Shown: one piece after another, positions 1 through 64,000 of the stretch | Layout of the letters: each line of letters opens with the position of its first letter | How positions within the stretch are numbered: position 1 is the stretch's first letter | DNA from: Macrostomum lignano | Lineage: Eukaryota | Length of the DNA: 64,000 bases | Direction of reading: 5' to 3' | NCBI GenBank assembly: GCA_002269645.1 | Contig: NIVC01003555.1 | Span: 27,656 to 91,655 of the forward strand | Made by a program: the position numbers and the translations under genes | The notes under the pieces: generated by a model | Database searches by the model: none | Seen by the model: the letters and a program-made list of their open reading frames with translations, nothing else | What the model was told of the DNA's origin: nothing

Positions 1-94
1 TCACCTTTACTCTTTCCTCTCCTTCCTTTCTCCCCTCCTCTCGCTTCTTCCTCCCTTCTTCTCTGCTCTCTCCTCACCACTTTTCCTTTTCACT

Positions 95-860
95 CTCATC
101 TGGCCCGCAGCCATGAGCTGGATTCTTTATCTGGCCTTTGAGATAAAAATCTGCCAATCCCTGCTTCGAAAGTACTATCATGGTTGTTATCATTTCTCAT
201 GCTTTAATCACGTCATTTTTCTGGCCAATAAGCAGCCCTGAGAGGAATTTGTGTATCTCCATTCTCCAGCTCCACCACCACAGTCTGCAGCAGTCTAACA
301 ACCAAGGAAATACGCATTTCTTAGGAGGCCATTTAAATTTTAAAGTTACCTTATGCGAATCTTAATGTTAAAATTTTCATGGTGTAACTAATTTAGTAGG
401 ATTGCATTGTAATCAGTTATTCATTCATTTTTCGCTATTTTTATAAACCATCCCATATCGCCTTGATTTGCCATCCCTGTTTAACTGCTGCGACTTGTCT
501 ATACAGAGGACAGTAGTTTGAATCTCTCGCTAAACTCTCTCCTCTCTACGCCTCTCCACTCGCGGGGTACAGAGAAAGCTATTAAAAAGTTATTCCAAAA
601 CACTGTACATTCGCTATGTACATTGAGCCCTATCGCCTGATCCTTCGTCTGGGGGAATGAGTTGGATGAGCGGCAAACAACAGAAAAAGCAGACAAACTT
701 CACATGCTTACAGTTTCTTTTTCGGTTGAGTTACAGAGTTAAAACTTTACATTTAGATAGAGAATGGGTCAATGAAGAATTGTGTCAAGTTTGAAGTCAA
801 TCGCTTTACGTGGAGCAAACTTATGGCAGCTGAAAGTTATTCAATTTTGAAACCCTTTTA
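95..860. repeat. Diverged direct duplication, copy 1 (copy 2 at about 1445-2246)
   Basis: Co-linear blocks shared with 1445-2246, e.g. ATGAGCTGGATTCTTTATCTGGCCTTTGAG, CAGTCTAACAACCAAGGAAATACGCATTTCTTAG and AAGCAGACAAACTTCACATGCTTACAGTTTC. No recognisable protein in any frame. Confidence 0.85.
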
Positions 861-1445
861 CTCTCCCATCTTTTATCTGTTCACTCTCGTCTCTGCTCTC
901 TCATCCCCCTCTTTAATCTGGCATCTCTGTCTTATATGTTCTCTCACCTCTCTCCTCTGTACTCTTTTCTTTCCCCTCTTTTGACTCCTCACTTTCCTTT
1001 CTCCTTTCTTCTTTTCTCTTCTCTTCCCTTTTCTATACTCTGTCTCCCTCTCTTCTCTCACTCCACTTTCCTCTCTCCGTTATCTCTCATCTCTCATTTC
1101 TCATCTCTCCTTCCACCTCTCTCATCTCTACAACCTTAGAGATGTAGAGATGTATCTTTATCTCTTCTCTCTTCCCTTTACTCTCTCATCTCTTCTTTCA
1201 CCTGTTTCCTCTCTGCTCTTCTCTCTGCTGTCTCCTCTCTCCTCTCATCTGCAGCTCTCTGCTCTCTCATCTCTACTCTCTCCTCTTGCTTTTCCTCTCT
1301 CTCCTCTTGCTTTTCCTCTCTCCCCTCTTCTCCCCCTCTCTCTCATCGTCCTCACCCCCTCATCTCTCCTTTTATCTTTTATCTTTTCTTTTATCCCCTC
1401 TGTCGCCTCTCCTCTCTTTGAATCGTCTATTCCTTCTTCTTTCCA
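860..1445. repeat. CT-rich low-complexity tract
   Basis: Almost pure polypyrimidine (CTCT/TCTT) sequence; the ORFs over it are compositional artefacts. Confidence 0.9.
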
Positions 1446-2246
1446 CTTTCATCTGCCCCTCAGCTATGAGCTGGATTCTTTATCTGGCCTTTGAGGTAAA
1501 AGTCTGCCCATCCCTGCTTGGAAAGCCAGTTTGTGGGACGTAGTACTCTCATGGTTGTTCTCATGCTTTGATCACGTCATCTTTCTTGCCAATTTGTAGG
1601 CTGCAGCCCTGAAAGGAATTTGTGTATCTTCAGCTCCACTGCAGTCTGCATCAGTCTAACAACCAAGGAAATACGCATTTCTTAGAAGGCCATTTAATAT
1701 TTACACAGTACAGTACCTTTGAAAGAAACCTAAAATTTCCATGGTGTGCCTAATTTAGTAGGGTTGTATTGCATTGCATGGCATCGCCTTTTCATAAATC
1801 TTTCGCTTTTACAAACCATGCTGGATAGTGGTATTAGTGAATTCCCTCGATTTGCCAATTGCCAATTGCCATCCACTGTTAAACTGCTGCAGAGTTTGCC
1901 AATACAGAGGGGAGGGCAGTGGTTAGAATTTCTCACTAAACTGTTATGGCTAAATGTAGCCTCTCCACTCTCGGGGTGGAATTCCAAAACACTGTACATT
2001 TGCTATGTACATTCAGCCCTATCGCCTGACCCTTCGTCTGGCTCTGGGGGAATGAGTGAGAGGCACAAACAACAGAAAAAGCAGACAAACTTCACATGCT
2101 TACAGTTTCCGTCCTGATTGAGATACAGAGTTGAGACTTTACATTTAGACAGAGAATAAGTTAATGAAGAATTGTGTCAAATTTGAAGTTAATCGCTTCA
2201 CGTGAAGCAAACTTATGGCAGCCCAAAGTTAGTCATTTAAAAACCT
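1445..2246. repeat. Diverged direct duplication, copy 2
   Basis: Same blocks as 95-860, with substitutions and small indels. Confidence 0.85.
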
Positions 2247-4669
2247 ATTTGCACCCTTTGCCCAGATCGGGAAAGAGAGGCAGGCGGGTGGAGGTTGGGG
2301 TGGTTGCTACGCTGAAAAAAACAGCCTAATTTTAAAAGTGCACAGCACCGCTCAGAATTAACTTTGAGACTCGAAATTTTACATGATTGTGCCAAAATAT
2401 TTTAAGATTATCTGTGTCAAATTTGAAGAGAATCGGTAGAAGTGGAGCGGCGCTATGGAGGATTTAGTGAAAAAAATGCGCATTTTGAGCAGTTTTTTGC
2501 ACTTTTAGGTAGGAAGACTCAAATTTAGGAAATAAAAGGTAGCCTAAGACATTCTCCGTAGTAAGTTTAGGGTGGGTGTAAAGTTTGGTGTAATTTGGTT
2601 GAGCGGTTTGGGAGTCCATAGCGATCAAAATTGTCCACACACACACACACACACAGAGTTTTGATTTTTATAGGTAGAGATTTTTACTTTTTAATCAGAG
2701 AATTTTCTCTAGCCTTTCATATTCTAGCATTTCGTTTCATGTCATTCATAGGGCCTAACTTGTATGTTTTTAAAGGAAAAACAGCATTCGTTTTTATCTA
2801 CCTATTTTTATCTTTTTATTTGTATCGGCTCATTGACATTGGAGTTTCTACCTAGTCCCTAAAGTATTCGTCACTGATCATTTTAGCCCAAAAATTTTTT
2901 TTTAAATAAATTGTGTACAATGTGTAGGCCCTAATCTATAGGCCTAGGCCTATTTATAGGCCCAAACTTTTTAATTTTAGTTTTTGTTTTGTCTAGTAGG
3001 CCCTATGCCATTTTAGCTTTTATTCCTTAGGCCTAGGCCCCTCTCCTTAGGCCTTATTTCAAAACTATATAACAGTAACACTAAACTAGGCCTATGTGTT
3101 TTAAATTTCCTTAATTAATATACTTTTATTTATGCTACAATTCATATAGGCACTATGCTATATTTCAAATTCAAATATTTGACCAACAATTGAAATGTCA
3201 AAATTGTTTTAATTATGACTGAGATGAAATTCAATACACATTATAATTATTGCAATGTATATTGTTCTTCGATAAGTAGGCCTAATAAATGAAGTTCCTT
3301 AGAAAGGTTTAAATTACCATGGTTGTAAAAGGAATAACAGGAAGGATTATAGTATTGGGAAGAGTTTGGGTAAATTAAATAGATACTATTATATATTATT
3401 AGGCCTACAGACCAACATAATAATTAAAAGAAAAATTATAATTTATATTATATTTTTTGTATTAACTTGCATTATATAAAATTATAAAAACTATTTTAAA
3501 GCAATTATAATTTTTTCAAACATTTTTTCAACTAGTGCAGGCGGAAAAATGTCTAACTAAGAGAGAAATTACAAAAATGCTAGGCTCTAACCAAAAAATT
3601 GATAAAAAAAAGAACAAAGCAAAAAGGAAAAACAAGGAAAAAAAGAAAATATAGGAAAAAAAACCAAAACAAAGACCATGTTGCAACCCACACTTTAGAT
3701 CATATAATATATGCCCAAAATTTTGGTCATGCATAGTTGGCATGCATGACTTTTAAGAAAATAGTGTATGTGCATACTTAGCCTGCACTTCATAGAATCA
3801 GGCAGAAAAGTTAGTGTTAAGTTGGAAAAAGATTGAAAATTTTTATATTTTAGCATAAATTTTAAACTTTCCAGCTTCTAAGCTCATTAATAATACATTA
3901 AAACAAAATTTTGTATATTAATTTTCTGCTATAAATAGTGTAGAAAAAAATGATAAATAATCAACCAAATTATCAGCCACAAAGGGTCCTTTATGCAATG
4001 CAAAAAAGTCATTTTTTGTTCCAACATTGGCCTAGATTTTGAGTGTGGATATAAACAAAATTTTTTTTGGTGTGCTTTTGAAACTCTTCAATTTTTGTTT
4101 AGGCATGCATCCACCATAATCTAGACTATAGGTTGTAACCAAGGACAACTAAGTTGCAACTAGAGATAGCTAGGCTAAGTTCTAACCAGAGGCAACTTAG
4201 GGGATGGGGTTAGAGGTATGCAGTCCCCTAAGTTTGGGGGTTGTACATATGAATCATACATGCATAACTGCTGGCCAACCTGGCCGATCTGGCCATAAAT
4301 TGTGGTAGACCAGGGGTAAGTCGCAAAAATGCCCAGCCTGTATGAATCCTCTTATATATATGTAAGGGATATGCAAATAGGAGTAAAAAGTATACCCAAG
4401 ATATATGTGGAAAAGACCTTTTGAGTTCAATTTAAGAATAAATTATATTATATAACTAGATTTAAATATTTAGTTGTATGGATGGATATTAACTAAAAGT
4501 TCTTTAAAGCAAAAATATTGCCATGATCATTTTCTAATGATACAATATTATATAACTTATCAATTTTCACCAACAATTTCTAAGAATTTTGTGTTTTGTC
4601 ATGACTTGAAATAGTTTAGCTTGCTTATTTATTAATGCTTTTATATCAAAGCTTATTCAACTGAAATTC

Positions 4670-6246
4670 ATGTCATCTTGTCGTCAAAACTATGCACCAG
4701 ACTACCAGAGTGTGAGGTGTCTTTGAACAAGCAGAGCAGATCAATGTTCAGCTTTACACAGCCTATGTCTACACTGGTTTAGCTTGGCATTGCAATCGTT
4801 CAGACATTGCTCTGCCTGGCTTGCACAAATTTTTCCAAATCAGAGCCAATGCAAGTCGTCAACAAGCTAAATGCCTGATGGCCTATCAGACTGTGAGGGG
4901 AGGCCAGTTGATTCTAGCTGATATTGGCAAACCTCCTGCTCCCGTCACAGTCTCCAGCACTGCAGTGGGATTACAGTTGGTGCAGCAGGCATTAGAAATG
5001 GAGAAGACTGTAAATGCTGCTCTGTTGCAGTTGCACTCCATTGGCGATTCTGCTAGTGATGCACATTTTCTGGTGAGAATTATTTTAATGCAATTTATAT
5101 TATTAAATTTTAAATTGCTTTGCTTTATGCCAGCATTGTTAGTCTGGTGTTGGATTATATGTCTGGTGGTTTGATACTTAGTGTAATGCCTAGATAATCA
5201 TTCTGGTGCCTGGATAATTAGTCTGGTGCCTGGATAATCAGTGTAGTGCCTGGATTATTAGTCTGGTACCTGGATAATCAGTCTGGTGCCTGGATAATTA
5301 GTCTGGTGCCTGGATAATTAGTCTGGTGCCTGGATAATCAGTCTGGTGCCTGGATAATTAGTCTGGTGCCTGGATAATCAGTCTGGTGCCTGGATAATTA
5401 GTCTGGTGCCTGGATAATCAGTGTAGTGCCTGGATAATCAGTGTAGTGCCTGGATAATCAGTTTAGCGCCTGGATAATCAATATAGTGCCTGGATAATCA
5501 GTGTAGTGCTTGGATAATTAGTCTGGTGCCTCGATAATCAGTTTAGTGCCTGGATAATCAGTTTAGCGCCTGGATAATCAATATAGTGCCTGCAGATAAT
5601 CAGTGTAGTGCTTGGATAATTAGTCTGGTGCCTCGATAATCAATTTAGTGCCTGGTTAATCAGTCTGGTGCCTGGATAATCAGTGTAGCGCCTGGATAAT
5701 CAATATAGTGCCTGGATAATCAGTCTGGTGCCTGGATAATCAGTGTAGTGCCTGGATAATCAGTGTAGTGCCTGGATAATCAGTCTGGTGCCTGGATAAT
5801 CAGTGTAGTGCCTGGATAATCAGTCTGGTGCCTAAATAATCAATCTCGTTCCAGGATAATTAGTGCCTGGATAATCAATATGGTGCATGGATTAATTATA
5901 TGGTTCCTGGATTATTAAAATGGTGCCTGGATTATTAATGCGGTGCCTGGATAATAGTCTGGTGCCTGGATAATCAGTCTGGTACCTGAAGTATAATTAT
6001 GGAACCTTTATTTTTAGTCAGTGCCTAAGATTTAATACGTCTGGCACATAAAAGAGCCCACTTTCTAAATACAAACTCCAGTTTCTCACAACTCCCCAGG
6101 ACTTCATCGAAGGTGAGTGCCTGGATGCCCAGGCCAGCTGTCTGAAGCGCCTGTCCGACCTGGCCTCCCAGCTGGCCCAGTGCGGCCAGGGTCTTGGCGA
6201 GTTTGCTTTCGATCGCGAGCTGCTGCATGATCAATCTGATTGTTGA
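4670..6246 (+). pseudogene. Ferritin-like gene, 2 exons (4670-5072, 6100-6246), frameshifted near the 5' end
   Basis: Removing an 8-bp and a 5-bp insertion gives MSSCRQNYAPECEVSLNKQINVQLYTAYVY...RGGQLILADIGKP...ALEMEKTVNAALLQLH...DAHFL|DFIEGECLDAQ...GLGEFAFDRELL, co-linear with animal ferritin. Donor GTGAGA at 5073, acceptor CCCCAG ending 6099. As written, the frame from ATG 4670 stops at TGA 4724-4726. Confidence 0.85.
5195..5990. repeat. 20-bp minisatellite (GGATAATCAGTCTGGTGCCT) in the ferritin intron
   Basis: Direct tandem array of roughly 38 variant copies. Confidence 0.95.
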
Positions 6247-6559
6247 TTTCATTTGTCTGAGGGCTTTCCTCAGGCCAAAGCAGATTTATTGTCATATTCA
6301 TGAGGAGCTTTTTAGTTAGGATATATAAACAGCTAGTGCAATTGTGAATCAAGTTAATCCTATATTGTCTGATAATTATTTGTTAATCTAATTGTTAACG
6401 CAGCTCTTTAGCTAGTATAATTTACTGATTTACTAATAAAGTATTGCGTAATCAAAGCCTCTGGCGCAAATTATTGCGAAATTTAACTTTATTTACTTAT
6501 AGTAGTTTGCTGAATTGTTTTGTGTTTGTAAAACTTGTTAAAGCTGAAATGCTGAGGTT

Positions 6560-6830
6560 TAAGCCCTAGATAGTCCATCCCTAGATATTCCCTGATCCCT
6601 AGATAGATAGTCTATAATCCCTAGATAGTCCCTGATCCCCAGATATTCCCTGATCCCCAGATATTCCCTGCTCCCTAGATAGTCCATGATCCCTAGATAG
6701 TCCCTGATCCCTAGATAGTCCCTGTTCCCTAGATAGATAGTCCCTGATCCCCAGATATTCCCTGATCCCTCGGTTTTCCCTAATCCATAGACAATCCCTG
6801 ATCCCTAGAAAACCCCCCATCCTATTTATA
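6560..6830. repeat. About 19-bp minisatellite (CCCTAGATAGTCCCTGATC)
   Basis: Degenerate tandem copies just upstream of the 6921 gene. Confidence 0.85.
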
Positions 6831-6920
6831 ATCCCCATCCCCTTCGTAATCCCCCGTTCCCTAGCTGGTCGATAGCATATATTCTCCAGTCCTTGGATAA
6901 TCTCCCAGATCCCCGCAGCC

Positions 6921-8258
6921 ATGCACCGCCTGCCAGCGCCAGCGCCGCCATCCGCCGCTCTGCTCAGCGACGACTCAAACAGCCAGCCGCCTGTCGACCA
7001 GCGCCAGACAATGGGATTTGGCGTGCCGGACCAGCTGCCGCGGGCAGCAGCAGCAGAGGCGGCAGCAGGGGTACCGCCCGATGCTGACATCAGCAACGAC
7101 ACCGATGCCTCCGCGGGCGCCGGCAGCAGCGGCGGACTCTACTCGGCACACATCAACGAGGAAGTGTCCAGGGCGAAGCTGCGCGACACAATGCTGAGAA
7201 TGCTGCGCAGGAGCGACATCCTAATTGCCGCTGCCGAGTCGCAGCTCAAACAGGTGAGAGAGAGTGCGGCTTATTGAACTGGAGTAAAATTTTCAGATAC
7301 TTTCTGTAGCAGCTTTTTTAGGGGATCATTCGAAATCCAGATCTCAGATCCCGTGAGATTCTTCGCCCGATTATTTTATTTAGGCCCTCTTAGATTCCCT
7401 AATCAGATCCCACCATTTTCCACTCTCAAACACCCCTCAGATTCCCCTCTTCGTTCCCTTTCAGATTCCCTTCTTGAATCCCTTCAGATTCCCCTCTCAT
7501 ATCCTCTCAGATCTCCTCAAATTCCCCTCTTATATCCTCTCAGATTCCCCTCTGATATCCTCTCAGATCTCAGATTCATTCAGATTCCCCTCTCAGATCT
7601 CAGATTCCCCTCTCAGATCTCAGATTCCCCTCTCATCTTCTCAGATCTCCTCAGATTCCCCTCATCTTCTCAGATCTCCTCAGATTCCCCTCATCTTCTC
7701 AGATCTCCTCAGATTCCCCTCATCTTCTCAGATCTCCTCAGATTCCCCTCTCATCTTCTCAGATCTCCTCAGATTCCCCTCATCTTCTCAGATCTCCTCA
7801 GATTCCCCTCATCTTCTCAGATCTCCTCAGATTCCCCTCTCATCTTCTCAGATCTCCTCACATTCCCCTCTCATCTTCTCAGATCTCCTCACATTCCCCT
7901 CTCATCTTCTCAGATCTCCCCAGATTCCCCTCACATCTTCTCGGAACCCTTCAGATTCCCCTCCGGGATCTCCTCAGATTCCCCGCTCCCCGCACCTCCT
8001 GCCCAGGTGTGCCGGCAGATCGAGCTAGAGCGGGTCCGGTTCGACCGGGCCTGCTACAGGTCGCAGCGGTCATTCCGGTACACGCTGCGCCTGAGAATGG
8101 CGGTGCTGGAGGGCATGTGCAACATGCTCAGGGAGTACGCCACCACCAAGATGACGGAGAGGAATAACTTTGCCGCGATTGTTCGCGCGATGGAGCTGGA
8201 GATGGCGGGTGGCGACCTGCCCTCGCCATTTTATCACCGAGGAGGCGGCGATCCTTGA
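6921..8258 (+). CDS. Uncharacterised 194-aa protein with a predicted C-terminal helical/coiled-coil domain; exons 6921-7253, 8007-8258
   Basis: GC-rich codon usage. Phase-0 donor CAG|GTGAGA at 7254 and acceptor GCCCAG|GTG at 8007 join AAESQLKQ|VCRQIELERVRFDRACYRSQRSFRYTLRLRMAVLEGMCNMLREYA in frame. Confidence 0.75.
7430..7985. repeat. CT-rich intronic minisatellite (TCTTCTCAGATCTCCTCAGATTCCCC-like)
   Basis: Tandem array filling the intron of the 6921 gene. Confidence 0.9.
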
Positions 8259-9069
8259 GCCAGCGTCCAGTGGCGTGCTCAAACTTGAAGTGGTGTTTTT
8301 TGTTCGTTTGTTTGTTTTGTTCGCCGCGGCAGTTGAAGGTTCCTATACCCTTACACATCAGTGTTTGAGGCTCAATAAGCCTGGTGCTCTGGTGTGTTCA
8401 AATTTTAGTGCTGATAATTCGTCAAGTTCTTTTTTTCCAGTTGCCAGTATTTCCTGTTGAGCTTCGTCTGCTCAAATAAAACACGCAGAATTGCAAGTCT
8501 TTGTGCCTGACTCAGCTCTTTGTCCGTGTACAATGTCCCCCATAATGCGATTAGAAATTTGGAGCAAAGCTCTCTTACTTGTCCCATTATGTCTACACAT
8601 CCTATCTACCTGCATTAAATATCTACATTGAAATTATATGCATATATTACTCTACAAATTCTCAGTCAGTAGTATATTTGTCGCATTTTTTCTTATATTG
8701 CTGTCTCTACCAAAGTGTAAGCTTATTCAAATTGTGCAATATTATTATTGTTTTTCTTTGATAAAATTATTAACTTACTTTTCCAACCCAGTGCATTCAG
8801 ACTTAACCTGTATATTGTGTGTAAATTCAGTGCTTTGTCCACTCCTAACACTTCTTTCATTAAAAATTGTCTGCGGAATTAAATCTCACAGCCAGCCTTG
8901 AAATTCTGTCAGTTTTTTGCAAATAAATAATTCGACAAAATTTCTCTTAAAAAACACGAAGTTTTTTTGTTGCAAGTAAAGGATTAAATAGTTAGTGTTG
9001 AAGAATCTGTTATTTATGTTGACCTATAGTATCATTGTGCAATTGTGGGGCTCTTTGAGAGGGGCAGGT

Positions 9070-9345
9070 CTCAGTGGGAGATTATCCTTAGAGATGAGTA
9101 GATCTCATGAGAGATTATACTTTGAAATGAGCAAGTCTCATGAGATATTTATTATCCTTTAAAATGAGCAAATCTCATGAGAGATTATCCTTTGGTATGA
9201 GCAAATCTCATGGGAGATTATCATTTGGGATGAGCAAATCTCATGAGAGATTATCCTTTGATATGAGCAAATCTCATGGGAGATTATCCTTTGGGATGAG
9301 TAAATCTCATGGGAGATTATCCTTTGGTATGAGCAAATCTCATAA
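9070..9345. repeat. 33-bp minisatellite with internal dyad symmetry (GAGATTATCCTTTGGTATGAGCAAATCTCATGG)
   Basis: About 8 copies ending about 180 bp upstream of the LRRC47 ATG; GAGATT and AATCTC are reverse complements. Confidence 0.9.
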
Positions 9346-9522
9346 TCCCGTATCTCGTGTCTCGGGGGTGATTGCACCTAATATTTTGCGCATTTTGCTA
9401 TTAATAACGGAGCAGGGAAGCATCGAACAGTACAGTTATTCCCACGTTTTCTCCTGCTTCCCCGCAGCATCCCATTGTGACAGTAATCAGACAAACGCAT
9501 CAGTCAGAGCCGCAGCAGCAGC

Positions 9523-12500
9523 ATGCCCTGGGAGGAGGTGAGCAAAGTCCAGCAAGAGGGCCGTCACGAGCTGGTGCTGAGCGGTCCCGAGGTTGCTCAG
9601 CGCATCGAGACGGAAGGCCTGGACCCGCTGGTGCTGCAGCTGGAGTCGTTGAACTTTCTCAGCATCTCCAAGACCGCACTTGAGCAGCTGCCGACTCCGG
9701 ATGGCGGGATCCGGCTGCCGGCACTGGCCAAGCTGTGCGTGTATGAGAACCGCCTGGCTGCCCTGCCAGCCACCTTTGCGCAGTTGGCCACCTTGAAGCA
9801 CCTGGACTTGAGCAACAACCGGCTGGTGTGTCTGCCGGATAACTTGCTGACTGACCTGCTGCAGCTTGAGGTGCGCGCAATTCTGTGAGATAGAATTAAA
9901 TAAAAGCACTGTTGAAATGAAATCCATGAGCTTTGTCTTGCGATTCACAGCCGTTACCGTGACATGGATCGCTCAAGAATGATTGCAAACGCCTCAAATT
10001 CACTTTCTTGGCCTGGGTGAGATCTGTCAATTAAACAAGTTTTAAAACCACTCTTTCAGGTGCTGAACCTGTCTAATAATCAGTTGGAGAGCCTGCCGCG
10101 ACTGGGACCTCTGTCTCACCTGCTGGACATGTACCTGAGCAACAATAGATTGACAGCTCTGCCTGATGGTATCGACCGGCCTGAGCTGTCAAGTTTACTG
10201 TCAATCAGAGCCAACAATAACAGCATTGAGGTTGGGCCTTGTGTCTTTGATGTTTCCTTTTTTAAATGCGAGTTACAGTACCGGTACAGTAGATAGAGTC
10301 TTTGAGCTATTCCCTCCACAGTTGCAGTCAGAGTCCCCACAGGTGCAGTCAGAGTCCCCACAGGTGCAGTCAGAGTCCCCACAGGTGCAGTCAGAGTCCC
10401 CACAGGTGCAGTCAGAGTCCCCACAGGTGCAGTCAGAGTCCCCACAGGTGCAGTCAGAGTCCCCACAGTTGCAGTCAGAGTCCCCACAGGTGCAGTCAGA
10501 GTCCCCACAGGTGCAGTCAGAGTCCCCACAGTTGCAGTCAGAGTCCCCACAGGTGTAGTCAGAGGAGTCCCCACAGGTGCAGTCAGAGTCCCCACAGGTG
10601 TAGTCAGAGGAGTCCCCACAGGTGCAGTCAGAGTCCCCACAGGTGTAGTCAGAGGAGTCCCCACAGGTGCAGTCAGAGTCCCCACAGGTGTAGTCAGAGG
10701 AGTCCCCACAGGTGCAGTCAGAGTCCCCACAGGTGTAGTCAGAGGAGTCCCCACAGGTGCAGTCAGAGTCCCCACAGGTGTAGTCAGAGGAGTCCCCACA
10801 GGTGCAGTCAGAGTCCCCACAGGTGCAGCCAGAGTCCCCAAAGGTGCAGTCAGAGTCCCCACAGGTGCAGTCAGAGGCCCCACAGGTGCAATCAGAGGCC
10901 CCGCAGGTGCAGTCAGAGGCCCCACAGGTGCAGTCAGAGTCCCCGCTGCCCGCTCAGGCCCTGCCGCCCTCGCTGTCGCGCCTGCCGTGCCTGCGGGTGC
11001 TGGACTTGGAGAACAACCGGGTCACCGAGTTGCCAGCCGACGTGAGCGGCTGCGCCAAGCTGCGCGAGCTCAACCTCAAAGGTAATAAAATTGCCGATCG
11101 CCGCTTGAAAAAGATGCTGGAAGACGACAAGGTGCAGTGCGCCTCGGTGCTGGAGTACCTGCGCAAGACCGCCGCCTCCAGGCCGGGCCAGGCCACAGCC
11201 AAGGCGGCTGGCAAGAAGCAGAAAAAGCAGCAACAACAGCAGCAGCGACTCGAGTCCGAGACTGGCGATGGAGACGATGCTGATGAAGCTGAAGCCGCCA
11301 CGGTACGTGCAGTCTGGGATTCTGGCTTAAGATAGGTGGCAGGAGTGGAATTTGAGTGACAAATCCAAGTAATTGACAATTGGAGTGACTGGTCGAGTGA
11401 CAGGTGGAGTGACTGTTCGAGTGACAGGTGGAGTGACTGGTCGAGTGACAGATAAGTGAGTGACTGGTCGAGTGACAGATAAGTGAGTGACTGGTCGAGT
11501 GACAGATAAGTGAGTGACTGATGGAGTGACATATAAGTGAGTGACTGATGGAGTGACAGATAACTGAGTGACTGGTCGAGTGACATATAAGTGAGTGACT
11601 GATGGAGTGACAGATAAGTGAGTGACAGGTCAAGTGACATATAAGTGAGTGACTGATGGAGTGACAGATAAGTGAGTGACTGGTGGCCGAGTGACAGATA
11701 AGTGAGTGACTGGTGAGTGACAGATGAGTGACTTAGGTTTAAGAGATAAGCCAGCTAATGCTGAGCAGCTGGTACCCCCTCCTCACCAGATCGACATCCG
11801 GCACTGGCGCCCTGAGTCGGATCTGACTGCCCGCCTGCACGAGTCGGTGCTGGAGGTGCGGCCCTACCTGGTGCTGTGCGCCGTCCGCAACATCGACCTG
11901 GCCAGCGCGCCAGGCCGCTTCAAAGCCTTCCTGGCCTGCCAGCAGGCGCTGCACGACGGCCTCGCCGACCGGCGGCAGAAGCTGACGGTGGCCAGCCACG
12001 ATCTGGACAAGATCCGCTTCCCCCTGACCTTCGAGGCCCGGCCACCGGCCGAGATCGTGTTCCGGCCGCTCAAGTCGGCCAAAGAGGAATCGGCCGCCGA
12101 GCTGTTCCGCCGGCTCCGTCAAGAGGCCGAGGACGAGCGGAAGGCGAAGAAGCGGAACACGGTGTCCGGGGTGCACCGCTACCTGTCCCTGCTGGAGGGC
12201 CGGCCGGGCTACCCAGTGCTGCTGGACCGGGACCAGCGGGTGCTGTCCCTGCCGCCCATCACCAATGCCGAGCTCAGCAGGATCGGCCCGGAGACCCGGA
12301 ATCTGCTGCTGGAGGTGAGGGGAATCTGCTGCTGGAGGTGAGGGGAATCTGCTGCTGGAGGTGAGGGGAATCTGCTGCTGGAGGTGAGGGGAATCTGCTG
12401 CTGTAGGTGAGGGGAATCTGCTGCTGGAGGTGAGGGGAATCTGTTACTGGAGGTGAGGGCGTCCGCGCCTGGAATCGCCTAATGACTCAGCCACCCCATA

Positions 12501-13165
12501 AGAATCGCCCCTCAGCCACCTCATAATAATCGCCCCTCAGCCAGCCCAAAAGAATCGTCCCTCATCTACCCCATGAGAATCGCCCCTCAGCCACCCCATG
12601 AGAATCGCCCCTCAGCCACCCCATGAGAATCGCCCCTCAGCCACCTCATAAGAATCGCCCCTCAGCCACCCCATAAGAATCGCCCCTCAGCCACCCCATG
12701 AGAATCGCCCCTCAGCCACTCCATAAGAATCGCCCCTCAGCCACTCCATAAGAATCGCCCCTCAGCCACCCAATGAGAATCGCCCCTCAGCCACCCCATG
12801 AGAATCGCCCCTCAGCCACCCATGAGAATCGCCCCTCAGCCACCCCATGAGAATCGCCCCTCAGCCAGCCCATAAGAATCGCCCCTCAGCCACCCCATGA
12901 GAATCGCCCCTCAGCCAGCCCACGCCAACCTGCACCGCAGGTGAGTGGGCACAGCCGCCTGGAGCTGTGCAAGCAGGCCATGGAGCAGCTCATCTCCTGG
13001 CTGCTGTCCTCAGCCCTGAAAGACGACCCCGCGAACGAGGCCGGGCTGGCCATCGAGCAGGTGCGCACGCTGGACTGGGAGGGCGGCCTCCGGGTGGTGT
13101 ACCCGTCGCGAACCGACCTGGTCAGCTGCGAGACCAGCTCGTGCCGGTTCAACCGGCCTGGATGA
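9523..13165 (+). CDS. LRRC47: Leucine-rich repeat-containing protein 47 (LRRs plus PheRS-beta B3/4-like domain); exons 9523-9870, 10060-10230, 10958-11302, 11790-12314, 12941-13165
   Basis: LRR motifs (LKHLDLSNNRL, LRVLDLENNRV, LRELNLKGNKIADRRLKKM), then VRPYLVLCAVRNIDL...SLPPITNAELSRI...LLLE|VS and terminal VVYPSRTDL, all characteristic of LRRC47. All junctions are phase-0 GT-AG. Confidence 0.93.
10320..10945. repeat. 21/24-bp minisatellite (GCAGTCAGAGTCCCCACAGGT) in LRRC47 intron 2
   Basis: About 28 tandem copies running up to the exon 3 acceptor. Confidence 0.95.
11385..11725. repeat. About 27-bp minisatellite (GAGTGACAGATAAGTGAGTGACTGGTC) in LRRC47 intron 3
   Basis: Direct tandem array. 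Confidence 0.9.
12298..12458 (+). repeat. 7 x 23-bp repeat of the LRRC47 exon 4 donor junction (GGAATCTGCTGCTGGAG|GTGAGG)
   Basis: Copy 1 overlaps the last codons (NLLLE) and the real donor at 12315; further donor copies at 12338, 12361, 12384, 12407, 12430, 12453. Confidence 0.95.
12500..12915. repeat. 25-bp minisatellite (GAGAATCGCCCCTCAGCCACCCCAT) in LRRC47 intron 4
   Basis: About 16 tandem copies. Confidence 0.95.
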
Positions 13166-13694
13166 CCGACTGAACAGAGGAGCGGCTTCATCTGTGTGGA
13201 TGCTGGAGGAGTCTTCCTTTGATGATGAGTTCTGAAGTCAATCGAGTCATTCGTTAATAACAGCAGGCTAAATGTTTTAATGTGACTTCAACTATAAACT
13301 GAAAAGTATAGACCATTTTCCAAGCCAATCGAGCCTAGGACCTCAGTGGGAGAATCCGGCTTCATAGGCGGCCGCCTTTTGAGCCATAGACAGTGAAAAG
13401 CAAGCCTTCAAATGCTCAGTTGGTTAGGAAAATGCCATACTGATGGTGTCATACTGATGTAATCCGAATTGAAGCTGTAAGCGCATTTTTTGTTCTCTGA
13501 TTGAATAAACAAAATAAATCTAATTGACGACGGAAAACACGTGACTGACGCGCCTTTATGGGACAAATTCCAGTGTGCTGGAAGTTAAACTTGCATCCAG
13601 ATCTGGCTTTCTTATTGCTTATTTCTAAGAAAATTGCCCGAGTTTTTGGAAGAACTTTTGTAAAGCTGAGCACACTTCTGACTCAATAGACACT

Positions 13695-14920
13695 TCACAC
13701 TGTGGAGTCTGGACACTTCACAAAATGTGGACACTTCAGTCTGGACACTTCACAGACTGTGAAAACTTCACAGACTGTGGAAACTTCATAGACTGGACAC
13801 TTCACATACTGGACACTTCACAGACTGGACACTTCATAGGCTGGACACTTCACAGACTGGACACTTCACATACTTCACAGACTGGACACTTCACATACTG
13901 GACACTTCACAGACTGGACACTTCACAGACTGGACACTTCACAGACTGGACACTTCACATACTTCACAGACTGGACACTTCACATACTTCACATACTTCA
14001 CAGACTGGACACTTCACACACTGGACACTTCACACACTGGAAATTTCATAGACTGGACACTTCACAGACTGGACACTTCACATACTGGACACTTCACAGA
14101 CTGGACACTTCACATACTGGACACTTCACAGACTGGAAACTTCACATACTGGAAACTTCACAGACTGGACACTTCACATACTGGACACTTCACAGACTGG
14201 AAACTTCACATACTGGACACTTCACAGACTGGACACTTCACATACTGGACACTTCACAGACTGGACACTTCACACACTGGAAACTTCACAGACTGGACAC
14301 TTCACATACTGGACACTTCACATACTGGACACTTCACAGACTGGACACTTCACATACTGGACACTTCACAGACTGGACACTTCACACACTGGAAACTTCA
14401 CAGACTGGACACTTCACATACTGGATACTTCACAGACTGGACACTTCACATACTGGATACTTCATATACTGGACACTTCACAGACTGGACACTTCACAGA
14501 CTGGACACTTCACATACTGGATACTTCACATACTGGACACTTCACAGACTGGACACTTCACAGACTGGACACTTCACATACTGGATACTTCATATACTGG
14601 ACACTTCACAGACTGGACACTTCACAGACTGGACACTTCACAGACTGGACACTTCACAGACTGGACACTTCACATACTGGATACTTCATATACTGGACAC
14701 TTCACATACTGGATACTTCATATACTGGACACTTCACAGACTGGACACTTCACAGACTGGACACTTCACATACTGGATACTTCATATACTGGACACTTCA
14801 CAGACTGGACACTTCACAGACTGGACACTTCACATACTGGATACTTCATATACTGGACACTTCACACACTGGAAACTTCACAGACTGGACACTTCACATA
14901 CTGGATACTTCATATACTGA
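13695..14920. repeat. 16-bp minisatellite (CTGGACACTTCACAGA/TA)
   Basis: About 75 tandem copies, intergenic between LRRC47 and the cadherin. Confidence 0.95.
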
Positions 14921-15431
14921 ACACTTTAACTCGCAGAAATTCTCAGCTGACTTCGTTTTCGAAAGATTTAAAACAAACCTTTTGAGTTCATAAAATTTCT
15001 AGGAGAATGGATGAAGCGAGCCCATCCGCTACTAATAGTAGTAGTCGCGTGTGTAATCTGCACTGAATGGCCTTGCAAGCGCAGTTTCAATGCTATAAAA
15101 CAAGCGGCCTGTCCTTTGCTTCACTGAATAATGTACGCTCCTCTATTCTTCATGCAATGGGCCGGGATAGGCTGAGAAGCAGGGGCAGACGGGCTTGAAT
15201 TTGAGTCTTCTCACATTGGGTGCGCCAGTGCGAAATCTGCGCTTCTACAGTGGGTGGGCGGGCAGCTGTTGCTGTTGCAGAGACACTTTTGTAAGGCGCA
15301 TTGTGGCGCACCCTATTTAAATTATCTTGGGTGGGTCTCTCTGGGCTTATTGTGAATTTCTCTGCGGCTTCCATCGTTTTCTCACGCGCTGAAGAAGATC
15401 AAACTAAAAGAAACCTAAGCGACCAAGGAGA

Positions 15432-18400
15432 ATGAAGCCGCTGATTTCTGTTGCGTTGCTTCTAGTAGCAGCAGCAGGAATTCCTTCTTGCCTCGGACAG
15501 CTGGTCTGGGTAAACGACTGCAGCGCCACTTTCAAGCTAGGCTTGCAGGAAAATGTCCCAGTGGGAACTCGGCTCTGCACCCTGGCCGCTACCTACAATA
15601 ACAATAGTGCTCGGGTGACTTACGAAGCGGTTAGCGATAATTTCAATGTGAACACCACGACTGGAGTGCTGAGCATGGCCAGGATCATCGACAGAGAGGT
15701 GCGTTACCTGCCCTCGTTAGCAGGGCCTTTGCGGGGCTAAATGCAATCCTGACACCCTGATAGCGTCCTGACACCCTGCTGACGTCCTGACACCCTGCTG
15801 ACGTCCTGACACCCTGCTAGCGTCCTGACACCCCTGCTAGCATCCTGACACCCTTGCTGATGTCCTGACACCCTGCAAGCATCTTGACACACTTGCTGAT
15901 GTTCTGACACCCAGCTAGCGTCCTGACACCCTTGCTGATGTCCTGACACCCTGCTAGCATCCTGACACACTTGCTGATGTCCTGATACCCTGCTAGCATC
16001 CTGACACCCTTGCTGATTTCCTGACACCTGCTAGCGACCTTCACCCTTGCTGATGTCCTGACACCCTGCTAGCGACCTGGTACCCTGCTAGCATCCAGGC
16101 ATCCTGATGACGTCCTGACACCACCACCACCACCATGACACCCTCAGGCTTTCTCTGCCTGATACTTATGCACCCAAAGACGGTGCATAGTGGCTGTGAG
16201 AACAAAAGTCAGCGCATTTCATTCACACCCACAGACCATAGACCCGGCCAGCAGAGACACGGTGCTGCTGACAGTGCGGGCCAGATACAACCCAGCCTCT
16301 CTATCCATCGAAGCCGCCATCACCATCACCATCTTGGACGTCAACGACAATCAGCCGCAGTTTGAAGGCCAACCGTATTCCGCCAGCGTGTCGGAAGCGG
16401 CTCCAAACGGCACCGTGTTCTACTCAGGCATCGTGGCCACCGACTCAGACGCCGGAACCAACGCCGAGCTGACGCTCAGCTGCATCAACTGCGCCAAGTT
16501 CCACCTCTTCCAGACCCGACTGGCCGCCAACCGGTACCAGGGCTCGCTGATGCTGGTCGAGCCCGTGGACTACGAGCAGGACACTTACTACATCGTCACC
16601 GTCTTGGCCAAGGACAGTAGCGCCACCAACCCGCTCAACCGCACCGTCAACGTCATCGTCACCATCGGCGACGCCCAGGACACGCCGCCGGTGTTCCGCG
16701 ACCGCTACATCAGCTTCACCATCACCGAGAACAACACCGTCGTGTCCGCGCTCGGCTACGTTGAGGCCCGCGACGGCGACGGTGGCGACAACCTCGGCCG
16801 GCCAGTGGTGCTTGACATTGTCAACGACCCGATCGGGGCCTTCCTTTTCAGGGCAACGCTGGACCCGCTGCTCAGCTCGGTGTACTACCGGGGCGAGCTG
16901 GTGCTGAAGCCGGGCGCGGTGCTGGATCGCGAGGCCTGGTACGGCAACTTCTACAGCTTCAACATCAGCGCCACGGAGATTTACTCGAAGTCGAACACCA
17001 CAAAAACTGACGCGGTAAGGCAGAACGCAGTCGAGATAATCGTCATCGACATCAACGACAACATTCCGGCATTCGTCGACGGGCCAATCTTCAACGTGAC
17101 CACGCCGGAGAACCTCGCCAATTTGTCCGTCATCGGCGGCCTGGACATTCTGGTGCGAGACGCGGACGGCACGTCCAGGTACAACACGATGAACGTGTCC
17201 GTGCAGTCGTCCACGTACGCCAACGTGTTCGCTATCACGCCAAGCACAGTGGTTGGCCAGGGCACCTGCAACCTGCTGGTCATGGACTCTACCAAGCTAG
17301 ACTACGAGGTGCCTGCCTACCGAGAGCATGAGGTGGTGCTGCTGCTCCAGGAGGCCGGCACAACCGAGAAGTTCTCTTCCTCGGCGACTATCTATATTCG
17401 GCTGACTGACATCAACGATAATGCCCCCACCTTTGGGGGCAATTCCTCGTTTTTTCAGTGAGTAGTTCGCTTCCAGCATTGGGCAACGTTTATACGAGCT
17501 AGTAGACAAACAGCCTGGGAAGTGTCGTTCGATGTGATTCTGCACTGGGAAGTGGCTCTCGAGGGGCAAACAGAAAAAGATCAGATGTGTCCATAATGGG
17601 TCCGGTTTTACTATATATTTTTGGGCTCCTGGCCCCACCTTTGCCAGGCATGCTGTGGCACTAAAGATACGTACATATGATGCATGCATACGTACGCGTC
17701 CGAGTGTTCAGAGGATCCACAGCCTAGGCCATCACAGATGTCACAGACGGCGTTGCGCCACGGTGCCTATCGCCCATCTGTGTGTACTTTTCATGGTTTT
17801 CTAGGAAAGTGTAAAAGGTCCCCTGGGATTGAGGTCCTTTTACACTTACGAAAGCAAGCCAACTGCATGCACGCACATACCGCCCACAGGTTCAGCGTGC
17901 TGGAGATTCGCCCGGTCGGCTGGCTGGTCGGCCACGTCCGCGCCACCGACCGCGACTCCGGCCTGCTCGGCGAGGTGACCCACTCGCTCAGCGGGTCGAA
18001 CGCCGACAAACTGTCAATCAACGCCACGACTGGCCAGCTGAATCTGGCCAAGCCGCTCAACTACGACATCGAGAAGGAGTTCAGCGTCACGGTGATCGCG
18101 ACCGACGGCGGCGGACTGTCATCTGCCGCTGTGGTCTATATCAACGTTCAGGACTATAATGACAAGGCGCCATACTTCAGCCAGGACCGCTACACCGCCA
18201 CCATCAATGAGCAGTCGACCATTCTCATCCCGCCGCTGGTGCTCAAGACAAACGACACGGACACGACGGTGCCGATCAAATTCAGCATCATCAGCGGCAA
18301 CACGCCGGACAATGGGTTCCGCATCGTCAACCAGAACTCCAGCCTGCTCAACGGCGAGCTTATCATCACCCGGTCTGGCGGCTTCAACTTCACGGACACT

Positions 18401-21400
18401 CCGTCCGGCACCTTCGGACGCTTCATTTTGCACGTGCTGGCCCAGGACGAAGGTGACCCGCCGCTGAACGCCACCACCATTGTTGAGATCAGCCTCCGCG
18501 ACATCAACAACAACCCGCCCATCTTCAATCCGAAGAACTACTCGGCGGTGATCAAGGAGACCACGGCGGAGGGCACCATCATCGCCACTCTGACGGCCAC
18601 GGATGCTGACATTGACGCGGAGACCAACAAGAGGATCACCTACCAGCTGCAGTCGGGCAGCGTCGAGAAGTTCACCATCAACAGCCTCACCGGGGAGCTC
18701 AGCGTGGCCAGGACCAACAATTTCGACATCAACCGGGAGGGCAGCCTCTTCTATGTGCAGGTGGTGGCCAGAGACAACGGCGCGCCCACCCAGTCCGACG
18801 TGGCCTCCGTCTACGTCACCGTGCTGGACGCGAACAACAAGAATCCGTTCTTCTTCCAGCCGCTGTACATCTTCCAGATTGTCGAGGACACCCCCATCGG
18901 CAGCCTGGTGGGCTTCGTGAACGCCAGCGATCAGGACAGCAACGCTCGCCTGGAGTTCACCGTGAATCCCACCTCCATCACCGCCATGAATCCATTCAGC
19001 ATCCCGGTGACGTCCCGGGCTCCGTTCGACTATCTGGCCGCCTTCCAGATGAACAGCAGCGGCTTCATCACCACCCAGTTGGTGATGAACCGCGACGCCG
19101 TCGCCCAGGTCCAGATGGTTGCGGTGGTCCGCGACCTCAACGCCGAGCTGCCGCCGATCCAGACCGCCACCAGCACGGTGGTGATCCAAATCACCCAGCG
19201 GAGCTCCCGCTCGCCGGTGTTCAGCGCGCCCTGGTCCGTGTCCAGCCCGCAGATCCTGGTGCCGATGCCGGAGGGCCTCCCAGTCGGCACCACCATCATC
19301 ACCCTGGTGGCCAGCGACCCGTCCACCAACGAGAAGGTGACCAACTTCCGCGTCATCCCCGGATCGGACAGCGAGAGCGCCTTCACGCTGGACTCGCGCA
19401 CCGGCACCCTGACGCTGAACAAAGTGCTGGACTACGAGAACCGGATCAACAAGCGGCTGTCGGTGATTGTGGAGGCCCGCACCAGCGCCAACACCACGGC
19501 GCTCTGCACTGTCTACGTCATCATCGAGGACATCAACGATAATCCGCCCGTGTGAGTGGCTGAGCCGCGTTTTGGGGAAGTGGGGGAGGAGTATGGCGAG
19601 TGCGATGGAGAGTAGGAGAGGGTGGGAGAGAGTGAGAGAGAGTGGGAGAGAGTGAGAGAGAGTGAGAGAGAGTGAGAGAGAGTGAGAGAGAGTGGGAGAG
19701 AGTGAGAGAGAGTGGGAGAGAGTGAGAGAGAGTGAGAGAGAGAGTGAGAGAGAGAGAGAGAGAGTGGGAGAGAGTGAGAGAGAGTGGGAGAGAGTGAGAG
19801 AGAGTGGGAGAGAGAGGGAGAGAGTGAGAGAGAGTGGGAGAGAGTGGGAGAGAGTGAGAGAGAGTGGGAGAGAGTGAGAGAGAGTGAGAGAGAGTGAGAG
19901 AGAGTGAGAGAGAGAGTGGGAGAGAGTGAGAGAGAGTGGGAGAGAGTGAGAGAGAGTGAGAGAGAGAGTGAGAGAGAGTGAGAGAGAGTGGGAGAGAGTG
20001 AGAGAGAGTGGGAGAGAGTGAGAGAGAGTGGGAGAGAGAGGGAGAGAGTGAGAGAGAGTGGGAGAGAGTGGGAGAGAGTGAGAGAGAGTGGGAGAGAGTG
20101 AGAGAGAGTGAGAGAGAGTGAGAGAGAGTGGGAGAGAGTGAGAGAGAGTGGGAGAGAGAGGGAGAGAGTGAGAGAGAGTGGGAGAGAGTGAGAGAGAGTG
20201 AGAGAGAGTGAGAGAGAGTGGGAGAGAGTGAGAGAGAGTGAGAGAGAGTGAGAGAGAGTGGGAGAGAGTGAGAGAGAGTGAGAGAGAGTGAGAGAGAGTG
20301 GGAGAGAGTGAGAGAGAGTGGGAGAGAGTGAGAGAGAGTGGGAGAGAGTGAGAGAGAGTGGGAGAGAGTGAGAGAGAGTGAGAGAGAGTGAGAGAGAGTG
20401 GGAGAGAGTGAGAGAGAGTGGGAGAGAGTGAGAGAGGGTGAGAGAGAGTGGGAGAGAGTGAGAGAGAGTGGGAGAGAGTGAGAGAGAGTGGGAGAGAGTG
20501 AGAGAGAGTGGGAGAGAGTGAGAGCGCCTGAGAGATCAATTACTTTCAGACTTCCCAAACCTCTTAAACAGCAGTGAAATCCCACTCAAACCAACTCGCA
20601 GATTCCTATCTTCATCTTACGCCTTCCTGGTCTCAGAGGACACCCGCTATCCGCAGGAGTTCGGCCTGGTGGTTGCCACAGACGCAGACAGCGGCGACTA
20701 TGGCACGCTGAGGTACTCGCTGCGGGGCACCGGGTCTGAGCTGTTCTTCCTCGACCCGGTGTTCGGCACCATCCGGCCAGCGCCGGGGGTCACGCTGGAC
20801 CGCGAGGCCAAGTCGCAGTTTGACTTTCTGGTACGTTCGAAGATTGCTGTTTTTGTTGTGGGTGAAACAAATGTTCCCCATAGATATTTATTTCCGTGAC
20901 TGCGCTAATGTTAATATGAAGAGATCGAACGGACCAAACTAGAAAGGAACAAAAACAAAATTAATTAAGAGCTAAGCTCAGCGTCAATGACCCATGCATA
21001 CATTGAAGTCTTAAAGCCAAAGTACAACAGTTTTAGCATCAGTTAAACTCCGAGCTCTTGCAACCATGCCTAATTCAAATTCGGGCCAAAAAGGAAGTAG
21101 TTAAACAAATGGTTAGAAAACCAAAGACAGTTCTAAATTGTAAAAAAGTTTTACACTTTTTAAATTTAATCAACCACTTTGGTGTCTTATACCTGAGAAG
21201 TACTTACGTTTTCTAAAGCACTGCATTTGTTTTTCACCGTTTGTTTAAGTATACTCATTTTGGCGCTAATTTGAATTGGATTATGTTGAACGAATGAATT
21301 TACAAATGACTTATGCAACAATGAAATTGCATTTTAAATCGCCTTTGTACCAATCTTTTTCCTGACTGCTAGCAGCTGCCAATGATGATGGAGAACGCCG

Positions 21401-24400
21401 GGGTTCGATTCCCTAATTCCCCAATGAGGGCCAAAGTTAACTGTGTACCACAGATTATCAAATTTTAGAATTTCAACTCAGTCATTCGAATAAAAATTGG
21501 AGAGAAATTTGCTTCTCATATTCCGTAATAATTGCGTTTGTATTATTATCAACAATTCTTTTAGAACATTTAGAATAGTTTCAAACGCAAACTGTTAACA
21601 TTGCACCACTTGTGGCACCGAAATGTATTCAGTTCCAAATATTTATCTGCTAACCTCACCGACTTTTGCACACGCACTTCAGTTGCACCAAGTTTTTGCA
21701 CATCCGCGACTTGATCAAATTTCCAATATGACAAACTGGACACTTTGAATTTTATCCTGAATTAGGAAGAACCCCAGGAATGCCAAATTACCTACAGCTG
21801 GCAGTGCTGGGGTGCGTTGCAGTTATCCCAGTGTAATTTACTAAGATACGAGTAAGTGACGATTCTCAGTGTAGGTTAGTGACGATTCTCAGGGTAAATT
21901 ATTGACGATTCTCAGGGTAGATTATTGACGATTCTCAGGGTAGATTAGTGATGTTTTTCCAAGTAGATTAGTGACGATTATCAGGGTAGATTAGTGACGA
22001 TTCTTAGGGTAGATTAGTTAATATTCTCAAAGTAAATTAGCGACGATTCTCAGGATAGAATAGTGACGATTCTCAAGGTAGTTTAGTAACGATTCTCGAA
22101 GTAAATTAGCGATGATTTTCATGCTAGATTAGTGACGATTCTTTGTTTAGATTAGTGAAGATTCTCAAGGTAAATTAGCGATGATTCTCGGGGTAGAATA
22201 GTGACGATTCTCAGGGTAGATAAGTGACGATTCTTGGGGCTTACCTGGCTGTTGTCCTGGTTACTCCTGGTCCTAATACATGCAAGGGCTCCACAACAGC
22301 CCCCAGCACTGTCAGTCGCTCAGTTCCGGCAGTGCAGCCACACAGAACTCAAGCAATCCGAACCCGGTCCCCGCCTTCCAGGCAAAGATAGCCAACTGCC
22401 AGCCGTGTTTATTTCAGGTACGTGCCACCGACAACCCCACAGCCAGCACCGCTGCCACGCAGCGCTACACCGACGTGCCACTGACTGTAACACTCACCGA
22501 CGTTAACGACAATGCACCGACCTTTACTAATCCCACGTTTGAGGTGAGCATATTCGAGAACATTCCAGCTGGCAGCGTGATCATCACACTCACCGCGTCC
22601 GATCCGGACTCCGGAGTCAACGGAATTGTCGGGTTCGCGATTCGCAGCGGAAACGAGCTCGGCTACTTCGGCTTGAACCCCACCACTGGAGCCCTGCGCG
22701 TCTCCACCAGTCTGCTGGGCAAGCCGTCGAGGTCCTACGTGCTCAGCGTCACGGCCACGGACGGTGGTACGCCTCCGCAAAGCACCGAGCACCGGCTGAC
22801 GGTTACCGTTCGCTCGGTGTCGGAGACTCGAGGCAACCCGGTGGTCACCTACCCGATCGAGGGACGGAGCTACGCCACGGTGGAGGAGGCGCCCATTGGG
22901 ACTCCAATACTGCAGGTGCGTGGGAGTTCGTTCAGCCGATGTAGGGCACCCGATGAAAACGGTACCTAAGCCAAGAAGCGTCCCAGAGTCACTTGCGTCA
23001 CCCCAGAGTCGTTGCAGATGACCCAGGCAAAATTGAAAAGAAGTGAGTCTAGAGGACTCTAAAACGACGAGAAGTCAAGGTACAAGCGCCAAAAAGTCGT
23101 TAAAGAGTCGCTCAAGAATCGCTTTGAAGCGTTTCTCTGGGGCGACGCAAGTCACTCTGGGGCCGTAAAGTCGTATTTGAGGCGTGCTGGAGGGAGTCGC
23201 TCTCGAGTCACTGAGTTACGAGCGTATATTCGAAGCGCTTGATGAATTAGAGTCACATCTCTAGTAAAAGTTAAGCGCCAACACAACGGTTCTTTGACGA
23301 CTCTTTCGCGACTCTTACAATTCTACAACTCACGTGACGCGTTTGAGACGCAAAAGTCGCCTCTCCGTCGCATTAGACGCGTTTGAGTCGTTATAAGTCT
23401 TAAGAGTTGTTCCAGAGTCGCTAGAGTCACTAGAGAGTTGTTTGCAATGACTCGTGGTTCTTGTCACGATATCATTTTCAACAGGGCAATGGGTTAGTTT
23501 GCCATGCCAATGCAGGATTTAGTTCATCAATTAGTTTACCAGTTAGTTTTGTTGAATTCGGCTCATCGATAAAATAAAAAAACAAACTTTGAATAATTCT
23601 ATTCATTTCCGGCAGGTGACCGCCCGCGACCCGGACTCGAGCGGGGAGAACATGACTTTTCTGCTCGGCGGCACGGACGCCTCCAAGTTCGCCATCAACG
23701 CCAGCACCGGCTGGATCAGCAGCCGAGTCCGGCTGGATCGCGAAGCTCAGGCCACCTACCAGCTGGTGGCGTTTGTCCGCGACGGCTCCGGCCTGGAGAC
23801 CCTCGCCCCGGTGCTGTTCGCCATCTCGCTGACCGACATCAACGACAATCCGCCAGTGTTTGCCGGCTGCAATCTGCAGGTAGGGCTGCTGCTTGGATCC
23901 AGCTTACCGTGGCACTGCTGAAGGTAGCTTTGGTCTCCAGATTCCTGTCAGTGACATTCGGCACTTTAACCGACGTCCCCATAACCCATCGGGCACATGC
24001 ATGCACATACCATCGTTGTGCATTGTGCAGTTTGAAATTTTTCAATTTTCAGTACAACACTCAGCCAGTCCCGGTGGTGGTGCCCGAGAATGTGTACAAT
24101 CGCGAGATCAACACCTTCACCGCCTGCGACCCGGACATCAGCCCCAACAACGGCCTGACCTATCGGATCACCTGCGGCAACGAGGCTGGCTACTTCGCGG
24201 TGGGCCGCGACACCGGAGTGCTCAGCGTTGTGAAGCCCATAGACCGGGAGGCCCGCAGCCAGTACCTGCTGTGCCTGATGGCCAATTCAACCCTGCCCGT
24301 GGTGCCGCCAGGCAGCGCCTCGCCTGCCAACCAGTCCCAGCTGATGGTGCTGGTCAATGTCCAGGACGAGGACGACAATGGCCCTACTGCCGAGTCGGCT

Positions 24401-26635
24401 GTGCAGATCGCCTATCTGGCCTCCGATGTCATCTACAATACTCAGGTGGGTTGCATGATTATGGAACTGCAGCTGTAGAAACCTATCATTGATTGGTACT
24501 GTATAGAAATAAGTAAACAACTATTTATATTAAAGTTGAAAACAAAAAATACAGCCTTTAGTCTATTTAGACTGTCATTTAATTTCATTTAATTGGTCAG
24601 GCCATTTATTTTCAAGTGATACAGACGTGAGAGAACCTGATTGGCTGCAAGGAGAGAGGACACAATGTACAGTGGCTGAGAGTACAAATCAAGCGGAACC
24701 ATGTCTAAACTGTAGATAATAGTTTAATATAGCTTAAAACTATAGATTAATAGTCTAAATAATATTATAACACCCCTAAAAAAACTCGGCCAGAGATACG
24801 AGCCCTCAGCTGACTGCTGCGCGTTCGTAGCAACGTTTTTGAGGGGTGTTATCTTATACTTAAGGCACTGAAATGGGGGGGGGTTAAGTATAGATAAGAC
24901 AAAGAAGGGGTGGAGTGCGCGATGAAAGAAAGAGGCGACATCGAAGAGCCAATCAGAGGGCAGCAGGGGAGAGAGAGAAAATAATAAGACTGAAACTAGA
25001 CGGAGAGAAAAAAGAGTAAACAGAGACAAGTCAAGGTGAACTAAGGTGCTTTACAGTCCATGTGGCATTTATTTTGTACTTTTCAATTCGTGTGATTGTG
25101 TCTTCAAATCCAATTTCATCTGTACTCAAGAGTCTACGTAAAATTTCATCTCACTGTGGTTCAAATGTACTTTAAAAACGCTAAAAAGGTGTTTAATTTT
25201 TTGCTGACTCATTCGCGCGCAGGTGACCACACTGGCCGTGACGGATCCCGATCTGCCGTCCAACTGGAACCACGTCTACTCTGTGCAGCGAAGCGTGTTC
25301 ACCTCGGCCGACAGGTCAAAGGTCAACTCGCCAGCCGACGGCGCATTCCGCGTCGATTCAAGCGCCGGCGTCCTGCGCAGCGGCTTCCTAAACTACGCTT
25401 CATACATCGGCGGCACCTTCGACGTGGACGTGCTGGTCTCCGACAGCCGGTCGCGCACTGCCAGGGTCAACGTCCGGGTCAACATTCTGGGCGAGGAGAA
25501 TCGACTTCGCTACGTGGTGTCCATGACCCCGGTGCAGGCCCTGGGCGTGGCTCAGCAGCTCATTGACAATGTCACCGCTATGGTGAGACGCACTTTAGTT
25601 TTGAAGATGCTTTAAATTGAGCTCCTTTATCTGACCATAAGAGTGTTTGACATTCTGGTAAAAGTTGACCGTGTTGAGATACTATTTGACAAATCGGTGA
25701 AACACTTCTCAGAAGATGCATTTTGCTGGTTTGGCTTGGCTGGTCAAAAGCGGGCGAATGACGCGAATAGTGATTCTCAAGTTCTGGTAGAATGGGACTT
25801 TGCTGTTGCGAGTATTGTGTGGGAATATAGTTATAGTAGAGCAGTGTTTCACACAGAATATACTCAGCAACTTCGAAAAGTCACCATAACAGAAGATTCC
25901 GTCTGTTGACGCCGAGTTGCCGAGTATACCGGTATATTCGGTGGTGTTTCAGAAGAAGTTCACCGACAATTGGGCAGCATGCGACCAGTACTTCGACTTG
26001 GCATTTGACATTATGGCTCAAAGGCTGCGATTGCTGGTCGAATCTTATAAGTATTTAAGTTATAAGTTTATAAGTTTTTTTAAGAAAGCTGAAAGGACTA
26101 AAAGGACGTCTCAAGCCCGGGGATTGAGTACGATTTTGCTGAGATCTACTGCGTGTAACCGAATGTACTTTGCTCTTAGCGGGGCTGTACAACTCCGGTG
26201 TGCAAGGCGCAATCATCTCCTCCATCTCCCGCCCTCCCAAAGGTTCGCTCCAGCGGCCTCACCCTGACATTCCAACGGGTATCTCTGCACGCCACCACAG
26301 CCTCGGGCGCCGAGCAGAACACAGCGGACGTGTGCTTCGCCGTAGCCGGCTCCGAGTCCCAGATCCTCACTCTGCGCCAGGCTAAGGCCACCCTTGACAA
26401 GGGCGTGAGTTCGAGTCTGGACTCGCTTTACTCTGAGTTCAAAGTGCAGAGCATCGGGTACTGCAACTCGTACAGCTTGTTCAAGACTTACAACTACCTG
26501 GGCATCGAAGGCTACTGGTGGCTGTTCACGGCGATGTCGGCCATCATCATCCCGTTCGCGTTAGGCCTTGTTGGCTTCATGATGGTCCTGTACAACAAGT
26601 ATGAGACCATGTGCACCGCTCTGCAGTATCAGTGA
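15432..26635 (+). CDS. Non-classical cadherin, Cad87A/CDH23-like: signal peptide, 14 EC repeats, membrane-proximal domain, TM. Exons 15432-15698, 16235-17457, 17890-19551, 20602-20830, 22418-22915, 23616-23879, 24053-24445, 25223-25582, 26243-26635
   Basis: Signal peptide MKPLISVALLLVAAAGIPSCLG; repeated xEx, DxD, LDRE/LDYE and DxNDNxP calcium-linker motifs (14 repeats counted by hand); TM YWWLFTAMSAIIIPFALGLVGFMMVL. All junctions are GT-AG with matching phases. Confidence 0.9.
15745..16115. repeat. About 21-bp minisatellite (CCTGACACCCTGCTAGCAT-like) in cadherin intron 1
   Basis: Degenerate tandem array. Confidence 0.9.
19610..20525. repeat. (GAGAGAGTGR)n purine-rich microsatellite in cadherin intron 3
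   Basis: About 900 bp of 10-bp period; source of the spurious SLSLTLSH ORFs. Confidence 0.97.
21855..22235. repeat. 23-bp minisatellite (GATTAGTGACGATTCTCAGGGTA) in cadherin intron 4
   Basis: About 16 degenerate copies. Confidence 0.9.
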
Positions 26636-26914
26636 TGCACCATAAACGCTATTATTAAACACGATGAGCAGACAAAAAGCTGGGTCGATGCTTGACTGCA
26701 AATAATGCGCATATGCTCCTATATTTTTCACTTGCTAATTTTGACTAGGTAAATTGTACTTTTAAATAATCAAATCAGAAAAGAATTTTCCAGTTTGCAT
26801 GACAACCAATTGCAGCCAAAAACGGATTGGAATCTTCTTGATATATCTTTTTTATTTCGAAAGATTATGTTAATATTAAGGGTACACTGACCCTTGGTCG
26901 ATTTTTGGGAATGT

Positions 26915-27235
26915 ACATTGAGAGTAGAGTTGATCGATATTTAAGGATGTGACATTGAGGGTAGAGCTGATCGATATTTAAGGATGTACATGAGGGTAGA
27001 CTTGATCGATATTAAAGGATGTACATTGAGGGCAGAGCTGATCGATATTTAAGAATGTTCATTGAGGGTAGAGTTGATCGGTATTTAAGGATATGCATTG
27101 AAGTTACATGTAGAGTAATCGATGCTGAGTGTGTGCATTGAGGGTAGAGTAATCGATATTTCAGGATACAGTTGATCGATATTTGACGATTTACATTGAG
27201 GGTGGATTTGATCGATATTTAACGATGTACATTTT
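26915..27235. repeat. About 36-bp degenerate minisatellite (GATCGATATTTAAGGATGTACATTGAGGGTAGAGTT)
   Basis: About 8 copies. Confidence 0.85.
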
Positions 27236-27309
27236 AACTCAACGGTCAACTTGATAGAACTATGTCAATCATGCCATCTCAACCATATTGAACTCCGATG
27301 TTTTGTCAA

Positions 27310-27830
27310 TCCGGATCTAGACAATAATGTCAGTCCTGACCTAGACAATCATTTCAGCATGATCTAAAGAATCATGTCAATCCTGATCTAGACAGTCATA
27401 TAAGTCCTGTTCTAGACAATCATTTCAGTCCTGTTCTAGACAATCATTTCAGTCTTGTTCTAGACAATCATTTCAGTCTTGTTCTAGACAATCATTTCAG
27501 GCATGATCTAAAGAATCATGTCAGTCCTGATCTAGACAATCATTTCAGCATGATCTAAAGAATCATGTCAATCCTGATCTAGACAGTCATTTCAGTCCTG
27601 TTCTAGACAATCATTTCAGTCTTGTTCTAGACAATCATTTCAGGCATGATCTAAAGAATCATGTCAGTCCTGATCTAGACAGTCATATCAGGCATGATCT
27701 TAAGAACCATGTCAATCCTGATCTAGACAATTATTTCAGACAGGATCTAAAGAATCATTTCAATCCTGATCTAGACAGTCATATCAGTTCTGTTCTAGAC
27801 AATCATGTCAGTCCTGATCTAGATAGTCAA
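27310..27830. repeat. 24-bp minisatellite with two alternating variants (CTAGACAATCATTTCAGTCCTGTT / CTAAAGAATCATGTCAATCCTGAT)
   Basis: Tandem array with higher-order alternation. Confidence 0.9.
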
Positions 27831-29358
27831 CTGCAACGATTTAATGACAATCCGAATTATGCCAGTAGAATGGGCAGATCGATTCTTGTGTCTGTGTCTG
27901 GTCAGGAGAGTGAACAATAGCTCGTAAAGCGTGACCATTGTCTTCTGCTGCGCACTAATAAATGAACTCGGCAATCGTGTACTGTTACTGACAATCAGTA
28001 GTCACTTGTGTGTCTTATTATACATGACAGAGATTCATTATAATGGATATAAAATTTTTGCAAACCCATTCGAAAAGGTGTCAATTTAGCACCGAACTGA
28101 ATAAAACTCTTGGCACCGCGAATTTAGTGCAAAAGTTGTTTAAATTACGCAGATATATCTTATAAGAGCAGCAAGACTAACACATCACGCGAAAATATCA
28201 CCGCGCATACTGAACAAGGCTAACGTGGGTTACTAAAATTGAATAAAGTACTCGTATCTCTGCACATGCACAGGAAGTCAGCAATGCTGATACGATACGG
28301 TTTAAGTTTAATAATAGCAGTTTTAAAACAAAATATTGAATACTGAGGTTACTGAAGACTGTTGGCGTCAGATTCGCCATGGAACTGTGGGGTTTAAATA
28401 CGCACGGACTTTGTCAAGCCCCCAGCCATCTCAGAAACGGCACTTGCATGTGGCGAATATGATCTGCTAAACGGGGACAAAAAGATGAAAATATATATTA
28501 GTACATCTGAACTGAAGCTCAGGTTTTTACTGAGAAAAACGATCTGCATGTGGAGAAAATGCCGCTTATATAAATATGAAGCTGATGTGCGCCCCATTTC
28601 TTTGGGCGCACAGACTTGCCGCAACAGCTAGTTATGGCCATCTGTGGACAAGAATCGAATGCAAGCTGCAGAATTTCTGTTACCCTCCGTTCAAGGAGAG
28701 ATAGAATCAAGTTCAACTGCTGCCAGTGCAAAACCAGCAAGTCAGTTTGGTGGATTGCAATGCATCATGTGGCGATGTTTCTGTGAAAAAAGAAAGCATT
28801 TTGCAATGCATTGGGGTGTCGTAAACGATGACTGTGCATGGGTAAGCATTAACAACTACAACTTTAGTTGTTAAGTGTGACGGTTTTATATTGAAAAGAC
28901 AAGCTATAGAGCATTAAAAAAACTATAGAAGGGAGTTCTATCGTAAAAAACAAAGGCCTCAGGGATTTAAAACTAAATACTCATTTCGTGGCATGAGAGT
29001 GTAGAAGGAAGCAATTACGCATCAATTCAAACCAGTTTACTCATAATATGAATTTGCTGCGCTCTTCATCAAAACAATGTTAACTGCAAGCTCATACCGG
29101 ACAATCCGCACTTTCTTTTGTTAAACTGCAATAAATTCACATTTTCTTCAAAGTGGGACAAAAAACTACTTTTAAAATGTAATTAAATTTATATACAAGG
29201 AAGCGAGACTGTTCAAAGTTTGTCTAACAATGCACCCTGGGGCGCGAATTTGAAATCGATTCAACCAACCGATAGTTGCAGCAGCAGGATTGCAACAGAT
29301 GAATGGCTTTGTTCAGCAGACATTCTAGGAATAACGACGGTCACCCAAGCGGTTGAGT

Positions 29359-32300
29359 TTAGTTCGGCGCCAGGTAGGAATCCATGCCAAGTTTAGACAT
29401 CGTCGTGTTTGAGGACCTCGGCGGCGGCTGCGGCGGAGGCCCGGCCTGCTGCGAGCCAGCCGAGCTGTTTTTCCTAGAAAAGCTTCGCGAATTAGGCATC
29501 AGTTGCGTTTGCTCGGCCTGAGCTCGCCCGTAGGCTGAGTTGGCAAAGTTGCCGGTGGTTTGCTGGCTGACATCTAAGTTGGGTTCGTCTTGCACCTCCT
29601 CGTAGTAGGTGCTCTCAACTGGCTCGGTGCTGGGCTGCATTAATTCCACGGGCTGCGGGCTGGCAAGCAAGTCGAATTGTTTCAGAGGAGAATAGTGCAA
29701 CTGCAGCACCGCAAACTGCCATTCCAATTATTATTTTAGGAGGCTTATGGGCACCCTGGCGCAAGAGCGCTGAGACACCTCTGCCCATTCCGTTGACTCC
29801 TGGGCACACACCAGCGCATGGACACTGTACGCAGTCACTCAATCACATACACGCTCACACAGCGTGTACAGTGGTCTTGAATTTCTCATTGTCAGGGACA
29901 ACACACTCTCTGTGCCTTGGGGGTTGGCCCTCGTGGATGTGAATCGAAACTTTAGGGTCGAGGTTATAGGCTTCAATTATAAAATAATCGTCATCTCAAC
30001 CATAAAATATTTATCGGGGATTGCTAAGATGTCAAGGCTCATGATGGAATCGCTAAGATTTCAAAGCTCGTTGGGGGAATGGCTAAAGATGTCAAGGCTC
30101 ATGGCGGTCAATCACTGAAACGCTTTGGCTCAAAGCATCTGTTGCTCAGATGCTTTAAGCCAAAGCTCATGGGGGATCTGATATCTTAGGCTATGATATG
30201 ATAGGTGGCTTTCATGGCGGATGCTTTTTTGCTTCAAACATAATTTTTCTTAGGATATTAACAATAGCGACTTTTGAGTACAAGGTCGAAACGTACGAGT
30301 AATTTATTCAATAGCTTCTTTTTCTTTATTGTCTCCCAACGGGGGGCGCAGATGGCTAGTCCAATATACTAAACTCACGAGCTGGGCTGGTAGGCCACCC
30401 TGTTGACGCGCAGCTCCACTCTTGAAGAATGCTTCCGATGATAGACCATGATGCCAGCGACAATGGCGGTCAGGGAGCAGACAACGATCAACAGCACCGC
30501 CAGCAGCAGGATTGGCATCACGAGCTGTTAGTGAAAATCGGATAATTGAGTAGAAAAATTTGAACGACGAATGAACGACAGACTGTCTGAACGACAGACA
30601 GTCTCGCTCTTCTTTTGACATTATATAAAATACTTTATCCTCTACGATGTGCTTTTTCAAACTCTAAACTTAATTCATTTGAGATTTAATGTTCAAATTT
30701 ATCGCGGGAGGACTATAAAAGTTTCAACTACACTTCAACAGGAAGTGTACTTCACTTTCTACCCCTACATGGCACTTTGGGCAGGTTCTGTTCTTGAAAG
30801 GGATCTTTTGATCTCGCAGTCCTCATTGTTTCGCAGGCTTCAGTTTATGGTTTGCTAATCAGTTCACAAAAACACCGAAATTTCACAAACCCGAAATTTA
30901 ACAAAGTCGAAAAATACTCTTAAATTTCAATGTTGTGAAATCTCGGGGTTGTGAAATTTCGGTATTATGCAATAGGTCGCGTGGATTTTTGAAATTATGA
31001 AATTTCAGGTTAGTAAAATTTTGGTGTTGTAAATTTCGGGCTTCTGAAAGCGCCCCGCAAATACATACAGACTTTCTTGTTTCAAGATACCACGCTAGAC
31101 CTAAGGGCAGCAAGAACTTACTGTTTCATTCAATGGCTGCGGAGCGTCATGGCTTGCTGTGGTCAGCGCTCGAATTGCTGTTGGTGCCGGCGGCTGAAAC
31201 TGGCACACAGCTCCTGAGAAGCCGCTCCTGCAGTCGCATCTGAAGCTGCCCACGGTGTTCACGCAGTCGCCATAGGAGCCGCAGAGACCTGCCACCAGGC
31301 GGCACTCGTCAACATCTTGGTCGCAGTGGTAGCCAGTGAATCCTTTGTCGCAGACGCACACCGATGAGCCGTTGCTGTTGAAAGTCTGGCAGCTGCCGTT
31401 GCGGCACCACGTGGCGTTGCGATGGCACGGGTGAGTCTCCAGCTGACAGTGAGGTCCGGTGAAGTTCATCGGGCACTGGCAAACCGGCCGTCCTTGCAGG
31501 TCCTCCGAGCAGCTGCCTCCGTTCTGGCAGAAGGCCTGTCCCTGCCGCAGACACTTGTGTGACGGAGCGCAGCTGCCGTTGAGAGCCGTGTAGCCGGCAG
31601 GGCAGATCGCAGAGCCGTTGGGGCTGCAGCCGAACCTGGACGGGTCGCAGTGCACCGAACAGGCAGCTTGGTAGAAGTTCGGCCTGCACCTGATCCAGAC
31701 AGCCAGTTTCAGGATGTGGCCATTGCTAGAGATCTCAGTGAGCTGTGATGACCAGCGGCTGTTTGCTGAGTTGTTAGCAAAAAATGGGAGCTCTGCGGCG
31801 TTGTAGGAGCGGTGCAATCTGCACATGAGCTCATGCTCTCCAGGGTCTTTGTCCTTGACAGTGACCAACACTTGGACATTGTCAGTGGGCTTCAGATCCG
31901 ATCCGGTGAAGTGAAACTCCAGAGGGTTGATAAGCTGGCCGATGAAATCTCCGAAGTGAATCACTGTCGGGGCATTGTCGTATTCAGACGAAACGAAGGT
32001 TGCCAGAATTTTCCTTGGCGTCGACACGGAGATGAGAAAGTACGGGTCGCAGTGGTCACTTCCAAAGAAGCTCCGGTCGCAGCTGCCTCGGTCTCTTTGT
32101 CGATACGAGTCGAATTTCACGTATACTGCTCCACTGATCGCTAAGGAATAGCTCCTGACTACTCCTAGCAACTAAAATAATTGTAATAAGGAAAATTATA
32201 GATGACATTTTTACAGTTTGCTGTTTTTGCTGCAATTTTTACAATTATTGCTCCCAAATTTATGCAAATTGAGCTAACAAAACTATTAATATGAGTTAAT

Positions 32301-32360
32301 TTAGTTGTTTCTTACCAGCATGCTGAATATAAGAAGCAGAAATACTTTTATTTCTTTCAT
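29359..32360 (-). CDS. Delta/Notch-ligand-like type I membrane protein (signal, C2/MNNL, DSL-like, 3 EGF, TM). Exons 32360-32316, 32171-31122, 30524-30379; probable cytoplasmic exon about 29700-29359 (junction unresolved)
   Basis: MKEIKVFLLLIFSML|LLGVVRS signal; GSCD...CDPYFLISV C2-type N-terminus; six-Cys DSL-like CRPNFYQAACSVHCDPSRFGCSPNGSAICPAGYTALNGSC; three EGFs including DVDEC; TM LVMPILLLAVLLIVVCSLTAIVAGIMVY. The TM exon ends in phase 2 while the tail ORF acceptor is phase 0, so an exon is probably missing from my model. Confidence 0.8.
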
Positions 32361-33412
32361 ATCATGTAATCTTTCTATTGAATAATTGTTAAATATGCAA
32401 TCTTTTCAAAAAACCTTCAACTCTTGTCGAAAAGCTGCAGCACTGGCCAGCCCATGATGCGCAATATTTGATTTAAACTGCGTACTTTCACATTTCGGTG
32501 TAGTTAAAACAAAATAAATTGTATGAAGTAGCTATTATTTTATTGTTATTAGATATTCGGCAATGGGTGAAAAATCTTGTGGGATTTTCGAAAATTTTAA
32601 GCCTAAAATGTCGAGTGTATTTTATAAAACTTTATTTAAAAATTTAATTGAAAGTATGTATTAGCGTATGTATAATATGACTGTGTAAAATATAAAATAA
32701 ATTCTATTTTTATAGTATGGCCCTAGGAGACATTTGTTTTTTTAAATAACGGTTTGTTAAAAATTCTGAACTGACACCAGGAAGTATTCATTTTGTAAAA
32801 ATGATTCTCGGCAGTCTTCGTAGATTTTTTTCATTATATACTAGAAAATGATAGAAATATGCGACAAATTTTTCTTAACTATTCATAATTTTATTCTTTA
32901 TTTCTAATTTCACTCCGATTTTACTTCTACTGGATTAGAAACTTATACAGTGGAAATTTTTTTGTAAAGTCAGCGTGTCCTGGTGAAGCGCCAGCACTAC
33001 ATGAAGCTTTAGCTAAGTAGTTTTTTATCATATGCAATAAAAAACAATCAGCCTGTCAACTATATGCATGCATTTGGGAAGGCCGCCTGCAGCAGTACTA
33101 TCACATGCAGGTTCAAGAAAAGTAAATGCTTTTTCCGTACCACTAGACTGGATTATCGCAAGCCATAAAGCCGGAAACTGCACGGGAGTTTGCAAATGTA
33201 GGTGAAGAAAAAACTGTTAAATAAATAGCAAAGCAAAGAAAGGCTAACTGCAGAATTCTAAAAAGATGTTTGCTTCACGAGTAAAAAGTGTCATGCTTTA
33301 ATCAAACATCTTCATTCCGATTGAAGACTTGGTGAAGACATAATTTAATATATTGTCGCTACGGCACATTGCTCCATCTCAAGCCACTCGCGTGCTTGCG
33401 ACAGATAGAAAT

Positions 33413-33952
<540 letters not shown>

Positions 33953-34252
33953 TAATGAAAACATAAGCACCGAAAGTTTGCGGTCTCAAAGCTGTGTTTG
34001 AAATTCTGTGTCCAAAAATTCGAGTAATTGAGTGTCGAGTGCTTTGTTAAAATAAAAAAATGCACTAAAACAGAAATCGCTAGAAAATCCCTGCCCAAAA
34101 ACAACACAGATGAAACCAATAAGCGAAGTACATTTAGCTGTTTCCATAAGTGCAGTGTACGTGCCTAAATAAAATACACGTATATTAATGTGGGTTTGCA
34201 GACGAGCACGGATCCTGGCTGCATATCACGGCTTTACCCCGAAGTCCCGAGC

Positions 34253-37200
34253 TCACTCAGCTGGGCTTAGGAGTCTCGTCATCGTAGCGGCCAGGCAAAA
34301 TGCCTGGAATTTAAAAACAAATCCGTGTTGTTAATTGGTTTGTGTAGTTAATCAGCCGTACAATTTTACTGATACAATTTATTCTTTGAAGCCAGAAAAC
34401 CTCCCTTTTCCTACCTTTATGCATGAGCCAAACACCGACCAGACTAAATTGGACCACAGGTTAAACCAGAGTCCATCGCTGATTTTGGTCAGACAGTCCT
34501 GCAAAATTGTCACAGGATTATACAGTCAGGGCTGTGTTGGAGTGTTGGAGCTGTGCAGTGAGGATCGGTCAGGGCTGTGTTGGAGTGTTGGAGCTGTGCA
34601 GCGAGGATCGGTCAGGGCTGTGTTGGAGCTGTGCAGCGAGGATCGGTCAGGGCTGTGTTGGCGTGTTGGAGCTGTGCAGTGAGGATCGGTCAGGACTGTG
34701 TTGGAGCTGTGCAGCGAGGATCGGTCAGGGCTGTGTTGGAGCTGTGCAGTGAGGATCGGTCAGGGCTGTGTTGGAGCTGTGCAGTGAGGATCGGTCAGGG
34801 CTGTGTTGGAGTGTTGGAGCTGTGCAGCGAGGATCGGTCAGGGCTGTGTTGGAGCTGTGCAGTGAGGATCGGTCAGGGCTGTGTTGGAGTGTTGGAGCTG
34901 TGCAGCGAGGATCGGTCAGGGCTGTGTTGGAGCTGTGCAGTGAGGATCGGTCAGGGCTGTGTTGGAGTGTTGGAGCTGTGCAGTGAGGATCGGTCAGGGC
35001 TGTGTTGGAGTGTTGGAGCTGTGCAGTGAGGCTTTTACGCATCTATGCATAGTAGAATTGCAGGCTACTCACCTTCTCAAAAACGTACCTGTTTATCCGA
35101 GCCTCCTTCATGTTCACAGCCACTCTGCACTTCTCCTTGCTAGTCATGCCCAGACAGCACGAGAGAGGCAGGGTGACGTTCTTTTTGCCAGCAGTGGAAT
35201 TTGCATTAGCCTGCTTGTACCACGGAGTCCGTAGGAACAGATTTTCTTCCGCATTGTCACTGAAGCCACAGCACTTTTCCTGTTTTGAGTATCGTTGATG
35301 AGGCCAATTTTGTCATGTAAACGCGTGACCCCTATTTCGATTCGCACACCTAACAAGTGGAAGTCAGGACACCCTCTGTGAACGCCCTTGCATGTGCTCA
35401 GAAGTCAATAAACTGGACAAAATTGCCTCACGGCTGTTTATGGGACAAGGTCGCCGAAGACGTTGCGCCAGGGGGCCCCCGTCCTCTGACGCATATTTTT
35501 AAAGGGATGTCAACTCAAGCACTGGAATGGAGCCAAAAGTTCGCTCCTCGCTAAACCGAGCGCATTCGATGACTTGTCAAACCAGTCAACCAGAATCACT
35601 GAGAGACATCAAATCGTGAACGTTTTGACTACTAGAGTGTAAATCATTCTCACCCTCTTCTGATAGTTCTCTATGGACCAGGTGAACTTCTTCGATGCAG
35701 AATCTTCCTTTCCGAACTGATTAACGATCTTCTCTTCAATGGCGTTTTTGTTGACTCTGGACAGGGACTTCGTGGCGGTGAATGCCACGACTAGCAGGAT
35801 GACGTCCATGACGATAGCTACGGCAAGGAAGCTGATGATCTGTAAGGATGGGACAGGCAGCTACAGATGGGACAGGCAGCTACAGATGGGACAGGGAGCT
35901 ACAGATGGGACAGGGAGCTACAGATGGGACAGGGAGCTACAGATGGGACAGGCAGCTACAGATGGGACAGGGGGATACAGATGGGACAGGGGGATACAGA
36001 TGGGACAGGCAGCTACAGATAGGACAGGCAGCTACAGATAGGACAGGCAGCTACAGATGGGACAGGGGGATACAGATTGGACAGGCAGCTACAGATGGGA
36101 CAGGGGGATACAGATGGGACAGGGTATACAGATGGGACAGGCAGCTACAGATGTGACAGGGAGCTACAGATGGGACAGGCAGCTACAGATGGGACAGGCA
36201 GCTACAGATGGGACAGGGAGCTACAGATGGGACAGGGAGCTACAGATGGGACAGGCAGCTACAGATGGGACAGGGGGATACAGATGGGACAGGGGGATAC
36301 AGATGGGACAGGGAGCTACAGATGGGACAGGCAGCTACAGAAAGGACAGGCAGCTACAGATGGGACAGGCAGCTACAGATGGGACAGGCAGCTACAGATG
36401 GGACAGGGAGCTACAGATGGGACAGGGAGCTACAGATGGGACAGGGAGCTACAGATGGGACAGGCAGCTACAGATGGGACAGGGGGATACAGATGGGACA
36501 GGGGGATACAGATGGGACAGGGAGCTACAGATGGGACAGGCAGCTACAGAAAGGACAGGCAGCTACAGATGGGACAGGCAGCTACAGATGGGACAGGCAG
36601 CTACAGATGGGACAGGGAGCTACAGATGGGACAGGGAGCTACAGATGGGACAGGGAGCTACAGATGGGACAGGCAGCTACAGATGGGACAGGGGGATACA
36701 GATGGGACAGGGGGATACAGATGGGACAGGGAGCTACAGATGGGACAGGCAGCTACAGATAGGACAGGCAGCTACAGATGGGACAGGGGGATACAGATTG
36801 GACAGGCAGCTACAGATGGGACAGGGGGATACAGATGGGACAGGGTATACAGATGGGACAGGCAGCTACAGATGTGACAGGCAGCTACAGATGGGACAGG
36901 CAGTTACAGATGGGACAGGGGATACAGATGGGAGCTAATGGTGACAACGGAGCTCATGATTTAATAGATTTTTGCAAAAAACAATCACGAGTCCTGTGAT
37001 TTTTTAGCCCTTAGCCACACCACAGCCTCATCAAGTACAAACTTCTGAAATAGCTCAACTCACCGCCATCAACATGGCGCGTCTGTTGAGCAGGACAGCA
37101 ACGAGGCCCAGAATCCCGATAAGCAGGCTAACCAGACCGAACACTATCGAGGTCCATCTGTCGTTCTCAAACGTGTCAACTTCATTGAATTCCTCTACTT

Positions 37201-37333
37201 TGTCAGATTCTTCAATTTTCGGTTTGATTATCAAGTCGATGGCGCCAAAGCCAATTCTGATGGATCCCCACAAGATGAAGGCGGTGTAACTCGCGAGAAG
37301 GAGGCGCCGTAAGACAATGCCTGAGAGAATCAT
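34253..37333 (-). CDS. Tetraspanin; exons 37333-37064, 35839-35654, 35279-35073, 34498-34415, 34303-34253
   Basis: Four TM segments; EC2 with EKCCG, PLSCC and a final DC before TM4 (LWFNLWSNLVWSVFGSCIK|AFCLAATM). All junctions are phase-0 GT-AG. Confidence 0.9.
34525..35030. repeat. 35/43-bp minisatellite (GGAGCTGTGCAGTGAGGATCGGTCAGGGCTGTGTT) in a tetraspanin intron
   Basis: About 13 copies. Confidence 0.95.
35848..36930. repeat. 19-bp minisatellite (ACAGATGGGACAGGCAGCT) in tetraspanin intron 1
   Basis: About 57 copies abutting the acceptor of exon 2. Confidence 0.97.
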
Positions 37334-37544
37334 GTTCCTTCTTTCAGTATAATAATTGTTCAAATTAGTAGTTCAACCATTTTGTATTTTGTTAAACCCT
37401 CCGAATCCACGACTTGTGCCAAAGGATTTGGCCTTCAGTGTGAAATTTTTATAGTCTATGTTTATAAGGTCACCGATTTGAATTGGACATCTTGTTTTTC
37501 GTTTGAGTTATTGCTGCTTCCGAATCAATCTGGCTATTGATTCA

Positions 37545-38335
37545 TGCCGTTCGCTGTTAATCCATGCCGTTCCCTGTTAATCCATGCCGTTCGCTGTTGA
37601 TTCATGCCGTTCCCTGTTAATCCATGCCGTTCGCTGTTGATTCATGTCGTTCCCTGTAAATCCATGCCGTTCCCTGTAAATCCATGCCGTTCCCTGTAAA
37701 TCCATGCCGTTCCCTGTAAATCCATGCCGTTCCCTGTTAATCCATGCCGTTCCCTGTTAATCCATGCCGTTCCCTGTTAATCCATGCCGTTCGCTGTTAA
37801 TCCATGCCGTTCGCTGTTGATCCATGCCGTTCCCTGTAAATCCATGCCGTTCGCTGTTGATTCATGCCGTTCCCTGTTAATCCATGCCGTTCGCTGTTGA
37901 TTCATGCCGTTCCCTGTTAATCCATGCCGTTCGCTGTTGATTCATGTCGTTCCCTGTTAATCCATGCCGTTCCCTGTAAATCCATGTCGTTCCCTGTTAA
38001 TCCATGCCGTTCCCTGTTAATCCATGCCGTTCCCTGTTAATCCATGCCGTTCCCTGTTAATCCATGCCGTTCGCTGTTAATCCATGCCGTTCGCTGTTGA
38101 TTCATGCCGTTCCCTGTTAATCCATGCCGTTCCCTGTTAATCCATGCCGTTCCCTGTTAATCCATGCCGTTCCCTGTTAATCCATGCCGTTCCCTGTTAA
38201 TCCATGCCGTTCGCTGTTGATTCATGCCGTTCCCTGTAAATCCATGCCGTTCCCTGTTAATCCATGTCGTTCCCTGTTGATTCATGCCGTTCCCTGTTAA
38301 TCCATGCCGTTCCCTGTTAATCCATGCCGTTCCCT
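37545..38335. repeat. 20-bp minisatellite (TTAATCCATGCCGTTCCCTG)
   Basis: About 39 copies, intergenic. Confidence 0.97.
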
Positions 38336-38348
38336 GCCATTCTATGCC

Positions 38349-38633
<285 letters not shown>

Positions 38634-39213
38634 ACCAGCGCCCTCCCAGTGTTGGAGGTGGCAACCAGTGGACTGAGCTAGCAGTTAAAACAAAACAGCT
38701 TTACTCGCTAGAGATCAATGCTTTTCTTTGCTGAGTTGGCAAGCTCGGCTGAGGGGGTGTGAGTCGTCGAAGAGCGTTTCGGGACGGTACGCACATTGAG
38801 CACAGGGACAATGGCTTCACTTCAGAATGTGAATCGATGCCTTAACGCGGAGGGTCCGACCTGGACGGAGCAGGAGGTGGCGCCACCACTTGCTGCTCAC
38901 AGCCCGGTTTACGAGCCTCAGTGCTACGCTGGGAAACACCTGCTCCAACTCTGCTAGCCACCAGGCCATTGCCCACGAAGTCACCCCAGCGAACTCTCTC
39001 CACCCCCCGCATGCGTTCGCGAGTCGCCACTGGAAGCAGAAGACGCTATACTGCTATAACTATGCTGCCGCCCCCAGTCCGCGAGCTTCTCCGACTTTCC
39101 AACACACGCCCAGTTCGAAAGCTGCTATAGAAAATATCGTAGCAGTTCGCATTTTGTCGTTGAACAATCAAGTACAACTGCAGGCTACTGTTTTGATTTG
39201 CTCAAGCAAGAGA

Positions 39214-42200
39214 ATGCTGCTGAAGGGCAGAGCTGCTGCGGTGAGCAGCTTGTTGCTGCTCGTTTTGCTTCTGGTTGGAACTCGCTGCCAAGCCAGACCA
39301 GTGCGAGGACCAGGTGAGTAGCACCTGATGTAGCAAACAGAGTAACAAATATTGTGCAAAACATCATAGCAACTACTTGATTGCTATGCACTTGAAGGAC
39401 TTCCTTTGAAACCCGCAACTTTACAGAGTCTGAAGAGCACGAGGAACTTTATCCAGAAGAGGAAGAAGAGGAGTTTTTTCCCGGTAAAAAAGGAGGAAGT
39501 GTCGTTTCAGAAGAATGTGAGTATAGTGTTTTGACCGCCCAATAAAAATGAAAACGTGTTTAATAACTGCATTGACAACTGCGTAATGCTTGAATCGCTT
39601 CAGTGCTGAAAAAGCTCCTGGCCGGCCGAGATGAAGTGTCGCGGTCGTCAAAGGACATCCAGAAAAGTAAATCTGTAAAAAAGATTTAGCACATTAAACT
39701 ATTCAATTATTCTACAAGCTTGAAGCACCATTTTCGATCTGCAGGAAGGCGCAAATCCGATGGCAAAAACCCGAAAGTTGTGCCGCCCGCGAGTAAAAAG
39801 CGTAAGCCACAAATTCTGCATGCATTCTGCATTTTCACTGTGAAATTCTTAGTAAAATTTGTTTTGTCTTTCAGTAGAGCGCAAAGTTCACAGCCTACCA
39901 AGGATTCACCCAAGCCGGAAAGTGGGCGGAAGCAGGAAGTCTGCGCCACCGGTGAGGAAAGGTAGGTCAGGAACTTTACCTGCATAATTTGGTTTTGCTC
40001 TTCTTGCCGTAAGACACGTTGGCGGAAAGAGTTCCCTACCAAAGAGTGAGTTTCAGATAACATCAGATAGCAAGCAAACATCAATCCAAATTGGCGGTTT
40101 CAGAGAAGAACCAAAAGAATCGTAGAATCGTTTTGGGAGGCTCCGAGAGCTCCCTGCCGCCTCAGTTCAGAAGTGAGTATCAGCGCCATGACTCACAATG
40201 GCGACATTTCTGACACACTAGCATGAAATTCATCAAGAAGTTTGACTGTTTCAGAGAAGAACAAGAAGAGGATGATTGTAGGCGGCTCTGAGAGCTCCCT
40301 GCCGCCTCAGTTTAGAAGTGAGTATCAGCGCCATGACTCACAATGGCGACATTTCTGACACACTAGCATGCAATTCATCAAGAAGTTTGACTGTTTCAGA
40401 GAAGAACAAGAAGAGGATGATTGTAGGCGGCTCCGAGAGCTCCCTGCCGCCTCAGTTTAGAAGTGAGTATCAGCGCCATGACTCACAATGGCGACATTTC
40501 TGACACACTTTAGCATGAAATTGATCAAGAAGTTTGACTGTTTCAGAGAAGAACAAGAAGAGGATGATTGTAGGCGGCTCCGAGAGCTCCCTGCCGTTTC
40601 AGTTCAGAAGTGAGTATCAGCGCCATGACTCACAATGGCGACATTTCTGACACACTAGCATGAAATTGATCAAGAAGTTTGACTGTTTCAGAGAAGAACA
40701 AGAAGAGGATGATTGTAGGCGCCTCCGAGAGCTCCCTACCGCCTCAGTTCAGAAGTGAGTATCAGCGCCATGACTCACAATGGCGACATTTCTGACACAC
40801 TTTAGCATGAAATTGATCAAGAAGTTTGACTGTTTCAGAGAAGAACAAGAAGAGGATGATTGTAGGCGGCTCCGAGAGCTCCCTGCCGCCTCAGTTTAGA
40901 AGTGAGTATCAGCGCCATGACTCACAATGGCGACATTTCTGACACACTTTAGCATGAAATTGATCAAGAAGTTTGACTGTTTCAGAGAAGAACAAGAAGA
41001 GGATGATTGTAGGCGGCTCCGAGAGCTCCCTGCCGCCTCAGTTCAGAAGTGAGTATCAGCGCCATGACTCACAATGGTGACATTTCTGACACACTAGCAT
41101 GAAATTCATCAAGAAGTTTGACTGTTTCAGAGAAGAACAAGAAGAGGATGATTGTAGGCGCCTCCGAGAGCTCCCTACCGCCTCAGTTCAGAAGTGAGTA
41201 TCAGCGCCATGACTCACAATGGCGACATTTCTGACACACTTTAGCATGAAATTGATCAAGAAGTTTGACTGTTTCAGAGAAGAACAAGAAGAGGATGATT
41301 GTAGGCGCCTCCGAGAGCTCCCTACCGCCTCAGTTCAGAAGTGAGTATCAGCGCCATGACTCACAATGGCGACATTTCTGACACACTAGCATGCAATTCA
41401 TCAAGAAGTTTGACTGTTTCAGAGAAGAACAAGAAGAGGATGATTGTAGGCGGCTCCGAGAGCTCCCTGCCGCCTCAGTTCAGAAGTGAGTATCAGCGCC
41501 ATGACTCACAATGGCGACATTTCTGACACACTTTAGCATGAAATTGATCAAGAAGTTTGACTGTTTCAGAGAAGAACAAGAAGAGGATGATTGTAGGCGG
41601 CTCCGAGAGCTCCCTGCCGCCTCAGTTTAGAAGTGAGTATCAGCGCCATGACTTCTAAGCGTTTAAGAGTTACGCACGTTTTTAGCACACTGGACAGGGA
41701 TTAAGGTAGTAGGCAGTAGCCAGGTGAGTGCGAAAAAAACTGGGAATCGACAAAAAGGACGCCGTAATCCCAGATGATGTCGAAGAAAAAAGGCAATAAA
41801 ATTAGTGAAACAAAATATGAAGCAAGGAGCGCTGATAGAGATTCAGTCGTCGAAGCTTGAGGCAGAAGTTTTGCCTTGACCTTACATCTCGAGACTCTGT
41901 TGTGCTCCAAAAAGTTTTCTTTGGTTTCTTGAACGGTGCATGAAGCGAGTGACTGGGTGAATTGCCATTTTCTGCAATTCATGCAGCAGTAAACCCTTAA
42001 GAGCGTTGAGGACATTTTTATTGATGATGGATCCGTGGTACGTGCGTTTATCTGCTTGAAAACTGGAAAAAGTGATGTATTTTAGCATCAGTCTCACTTT
42101 AAGCAGTCCAAAACAGTAGCCTAAGTTAGTGACTCAAGAAAGGACTCAAGATGGAACTCAGGACTCAAGGAAGGCAAGGCAAGACTCTCTAAGACAATGT

Positions 42201-45200
42201 CGAGAACCCCTGGGAGTGGTGGTAGTTCCACAAATTCAACCTGGATGAGATGTCTGGGGGCTTCTTGTCCACTCGTCCGATCAGTGATTGATTGGCCTTC
42301 GGTCTGGTCCGGAGCTTCACTTCGGGCTCCTTTATGTCGATGAAGTTGACATCCTTTATGATACCATAGCTCGAGAGTCATTATGAATCGATCAGCTGAT
42401 CAATACTGCAGGTTCTGTGTCAGAAGAGGAGCGATCCAGCAAACGCTTCCCTTTGTCCGGATACGCAAAGGCCTCCAAGACTCCCGGGTCCAGAGGTGAC
42501 AAGGACAAAGAGTTTAAAAGTGCGTCATAATTTGTCATACCCTGATAATTATTGTAGGACAGAATTTTCGTAGTTGAAAAAACTCTGAAGAAAAATTCGA
42601 AAAAATCGATAAGCGATTTGGAATCAAAGTGACGGGCACCGGGAGCTCCCCGACCGCCCCAGAATGGAAGTGAGTTGCGGTGGTCAATCTGTCAATCAAA
42701 GAAGACATTTCCAGTATCCTTAGGTCTCCAACTGCTCTGCCTCGTACTCCAGTTGATTTGAGATTCGAGTCGAACATTCGGCAGTTTAACCATTGTTAAC
42801 TTTCCAAAACCGTTGGAAAAGTCTGGCTTGGACTTTAGGAAACAGAAAGTTTTACTGTTTCTTTTAGCGACCCTCGAAAGGAAGGCAAGAATTTATACCG
42901 TGGACGACATAAATACCTGCATAAACGTGGGCTCACAAACACCCAGGGTGCGCAGGGGTCCTCAGACAGCGAAAAATGTGGTGGCCGCTTGCACAATCGA
43001 ATTCAGGGTCCTTAGTCCAAGTCTAAGGTGCTTCGTCTCTTCCAAAACAACCCAAAAAATTAAAATGCATTCAACTTTTCCAAGTGCACCCAGCTTACAC
43101 TGAAACAAATGCAACTAAAAACACTGCTACGCTTTAGAGAAGAACAAGAAGATCTCCAAGGCTCCTCAGGTGGGCGGCTCTGAGAGCTCCCTGCCGCCTC
43201 AGTTTAGAAGTGAGATCCCTTTAATACTGCATCAGTTGTTATGATTTCAAAGCCAATCAAGAGCATCTGTGAACAAATATGAGTCCGTTCATTCACTGCA
43301 GAGAAGCACCGCAAAGCCAAGAAGTCAGTTCCGAAGCCAGGCTCCTCGAAGGCCTCACTACCTCCCAAGAAACCCAAGAAGATTAAGAGTGAGTCTGTTT
43401 CTCCATTTTGCCGATTTTAAACCCTTGAATCAAGCAGTGTCTCCTGCGGTTGCAGAAATCGTCAGGCACCTTGGATTCAAAGCTGCTGAGCGCAAAAGTG
43501 AGTCTAAATTATTCTAATTTTCTTTCGTTTTCCGAAATGATCTCATGTTAGCATGCACAGGCGACGCCCCTTGCGCGTATGCGCTCGCAGAGCAGTCGAG
43601 AGGGGCAGGCAGCAGCAGCCTGAGGGGTCAGCGCAAGCGCCTACAAGTCAGCGATGAGGCAGTCAGTCAGAGCAGTCAGAGTGACAAAGCGGGTCTGGCC
43701 GCTCCACAGTCGCTCGGTCGGCTGGTGCAGCAGGGCCAGGGCCAGAAGGACGGCCTCACCGCGGCCAAGGGCCCGTAGGCAGTCGCCCAGCAGCATTTGA
43801 CGATACCGGCGCAGGGTAGCGCTCACCAGCGCGGGCCATCAGAGCGTTGGTCGACATGCGCTCCAGATAGTGCACGCCAAGCGCGTAACGCAGCAGCGAT
43901 CGGTAGAGGGAATCCAGGGCTCGCGCTCGCATCTGCGTCAGCGGCTCAGCCTCCATGCCGTACAGACGGATCGGCTCTACGACCGCGTGGAACAGGCACA
44001 CCTTCAGGTCGTCTCTGGCAGCTGAAGTGAAGACGTTCATGAAGAAGGGAGCGCGCGTCGCGCCAGGCCTGGTTCCTCCTGTCGGAGACAATGGCACAGG
44101 GTTCAGCACCAAGGCGTCGAGGTACCGGAAGTCCTCGCACGTGGCGGTGCCGTCTCCTTTGGGCAGCGTGAGATTTGGGGCGGTATTTGGGCCCTCGTGC
44201 AGCGCCTCCGTCTTGCGAGCATTCACCAGCAGCCCAAGACGGGCGCCCTCGTCGCCGAGTCTTGCGAGAGTGCGCTGGGCAGCGGCTGGGTCGCGACAGA
44301 GCAGCGCGATGTCGTCAGCATACGCGAGAGCGGGAAGCAAAAGAAATCGAAGCAAAACGAGAGGGCGTCTGGACCCTCGGTGTAGAACCAGTAGCTGTCA
44401 TCCTCGTGGAGGTACTGATGCAGCGCATAAGTCCAAAACCACGAGGAAGAGCAGCAGAACCAGCATGTCGCCCTGAAGGACGCCTGGGCTGATGCCGAAC
44501 TCTTCTTCTGGACCGCCGCCGCTTGACATGACAAAGGCACTGGAGTCAGGATAGAGATCTATCACTGCGTACGCGTAGCAGGTAGGAGATAGGAGCCACG
44601 CGATAGCTCTGTGGTGGATCCGCCCGGGCGGAAGCCATTTTGGAGGCTCAGCAGCAGTGGGTCGAGGCCGGGTTGGAGGCCGTTGCGCAGAATTGCGTTC
44701 AGCAGTTATCTCGGCTGGTGGAGGCGCCTTTCTTTGAGATGGAGACAATATTGGAGGTCCGACATTGCTGAGGAGCTAAGGCGGCCTCGTTGCCTTCAAG
44801 GCTGCAGTGCTTGTTCGGCAGGCTGGTGATGATCGGGGTGAGCTCAGGCAGCTTCAGGACCCTGGGAGGGATGGCGTCCACCCCAGCGGCGGCATCAGCT
44901 CGCATGGTCATCAGTGCTCGGCCAACCTCGCCTGCAGTGATGGGGCCGGTGTCGAAGGCGCCTGGTTGGACTGAAGCGAAGTCTGGGATTGGCAGGAGAG
45001 GCACAGTTGAAGCGGGCGCGCTGTAGTTGGTGGCCAGCCGGGCCTTCCGGTGCTCGGTGGAATCAGCACCGACGATGGTGTCGGGCTTCGGCTTCCTGCC
45101 GGTCAGCTGGTTGATGGCCCTTCTGGCAGCGCTATGGCGGCCGTTGTCAGTGCCGTTTGGGTTTTGCTCACAGCCACTTCGATGAAGACTTCAGTCCGCT

Positions 45201-48200
45201 GGGCATAGATGCGCTGCAGCTCGTCCGTGGCAGCACTGGCCTGGGCGCTGTCATGGCCGTGGAGGGCAGCAGTGCTCTCCTTCCCTTGGAGACGATGAGA
45301 CTGCGGTCCCACAGAGCCTTTGGATGGTTTGCCTGTCTCCGTGGGAGAAGCGCTGCAGCATCCTCGACGGCGTGATGGAAAGACTCGAAAGACTCGTTCA
45401 AAGAAATTTGGAAGCTTTTTGAGGCGCTTTCGCATGGTGCCATTGACAGCCATCAGATCTCTGGCCTGGAAAAAACTGGATAGGAAAGGTGAGTTGGCAT
45501 TGGGGATGCCACAGCTGTTCTTCACCAGGCGGCCGTCGGCTGGAAATTGCGAGTTGAAATCCCCTGCACCAAACTGTCACCGATGTTCTTGAACTGCCAG
45601 GATGGAGATGTTGAGGTCAGCGGCCAGCCTTGTCAGCTCCTGCAGTCTCCATGTCTGACTGAGAGCGCGGGCATTGAAGGTGGCGACCCGAAGCTGGTCT
45701 TGAAGATGCGGCCGACTTGTGTCCTTGTTGGCTCTGCTTGTCACTGATCTCAGCAATGTACAGTGTTGCATTTGACTGAAAACACCAATAATTGTACTCC
45801 TTGAGAATAACAAGAAGATCTCCAAGGCTCCTCAGGTGGGCGGCTCCGTGAGCTGCCTGGCGCCTCAGTTTAGAAGTATAAGATCTGTTTAATACTGCAT
45901 CAGTTATTGTGATTTCCAAGCCAATCAAGAGCATCTGTAAACAAATATGAGTCCGGTCATTCACTGCAGAGAAGAAGCGCAAAGTCAAGAAGGCAGTTCC
46001 GAAGCCAGGCTCCTCGAAGGCCTCACTACCTCCCAAGAAACCCAAGAAGATTAAGAGTGAGTCTGTTTCTCCATTTTGCCGATTTTAAACCCTTGAATCA
46101 AGCAGTGTCTCCTGCGGTTGCAGAAATCGTCAGGCACCTTGGAATCAAAGCTGCTGGGCAAAGTGAGTTTAGAGTATTCTAACTACATGTACCTTCGCTG
46201 TCACCTTCGATCTCGTAGTAATATTTCTACTTTGTAACAGAGAAGGAATATTGATTAAGGTGTTTGACTGTTTCAGAGAATAACAAGAAGATCGCCAAGG
46301 CTCCTCAGGTGATCGTGGGCGGCTCCGAGAGCTCCCTGGCGCCTCAGTTCAGAAGTGAGATCCCTTTATATTATTATATCAATTTTTTATTTCCAAGCCA
46401 ATCAAGAGCATCTGGGAACAAATACGAGTATGAGTCCGGTCATTCACTGCAGAGAAGAACCGCAAAGCCAAGAAGTCAGTTCCGAAGCCAGGCTCCTCGA
46501 ATGCCTCACTACCTCCCAGGAAACCCAAGAAGAATAAAAGTGAGTCTGTTTTCTGTTTTCGTTGGTGTCGACGAGAAGCGACGAGACACCCTATGCAGGT
46601 CCTTTCCAGGGTCCTTCCCTATGCAGGGCGCCCGACATGAGCCTCGAGTGAAGAGGGGGCCTTCTTATAATAAAGTGGCGCCCCTGATGAAAGATTCTGG
46701 CTGTGCGCCTTGGCACAAGTCTGACTGCTTCATCATGTTTATTGCCCCTCGATGCATTTTGACCCAAAGGAGATGTAGCTAGATACTTGAAGTGTTAAGA
46801 AAAGTTCCAGTGCTGTGTTGATACAAAAGGGAATAATAGTAAATACTTGAGCTAGCTCAATGTAATTTGGCTATAACTTCTTCATGAAATTACAGAGCAA
46901 CAAATACTGCTTTCATTTTTGCTGCCTCAACGAACACGGTGCTTTAAGTTGACAAAAACTCTCTCTTTTATACCCACAATCCTCTGGGATTCCAAGGGAG
47001 TGACCTTGGATGGGATTCTCTATGTTTGCATCGGTGTCACGTTAAAAGTTCAGTCTGACGGACAGAGAACCGCGCCGACTAAGCTCGGCCGTCCAAGTGA
47101 CTTTCGGCCTTCTTAATCCCACTAGTGAAAATCGTCATTTTTATCGGTTTTTTATTTTTCAGAAAAGCAAAAGAAGAGGAAAATTTTATTCAGACACGTT
47201 CGCACCGGTGGCGATGAAAGCTCGACTTCAACTGGCTCTGGAAGTGAGTGCATGCCATCTATGCTCGTATCCTCCCACATGCGATCACTCTTTTTCGAAA
47301 ATTTTATTTTTACGAATCGTTCGGTTTTTTAGCACCTCGAAAAGTAAATATTGGGAAGAAGAAAAGAATTCAAAAACACAAGGCCGGCGGAAGTGGCGTC
47401 AAAAAGACCGGTGGAAGTGGTGTCAAAAAGACCAGTGGAAGTGGCGTCAAAAAGGTTGGCGGAAGTGGCGTAAAAAATTCCAGTGGAAGTGGTGCCAAAA
47501 AGGCTGGCGGAAGTACCATCAAAAAGGTTGGCGGAAGTGGCGTCAAAAAGGCCGGCGGAAGTGGTGTCAAAAAGGCTGGCGGAAGTGGCGTCAAAACAGT
47601 TGGCGGAAGTGGCGTCAAAAAGGTTGGCGGAAGTGGCGTCAAAAAGGCCGGCGGAAGTGGTGTCAAAAAGGCTGGCGGAAGTGGCGTCAAAAAGGCCGGC
47701 GGAAGTGGTGTCAAAAAGGCTGGCGGAAGTGGCGTCAAAACAGTTGGCGGAAGTGGCGTCAAAAAGACCAGTGGAAGTGGCGTCAAAAAGGTTGGCGGAA
47801 GTGGCGTCAAAAAGGTTGGCGGAAGTGGCGTCAAAAAGGCCGGCGGAAGTGGTGTCAAAAAGGCTGGCGGAAGTGGCGTCAAAACAGTTGGCGGAAGTGG
47901 CGTCAAAAAGACCAGTGGAAGTGGCGTCAAAAAGGTTGGCGGAAGTGGCGTCAAAAAGGTTGGCGGAAGTGGCGTCAAAAAGGCCGCCGGAAGTGGCGTC
48001 AAAAAGGCCGGCGGAAGTGGCGTCAAAAAGGCCGCCGGAAGTGGCGTCAAAAAGGCCGGCAGAAGTGGCGTCAAAAAGGCCGCCGGAAGTGGCGTCAAAA
48101 AGGCCGGCGGAAGTGCCGTAAAAAATTCCAGTGGAAGTGGCGTCAAAAAGGCCGGCGGAAGTGGCGTCAAAAAGGCCGCCGGAAGTGGCGTTAAACCGGC

Positions 48201-48243
48201 CCCTCTGAAGGGACCCAGCAAGGGAAAGGCGAACCAGCCTTAA
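39214..48243 (+). CDS. Secreted Lys/Gly/Ser-rich repeat protein, paralog A, about 895 aa from 26 exons: 39214-39313, 39427-39516, 39604-39666, 39745-39801, 39875-39961, 40104-40172; ten 63-nt exons starting 40255, 40400, 40547, 40692, 40839, 40986, 41131, 41278, 41423, 41570; then 42412-42519, 43138-43209, 43302-43388, 43456-43497, 45970-46056, 46124-46162, 46277-46354, 46453-46539, 47163-47243, 47333-48243
   Basis: Signal peptide MLLKGRAAAVSSLLLLVLLLVGTRCQA. Every listed internal exon is AG/GT-bounded, phase 1-1, a multiple of 3 and stop-free. Summed length is 2688 nt (896 codons) ending on TAA. Region 41650-42400 and possible exon 47049-47096 are unresolved. Confidence 0.75.
40173..41652 (+). 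repeat. Tandem exon+intron array A: 10 x 145-147 bp
   Basis: Unit = TTTGACTGTTTCAG | 63-nt exon | GTGAGTATCAGCGCCATGACTCACAATGGCG... Confidence 0.95.
43546..45744 (-). mobile_element. Decayed non-LTR retrotransposon (APE + RT, RTE-like) in an intron of paralog A
   Basis: Fragmented frames: LRVATFNARALS...LAVQEHR (APE), GVLQGDML (RT motif 4), LAYADDIALL (YADD), LLVNARKTE, FRYL, LYGMEA. Candidate 8-bp TSD TGATCTCA at 43538-43545 and 45745-45752. Confidence 0.88.
47380..48195 (+). repeat. Coding 24-bp repeat, 34 x KK(A/V/T)(G/S)GSGV, in the terminal exon of paralog A
   Basis: No frame-breaking indels across 34 units; in frame with the spliced model. Confidence 0.85.
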
Positions 48244-49881
48244 GGTAGGTAGGCCGAAGGCATTACTTCCAAGGGTGTTGAACGCATTGTAAGCTGAGCA
48301 ATGGCAAGCTGATCCAATTCCTAATCTTCTCTTTCAGGTGCCGACTGTCGAAGTCAGAATTGCATTCTGCGAGGCTGATGATCCGAAACATGACCAGACA
48401 AAATATATTATTTTTTCTCGGTCCGGTCAAAGTGAACAAACATTTCCTTTCTCCCCGACAATTCACATCTAGTCGCTTATATTTTGAAAGTGCTGTCATC
48501 CTAACTACCATTACGATGTTGAGCTGAAGAAAATAAAAGCCAGAATTTAATAATGAATTGTTTTGATTCCTAAACAGGCTGTGGTTATTCAAGCAAGTTT
48601 CAAAGAACCTAAATGAATTATTTGCGTTATTTTAACTCTGGAAAATACTGAACGATGAAATTTCATAAATGGCAAATATTTGGTGAATCAATACTATGAC
48701 CGCCAGTCAGTCAACAGTGGTTCGTATTATTCTAACAAAGCAGCCCCCCCCCCCTCAGGCGCGTTCTCATTAGTCCCGAAGAAGTACACAAAGCACTTTA
48801 ATGCAGAGTATTTCAGAGCACAAAAACGCTCGAAAACAAACAAATTTAATTATTCTAACAAAATCTAAATTATCATTTGTTCAGAAAGAATTAGTTTTTT
48901 GTTATTAATAACAAAGCGTTAAATTAAAAAATTGAATTTATTAAATCATAAACTAGATTTACATATTTCTATGTTGAATACAATCCTCGATTACTTCGGA
49001 AAGACAGCTTCTGGTTGTGAGTTCGTATAGTTCCTTCAAAGTTTAAATTAACAAAGTTGTGTAAATACTGCTAGAAATTGTGTAACTTGTGCTTCTTAAC
49101 GTTAAAAATATGATAAACATTTCACCAGAAGGAAAATTAATATTTCTCTACATGCGCTTTTTGACTCCCCAGATTTCACTTTAGCCGTGTGGAACCCGCC
49201 TGAGATGCTGTCTTTGCCTCATCATCACTCGCTTGACTGGCTGGCAAAGTAGGACTTCAGTGTTGTCGTTGGAAGGTTCTGACATTTTTAAACTCAGAAC
49301 AAAAACTGAAGCAGCTAGAAGCAACTTTGGCGTCATCGTGACAGCAGAAGTGACAACGTATATAAAAAGCGATGGTTTATCCTTTGTCTCAACATTCGTG
49401 TGAGCATTGTGTAAATTGCATCAGAATATCCCAGTGCGTGACAACGATTGACTGTCACGCAATCGTTGTCACGTGCTGCGACCGCTGATTCTTTGCATTG
49501 TTATGCTGCTTGACGATTGTATTGTTCTGCATAAAAATGTGAATAATGATCGTCAAATTGCTAGACAATGGAAAACGCGCACATTAAGCGCAAAAACAAC
49601 GCAGTAGTCAGAGACTGTTCATCAGAAGTTGCTCATTAAAACTGAAACGTGCAATCCTTGAAGTGACAGTTCTCGAATAAGCGAACTGCGCATTCCGAAT
49701 GCATCCGACCTGCAGATTAATGGACATTGTAAAAATTCACAGTTTCTATATAGCCATTAGTATAGCCACTAATTTACTTACAATGTTGACATATTATACT
49801 TACCATGCTTCACCCGCATCTCCTGTGTCACCTCCACTGAAGCATACATGTAGGTCGCACGGGTCGGTCAGTCGTCGACAC

Positions 49882-52800
49882 TAGTTGTTTGACAAGACAA
49901 ATACAAATGTAGCTTTTACTCGCACTACCCGCTTTTCTGATTCTTGCAAGACGCAAACGAAATCAGCACTCATCACAGTGTTGTCTATGGTCAATCTAAG
50001 ACACATCTCACTCGTCTATGGGTAAAATAACTTGAAGCGTGATAAAAAAGTGTGGAATAATGACCGCTTCCAGCACGCTGAAATAATGGCCGCCAGACTA
50101 CGCTATGCCGAAATAATGGCCTCTGTGTGTCTTATAGACAATGGCGTTGCGTCGTATATGACAATCTACCATTGCTAAACACTTTTAGCAGTGTGACACC
50201 CATGAATTTGATGTTTAGCTGGCCACAGACATTGAAGTATTCAGACCAATTGTATCAGATTCGCCATAGACATTAAAGTGTTCAGATCAATTATCAGATT
50301 CACTCTCGCTCGTAGATTCCTACATCCATGCTCTAGCTGTTGTTATTTGTAGCTGGTACTTTATACTTTATCATCCGATAAACGTTGGATAACAAAAAAC
50401 ATGGCACCAATTTTACCTGTTATAAATTGGAAACGTCTGCCCGTGGACGCACTTGATGGAGTCAAGACTGACGAGCATCATGTGCATTACTGACCAAAAG
50501 ACCGAACGGACTGTTTGATGATACCTCTTAAGGAAAAGAGATCCTGCTGTTTGTCAAGCATCGACTGCTGTAAGCGCTGCCTTAGAGCGACCAATCGGGG
50601 AAGGTCTGTAAAAACTGTAGCCTTGAACAGCAGAGCAGTAGAAAAGAAAACAAGTGAGCAGACTCGGCGAAGTGACTCCGAGTCAAGACGTGCATCTTTC
50701 AGCAGTTAGGATAAACTGCAATCTTATTATTTTTAGGATGTACCTCCAGTGTTTTTCTCATAACTTTTGGATTTTTCAGCTATATCAGATAAATGGTATA
50801 TATTTCCCATTTATTTTGTTGTGTAGCGGGCAAAGGCTCGTGTGCCTTTGACCTTAGACAACACAATAAATCGGAAATATGGTATGTATCTCCCACTATA
50901 TGGCTAAAGAACGTAAAACTATAATTAAAAACGTACTTTAATATTTTTAAACTTAAATCAAGTCAAAGCTGTAGTCTATGGCTAAGCATTTAAACAAGGT
51001 ACAGGCTGAAACCACATAATGACTAAGAAAATAAAATAAGTAAGAGCAAGCGAAGAAGCGAATAATTATAAATATATAGATTTTCACGACATGACTAGCG
51101 AACGGTTTGAAAGTCTGACGGACGTTGAAGTAGACGCCTTGATTCAAAGTACTCTTCCGCCAAACACAATAAGAAAGTGTGAGTGGATGATCGCTACATT
51201 TCGTGAATGGCATCAGTTCAAGAAGAACCAGTGGGCTACATCAGGCGGACCATCTTTAGTGGTATTAAAGGAGATCGAGGAATTCACTAAGAACGATTTT
51301 AACTACTTGTTGAAGATGTTTATTCTAGAGGTGAGAACGAAATGGAATGAAAGATATTAGGCCGGCACATTAACCGGCAGAAGACGGATGGCACGATTTC
51401 GTGCCATAAAGTAATCATAGTTATTGACGGAACCGAATCTTAGTGTCTAGGGCAATCGTAGATTGCAGAATTTAATACCCCCGTTGCCGACTGACATGGC
51501 TCAAAAACGTGCCACGTCCGTTTTAGTTGGAAAGCTGCTTATTTTCCTATAGGTTAGGTGGCACTGTCTATGGCAATCATCACAGATCAAGAATAGGACC
51601 AGGACCAAATGCACACCTGCGTATATTAAAAACGAATATTAGTATTTGAAGTAGTTAGTACATTTGTATCTTATGCGTAGTATAGTATAACACGAACGTA
51701 GATCATGCTTTCTGTATTGATAACACAAACTAACGCAAAAAGCATTAGTTTTTAGGAAGACTTTAGGAAGGCTCCACGTCGCCTAGCATCACCGGTATCC
51801 TCAACCAATATTTTAATAGCCTGTCTCAAGAACTGCAGAAAAGTCTTGCTGCCACCTGCCTGTTGGTAGACAATCCAAGCGTTGCGAACGAGCAGCAGGA
51901 TCAGGTGAAACCCGAGTTTGTGGAACCACCGGATGCTTTTTCGATTGGCCAAGTACGGGTGTAGAGCGGAATCCATGTGGTCGACGCCACCCATGCTGTT
52001 AGAGTACGAGAGCACGCTAGTCGGTTTGGTGACGATCTGAACGCCGCCGCCACGACGAGTGCGCTGAACTTGCCTACATTCGGCCGATCCAGCGGTGTCC
52101 AATACGAAAACAGTCTTGACGCCACTCTGTTTCCTGTCAACAAACTTGCAGGCAAGCACATTTCCAGAGCGTGCAATGGCGGAAGAAGTTGGCTGCAGAT
52201 TTACAGCCTGCAGCAGGTTTGGGATGCCGCGGTTTTTGCGCACTGTGTCAGTGAGAAGAACATTCCGTTGCAGCAGCCACGTAGCAAGTCTGTGCGAAGT
52301 GAACCAACTGTCTGTGAAAATATGGTAGCCTAGGTAAAGCAAATTGCGGCACAACTCAGCCACAACTCTCTCACTCATGGACAAATTTTGACAGCCCAGT
52401 CCATCACCGAACAATTGGTTGGCTTCAGTTGATGTATGGATTTCAAAATTCCACAGGTAGGTCATGTCGGACTCACAAAGGCAGTACATCTTGATTCCGT
52501 ACTTACTGCTCTTCGTTGGGATGTACTGCTTGAACAACAGTCTTCCCTTGTACAGCACGAGACTTTCGTCAATCGAGAGCCGCTGACGAGGCATAGTTGT
52601 TGCTGCACAGCTGCTTAGCCTGTTGCAGAAAAGGCTGCGTCTTAGCCAAGGGACCCCCGTGCAGAGCCTCAGTGCAATCGTAAAAGCGAAAACAGGACAA
52701 GATCTGCTTGAACCTGTCTCTAGGAAGAGAACAAGGCTCAGCAAGAAATGCACAGTGATAAGCCGGATCTTGCGACCAATAGCTCGATATTTCAGGCTTC

Positions 52801-54411
52801 TTGTCCAGTCCCATCAGCAAAACAATTCCGATCAATTTTCTTACTTCATTAACCGTGCAGTCCTTCCAGTTCAGCACAAAATTTGGGACTGCTCCACCGT
52901 CAAAGTTATCCTCATAGGTCTTCCAAACCTTTGCGTTTGTCCAGTTCTTGATGTTCTCCATCAACCCGTCCGTCAAATACGAGGGCTGAGCAATAAGTTT
53001 CCGGATGTGCATAGTTGAGAGGCGGCTGACAAAATCTGACAAAATCAGATTCTGAAATCTGAAACTATTGCTCAGCCCTCGTACAGCTTGATAAAATCAC
53101 TCTCGTTTCCGTCGGCGATCTCAGGAAGCTGCAAATCGGGCCTGACTCCTGGTACTCCGAGGAACTCAGGCAGAGGTGCTGGCCTGGCATCAGCGCCATC
53201 TTCAACAAGATGCCACTGTTCTCCTACAAGTGACTCATCCTGCCCTTCTTCTTGGTCACTATGGGGATTTTCAACTTTGGATCCGTCAATTGACTCATCA
53301 TCAGCAGTGAACCAGCTCACTCCGAGTCTCCGTCAAAGTCTAACGCCATGTAATGATTCTCAGGAGCGAAATGCTTGGTGCTTTGGGTAGACAGAGGATC
53401 CAATTTTATAATAAGACTGTTTCTGTATTTCTGAAGCAGGTCCTTGGCAGAACTATTATGAGCACGACAGTGATTTCAATAAAAATCTATGGCCGAAAAT
53501 AGTGCCCTTTCCATATTTCCCTGTAAGGTTTTCTCATGAATGAAAGACATGCAGCCATAGCATTTGGTCCCCAGCCATAGACAAATTATCTTTTGGTTAA
53601 GCGGCTTTGTTACATACGGGTATACTTGTGGAGCTAGCTGCCGTCTGGAACGGGGGTAGAAATTCTGACACTCATGCACTTGGCACGAAATCGTGCCAGC
53701 CAGCCGTCGGCAAAGGGTGTGACGCATTTTTTGGTTCGTCGCGTAGAGGTTAAAGGACTTTTTTCAATGCTCCAATATCACATGCGAAACGTGGTCGGCA
53801 ACAATGGTGCTTATGGACTGATGTCGAGTTCACCGAAAGCAGAAAGGCTTTAGACTCAGCAATGAAATTCGCAGAAGGTCACGACGGAGTCAGTGGCTGA
53901 AACTAGGGTGCAGCGAGATGCGGATATTCCTACTAGAAAGAAGATGCGGATTAATGTCAACGGTGAGACCAACAGTGTAGTTATTAGTTTCGAGTAATTA
54001 TCCTATAATAACATTTAATATCATTCTTCAAATCAATAGTAACTTAACATTAACTTTTTTGTTTTGTAACTTTTTTGTAAGTAGACACATTCGGGACATG
54101 CCCCCAAATTTTTGGCGCGCGCTAAAATAAAAAGAAGTGACCCGGCGCTCGCCAGACAATCGTCGCTGATTATTTATCCATTATTCCACGCTTTTGCGGC
54201 CATTATTACACGCTTTTGTCACTGTCATTATTCCACGCTTTTATCATGCTTCAATTGGCTGTTTCAAGAGTTGTTTTACCCATAGACCACTGAGATGTGT
54301 CTCAGTTTGACCATAGACACACTGTGATGAGTGCTGATTTCGCTTGCGTCTTGCAAGAAATCAGAAAAGCGAATAGAGCGAGAAAAAGCTTTTTGACTTG
54401 TCAAACAACTA
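49882..54411 (+). mobile_element. TIR-bounded element carrying a decayed Crypton/DUF3504-type tyrosine-recombinase ORF (fragments 51091-51373 and 53754-about 53960)
   Basis: About 190-bp imperfect inverted repeats starting TAGTTGTTTGACAAG at 49882 and ending CTTGTCAAACAACTA at 54411. ORF fragments RFESLTDVEVDALIQSTLPPNTIRKCEWMIATFREW...FNYLLKMFILEVRTK and WTDVEFTESRKALDSAMK match the N-terminal pattern of DUF3504/Crypton proteins. Confidence 0.65.
51374..53749 (-). mobile_element. piggyBac (PGBD4-like) transposon, frameshifted
   Basis: TTAA at 51370-51373 and 53750-53753; inverted subterminal TGGCACGATTTCGTGCCA at 51389 and 53681. Transposase motifs RDRF, SIDES, KYGIK, FTDSWFTS, GTVRKNR-like (DTVRKNRG), MGGVD, RWFHKL across three broken frames. 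Confidence 0.92.
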
Positions 54412-55710
54412 TGGCTGGTGCATCTCGTCAAACAGCCGCGCTTATTAATCGGAAAAATCTAAACGACTGAACGAACCGTGCGGCGCTACCTAGGAAGAAA
54501 ACGCGACCATGCAAGTCTTCAACGCCTCGACGGCTATAAACGATGCCTCAAAGCGGCCAATCGATTTAGTCGAGCAGCCGACAGTCCTAAAGAATCCCAG
54601 CTTGGATACTGCGGTACCAAAGAAGCTCATCAGAAGAACTGTCACTGCAAGCCAAGACGTTTATCTTTCAAATGGTAAGTTTTTGCAACTATACTTGAGC
54701 ACCCGTATTTCTCTTTTTTAGAAAACATTCAAAATAGACCAACTACTTTTGGAGTGCCAAATCATCAGGCTAAAGTGTCGAGCATCTTTGGGAACTGCGG
54801 CTTTGAGAACTGCATGTTTCACTTTGGGTGATAAATTGATTTTCAAATTTTCAAATTTCGACTACAAACTGATAAACTGCACTAGGTGTGGCATTAATAA
54901 TGAACTCTTTTCGTGTAGCTGGTACTTTAGTTTTAATGATTTTTTTTCCTTTTTGTTCATTTACTCCTTGCTGTTCTGTATTATTTATTCACAAAAATAC
55001 TGTGCGATGGATTTTTTCAATCCAAATGTCTATGGTACACATCAAAACTGTGGAATAATGGCCAAAATATTTTGTAATTATTGCGTCTGGGTAAAGATAT
55101 AATTACAATGTAACGATATATACTGATTTTTTCGCCAGCAATTGCGTAAGCTGAAGCCGCGTAGCGTAGCGGCTGAAGCTTAGGAAAGCAATTGCTGCCG
55201 TGAAATAATCTGTCTATGTCGTTATTGTATCATTTTGGAGGGGTTTTTTGGGGTCTACCTACTAAGCCCGATAGTTGCACGCTTCGATTGTCTATGGTGT
55301 AACTTCGGTCAAAACGTTATATTTCGTAATTTCACAGAGCGTGAATACCAGGTTGATTACACCTTTACTCGTTCAATTTCAACAAAACAACAGTTCTGTT
55401 TAGACAAGACGATATTCTATTTAGACACTATGGTTTGAAGCACAGTTCCAATTGCATTCAAATTAGACCAGCTTAAGTTCTTAGCCAGTGAATATTCAGT
55501 TTAGACACAAACTTAAATTTTAGTTTCGGTCTATGGTTATAAGCTACTGCTTGCAAACAAACTTCATTCAATTTAGACAAGCAACATTCTATTTCGTCAC
55601 AAGGAAAGGGCCGGACTGGCTAAAAACGTGTACGAGCCTAAAACTCTGTCGCTTCTTCCAAACCACCATTTGAGTCGTCTTTTACTGTTTTTTATTTAAA
55701 ACCATATGAA

Positions 55711-55713
<3 letters not shown>

Positions 55714-55751
<38 letters not shown>

Positions 55752-55814
55752 TTCAGAACAAGAGAGCAAGAGTAAGAGAGAATAAGACAGACAGACAGAC
55801 AGACAGACAGACAG
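55714..55814. repeat. (AG)n plus (GACA)n microsatellites
   Basis: Direct inspection. Confidence 0.9.
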
Positions 55815-56924
55815 CCAGAGAGTCTCGTGGGCATCCAGAAAGTCGTGCTTGATCCTCGTTGAATATTCTCCTATGAAGGGCCCTCGTCGGTCTTGTTCTT
55901 CTTCAACCCCTTCTTCTTCTTCTTCTTCAATCGTTTTGTCGCCTTGCGGCGTAGGTAACCCCTTCTTCTACATCACCGAGCTCTTCTTCGTCTTCTTCTC
56001 CAATCTCTTCGATAATCTCCTCTTCATCTTCTACATGTACCAAAGCGGCCATCTTTTTCTTATAAAATGTGCGAAGTAGATTTTTAAGTGTGCACTTTTC
56101 AAGTTACCTTTGGAAAAGTTAGGAGAGGGAGAGTGAGCCTGTGCTTGGTGTCTAAAGTGAATGTTGGCTTTTTAAATTGAATGTGCCAGCACCCCCATAG
56201 CACCCCCGTGCAGACGTTTTATTCCCCCCACAAATAGGGACATCAACTCGCCCCACTCGTATGGCTCTTCAGCTGAGGAAATAAGAAAGAAATCGGCTGG
56301 CTCGAGATCTCTCGAGTGCGGATCGTGAATTGACTCAAAGCGATATTGTAAAAGGATTGCTCGACACTAACCTGATAGGCAATTTCGCGTTCATCGCATT
56401 CAATGCGTTGCAGAAATCAATTAACGCATCCATTGGAAATGACGCAGGGCGCATCGTAGTTGAAATTTGGTTTTTTTAGAGTTTGGAGTTGACGTGGCAA
56501 TTCTCTCCTCCCATATTACTCCTCTCTCCAAGCCTTCCCGACATTGTTGCTTTACGAGCGTATAGCAAGGGTTGGCGTTCAATTGCCCAGACAGCAGACC
56601 ATGCAAAACAATGAAACCTTCGAGGTCATTCTGTCTGGACAGCCAGCTACGAGCCATTTGCCAAGCGACTCAAGATTATTGTCGATAAATTTATACCATG
56701 CGACGACATACTGAAGTTAGAAAATTTTAAAATTTAACGTTTCAGCGTCTACTTAAGGAGTCTAGAAGGGTAAATAATAAATAATAGCGTCTGCCCTCTG
56801 TCCGCCAGTCTGTTTGTGCTTCGCATTGGCAAAAATTACTGGAGAACATTCAGCAGTCTGCAACGCCCCCACATATCTCGACTGCTTCTTCCGATGTGAT
56901 GTAATCTGATGTGACTGGCTTTGA

Positions 56925-59092
56925 ATCTAATGAGACTGACTATCAATCTAATGAGACTGGCTATCAATCTAATGAGACTGGCTATCAATCTAATGAGACT
57001 GGCTATCAATCTAATGAGACTGAGACTGGCTATCAATCTAATGAGACTGGCTATCAATCTAATGAGACTGGCTATCAATCTAATGAGACTGGCTATCAAT
57101 CTAATGAGACTGGCTATCAATCTAATGAGACTGGCTATCAATCTAATGAGACTGGCTATCAATCTAATGAGACTGGCTATCAATCTAATGAGACTGGCTA
57201 TCAATCTAATGAGACTGGCTATCAATCTAATGAGACTGGCTATCAATCTAATGAGACTGGCTACCAATCTAATGAGACTGGCTATCAATCTAATGAGACT
57301 GGCTATCAATCTAATGAGACTGGCTATCAATCTAATGAGACTGGCTATCAATCTAATGAGACTGGCTATCAATCTAATGAGACTGGCTATCAATCTAATG
57401 AGACTGGCTATCAATCTAATGAGACTGGCTATCAATCTAATGAGACTGGCTATCAATCTAATGAGACTGGCTATCAATCTAATGAGACTGGCTATCAATC
57501 TAATGAGACTGGCTATCAATCTAATGAGACTGGCTATCAATCTAATGAGACTGGCTATCAATCTAATGAGACTGGCTATCAATCTAATGAGACTGGCTAT
57601 CAATCTAATGAGACTGGCTATCAATCTAATGAGACTGGCTATCAAACTAATGTAATGAGACTGGCTATCAATCTTATCTAATGAAACTGGCTATCAAACT
57701 AATGTAATGAGACTGGCTATCAATCTTATCTCATGAGACTGGCTATCAATCTAATGAGACTGGCTATCAATCTAATGAGACTGGCTATCAATCTAATGAG
57801 ACTGGCTATCAATCTAATGAGACTGGCTATCAATCTAATGAGACTGGCTATCAATCTAATGAGACTGGCTATCAATCTAATGAGACTGGCTATCAATCTA
57901 ATGAGACTGGCTATCAATCTAATGAGACTGGCTATCAATCTAATGAGACTGGCTATCAAACTAATGTAATGAGACTGGCTATCAATCTTATCTAATGAAA
58001 CTGGCTATCAAACTAATGTAATGAGACTGGCTATCAATCTTATCTAATGAAACTGGCTATCAAACTAATGTAATGAGACTGGCTATCAATCTTATCTCAT
58101 GAGACTGGCTATCAATCTAATGAGACTGGCTATCAATCTAATGAGACTGGCTATCAATCTAATGAGACTGGCTATCAATCTAATGAGACTGGCTATCAAT
58201 CTAATGAGACTGGCTATGAATCTAATGAGACTGGCTATCAATCTAATGAGACTGGCTATCAATCTAATGAGACTGGCTATCAATCTAATGAGACTGACTA
58301 TCAATCTAATGAGACTGGCTATCAATCTAATGAGACTGGCTATCAATCTAATGAGACTGACTATCAATCTAATGAGACTGGCTATCAATCTAATGAGACT
58401 GGCTATCAATCTAATGAGACTAGCTATCAATCCTATCTAATGAGACTGGCTATCAATCTTATCTAATGAGACTGGCTATCAATCTTATCTAATAAGACTG
58501 GCTATCAATCTTATCTAATGAGACTGGCTATCAATCTAATGAGACTGGCTATCAATCTAATGAGACTGGCTATCAATCTTATCTAATGAGACTGGCTATC
58601 AATCTTATCTAATAAGACTGGCTATCAATCTTATCTAATGAGACTGGCTATCAATCTAATGAGACTGGCTATCAATCTAATGAGACTGGCTATCAATCTT
58701 ATCTAATGAGACTGGCTATCAATCTTATCTAATGAGACTGGCTATCAATCTTATGTAATGAGACTGGCTATCAATCTAATGAGACTGGCTATCAATCTAA
58801 TGAGACTGGCTATCAATCTAATGAGACTGAGACTGGCTATCAATCTAATGAGACTGGCTATCAATCTAATGAGACTGGCTATGAATCTAATGAGACTGGC
58901 TATCAATCTAATGAGACTGGCTATCAATCTAATGAGACTGGCTATCAATCTAATGAGACTGGCTATCAATCTAATGAGACTGGCTATCAATCTAATGAGA
59001 CTGGCTATCAATCTAATGAGACTGGCTATCAATCTAATGAGAATGACTATCAATCTAATGAGAATGGCTATCAATCTAATGAGACTGGCTAT
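56925..59092. repeat. 21-bp minisatellite (AATGAGACTGGCTATCAATCT), about 100 copies
   Basis: Tandem array with interspersed variants that change the length by non-multiples of 3; ends about 110 bp upstream of the paralog B TATA box. Confidence 0.98.
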
Positions 59093-59195
59093 TCGAATAA
59101 TTATCGAGCGCAACTCGTCTGGCCCTGCCAGTTGGTGGGCACGCATGTCGTAGTGCACAGTGGGCAGCACAGGGATTGGCTCCAGGGTCAGGTCC

Positions 59196-59245
59196 ACTAT
59201 ACTGCTATAAATATACTGCCGCCCCAGTCCGCGAGCTTCTCCGAT
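59196..59245 (+). promoter_or_regulatory. Putative core promoter of paralog B (TATAAATA at 59206), conserved with paralog A at about 39045-39095
   Basis: Shared block CTATACTGCTATAA(A/C)TAT(A/G)CTGCCGCCCC..AGTCCGCGAGCTTCTCCGA about 150 bp upstream of both ATGs. Confidence 0.55.
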
Positions 59246-59357
59246 TTCCAGACACACGCTTGTCAAGCTTGCTGTGGAGAATATTGTGCAAGTTCGCACT
59301 TTGTCGCTGAACAATCAACAACCGCAGGCTATTCTTTTTATTTGGTCAAGCAAGAGA

Positions 59358-62300
59358 ATGCCGCTGAAGGGCAGAGCAGCTGCAGTGAACAGCTTGTTGC
59401 TGCTCGTTTTGCTTCTGGTTGGCACTCGCTGCCAAGCCAGACCAGTTCCAGGATCAGGTGAGTATAAGCAGGCTTGGCTTGACTGACTACTCTATGTAGC
59501 AAACAGAGTAACTAATATTGTGCTTGCATAGCAACACTTGATTACCGTACACTCGAAGGACCTCCTTTGAAACCCGCAACATTACAGAGTCTGATGATGA
59601 CCACGAGGAACTTTTTCCAGAAGAGGAAGAAGAGGAAGAAGAAGAAGAGCCTTCTACAGGTGAAGAAGGTGACGAGAGGCATGGAGGAGGAAGTGTCGAA
59701 GTGAGTAACGGGTTTTCCACTGCTTAGCTCGTACTATTAAAGATGAAACTGGGTACTCTGTCCTAATAACAGCGGAATAATTGAAACGCTTCAGTTCTGC
59801 AACAGCTCAAAACCAGCCGAGATGAAACCTCAAAAGACTTCCTAAAAGGTAAATGCAACAAATATGTCACAAAAAACAACCATTCAACACGCTCGAAGCG
59901 CCATTTATAGGCTGAAAGAAAAGCGCAAAACTACATTCAAAACGCAAAGGTTATGTAAGGCCACTAATCTAATGGGACATGGCGACATTTCTGACACACT
60001 TTAGCATGAAATTGATCAAGAAGTTTGACTGTTTCAGAGAAGAACAAGAAGAGGATGATTGTAGGCGGCTCCGAGAGCTCCCTGCCGCCTCAGTTTAGAA
60101 GTGAGTATCAGCGGCACGACTCACAATGGCGACATTTCTGACACACTTTAGCATGAAATTTATCAAGAAGTTTGACTGTTTCAGAGAAGAACAAGAAGAG
60201 GATGATTGTAGGCGGCTCCGAGAGCTCCCTGCCGCCTCAGTTCAGAAGTAAGTATCAGCGCCATGACTCACAATGGCGACATTTCTGACACACTTTAGCA
60301 TGAAATTGATCAAGAAGTTTGACTGTTTCAGAGAAGAACAAGAGGATGATTGTAGGCGGCTCCGAGAGCTCCCTAACGCCTCAGTTTAGAAGTGAGTATC
60401 AGCGCCATGACTCACAATGGCGACATTTCTGACACACTTTAGCATGAAATTGATCAACAAGTTTGACTGTTTCAGAGAAGAACAAGAAGAGGATGATTGT
60501 AGGCGGCTCCGAGAGCTCCCTGCCGCCTCAGTTTAGAAGTGAGTATCAGCGCCATGACTCACAATGGCGACATTTCTGACACACTTTAGCATGAAATTGA
60601 TCAACAAGTTTGACTGTTTCAGAGAAGAACAAGAAGAGGATGATTGTAGGCGGCTCCGAGAGCTCCCTGCCGCCTCAGTTTAGAAGTGAGTATCAGCGCC
60701 ATGACTCACAATGGCGACATTTCTGACACACTTTAGCATGAAATTGATCAAGAAGTTTGACTGTTTCAGAGAAGAACAAGAAGAGGATGATTGTAGGCGG
60801 CTCCGAGAGCTCCCTGCCGCCTCAGTTTAGAAGTGAGTATCAGCGCCACGACTCACAATGGCGACATTTCTGACACACTTTAGCATGCAATTGTTCAAGA
60901 AGTTTGACTGTTTCAGAGAAGAACAAGAAGAGGATGATTGTAGGCGGCTCCGAGAGCTCCCTGCCGCCTCAGTTCAGAAGTGAGTATCAGCGCCATGACT
61001 CACAATGGCGACATTTCTGACACACTTTAGCATGAAATTGATCAAGAAGTTTGACTGTTTCAGAGAAGAACAAGAAGAGGATGATTGTAGGCGGCTCCGA
61101 GAGCTCCCTGCCGCCTCAGTTCAGAAGTGAGTATCAGCGCCATGACTCACAATGGCGACATTTCTGACACACTTTAGCATGAATTGTTCAAGAAGTTTGA
61201 CTGTTTCAGAGAAGAACAAGAAGAGGATGATTGTAGGCGACTCCGAGAGCTCCCTGCCGCCTCAGTTCAGAAGTGAGTATCAGCGCCATGACTCACAATG
61301 GCGACATTTCTGACACACTTTAGCATGCAATTGATCAAGAAGTTTGACTGTTTCAGAGAAGAACAAGAAGAGGATGATTGTAGGCGGCTCCGAGAGCTCC
61401 CTGCCGCCTCAGTTTAGAAGTGAGTATCAGCGCCATGACTCACAATGGCGACATTTCTGACACACTTTAGCATGAAATTGATCAAGAAGTTTGACTGTTT
61501 CAGAGAAGAACAAGAAGAGGATGATTGTAGGCGGCTCCGAGAGCTCCCTACCGCCTCAGTTCAGAAGTGAGTATCAGCGCCATGACTCACAATGGCGACA
61601 TTTCTGACACACTTTAGCATGAAATTGATCAAGAAGTTTGACTGTTTCAGAGAAGAACAAGAAGAGGATGATTGTAGGCGGCTCCGAGAGCTCCCTGCCG
61701 CCTCAGTTCAGAAGTGAGTATCAGCGCCATGACTCACAATGGCGACATTTCTGACACACTTTAGCATGAAATTGATCAACAAGTTTGACTGTTTCAGAGA
61801 AGAATAAGAAAAGGATGATTGTAGGCGGCTCCGAGAGCTCCCTGCCGCCTCAGTTTAGAAGTGAGTATCAGCGCCACGACTCACAATGGCGACATTTCTG
61901 ACACACTTTAGCATGCAATTGTTCAAGAAGTTTGACTGTTTCAGAGAAGAACAAGAAGAGGATGATTGTAGGCGACTCCGAGAGCTCCCTGCCGCCTCAG
62001 TTCAGAAGTGAGTATCAGCGCCATGACTCACAATGGCGACATTTCTGACACACTTTAGCATGCAATTGATCAAGAAGTTTGACTGTTTCAGAGAAGAACA
62101 AGAAGAGGATGATTGTAGGCGGCTCCGAGAGCTCCCTGCCGCCTCAGTTTAGAAGTGAGTATCAGCGCCATGACTCACAATGGCGACATTTCTGACACAC
62201 TTTAGCATGAATTTATCAAGAAGTTTGACTGTTTCAGAGAAGAACAAGAAGAGGATGATTGTAGGCGGCTCCGAGAGCTCCCTACCGCCTCAGTTCAGAA

Positions 62301-64000
62301 GTGAGTATCAGCGCCATGACTCACAATGGCGACATTTCTGACACACTTTAGCATGAAATTGATCAAGAAGTTTGACTGTTTCAGAGAAGAACAAGAAGAG
62401 GATGATTGTAGGCGGCTCCGAGAGCTCCCTACCGCCTCAGTTCAGAAGTGAGTATCAGCGCCATGACTCACAATGGCGACATTTCTGACACACTTTAGCA
62501 TGAAATTGATCAAGAAGTTTGACTGTTTCAGAGAAGAACAAGAAGAGGATGATTGTAGGCGGCTCCGAGAGCTCCCTACCGCCTCAGTTTAGAAGTGAGT
62601 ATCAGCGCCATGACTCACAATGGCGACATTTCTGACACACTTTAGCATGAAATTGATCAAGAAGTTTGACTGTTTCAGAGAAGAACAAGAAGAGGATGAT
62701 TGTAGGCGCTCCGAGAGCTCCCTGCCGCCTCAGTTTAGAAGTGAGTATCAGCGCCATGACTCACAATGGCGACATTTCTGACACACTTTAGCATGAATTG
62801 ATCAAGAAGTTTGACTGTTTCAGAGAAGAACAAGAAAAGGATGATTGTAGGCGGCTCCGAGAGCTCCCTACCGCCTCAGTTCAGAAGTGAGTATCAGAGC
62901 CATGACTCACAATGGCGACATTTCTGACACACTTTAGCATGAAATTGATCAAGAAGTTTGACTGTTTCAGAGAAGAACAAGAAAGGATGATTGTAGGCGG
63001 CTCCGAGAGCTCCCTACCGCCTCAGTTTAGAAGTGAGTATCAGCGCCATGACTCACAATGGCGACATTTCTGACACACTTTAGCATGAAATTGATTAAGA
63101 AGTTTGACTGTTTCAGAGAAGAACAAGAAGAGGATGATTGTAGGCGGCTCCGAGAGCTCCCTGCCGCCTCAGTTTAGAAGTGAGTATCAGCGCACGACTC
63201 ACAATGGCGACATTTCTGACACACTTTAGCATGAATTTATCAAGAAGTTTGACTGTTTCAGAGAAGAACAAGAAGAGGATGATTGTAGGCGGCTCCGAGA
63301 GCTCCCTGCCGCCTCAGTTCAGAAGTGAAGTATCAGCGCCATGACTCACAATGGCGACATTTCTGACACACTTTAGCATGAAATTGATCAAGAAGTTTGA
63401 CTGTTTCAGAGAAGAACAAGAGGATGATTGTAGGCGGCTCCGAGAGCTCCCTAACGCCTCAGTTTAGAAGTGAGTATCAGCGCCATGACTCTCACAATGG
63501 CGACATTTCTGACACACTTTAGCATGAAATTGATCAACAAGTTTGACTGTTTCAGAGAAGAACAAGAAGAGGATGATTGTAGGCGGCTCCGAGAGCTCCC
63601 TGCCGCCTCAGTTTAGAAGTGAGTATCAGCGCCATGACTCACAATGGCGACATTTCTGACACAATAGCATGCAATTCATCAACAAGTTTGACTGTTTCAG
63701 AGAAGAACAAGAAGAGGATGATTGTAGGCGCTCGAGAGCTCCCTACCGCCTCAGTTTAGAAGTGAGTATCAGCGCCATGACTCACAATGGCGACATTTCT
63801 GACACACTTTAGCATGCAATTCATCAACAAGTTTGACTGTTTCAGAGAAGAACAAGAAGAGGATGATTGTAGGCGGCTCCGAGAGCTCCCTGCCGCCTCA
63901 GTTTAGAAGTGAGTATCAGCGCCATGACTCACAATGGCGACATTTCTGACACACTAGCATGCAATTCATCAACAAGTTTGACTGTTTCAGAGAAGAACAA
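59358..64000 (+). CDS. Secreted repeat protein, paralog B (5' part, runs off window): exons 59358-59457, 59588-59668 or -59700, 59795-59848, then at least 27 repeat exons starting 60038
   Basis: MPLKGRAAAVNSLLLLVLLLVGTRCQARPVPGS is nearly identical to the paralog A leader; acidic exon 2 and short exon 3 are homologous to A; same 63-nt repeat exon. The exon 2 donor phase is ambiguous and three repeat exons carry frameshifts. Confidence 0.65.
59978..64000 (+). repeat. Tandem exon+intron array B: 27 complete + 1 partial units of about 147 bp
   Basis: Exon starts counted at 60038, 60185, 60332, 60476 ... 63846, 63991. Confidence 0.97.

Follow-up and report, generated by a model that had tools for sequence, protein, structure and literature searches.

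In schistosome micro-exon genes (MEGs), an N-terminal signal-peptide exon precedes a series of symmetric exons, each a multiple of three nucleotides long (3n). Very small exons hold most of the coding region (PMC10526429; PMC4350168); in Schistosoma mansoni, they measure 6–81 nt, mostly 15 nt, and are separated by introns of 0.1–5 kb; the longest MEG protein of this species has 189 residues (PMC10526429). The products are secreted, taxon-restricted and free of known domains, and tandem gene copies diverge fast (PMC4350168; PMC10526429). One proposal holds that Neodermata gained this organisation, with a deeper 'turbellarian' history regarded as possible (PMC4398949).

A comparable phase plan is found in tropoelastin (ELN), in which every splice junction is phase 1:1 and exons can be removed in cassette fashion with the frame kept (PMC12554196). 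Tropoelastin is encoded by many short exons and forms a secreted, Gly/Val/Ala/Lys-rich, largely disordered extracellular polymer. Since the all-1:1 cassette layout has long been known from this gene, it cannot serve to diagnose a diversification system of the MEG type. In the spider Flag silk gene and the PEVK exon blocks of titin, each protein repeat has its own exon, and exon-plus-intron units have been tandemly duplicated and homogenised, leaving introns as conserved as exons.

Here, we analysed a 64,000-nt stretch of DNA (the window) from Macrostomum lignano, a free-living flatworm and thus a member of the same phylum as the schistosomes. A previous sequence-only reading had proposed a secreted-protein gene built from short symmetric phase-1 exons, in a probably free-living animal, and had viewed this plan, combined with exon amplification, as a separate or ancestral version of the MEG diversification system. 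The gene and its host were borne out, whereas the phase plan has a simpler cause in the duplication of a single 1-1 exon. Our explanation, held with moderate confidence, is that the gene (gene 1) is one of two tandem M. lignano paralogues and encodes a secreted, cationic, disordered repeat protein that grew by duplication of phase 1-1 exons.

Exon architecture of gene 1

The model rebuilt from the sequence extends from an ATG at 39214 to a TAA at 48241–48243 and maintains one open frame of 895 codons; all features below lie on the forward strand unless indicated otherwise. It reproduced exactly the span, the 24 internal exons and the 39–108 nt range of the sequence-only reading. A core-promoter-like block (CTATACTGCTATAA...CAGTCCGCGAGCTTCTCCGA; 39044–39096) is near-identical 5' of gene 1 and its paralogue (gene 2) in an alignment of the two, and the likeness fades farther upstream. 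Exon 1 (39214–39313; 100 nt, ending in phase 1) contains the ATG and a predicted signal peptide, MLLKGRAAAVSSLLLLVLLLVGTRCQA followed by RPVRGP, with a basic n-region, a 16-residue hydrophobic core and small residues at −3/−1. This exon is 92% identical between the two genes, with no indels.

The internal exons measure 90, 63, 57, 87, 69, ten times 63, 108, 72, 87, 42, 87, 39, 78, 87 and 81 nt (median 63 nt). All 24 are 3n, phase 1-1 and flanked by GT-AG introns, and phase 1 holds for the 25 coding introns and for the 3'-UTR intron alike. Donors read GTGAGT in 19 of 26 cases and acceptors TTTCAG in 14 of 25, the sites of the array exons described below being uniformly strong (GTGAGT/TTTCAG). 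Introns have a median length of 84 nt; of the 25, 21 are ≤142 nt (mostly 67–142 nt), and the longest is 2472 nt. Over the ten array exons, frames are open in phase 1 in 10/10, in phase 0 in 0/10 and in phase 2 in 6/10. That any subset of exons could be skipped without a frameshift, as proposed earlier, would be a matter of arithmetic only.

Exon 1 is followed by four unique phase 1-1 exons at 39427–39516 (90 nt, with an acidic EEEEEE stretch), 39604–39666 (63 nt), 39745–39801 (57 nt) and 39875–39961 (87 nt), which differ from gene 2 by indels of 3, 12, 18 and 9 nt. Exon 6 (40104–40172; 69 nt, KNQKNRRIVLGGSESSLPPQFR) is the first member of the repeat-exon family and has diverged. Exon 17 (42412–42519; 108 nt, SVSEEERSSKRFPLSGYAKASKTPGSRGDKDKEFK) is unique and phase 1-1, and exon 26 (47163–47243; 81 nt, KQKKRKILFRHVRTGGDESSTSTGSG) is likewise phase 1-1, with junctions as in the UniProt model P0012. 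In the last coding exon (47333–48244; 912 nt, phase 1-1), the TAA stops 1 nt short of the donor. This exon contains 34 copies of a 24-nt repeat (47380–48195) encoding (GGSGVKKA)n, and Gly, Ser, Val, Lys, Ala and Thr account for 94% of its residues. It alone makes up 34% of the CDS, compared with 62% for all internal exons. The terminal exon (48338–48555) is 3' UTR in gene 1, with AATAAA at 48532; in phase 1 it would read GADCRSQNCILRG followed by a stop, and it is coding in P0012. Three splice-site-bounded candidates that break the frame (40014–40045, 42574–42669 and 45816–45876) were omitted from the model.

Partial, independent M. lignano models in UniProt use the junctions of gene 1. P0007 is identical to it over exons 1–8, the junctions of the unique exons at 39427–39961 are shared by P0002, P0006 and P0007, and P0012 matches exons 20–21 and 24–27. 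The proposed secreted-protein gene looks real, and our confidence in its architecture and in the duplication history described below is high.

Gene 1 shares with MEGs the flatworm phylum, a signal-peptide exon followed by symmetric 3n exons, a predicted secreted and taxon-restricted product without known domains, and tandem copies that diverge fast. In contrast to this common plan, it does not qualify as a MEG in exon size, intron size or protein size. Its exons (39–108 nt, median 63) include none ≤36 nt, whereas those of MEGs are mostly 15 nt; its introns are mostly <150 nt (median 84) rather than 0.1–5 kb, and the longest holds a retroelement remnant; and its protein has 895 aa as opposed to ≤189 aa. 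In addition, one 912-nt exon accounts for a third of the CDS, and most exons arose from one another by recent duplication. The searches gave nothing similar in sequence to any MEG, the matches being M. lignano proteins and one dinoflagellate motif, with no Pfam family. Thus, the signal-peptide exon and the symmetric exons of the proposed MEG-like plan stood, whereas the sizes and the sequences did not agree with it.

On our comparison, the gene design resembles elastin as much as it resembles schistosome MEGs. Phase 1:1 junctions throughout and many short exons are common to tropoelastin and gene 1, and secretion and disorder are predicted for the M. lignano protein. However, the two are not homologous: no search returned an elastin match, the alternating hydrophobic (VPG-type) and KA/KP cross-linking exons are missing from the M. 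lignano gene, its protein is far more basic and Ser-rich, and its exons are young tandem duplicates with conserved introns.

Growth by exon duplication and concerted evolution

Most internal exons derive from a single ancestral exon, of the pattern KK.KK..VGGSESSLPP..(K/R), and have since diverged. The 24 exons fall into approximately nine sequence families, of which approximately six are detectably related to one another (local alignment z-scores of 3.7–15.7 vs. shuffles), and a DNA alignment including three relic exons agreed with this common origin. Because the exons are not independent events, the chance argument rests on roughly 5–9 lineages, for which the chance of 3n length alone is (1/3)^5 to (1/3)^9. 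The 3n symmetry is therefore still beyond chance, yet far less extreme than 24 independent exons would imply.

The three relics are also copies of this kind. A shortened 32-nt pseudo-exon (40014–40045) would break the frame and is skipped by database models. A 96-nt copy (42574–42669) carries a 1-nt insertion leading to an in-frame TGA, which rules it out as an exon. The relic first exon of duplication block B (45816–45876) has its acceptor changed from AG to TG and its donor from GTGAG to GTATA (GTATAA). Block A (43138–43497) comprises exons at 43138–43209 (72 nt), 43302–43388 (87 nt) and 43456–43497 (42 nt) with their introns; block B (45970–46162) comprises exons at 45970–46056 (87 nt) and 46124–46162 (39 nt); and block C (46277–46539) comprises exons at 46277–46354 (78 nt) and 46453–46539 (87 nt), with junctions as in P0012 and P0001. 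The three blocks are 93%–96% identical right through the introns (B vs. A: 95%–96%, introns included), showing that duplication took the introns along. The 2472-nt intron holds a GC-rich insert on the reverse strand (43540–45765, bounds approximate; GC 0.58) with degenerate reverse-transcriptase-like ORFs, a retroelement remnant whose RVT_1 match (E 8e-6, 26 bits) is under the Pfam cut-off.

Between paralogous copies, exon indels measure 3, 12, 18, 9, 6 and 3 nt, all 3n, whereas intron indels include 22, 4, 1, 1, 4 and 2 nt. Exons are also more similar than their adjacent introns (92% vs. 85%, 77% vs. 63% and 72% vs. 61% identity). The two patterns together suggest coding constraint.

The youngest part of gene 1 is a tandem array (40139–41653; 10.4 copies, TRF, 96% matches) with a unit of 145–147 bp, consisting of a 63-nt exon and an 82–84-nt intron. 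Its ten exons, starting at 40255, 40400, 40547, 40692, 40839, 40986, 41131, 41278, 41423 and 41570, each encode KNKKRMIVGGSESSLPPQFR. The paralogue gene 2 (59358–64000) has a signal-peptide exon (59358–59457) and two diverged 5' exons, followed by an array of at least 27 copies of the 147-bp exon-intron unit from 59979 to the window end, where the gene leaves the window. Exon 2 of gene 2 is in frame solely with a weaker donor, and three of its array exons have frame-breaking deletions (62, 62 and 61 nt), which suggests either decay or indel errors in the assembly. The exon amplification proposed earlier was thus recovered as the array, the blocks and the diverged copies of one ancestral exon.

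Identity within the arrays is 97.0% and 96.3%, and that between them is 96.4%, with polymorphisms common to both, whereas the unique 5' regions of the two genes are just 61%–92% identical. Since the arrays are as alike between genes as within them while the unique 5' parts are less alike, these sequences indicate concerted evolution of the two arrays. Inside the arrays, variability is 0.92 minor-allele cells per column in the exon part and 0.67 in the intron part, and variants per site amount to 0.18 at non-synonymous and 0.14 at intron positions; the commonest exon variants are synonymous. With the exon part no better conserved than the intron part, the arrays give no sign of purifying selection; they are too young, and too homogenised, for this comparison to yield a clear signal. 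As in Flag silk and titin PEVK, conservation in the introns matches that in the exons. These systems nonetheless have no relation to gene 1 in taxon, sequence or unit size; the M. lignano unit is just 147 bp, and here two paralogous arrays 20 kb apart are co-homogenised.

According to the explanation that we prefer, an ancestral phase 1-1 exon of approximately 60–90 nt was duplicated together with its intron behind the phase-1 signal-peptide intron. Because the frame survives the copying or loss of 3n same-phase units alone, uniform 1-1 phase is both the precondition and the footprint of this mode of growth, and it need not be a purpose-built diversification device. The 147-bp exon-plus-intron array, the youngest layer, behaves like a minisatellite and would be homogenised within and between the paralogues via unequal crossing-over or gene conversion. 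Such homogenisation and copy change would allow protein length to shift in 21-residue steps. The locus offers a clean and datable example of how a secreted repeat-protein gene grows, from a frame-neutral exon with its intron, through higher-order blocks, to an array common to two paralogues under concerted evolution. Duplication alone can give rise to a signal peptide with uniformly symmetric exons behind it, and caution is warranted before such a layout is read as purpose-built diversification.

Predicted protein and its possible function

The gene 1 product has a calculated pI of approximately 11.6, with 21% Lys, 15.5% Gly, 13% Ser and 27% K+R, and almost no Tyr or Cys. In AF2 single-sequence models (pLDDT 56–57, pTM 0.13–0.21), the hydrophobic core of the signal peptide was modelled as a helix, and essentially nothing else was structured. 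The protein is thus predicted to be secreted and, on the weak evidence that single-sequence models provide, mostly unstructured.

No Pfam domain was detected in the protein, and no relative outside M. lignano was found among 5.8 billion clusters. An exhaustive profile-free search of 1.84 billion representatives, with the UniProt fragment P0002 as query, likewise found none save one short-motif match in a protein of the dinoflagellate Symbiodinium (M[VS]IGGD[ED]SSLPPEYR). As the remainder of that protein is unrelated, the match was taken as convergence or chance and rejected as a homologue. In the searched sets, the gene therefore appears in Macrostomum lignano alone, with no convincing relative elsewhere. 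The peptide strings of the repeat unit are absent from the searchable literature, and the literature on M. lignano neuropeptides, prohormones and Lys-rich gland proteins contained nothing tied to this locus.

After removal of the signal peptide, the protein would be released from a gland or epithelial cell as a polyvalent, cationic and flexible polymer that could bind or condense polyanionic partners or surfaces, its charge being supplied by the Gly/Ser/Val/Lys/Ala C-terminal repeat and the Lys-rich modules. It might, for example, serve in cohesion or adhesion, in a coating or in a matrix. This functional layer, drawn from composition alone, is a tentative proposal. Barnacle cp19k is dominated by Gly, Ser, Val, Lys, Ala and Thr, and short Gly/Lys-rich repeats are typical of the sandcastle-worm proteins Pc-1, Pc-4 and Pc-5. 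The 94% share of these six residues in the C-terminal exon of gene 1 makes them a lead only, as there is no homology and the M. lignano protein has essentially no Tyr/DOPA potential.

Among flatworms, the adhesion proteins Mlig-ap1 and Mlig-ap2 are expressed in adhesive glands; Lys/Arg/Gly-rich repeats form two thirds of Mlig-ap1, and its core has protein- and carbohydrate-binding domains, with EGF named and vWD, TSP-1, C-type lectin and others figured (PMC8621496). Mlig-ap1 comes from the same species and has, like the gene 1 protein, long low-complexity and strongly cationic Gly/Lys(/Arg)-rich repeats; it is secreted, as is predicted for gene 1. Conversely, none of its domains was detected in the gene 1 protein by Pfam, and there was no sequence match. 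The lack of the folded domains of known flatworm adhesives, together with the scarcity of Tyr and Cys, counts against an adhesive role. Should the product nonetheless turn out to be a secretion with an adhesive, cohesive or reproductive role, studies of bioadhesion or sexual selection in Macrostomum would have reason to look at its cationic modules, whose copy number varies.

Alternative explanations

If cassette exons were skipped in many combinations, gene 1 could generate a pool of secreted variants, as either a homologue or an independent analogue of MEGs. This would fit the 3n, phase 1-1 exons behind a signal-peptide exon in a flatworm host, the lack of detectable relatives elsewhere and the fast-diverged paralogues, as well as a possible deeper 'turbellarian' history of the MEG organisation (PMC4398949). 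The UniProt models also differ in their exons: exon 6 (69 nt) is present in P0006 and missing from P0005, P0003 skips exon 4 and takes another acceptor, and P0012 lacks exons 22–23. However, these differences may stem from ab initio prediction or from different genomic copies, such as alleles or the homeologues of a hidden polyploid. Moreover, the uniformly strong splice sites of the array do not suggest regulated skipping, and the skipping of identical exons would change length, not sequence. Weighed together with the dissimilar exon, intron and protein sizes, the single exon holding 34% of the CDS and the lack of similarity to any MEG, such a variation system seems quite unlikely. We find it more doubtful still that the two-gene cluster is the free-living-flatworm counterpart of the MEG strategy, with 1-1 cassettes both amplified in the genome (10 vs. 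at least 27, co-homogenised) and skipped in transcripts. If this were true, the length and module content of the secreted protein would vary between individuals and cells, and MEG-type organisation, or an independent invention of it, would occur in Macrostomorpha, outside the parasitic Neodermata. The locus is a useful outgroup for the question of whether schistosome MEGs have their roots in free-living flatworms (PMC4398949).

The repeat units could instead belong to a polyprotein or propeptide precursor. Convertases would cut the multibasic linkers (R-K-K-N-K-K-R, before M) and free a peptide of approximately 14–15 residues, MIVGGSESSLPPQF(R), in 11 copies from gene 1 and at least 27 from gene 2, with the N-terminal acidic stretch as a pro-region. 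The order of signal peptide, acidic spacer (EEHEELYPEEEEEEFF) and many identical units flanked by KKNKKR, which stands ahead of each MIVGGSESSLPPQFR unit, is consistent with this idea, and gene 2 is essentially signal peptide, spacer and array. The recurrence of the motif in Symbiodinium could also mean that the core is a functional short motif. However, basic residues occur throughout the protein and not just at the unit borders, and dibasic cleavage would shred all of it, including the (GGSGVKKA)n repeat. A C-terminal Gly for amidation is lacking, known flatworm peptide families gave no match, the absence of the peptide strings from the searchable literature weighs in the same direction, and peptide precursors do not usually have one copy per exon. 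We regard a precursor as unlikely. It is improbable, too, that the locus is non-functional or decaying, as a former gene overrun by minisatellite-type expansion or a satellite mimicking exons. On that view, young, near-identical repeats would have produced the open frame incidentally, which is in line with array exons no better conserved than their introns, the three relic exons, the retroelement insert, the frameshifted gene 2 copies, the missing NCBI annotation and the abundance of repeats in the window and in the genome. This is opposed by a frame of 895 codons across 26 exons, at least five of them unrelated and unique, with consensus splice sites. Exon indels that are 3n only between paralogues and blocks, exons better conserved than flanking introns, a conserved core-promoter block and signal peptide, and the synonymous nature of the highest-frequency array exon variants likewise argue against decay, and the missing annotation probably has a technical cause, described below.

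Representation in public gene models

The full gene 1 is seemingly absent from public protein sets and was found just as older-assembly fragments; the searches returned no NCBI-annotated protein for this locus. The models in UniProt are fragments, at least in part predicted ab initio: P0001 and P0004 include junk sequence derived from retroelements, P0011 is frameshifted, and no encoding contig is on record for P0001. The names attached to such fragments (KI67, Bindin, H15 domain, BLVR domain and SET binding protein) were treated as artefacts of Lys-rich low complexity, since no Pfam domain was present. The published M. lignano annotation filter discarded repeat-overlapping transcripts, and tandem and simple repeats constitute 15% of the genome (PMC5730564); this filtering is probably the reason for the absence of a gene 1 annotation. 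Abundant gland products of this type may be systematically under-annotated in M. lignano. The window itself is full of tandem and simple repeats.

Structure of gene 1

The segment at 39214-48243 on the + strand was rebuilt as a multi-exon eukaryotic gene (gene 1), and the coordinates, exon count and exon size range proposed in a sequence-only reading were all recovered. Exon 1 (39214-39313, + strand, 100 nt) opens with the ATG at 39214, stops at a GTGAGT donor and encodes MLLKGRAAAVSSLLLLVLLLVGTRCQA|RPVRGP. The peptide MLLKGRAAAVSSLLLLVLLLVGTRCQA combines a basic n-region and a hydrophobic core of 16 residues with small residues at positions -3/-1, and is predicted to be a secretory signal peptide of classic shape. 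Given the 100-nt length of exon 1, the first intron is in phase 1. The 24 internal exons that follow on the same strand (90, 63, 57, 87, 69, 10 × 63, 108, 72, 87, 42, 87, 39, 78, 87 and 81 nt) are all multiples of three and phase 1-1. Their splice sites are strong: GTGAGT serves as donor in 19 of 26 exons and TTTCAG as acceptor in 14 of 25. At 18 of 25 junctions, the intron splits a Lys codon (A|AG or A|AA). All ten array exons are open in the phase-1 frame, and in no other frame is every copy open.

The last coding exon (47333-48244, + strand, 912 nt, 1-1) carries a 24-nt repeat 34 times over, translated as (GGSGVKKA)n. The TAA stop (48241-48243) lies 1 nt short of a GTAGGT donor; beyond this donor lie an intron of 92 nt and the terminal exon (48338 to about 48555, + strand), with AATAAA at 48532. 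Read in phase 1, the terminal exon gives GADCRSQNCILRG*, which contains two Cys, was modelled as a hairpin and is coding in the database model P0012; other alleles or isoforms may therefore end in GADCRSQNCILRG. Every 24-nt repeat (47380-48195) contains GGA A|GT GGC, that is, a GT at phase 1, and P0012 joins such a GT, as donor, to the terminal exon. If this repeat-internal donor is real, a variable number of GGSGVKKA repeats would be lost in frame.

The claim that all exons are symmetric held for the working exons; three dead, frame-breaking exons are also present at the locus. These splice-bounded segments on the + strand disrupt the reading frame: a 32-nt segment (40014-40045) breaks it, a 96-nt segment (42574-42669) has a 1-nt insertion followed by an in-frame TGA, and in the third (45816-45876) the acceptor AG has become TG and the donor GTATAA. 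As judged by alignment, all three are decayed copies of the repeat exon. The 2472-nt intron harbours a GC-rich insert (about 43540-45765, - strand) with a degenerate reverse-transcriptase-like ORF, which scored 26 bits against Pfam RVT_1, under the Pfam cut-off.

Growth by exon-intron duplication

Peptide alignments against shuffled controls (z-scores 3.7 to 15.7) indicated that the gene 1 exons are not independent of one another. Several of them go back to a single pattern, KK.KK..V-GGSESS-LPP-..(K/R): the 87-nt exon 5, the 69/63/72/78-nt family, the 87-nt KPGSSKASLPP family and the 81-nt exon. Three duplicated groups on the + strand, blocks A (43138-43497), B (45816-46162) and C (46277-46539), each include exons and introns and are 93%-96% identical through both. 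The gene 1 array (40139-41653, + strand) comprises 10.4 copies, with 96% matches, of a 145-147-bp unit made up of a 63-nt exon and an 82-84-nt intron. Introns were duplicated along with exons.

Gene 1 grew as a frame-neutral exon-intron unit was duplicated repeatedly behind the phase-1 intron of the signal-peptide exon, and its youngest layer is a minisatellite-like array common to two paralogues. The uniform 1-1 phase would be both a precondition for and a footprint of such growth, and array copy number, hence protein length, could shift in 21-residue steps. The amplified unit of 145-147 bp is about one nucleosome core in length, and TRF also detects higher-order repeats in the arrays (40139-41653 and 59979-64000), with periods of 292 bp and 439 bp.

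Gene 2 and homogenisation of the arrays

A tandem paralogue (gene 2, 59358-64000, + strand) begins with a signal-peptide exon (59358-59457) that is 92% identical to exon 1 of gene 1, and extends past the window end. Two diverged 5′ exons precede its array, which runs from 59979 to the window end with at least 27 copies of the same 147-bp exon-intron unit as in gene 1; counterparts of gene 1 exons 4-5 are lacking. Two units (at 60332 and 63410) carry in-frame 60-nt exons with a 3-nt deletion. Array exons of 62, 62 and 61 nt (units starting at 62679, 62971 and 63701) contain frame-breaking deletions of 1-2 nt, the unit at 63262 has the donor GTGAAGT, and exon 2 is in frame solely with a weaker donor. 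The frame-breaking units reflect either indel errors in the long-read assembly or real decay.

Units were on average 97.0% identical in array 1, 96.3% identical in array 2 and 96.4% identical when compared across arrays, and polymorphic sites were common to both. In contrast, the unique 5′ parts of the two genes were only 61%-92% identical. The 147-bp arrays are therefore neatly co-homogenised as judged by sequence, which indicates concerted evolution: they would either exchange sequence across some 20 kb, with unequal crossing-over or gene conversion as the mechanism, or have been renewed recently.

Outside the arrays, comparison of the two genes supported the coding status of the exons. Exon indels measured 3, 12, 18 and 9 nt and intron indels 22, 4, 1, 1 and 4 nt, and exons were more similar than adjacent introns (92% vs. 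85%, 77% vs. 63% and 72% vs. 61%). Exon indels among blocks A, B and C were 6 and 3 nt. About 150 nt upstream of the ATG, the two genes share a nearly identical block of ~50 nt that includes CTATAA, whereas the sequence still further upstream is unalignable. Within the arrays, there was no signal of coding conservation in either comparison of exon with intron: exons had 0.92 minor-allele cells per column and introns 0.67, which makes exons, if anything, slightly more variable, and non-synonymous and intron changes were about equally frequent (0.18 vs. 0.14 events per site). Both high-frequency exon variants (2/2) were synonymous. The arrays are too young and homogenised for selection to register.

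Predicted protein and database models

The 895-aa product of gene 1 contains 21% Lys, 15.5% Gly, 13% Ser and 6% Arg, with Tyr and Cys almost absent, and its mature chain has a calculated pI of about 11.6. The signal peptide is followed directly by an acidic stretch and then by basic modules; Gly, Ser, Val, Lys, Ala and Thr make up 94% of the residues of the C-terminal exon. No Pfam family matched the product. Single-sequence AlphaFold models of two fragments (pLDDT 56-57, pTM 0.13-0.21) had little structure beyond the signal-peptide hydrophobic core, a single short helix and a C-terminal hairpin, which is weakly consistent with disorder. The product is predicted to be secreted and disordered. 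Judging by its composition, one guess is that it serves as a polyvalent cationic polymer of some extracellular secretion, whether cohesive, adhesive, coating or matrix-forming. The M. lignano adhesive Mlig-ap1 likewise consists largely of Gly/Arg/Lys-rich repeats, but has folded domains that the gene 1 product lacks (PMC8621496).

Protein searches matched only M. lignano UniProt entries and one Symbiodinium protein; apart from the latter, no relative outside M. lignano came up in word-indexed searches of 5.8 billion clusters or in an exhaustive scan covering 1.84 billion representatives. The protein of the dinoflagellate Symbiodinium natans (CAE7229251.1; P0008/P0009; locus L001, 2603-3538) repeats M[VS]IGGD[ED]SSLPPEYR, which agrees strikingly with the flatworm unit MIVGGSESSLPPQFR at 10 of 15 residues (E 4e-6 in the scan of 1.84 billion proteins), and its remainder bears no relation to the gene 1 product. 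We regard this match as convergence or chance, although a short linear motif may be shared.

Among the UniProt entries, P0007 (A0A1I8JIW0) is identical to gene 1 exons 1-8, junctions included, and P0002, P0005 and P0006 are allelic versions. P0012 (A0A1I8ITX3) has the exon order 20-21-24-25-26-27 with junctions exactly as in the rebuilt model. These M. lignano entries are fragments, at least some of them ab initio; P0011 is frameshifted, and P0001 and P0004 read into a retroelement. The entries support the predicted splice sites but are no proof of transcription. P0005 (A0A1I8JK32) and P0006 (A0A1I8JLP8) differ solely in the presence or absence of the 69-nt exon 6, owing either to exon skipping or to differing numbers of nearly identical copies in the genome. 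Protein searches found no NCBI-annotated protein for gene 1, probably because the Mlig_3_7 annotation discarded transcripts overlapping repeat annotations (PMC5730564).

Alternative explanations and comparison with known systems

Schistosome micro-exon genes (MEGs) by definition combine a signal peptide with a coding region of mostly very small symmetric exons, and their variants arise by exon skipping; MEGs of S. mansoni have exons of 6-81 nt (mostly 15 nt), introns of 0.1-5 kb and a longest product of 189 residues (PMC4350168, PMC10526429). The MEG-like plan attributed to gene 1 agreed in signal peptide and exon symmetry, but not in exon size, intron size, protein size or sequence similarity. 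Combinatorial splicing of the cassette exons is allowed by their arithmetic, and some database models are one exon apart (P0005 vs. P0006, P0003, P0012). However, these differences may reflect different genomic copies or predictions, the splice sites of the array are uniformly strong, and skipping identical exons would change length alone. A rival explanation, a multi-copy peptide precursor cut at KKNKKR to release the candidate peptide MIVGGSESSLPPQF, fits the layout of gene 2 (signal peptide, acidic spacer and array), but basic residues occur throughout the protein, and there is neither an amidation signal nor a match to a known peptide family. The relic exons, the retroelement and the frameshifted units could also point to a decaying or non-functional locus; against this, a long frame runs through unrelated unique exons, exon indels are exclusively multiples of three, and the promoter and signal peptide are conserved.

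Taken together, gene 1 is a gene for a predicted secreted repeat protein, built from class 1-1 exons by duplication and found here only in M. lignano. Tropoelastin has an all-phase-1:1 cassette layout in all species and is a secreted, Gly/Lys-rich, disordered protein (PMC12554196). Gene 1 resembles it in its all-phase-1:1 cassettes and in its Gly/Lys-rich product, predicted to be secreted and disordered, but there is no homology. Homogenised exon-plus-intron repeats occur in the spider Flag silk gene and in titin PEVK exons. Gene 1 should not be filed as a MEG, and homology to MEGs is unlikely. The MEG type of gene organisation has been named among possible innovations of the Neodermata, perhaps with deeper roots (PMC4398949), and the locus is a candidate for testing such roots. 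Gene 1 would matter more if long-read cDNA revealed extensive cassette skipping, or if its product were a key adhesive or reproductive secretion.

Remainder of the window

Elsewhere, the window is consistent with a metazoan chromosome. Upstream of gene 1, long ORFs with multiple cadherin repeats (16190-26635, + strand; Pfam Cadherin E 1e-54 at 17684-19555; FAT4-like N-terminal domain hits) look like a large FAT-like or protocadherin gene. An ORF at 31101-32171 (- strand), with EGF and EGF_CA above and DSL below the Pfam cut-offs, is a candidate Delta/Serrate-type Notch-ligand exon. A remnant of a piggyBac-type transposase (51752-53042, - strand; DDE_Tnp_1_7, E 7e-36) spans two ORFs. Large minisatellites immediately precede the promoters of both paralogues, at 35847-38633 for gene 1 (19-nt × 57, 20-nt × 40 and ATCT × 71) and at 56903-59092 for gene 2 (21-nt × 99). 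Many arrays with periods of 10-40 nt occur across the whole window, and this abundance of minisatellites agrees with the 15% of tandem and simple repeats reported for the M. lignano genome (PMC5730564).

Follow-up and report, generated by a model that had tools for sequence, protein, structure and literature searches.

Tandem 147-bp exon–intron units as likely coding arrays in two duplicated genes of Macrostomum lignano

Two arrays of a 147-bp repeat are found in the 64,000 nt stretch of the Macrostomum lignano genome analysed here, referred to as the window. We consider it likely that they are coding runs of cassette exons lying inside two tandemly duplicated + strand genes, and that they consist of amplified exon+intron units. 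They are probably true coding exon-intron arrays, of a kind already known from spidroin genes.

Architecture of the arrays

The original prediction placed an array of 147-bp exon+intron units at 59978-64000 and mentioned a second one. TRF recovered both, namely array 2 (period 147 bp, 27.5 copies, 96 % matches, score 7471, at 59979-64000) and array 1 (10.4 copies of the 147-bp repeat at 40139-41653). The arrays share one orientation, and two tandem paralogues on the + strand have one array each, lying after their 5′ exons.

40139..41653 (+), array 1: 10 units of 145 or 147 bp; all 10 exons intact and 63 nt long, forming exons 7-16 of gene 1
59979..64000 (+), array 2: 27 complete units and a partial one; continues past the window edge
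Array 2 exons: the first at 60038, then every ~147 bp; 22 of 27 are 63 nt, two are 60 nt and three are frameshifted

A unit consists of the acceptor GTTTGACTGTTTCAG (TTTCAG), a 63-nt exon and a GTGAGT donor with an 84-nt intron (82-84 nt within the arrays). An acceptor, a 60-63-nt segment and a donor are present in 37/37 units, and the donor is GT(G/A)AGT across the 37, the unit at 60126 alone having GTAAGT. The signals are thus present throughout, as had been described, but three exons of 61-62 nt and one damaged donor, GTGAAGT with an inserted A in unit 63204 of array 2, had been overlooked. Translated in phase 1, the 63-nt exon reads (K)KNKKRMIVGGSESSLPPQFR. The exon is phase 1-1 and its length is divisible by 3 (63 or 60 nt) in 34/37 units; the three exceptions (61-62 nt) are all in distal array 2. 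The final 17 intron nt are invariant in all 36 aligned units, and the predicted array exon-exon junction is CAGTTYAGAA/AGAAGAACAAG (here and below, a slash within a sequence marks the splice junction). Without splicing, the unit has no open frame, with stops in 6/6 frames. As had been stated for the exon alone, both other frames contain stops: TGA is fixed in frame 0, and units with the TTT variant are the only ones in which the third frame is closed.

Gene 1 and matching protein models

Array 1 is embedded in the following features.

About 39.05-48.5 kb (+), gene 1
39054..39064 (+), TATA-like box, CTATAACTATG
39214..39313 (+), exon 1: ATG and putative signal peptide MLLKGRAAAVSSLLLLVLLLVGTRCQA
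39427-39516, 39604-39666, 39745-39801 and 39875-39961 (+), exons 2-5, phase 1-1; exact match to UniProt A0A1I8JIW0
40104..40172 (+), founder exon, 69 nt, KNQKNRRIVLGGSESSLPPQFR; its 3′ half constitutes the first, partial copy in array 1
43138..43497 (+), diverged relatives present in single copy: exon A 43138-43209 (KNKKISKAPQVGGSESSLPPQFR), B 43302-43388 and C 43456-43497
45806..45875 (+), decayed copy of exon A: acceptor CAG lost, donor GTATAA, private non-synonymous changes (VGGSVSCLAPQFR)
45970..46539 (+), second exon set: B′ 45970-46056, C′ 46124-46162, A″ 46277-46354 and B″ 46453-46539
47163..47243 (+), exon D, 81 nt, KQKKRKILFRHVRTGGDESSTSTGSG; remotely related to the array exon
47333..48243 (+), last long exon; TAA at 48241-48243
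47380-48195, 24-bp minisatellite, 34 copies, inside the last long exon; translates as (KAGGSGVK)n
48338..48379 (+), alternative terminal exon, ADCRSQNCILRG followed by a stop; used by UniProt models A0A1I8ITX3 and A0A1I8JLA8
48532, AATAAA signal, 3′ of the alternative terminal exon

Twenty-five AG/GT-bounded exons, all phase 1-1, join into an ORF of 2580 nt (859 codons, ATG to TAA) that is uninterrupted through 10/10 array exons. Internal exons are 39-90 nt, all multiples of 3, and introns are mostly 67-142 nt.

Three protein models bear on this structure. From its Met, A0A1I8JIW0 is an exact 176-aa prefix of the gene 1 model; it ends ...LGGSESSLPPQFR/KKNKKRMIVGGSESSLPPQFR, spans the junction from the founder to the first array exon (...SLPPQFR/KKNKKRMIVGG...) and stops after that exon. 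A further 127 aa in A0A1I8ITX3 match exactly and cover four additional junctions, and A0A1I8JK32 joins exon 5 straight to an array-type exon (VRK/EKNKKRM). These UniProt models have no contig record. The proposal that the units are complete exon+intron units read in phase 1 is therefore borne out by the gene context, by the 859-codon ORF and by UniProt models with the predicted junctions. The protein search that had been suggested for the repeat peptide was productive in part: it returned UniProt models with the first array exon but none with more than one, and no protein with two or more array exons was found among 5.8 billion protein clusters.

The array exon also has single-copy relatives. 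Those at 40104, 43138, 46277 and 47163 are 69, 72, 78 and 81 nt and so differ by multiples of 3. The motif GGSESSL(P/A)PQFR is kept in the first three, and the most distant one (47163) has GGDESS. Their introns are unalignable. The acceptor of the 78-nt exon A″ is identical to that of the array, GTTTGACTGTTTCAG. The copy at 45806 is the sole relative that has lost its splice sites, and it is this copy that carries the private non-synonymous changes.

An ordinary non-coding satellite, with splice-like motifs and an open frame arising by coincidence, might be expected in this species, whose genome has an unusually high tandem-repeat content (15 %; PMC5730564), and TRF reported dozens of minisatellites in the window. 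We give this reading virtually no credence. Both arrays lie in the same orientation directly 3′ of the signal-peptide exons of paralogous genes, the diverged single-copy relatives have splice sites of their own, and the full ORF of gene 1 through array 1 together with the UniProt models that use the array exon effectively refutes it.

Gene 2

Only the 5′ end of the second gene lies inside the window.

About 59.2 kb (+), start of gene 2
59205..59215 (+), TATA-like box, CTATAAATATA
59358..59457 (+), exon 1: ATG and putative signal peptide MPLKGRAAAVNSLLLLVLLLVGTRCQA; phase 1 at its 3′ end; donor GTGAGT
59588..59659 (+), exon 2: acidic, ...EEEEEEEEEEPST; 72 nt via the proximal donor ACAG/GTGAAG
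59795..59848 (+), exon 3: LQQLKTSRDETSKDFLK, 54 nt, phase 1-1, donor GTAAAT

Homology between the two genes starts abruptly at about 59197, just upstream of the gene 2 TATA-like box. Between the two 5′ regions, indels in exons are of 3, 12, 18 and 9 nt, and those in introns and UTR are of 1, 3, 3, 22, 4, 1, 1, 4 and 2 nt. Exon 2 has two possible donors. The distal one, at 59700, is the homologue of the donor used in gene 1 and is out of phase, giving an exon of 113 nt and a broken frame. With the proximal donor, which we infer to be the one used, gene 2 reads through the signal peptide, the acidic exon, exon 3 and then 18 intact array exons. No protein corresponding to the gene 2 product was present in the protein databases searched.

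Variation within the arrays

All five synonymous sites that had been listed (AAC/T, AAG/A, TCC/T, CTG/A and TTC/T) are present, as are the four amino-acid variants (G>A, G>D, P>T and P>F). The value placed on the synonymous variants as evidence of coding was overstated, as their excess in the array exons is only marginal (p about 0.03-0.1). Likewise, the two in-frame 3-nt deletions reported at 60332 and 63410 both exist but are not independent. The units concerned share the linked variants CTA and ACG and belong to a copied 4-unit block, 21 units apart, which makes the two deletions one event. Mosaic haplotypes also occur, and array 2 contains multi-unit block copies.

Frame-breaking indels had been presented as a trait of the intron part, but exons carry 1-2 nt deletions too, in three exons of array 2.

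62679..63761 (+), damaged stretch of array 2: three frameshifted exons and a GTGAAGT donor (about 63325)
62679-62740, frameshifted exon, 62 nt, GGCGGCTCC changed to GGCGCTCC
62971-63032, frameshifted exon, 62 nt, AAGAAGAGG changed to AAGAAAGG
63701-63761, frameshifted exon, 61 nt

With the sequence taken at face value, the gene 2 ORF stops in unit 20. Substitution sites are equally dense in the two parts of the unit (9 of 63 exon positions and about 12 of 84 intron positions), and so are indel events (4-5 per 63 exon bp and 5-6 per 84 intron bp). The argument for selection from a comparison of exon and intron accordingly fails on both counts, and equal densities are the outcome that the original prediction had itself named as contradicting it. 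These counts give no sign of exon-specific constraint within the arrays.

These observations could mean that the unit derives from a real exon and intron, and that neutral evolution now affects array 2 and perhaps the majority of units in both arrays. Gene 2 would be a pseudogene, or the array would form one long intron whose units are mostly skipped, and the array would not set the repeat number. The equal densities, the three frameshifted exons and the damaged donor are all consistent with such decay, as are the phase break at the distal donor of gene 2 exon 2, the lack of an annotated gene 2 product and the restriction of database proteins to a single array exon. However, all 10 exons of array 1 are intact within a complete ORF, and annotated models splice in the first of them; as later units have identical splice signals, there is no basis for the spliceosome to treat them differently.

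The distribution of the damage also argues against decay. All single-base indels are changes in the length of base runs, which make up only 37 % of unit bases, and they are confined to array 2 units from 61152 on, the last 2.8 kb of the window; array 1 and the 8 units at the start of array 2 are free of them. This clustering of run-length changes is the pattern of long-read consensus error, and we infer that the frameshifts of distal array 2 are errors of this type. Selection is not visible in the array counts because the arrays, at 96 % identity, are too young. On balance, silent or decaying arrays seem possible but unlikely, and coding arrays remain the preferred explanation.

Under that explanation, one 63-nt exon and a composite 84-nt intron would have been amplified head-to-tail, and all array units would be spliced in. 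Since each unit brings its own acceptor, symmetric exon and donor, gain or loss by unequal exchange keeps the frame and alters only the number of 21-residue repeats. Unit copy number may differ between individuals.

The predicted proteins

Each gene probably encodes a secreted, intrinsically disordered and strongly basic protein, judging from the conceptual translation. The plan is a signal-peptide exon, an acidic exon and then many short phase-1/phase-1 exons, which are variants of one motif, a K-rich spacer followed by (I/V)VGGSESSLPPQFR. The signal peptides, MLLKGRAAAVSSLLLLVLLLVGTRCQA and MPLKGRAAAVNSLLLLVLLLVGTRCQA, were called by eye. The mature gene 1 protein would contain 22 % Lys, 16 % Gly and 13 % Ser, with a pI of about 11.7. 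Database matches were limited to fragments from M. lignano and to a dinoflagellate protein sharing a short motif. A role as a gland-secreted polycationic structural or coating protein is suggested with low confidence.

Alternatively, the product may be a polyprotein precursor, which would be compatible with the coding arrays preferred here. Proprotein convertases would cut at the basic clusters (..QFR-KK-N-KKR-M..) and free many copies of the ~14-residue MIVGGSESSLPPQF. Multi-copy neuropeptide and antimicrobial-peptide precursors have an architecture resembling that predicted here, in which a signal peptide and an acidic exon precede near-identical units, 10 in one gene and at least 27 in the other, each flanked by KKR and RKK. 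Nevertheless, a Gly amidation signal is absent, lysine is abundant all along the other exons and the (KAGGSGVK)n tail, which do not resemble an alternation of spacer and peptide, and no homologue was found outside Macrostomum except for the short motif match. We regard a precursor of this type as distinctly improbable.

A calpastatin-like, multi-headed protease inhibitor, in which VGGSESSLPPQFR would be a version of subdomain B (LGxxxxTIPPxYR), is very improbable. The Pfam profile PF00748 gave 24.9 bits for gene 1 and 59.3 bits for the 10-unit array (cut-off 22), but shuffled tandem controls match unrelated families equally well: ten-fold tandem repeats of nine shuffled 21-mers produced spurious Pfam hits with E-values of 1e-7 to 8e-17, so that the PF00748 hit is no better than the null expectation for tandem repeats. 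Without gaps, the motif is spaced as in the calpastatin chains 3df0_C and 3bow_C, and a Symbiodinium natans protein with MVIGGDESSLPPEYRH repeats matches both the query and the same region of the profile. Against this, phmmer found no match among PDB sequences, subdomains A and C are absent, the match covers profile positions of about 70-121 only, and calpains are cytosolic, in contrast to the protein here with its signal peptide.

A more far-reaching proposal is that the 147-bp satellite quickly tunes the length of a secreted polycationic protein, in the manner of a dial. Copy number would vary between individuals and paralogues, units would be spliced or stochastically skipped in frame, and the product would be a charge-tunable gland secretion or a polyprotein from which dozens of MIVGGSESSLPPQF copies are released. 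The paralogues in the window have 10 units (gene 1) and at least 27 (gene 2). We think this quite unlikely as a whole. If it were true, no more compact satellite monomer that forms a complete splice unit would be known, and part of the 15 % tandem-repeat fraction of the genome would be hidden coding sequence.

Consequences for annotation

The M. lignano genome, with its 15 % of simple and tandem repeats, was masked with TRF before analysis (PMC5730564). The expectation that masking would hide this coding region agrees with the protein models, which stop after the first array exon. At least 9 repeat exons of gene 1 and 26 of gene 2 are therefore missing from the proteome. Gene 1 also has a coding 24-bp minisatellite at its end, and further minisatellites in such genomes may be exons too.

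Comparison with known systems

The adhesive protein Mlig-ap1 of M. lignano is likewise secreted and has very positive, Lys/Arg-rich repeats (PMC6410801). However, it has several thousand residues with EGF and other cysteine-rich domains (PMC6410801), which the array protein lacks. No sequence link between the two was found, and a common function is speculation.

Schistosome micro-exon genes (MEGs; PMC4350168, PMC10526429) are also flatworm genes with secreted products and a signal-peptide exon in first position. In both, nearly all of the coding region consists of very small, symmetrical exons (3-81 bp in MEGs, 39-90 bp here), and the frame survives exon skipping; one annotated isoform here skips the founder exon. 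By contrast, MEG introns are long, up to 5 kb, compared with mostly 67-142 nt here, and MEG exons are not tandem identical copies (PMC4350168, PMC10526429). No MEG was among the database hits, and Macrostomum is free-living, unlike the schistosomes.

In human LPA, the length of the protein depends on how many tandem whole-exon genomic units (kringle IV-2, variable in copy number) are present, but these are kilobases long and the exon+intron here is only 147 bp. In the titin PEVK exons and TCOF1, one repeat is encoded per exon and symmetric phases keep the frame, but these are not homogenized satellite-like arrays.

The closest likeness is to spidroin genes (flagelliform silk and Argiope MaSp2), in which tandem, near-identical exon+intron units likewise code for a repetitive protein (PMC9779670). 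Gene 1 is complete and shows the corresponding features, namely whole exon+intron units, symmetric exons and homogenized introns. Spidroin introns are as homogeneous as the exons (mean identity 97.6 % in MaSp2; PMC9779670), compared with about 96 % for the units here, and unequal crossing-over between units is the mechanism proposed for their homogenization and expansion (PMC9779670). Spidroins are secreted structural proteins (PMC9779670), as the product here putatively is. The differences are that the sequences are unrelated, the host is a flatworm, splicing of the full series is predicted here, and the unit is far smaller, its 147 bp including a 63-nt exon for 21 residues, compared with hundreds of bp in silk ensemble repeats (PMC9779670). 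The concept itself is not new. The arrays add a very compact example of how satellite-like amplification of symmetric exons with short introns can lengthen a repeat protein, and they are a counterpart, in a phylum unrelated to spiders, of the iterated introns of silk genes.

Structure of the tandem arrays

Tandem Repeats Finder located two arrays of the same unit, which lie in tandem paralogous genes, here called gene 1 and gene 2.

Arrays of the 147-bp unit
40139-41653, + strand, array 1, in gene 1; the array-2 unit again, 10.4 copies
59979-64000, + strand, array 2, in gene 2; 147-bp period, 27.5 copies, 96 % matches, score 7471

Both arrays were split into units and the 36 complete units were aligned. 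In these, the 3' intron end GTTTGACTGTTTCAG is followed by a 63-nt segment, then by GTGAGT and the remainder of an 84-nt spacer. The exon frame originally predicted does yield (K)KNKKRMIVGGSESSLPPQFR, with a repeat peptide that includes MIVGGSESSLPPQF, and every synonymous and amino acid variant listed for it was found in the aligned units. The junction predicted between consecutive array exons is CAGTTYAGAA/AGAAGAACAAG. The other two exon frames contain stops, as had been claimed, and the unspliced unit has no open frame among all six. This description of the arrays was largely right but incomplete, as three frameshifted exons and an altered donor (GTGAAGT, found once) had been overlooked.

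Frameshifted exons in distal array 2, with deletions of 1-2 nt
62679 (start), 62 nt
62971 (start), 62 nt
63701 (start), 61 nt

The two 'clean 3-nt deletions' that had been reported are a single event, because the units carrying them have linked variants in common and belong to a block of four units whose duplicate lies 21 units further downstream.

A unit of 147 bp is as long as the DNA of the nucleosome core particle, a match that no evidence raises above coincidence, and units of 145 bp also occur in array 1, where they alternate with the 147-bp units via a TT indel in the intron. In array 2, the 145-bp form is found only among the last units (63644 and 63934). Polymorphisms common to array 1 (40198-41510) and array 2 (59979-63933) are CTG/CTA, TTC/TTT, A/C at intron column 30 and G/C at column 35, and these are either older than the gene duplication or were exchanged between the arrays.

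Genes containing the arrays

The 5' regions of genes 1 and 2 are paralogous from the TATA box on. Upstream of each array, a TATA-like box is followed by an ATG exon with a classical signal peptide (MLLKGRAAAVSSLLLLVLLLVGTRCQA at 39214 in gene 1 and MPLKGRAAAVNSLLLLVLLLVGTRCQA at 59358 in gene 2) and then by an acidic exon. Unique 5' exons occupy 39427-39961 in gene 1 and 59588-59848 in gene 2. When the two 5' regions are aligned, indels in exons are 3, 12, 18 and 9 nt long, whereas those in introns and UTR are 1, 3, 3, 22, 4, 1, 1, 4 and 2 nt. Such a contrast in indel length is a signature of coding sequence.

For gene 1, joining 25 AG/GT-bounded exons, all of phase 1-1, gives a 2580-nt ORF from the ATG to a TAA at 48241-48243, which passes through 10 array exons, each of them 63 nt long and intact. 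Most of the last exon is a 24-bp minisatellite (47380-48195, 34 copies), read as (KAGGSGVK)n, and an AATAAA is found 3' of this exon at 48532. The minisatellite is a second coding tandem repeat of gene 1, and no stop interrupts any of its three + frames. The (KAGGSGVK)n repeat is also present in the UniProt fragments A0A1I8ITX3 and A0A1I8JLA8, and the annotated models appear to leave the minisatellite at AA/GTGGCG and to be spliced on to a short final exon at 48338. Lysine makes up 22 % of the mature gene-1 protein, glycine 16 % and serine 13 %; its pI is 11.7, and the computed charge per array repeat is about +5.

Gene 2 can be read through the signal peptide, the acidic exon, exon 3 and 18 intact array exons, up to the first frameshift. 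This reading is valid only with the proximal exon-2 donor, ACAG/GTGAAG, which is presumably the one used; the distal donor produces a 113-nt exon 2 that is out of phase. A coding exon-intron organization of array 2 is plausible but unproven.

Support from annotated proteins

Matches to the conceptual spliced protein were confined to M. lignano UniProt fragments. From the Met on, A0A1I8JIW0 (P0007) is an exact 176-residue prefix of the gene-1 model, and it carries the junction ...RRIVLGGSESSLPPQFR/KKNKKRMIVGGSESSLPPQFR between the founder exon (40104-40172) and the first array exon. The same structure is seen in fragments P0002 and P0006, which are paralogues or alleles, and, in P0005, exon 5 is spliced straight to an array-type exon. 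For A0A1I8ITX3 (P0003), the match is exact over 127 residues spanning four downstream junctions. Open 5' ends that translate 5' UTR suggest that the UniProt models rest on transcripts. All of the N-terminal models stop after a single array exon, in agreement with the warning in the original prediction that the repeat hides coding sequence.

No protein with at least two array exons was found among 5.8 billion clusters, and the database search found no protein corresponding to the gene-2 product. An exhaustive phmmer search with P0002 recovered only M. lignano paralogues and one Symbiodinium natans protein that has the short motif in common with them. The literature searched for a Macrostomum satellite of this type, or for a gene-1-type protein among adhesive and seminal-fluid proteins, yielded no match.

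Sequence variation and constraint

For gene 1, the ORF and the annotated junctions bear out the core of the original prediction, namely that each unit is an exon plus an intron, but the statistical evidence offered for it fails. Within the arrays, there are variable substitution sites at 9 of 63 bp in the exon versus about 12 of 84 bp in the intron, and 4-5 versus 5-6 indel events. Comparing five synonymous sites with four or five non-synonymous events gives p ~0.03-0.1, varying with transition bias. The argument for selection is thus unsupported, as both the exon versus intron density and the synonymous fraction are underpowered or negative. The common variants, CTG/CTA and TTC/TTT, are both synonymous and the amino acid variants are all rare, a pattern that fits purifying selection, on small numbers.

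Older copies of the exon are better evidence of constraint than the within-array tests. Searching the window by peptide recovered diverged single copies.

Diverged single copies of the array exon
40104-40172, founder exon
43138-43209
45806-45875
46277-46354
47163-47243, more distant

Each diverged copy is followed by more short lysine-rich exons. All length differences among the four functional relatives are multiples of 3 and, in three of the four, the 3'-terminal ~40 nt of the exon are near-identical while the introns are unalignable. The exon copy that has lost its splice sites (45806-45875) carries non-synonymous changes seen in no other copy.

Proposed origin and splicing of the units

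The intron of the unit looks composite, as judged by its matches. Its 5' part matches sequence 3' of the founder exon, and its 3' part (ATTGAT.AAG..GTTTGACTGTTTCAG) matches sequence 5' of exon A'' at 46277, one of the diverged exons downstream of array 1. These matches fit an origin in which unequal exchange between two related exons lying next to each other would have created the unit, with amplification of the composite unit following. Mosaic haplotypes and multi-unit block copies show that unequal exchange or conversion has continued.

The splice signals of all units are those of the first unit, which the annotated models use, and we therefore infer that the spliceosome handles all units alike. 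Any donor-acceptor pairing inside an array keeps the frame.

Frameshifts in array 2

Every single-base indel in the arrays lengthens or shortens a homopolymer run. Such runs hold only 37 % of the unit bases, and eight such hits by chance have p ~4e-4. These indels are confined to array-2 units from 61152 on; array 1 and units one to eight of array 2 have none. From 61152 on, substitutions and indels occur at about equal frequency. This pattern is that expected of long-read consensus errors, though natural slippage in a decaying array could also be the source.

Potential function of the products

Pfam detected no credible domain in the gene-1 protein. A serine protease, considered because IVGG resembles a trypsin-type activation site, was rejected, as there is no Pfam protease domain and the motif lies in a disordered Lys-rich repeat. 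An improbable candidate is a calpastatin-like protein, raised by a Pfam match to Calpain_inhib in which VGGSESSLPPQFR aligns ungapped with the calpastatin B motif, LGxxxxTIPPxYR; the S. natans protein, with MVIGGDESSLPPEYRH repeats, matches the query as well as this region of the profile. However, when nine 21-mers were shuffled and each was concatenated ten-fold as a control, spurious Pfam hits of equal strength appeared. Any 21-mer in ten tandem copies thus picks up a 'significant' Pfam hit, which leaves the calpastatin lead unsupported. A PDB sequence search found nothing. Flanking each unit are KKR and RKK clusters, which could mark a polyprotein precursor, an idea we likewise consider improbable. 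Our best guess is that the product is a gland-secreted, polycationic, disordered protein. The M. lignano adhesive protein Mlig-ap1 uses charge-rich repeats (PMC6410801), and no sequence link between it and the array-gene protein was found.

The S. natans protein (CAE7229251.1) contains three to four tandem M(V/S)(I/V)GGD(E/D)SSLPPEYRHG repeats that strikingly resemble the flatworm repeat MIVGGSESSLPPQFR (phmmer E 4.4e-6). This likeness may stem from a short linear motif common to both proteins, from convergence or from chance.

Other features of the region

The window is eukaryotic and dense in minisatellites, with several recognizable genes and mobile elements. Minisatellites of 16-27 bp, with 10-100 copies each, are exceptionally dense across 1-64000 (e.g. 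at 5141, 13709, 35847, 37543 and 56903), a density that fits the 15 % tandem-repeat content reported for M. lignano, and there are long (GACA)138 and (ATCT)71 tracts.

Genes and mobile elements in the window
9523-11335, + strand, leucine-rich-repeat ORFs on both sides of a 21-bp minisatellite (10316-10944, 29 copies), several frames of which are open
16190-26000, + strand, large cadherin gene whose exons are long; FAT4/CELSR-like matches as well as several Cadherin domains; ORFs with cadherin domains at 16-23 kb
19608-20535 (GAGAGTGAGA x92) and 21855-22234 (23-bp repeat), examples of the minisatellites filling the cadherin-gene introns
31101-32171, - strand, single 356-aa ORF with EGF and calcium-binding EGF repeats
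43756-44355, - strand, RVT_1 match of a retroelement fragment in a gene-1 intron (43500-45800), between two copies of the block of diverged exons A, B and C
51752-53042, - strand, piggyBac-type transposase (DDE_Tnp_1_7) between genes 1 and 2

The minisatellite at 10316-10944 may be another that is inside or adjoins coding sequence. The ORF at 31101-32171 is probably an exon of a gene for a Notch-ligand-like or similar extracellular protein. As the piggyBac-type transposase is split over two overlapping ORFs, it is probably frameshifted.

Relationship to known gene organizations

The case bears on the annotation of repeat-rich genomes and on the evolution of repeat proteins. Like the M. lignano genes, schistosome micro-exon genes belong to flatworms, encode secreted products and have symmetrical exons of very small size, but they differ from the arrays in having long introns and in lacking tandem identity (PMC4350168, PMC10526429). 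Introns delineate the repeat units of several other proteins, and the spider flagelliform and Argiope MaSp2 silk genes have an iterated exon-intron organization with homogenized introns (PMC9779670). These silk genes are the closest known kind, and the M. lignano arrays are therefore an unusually compact instance of an organization that is already known, rather than a new category.
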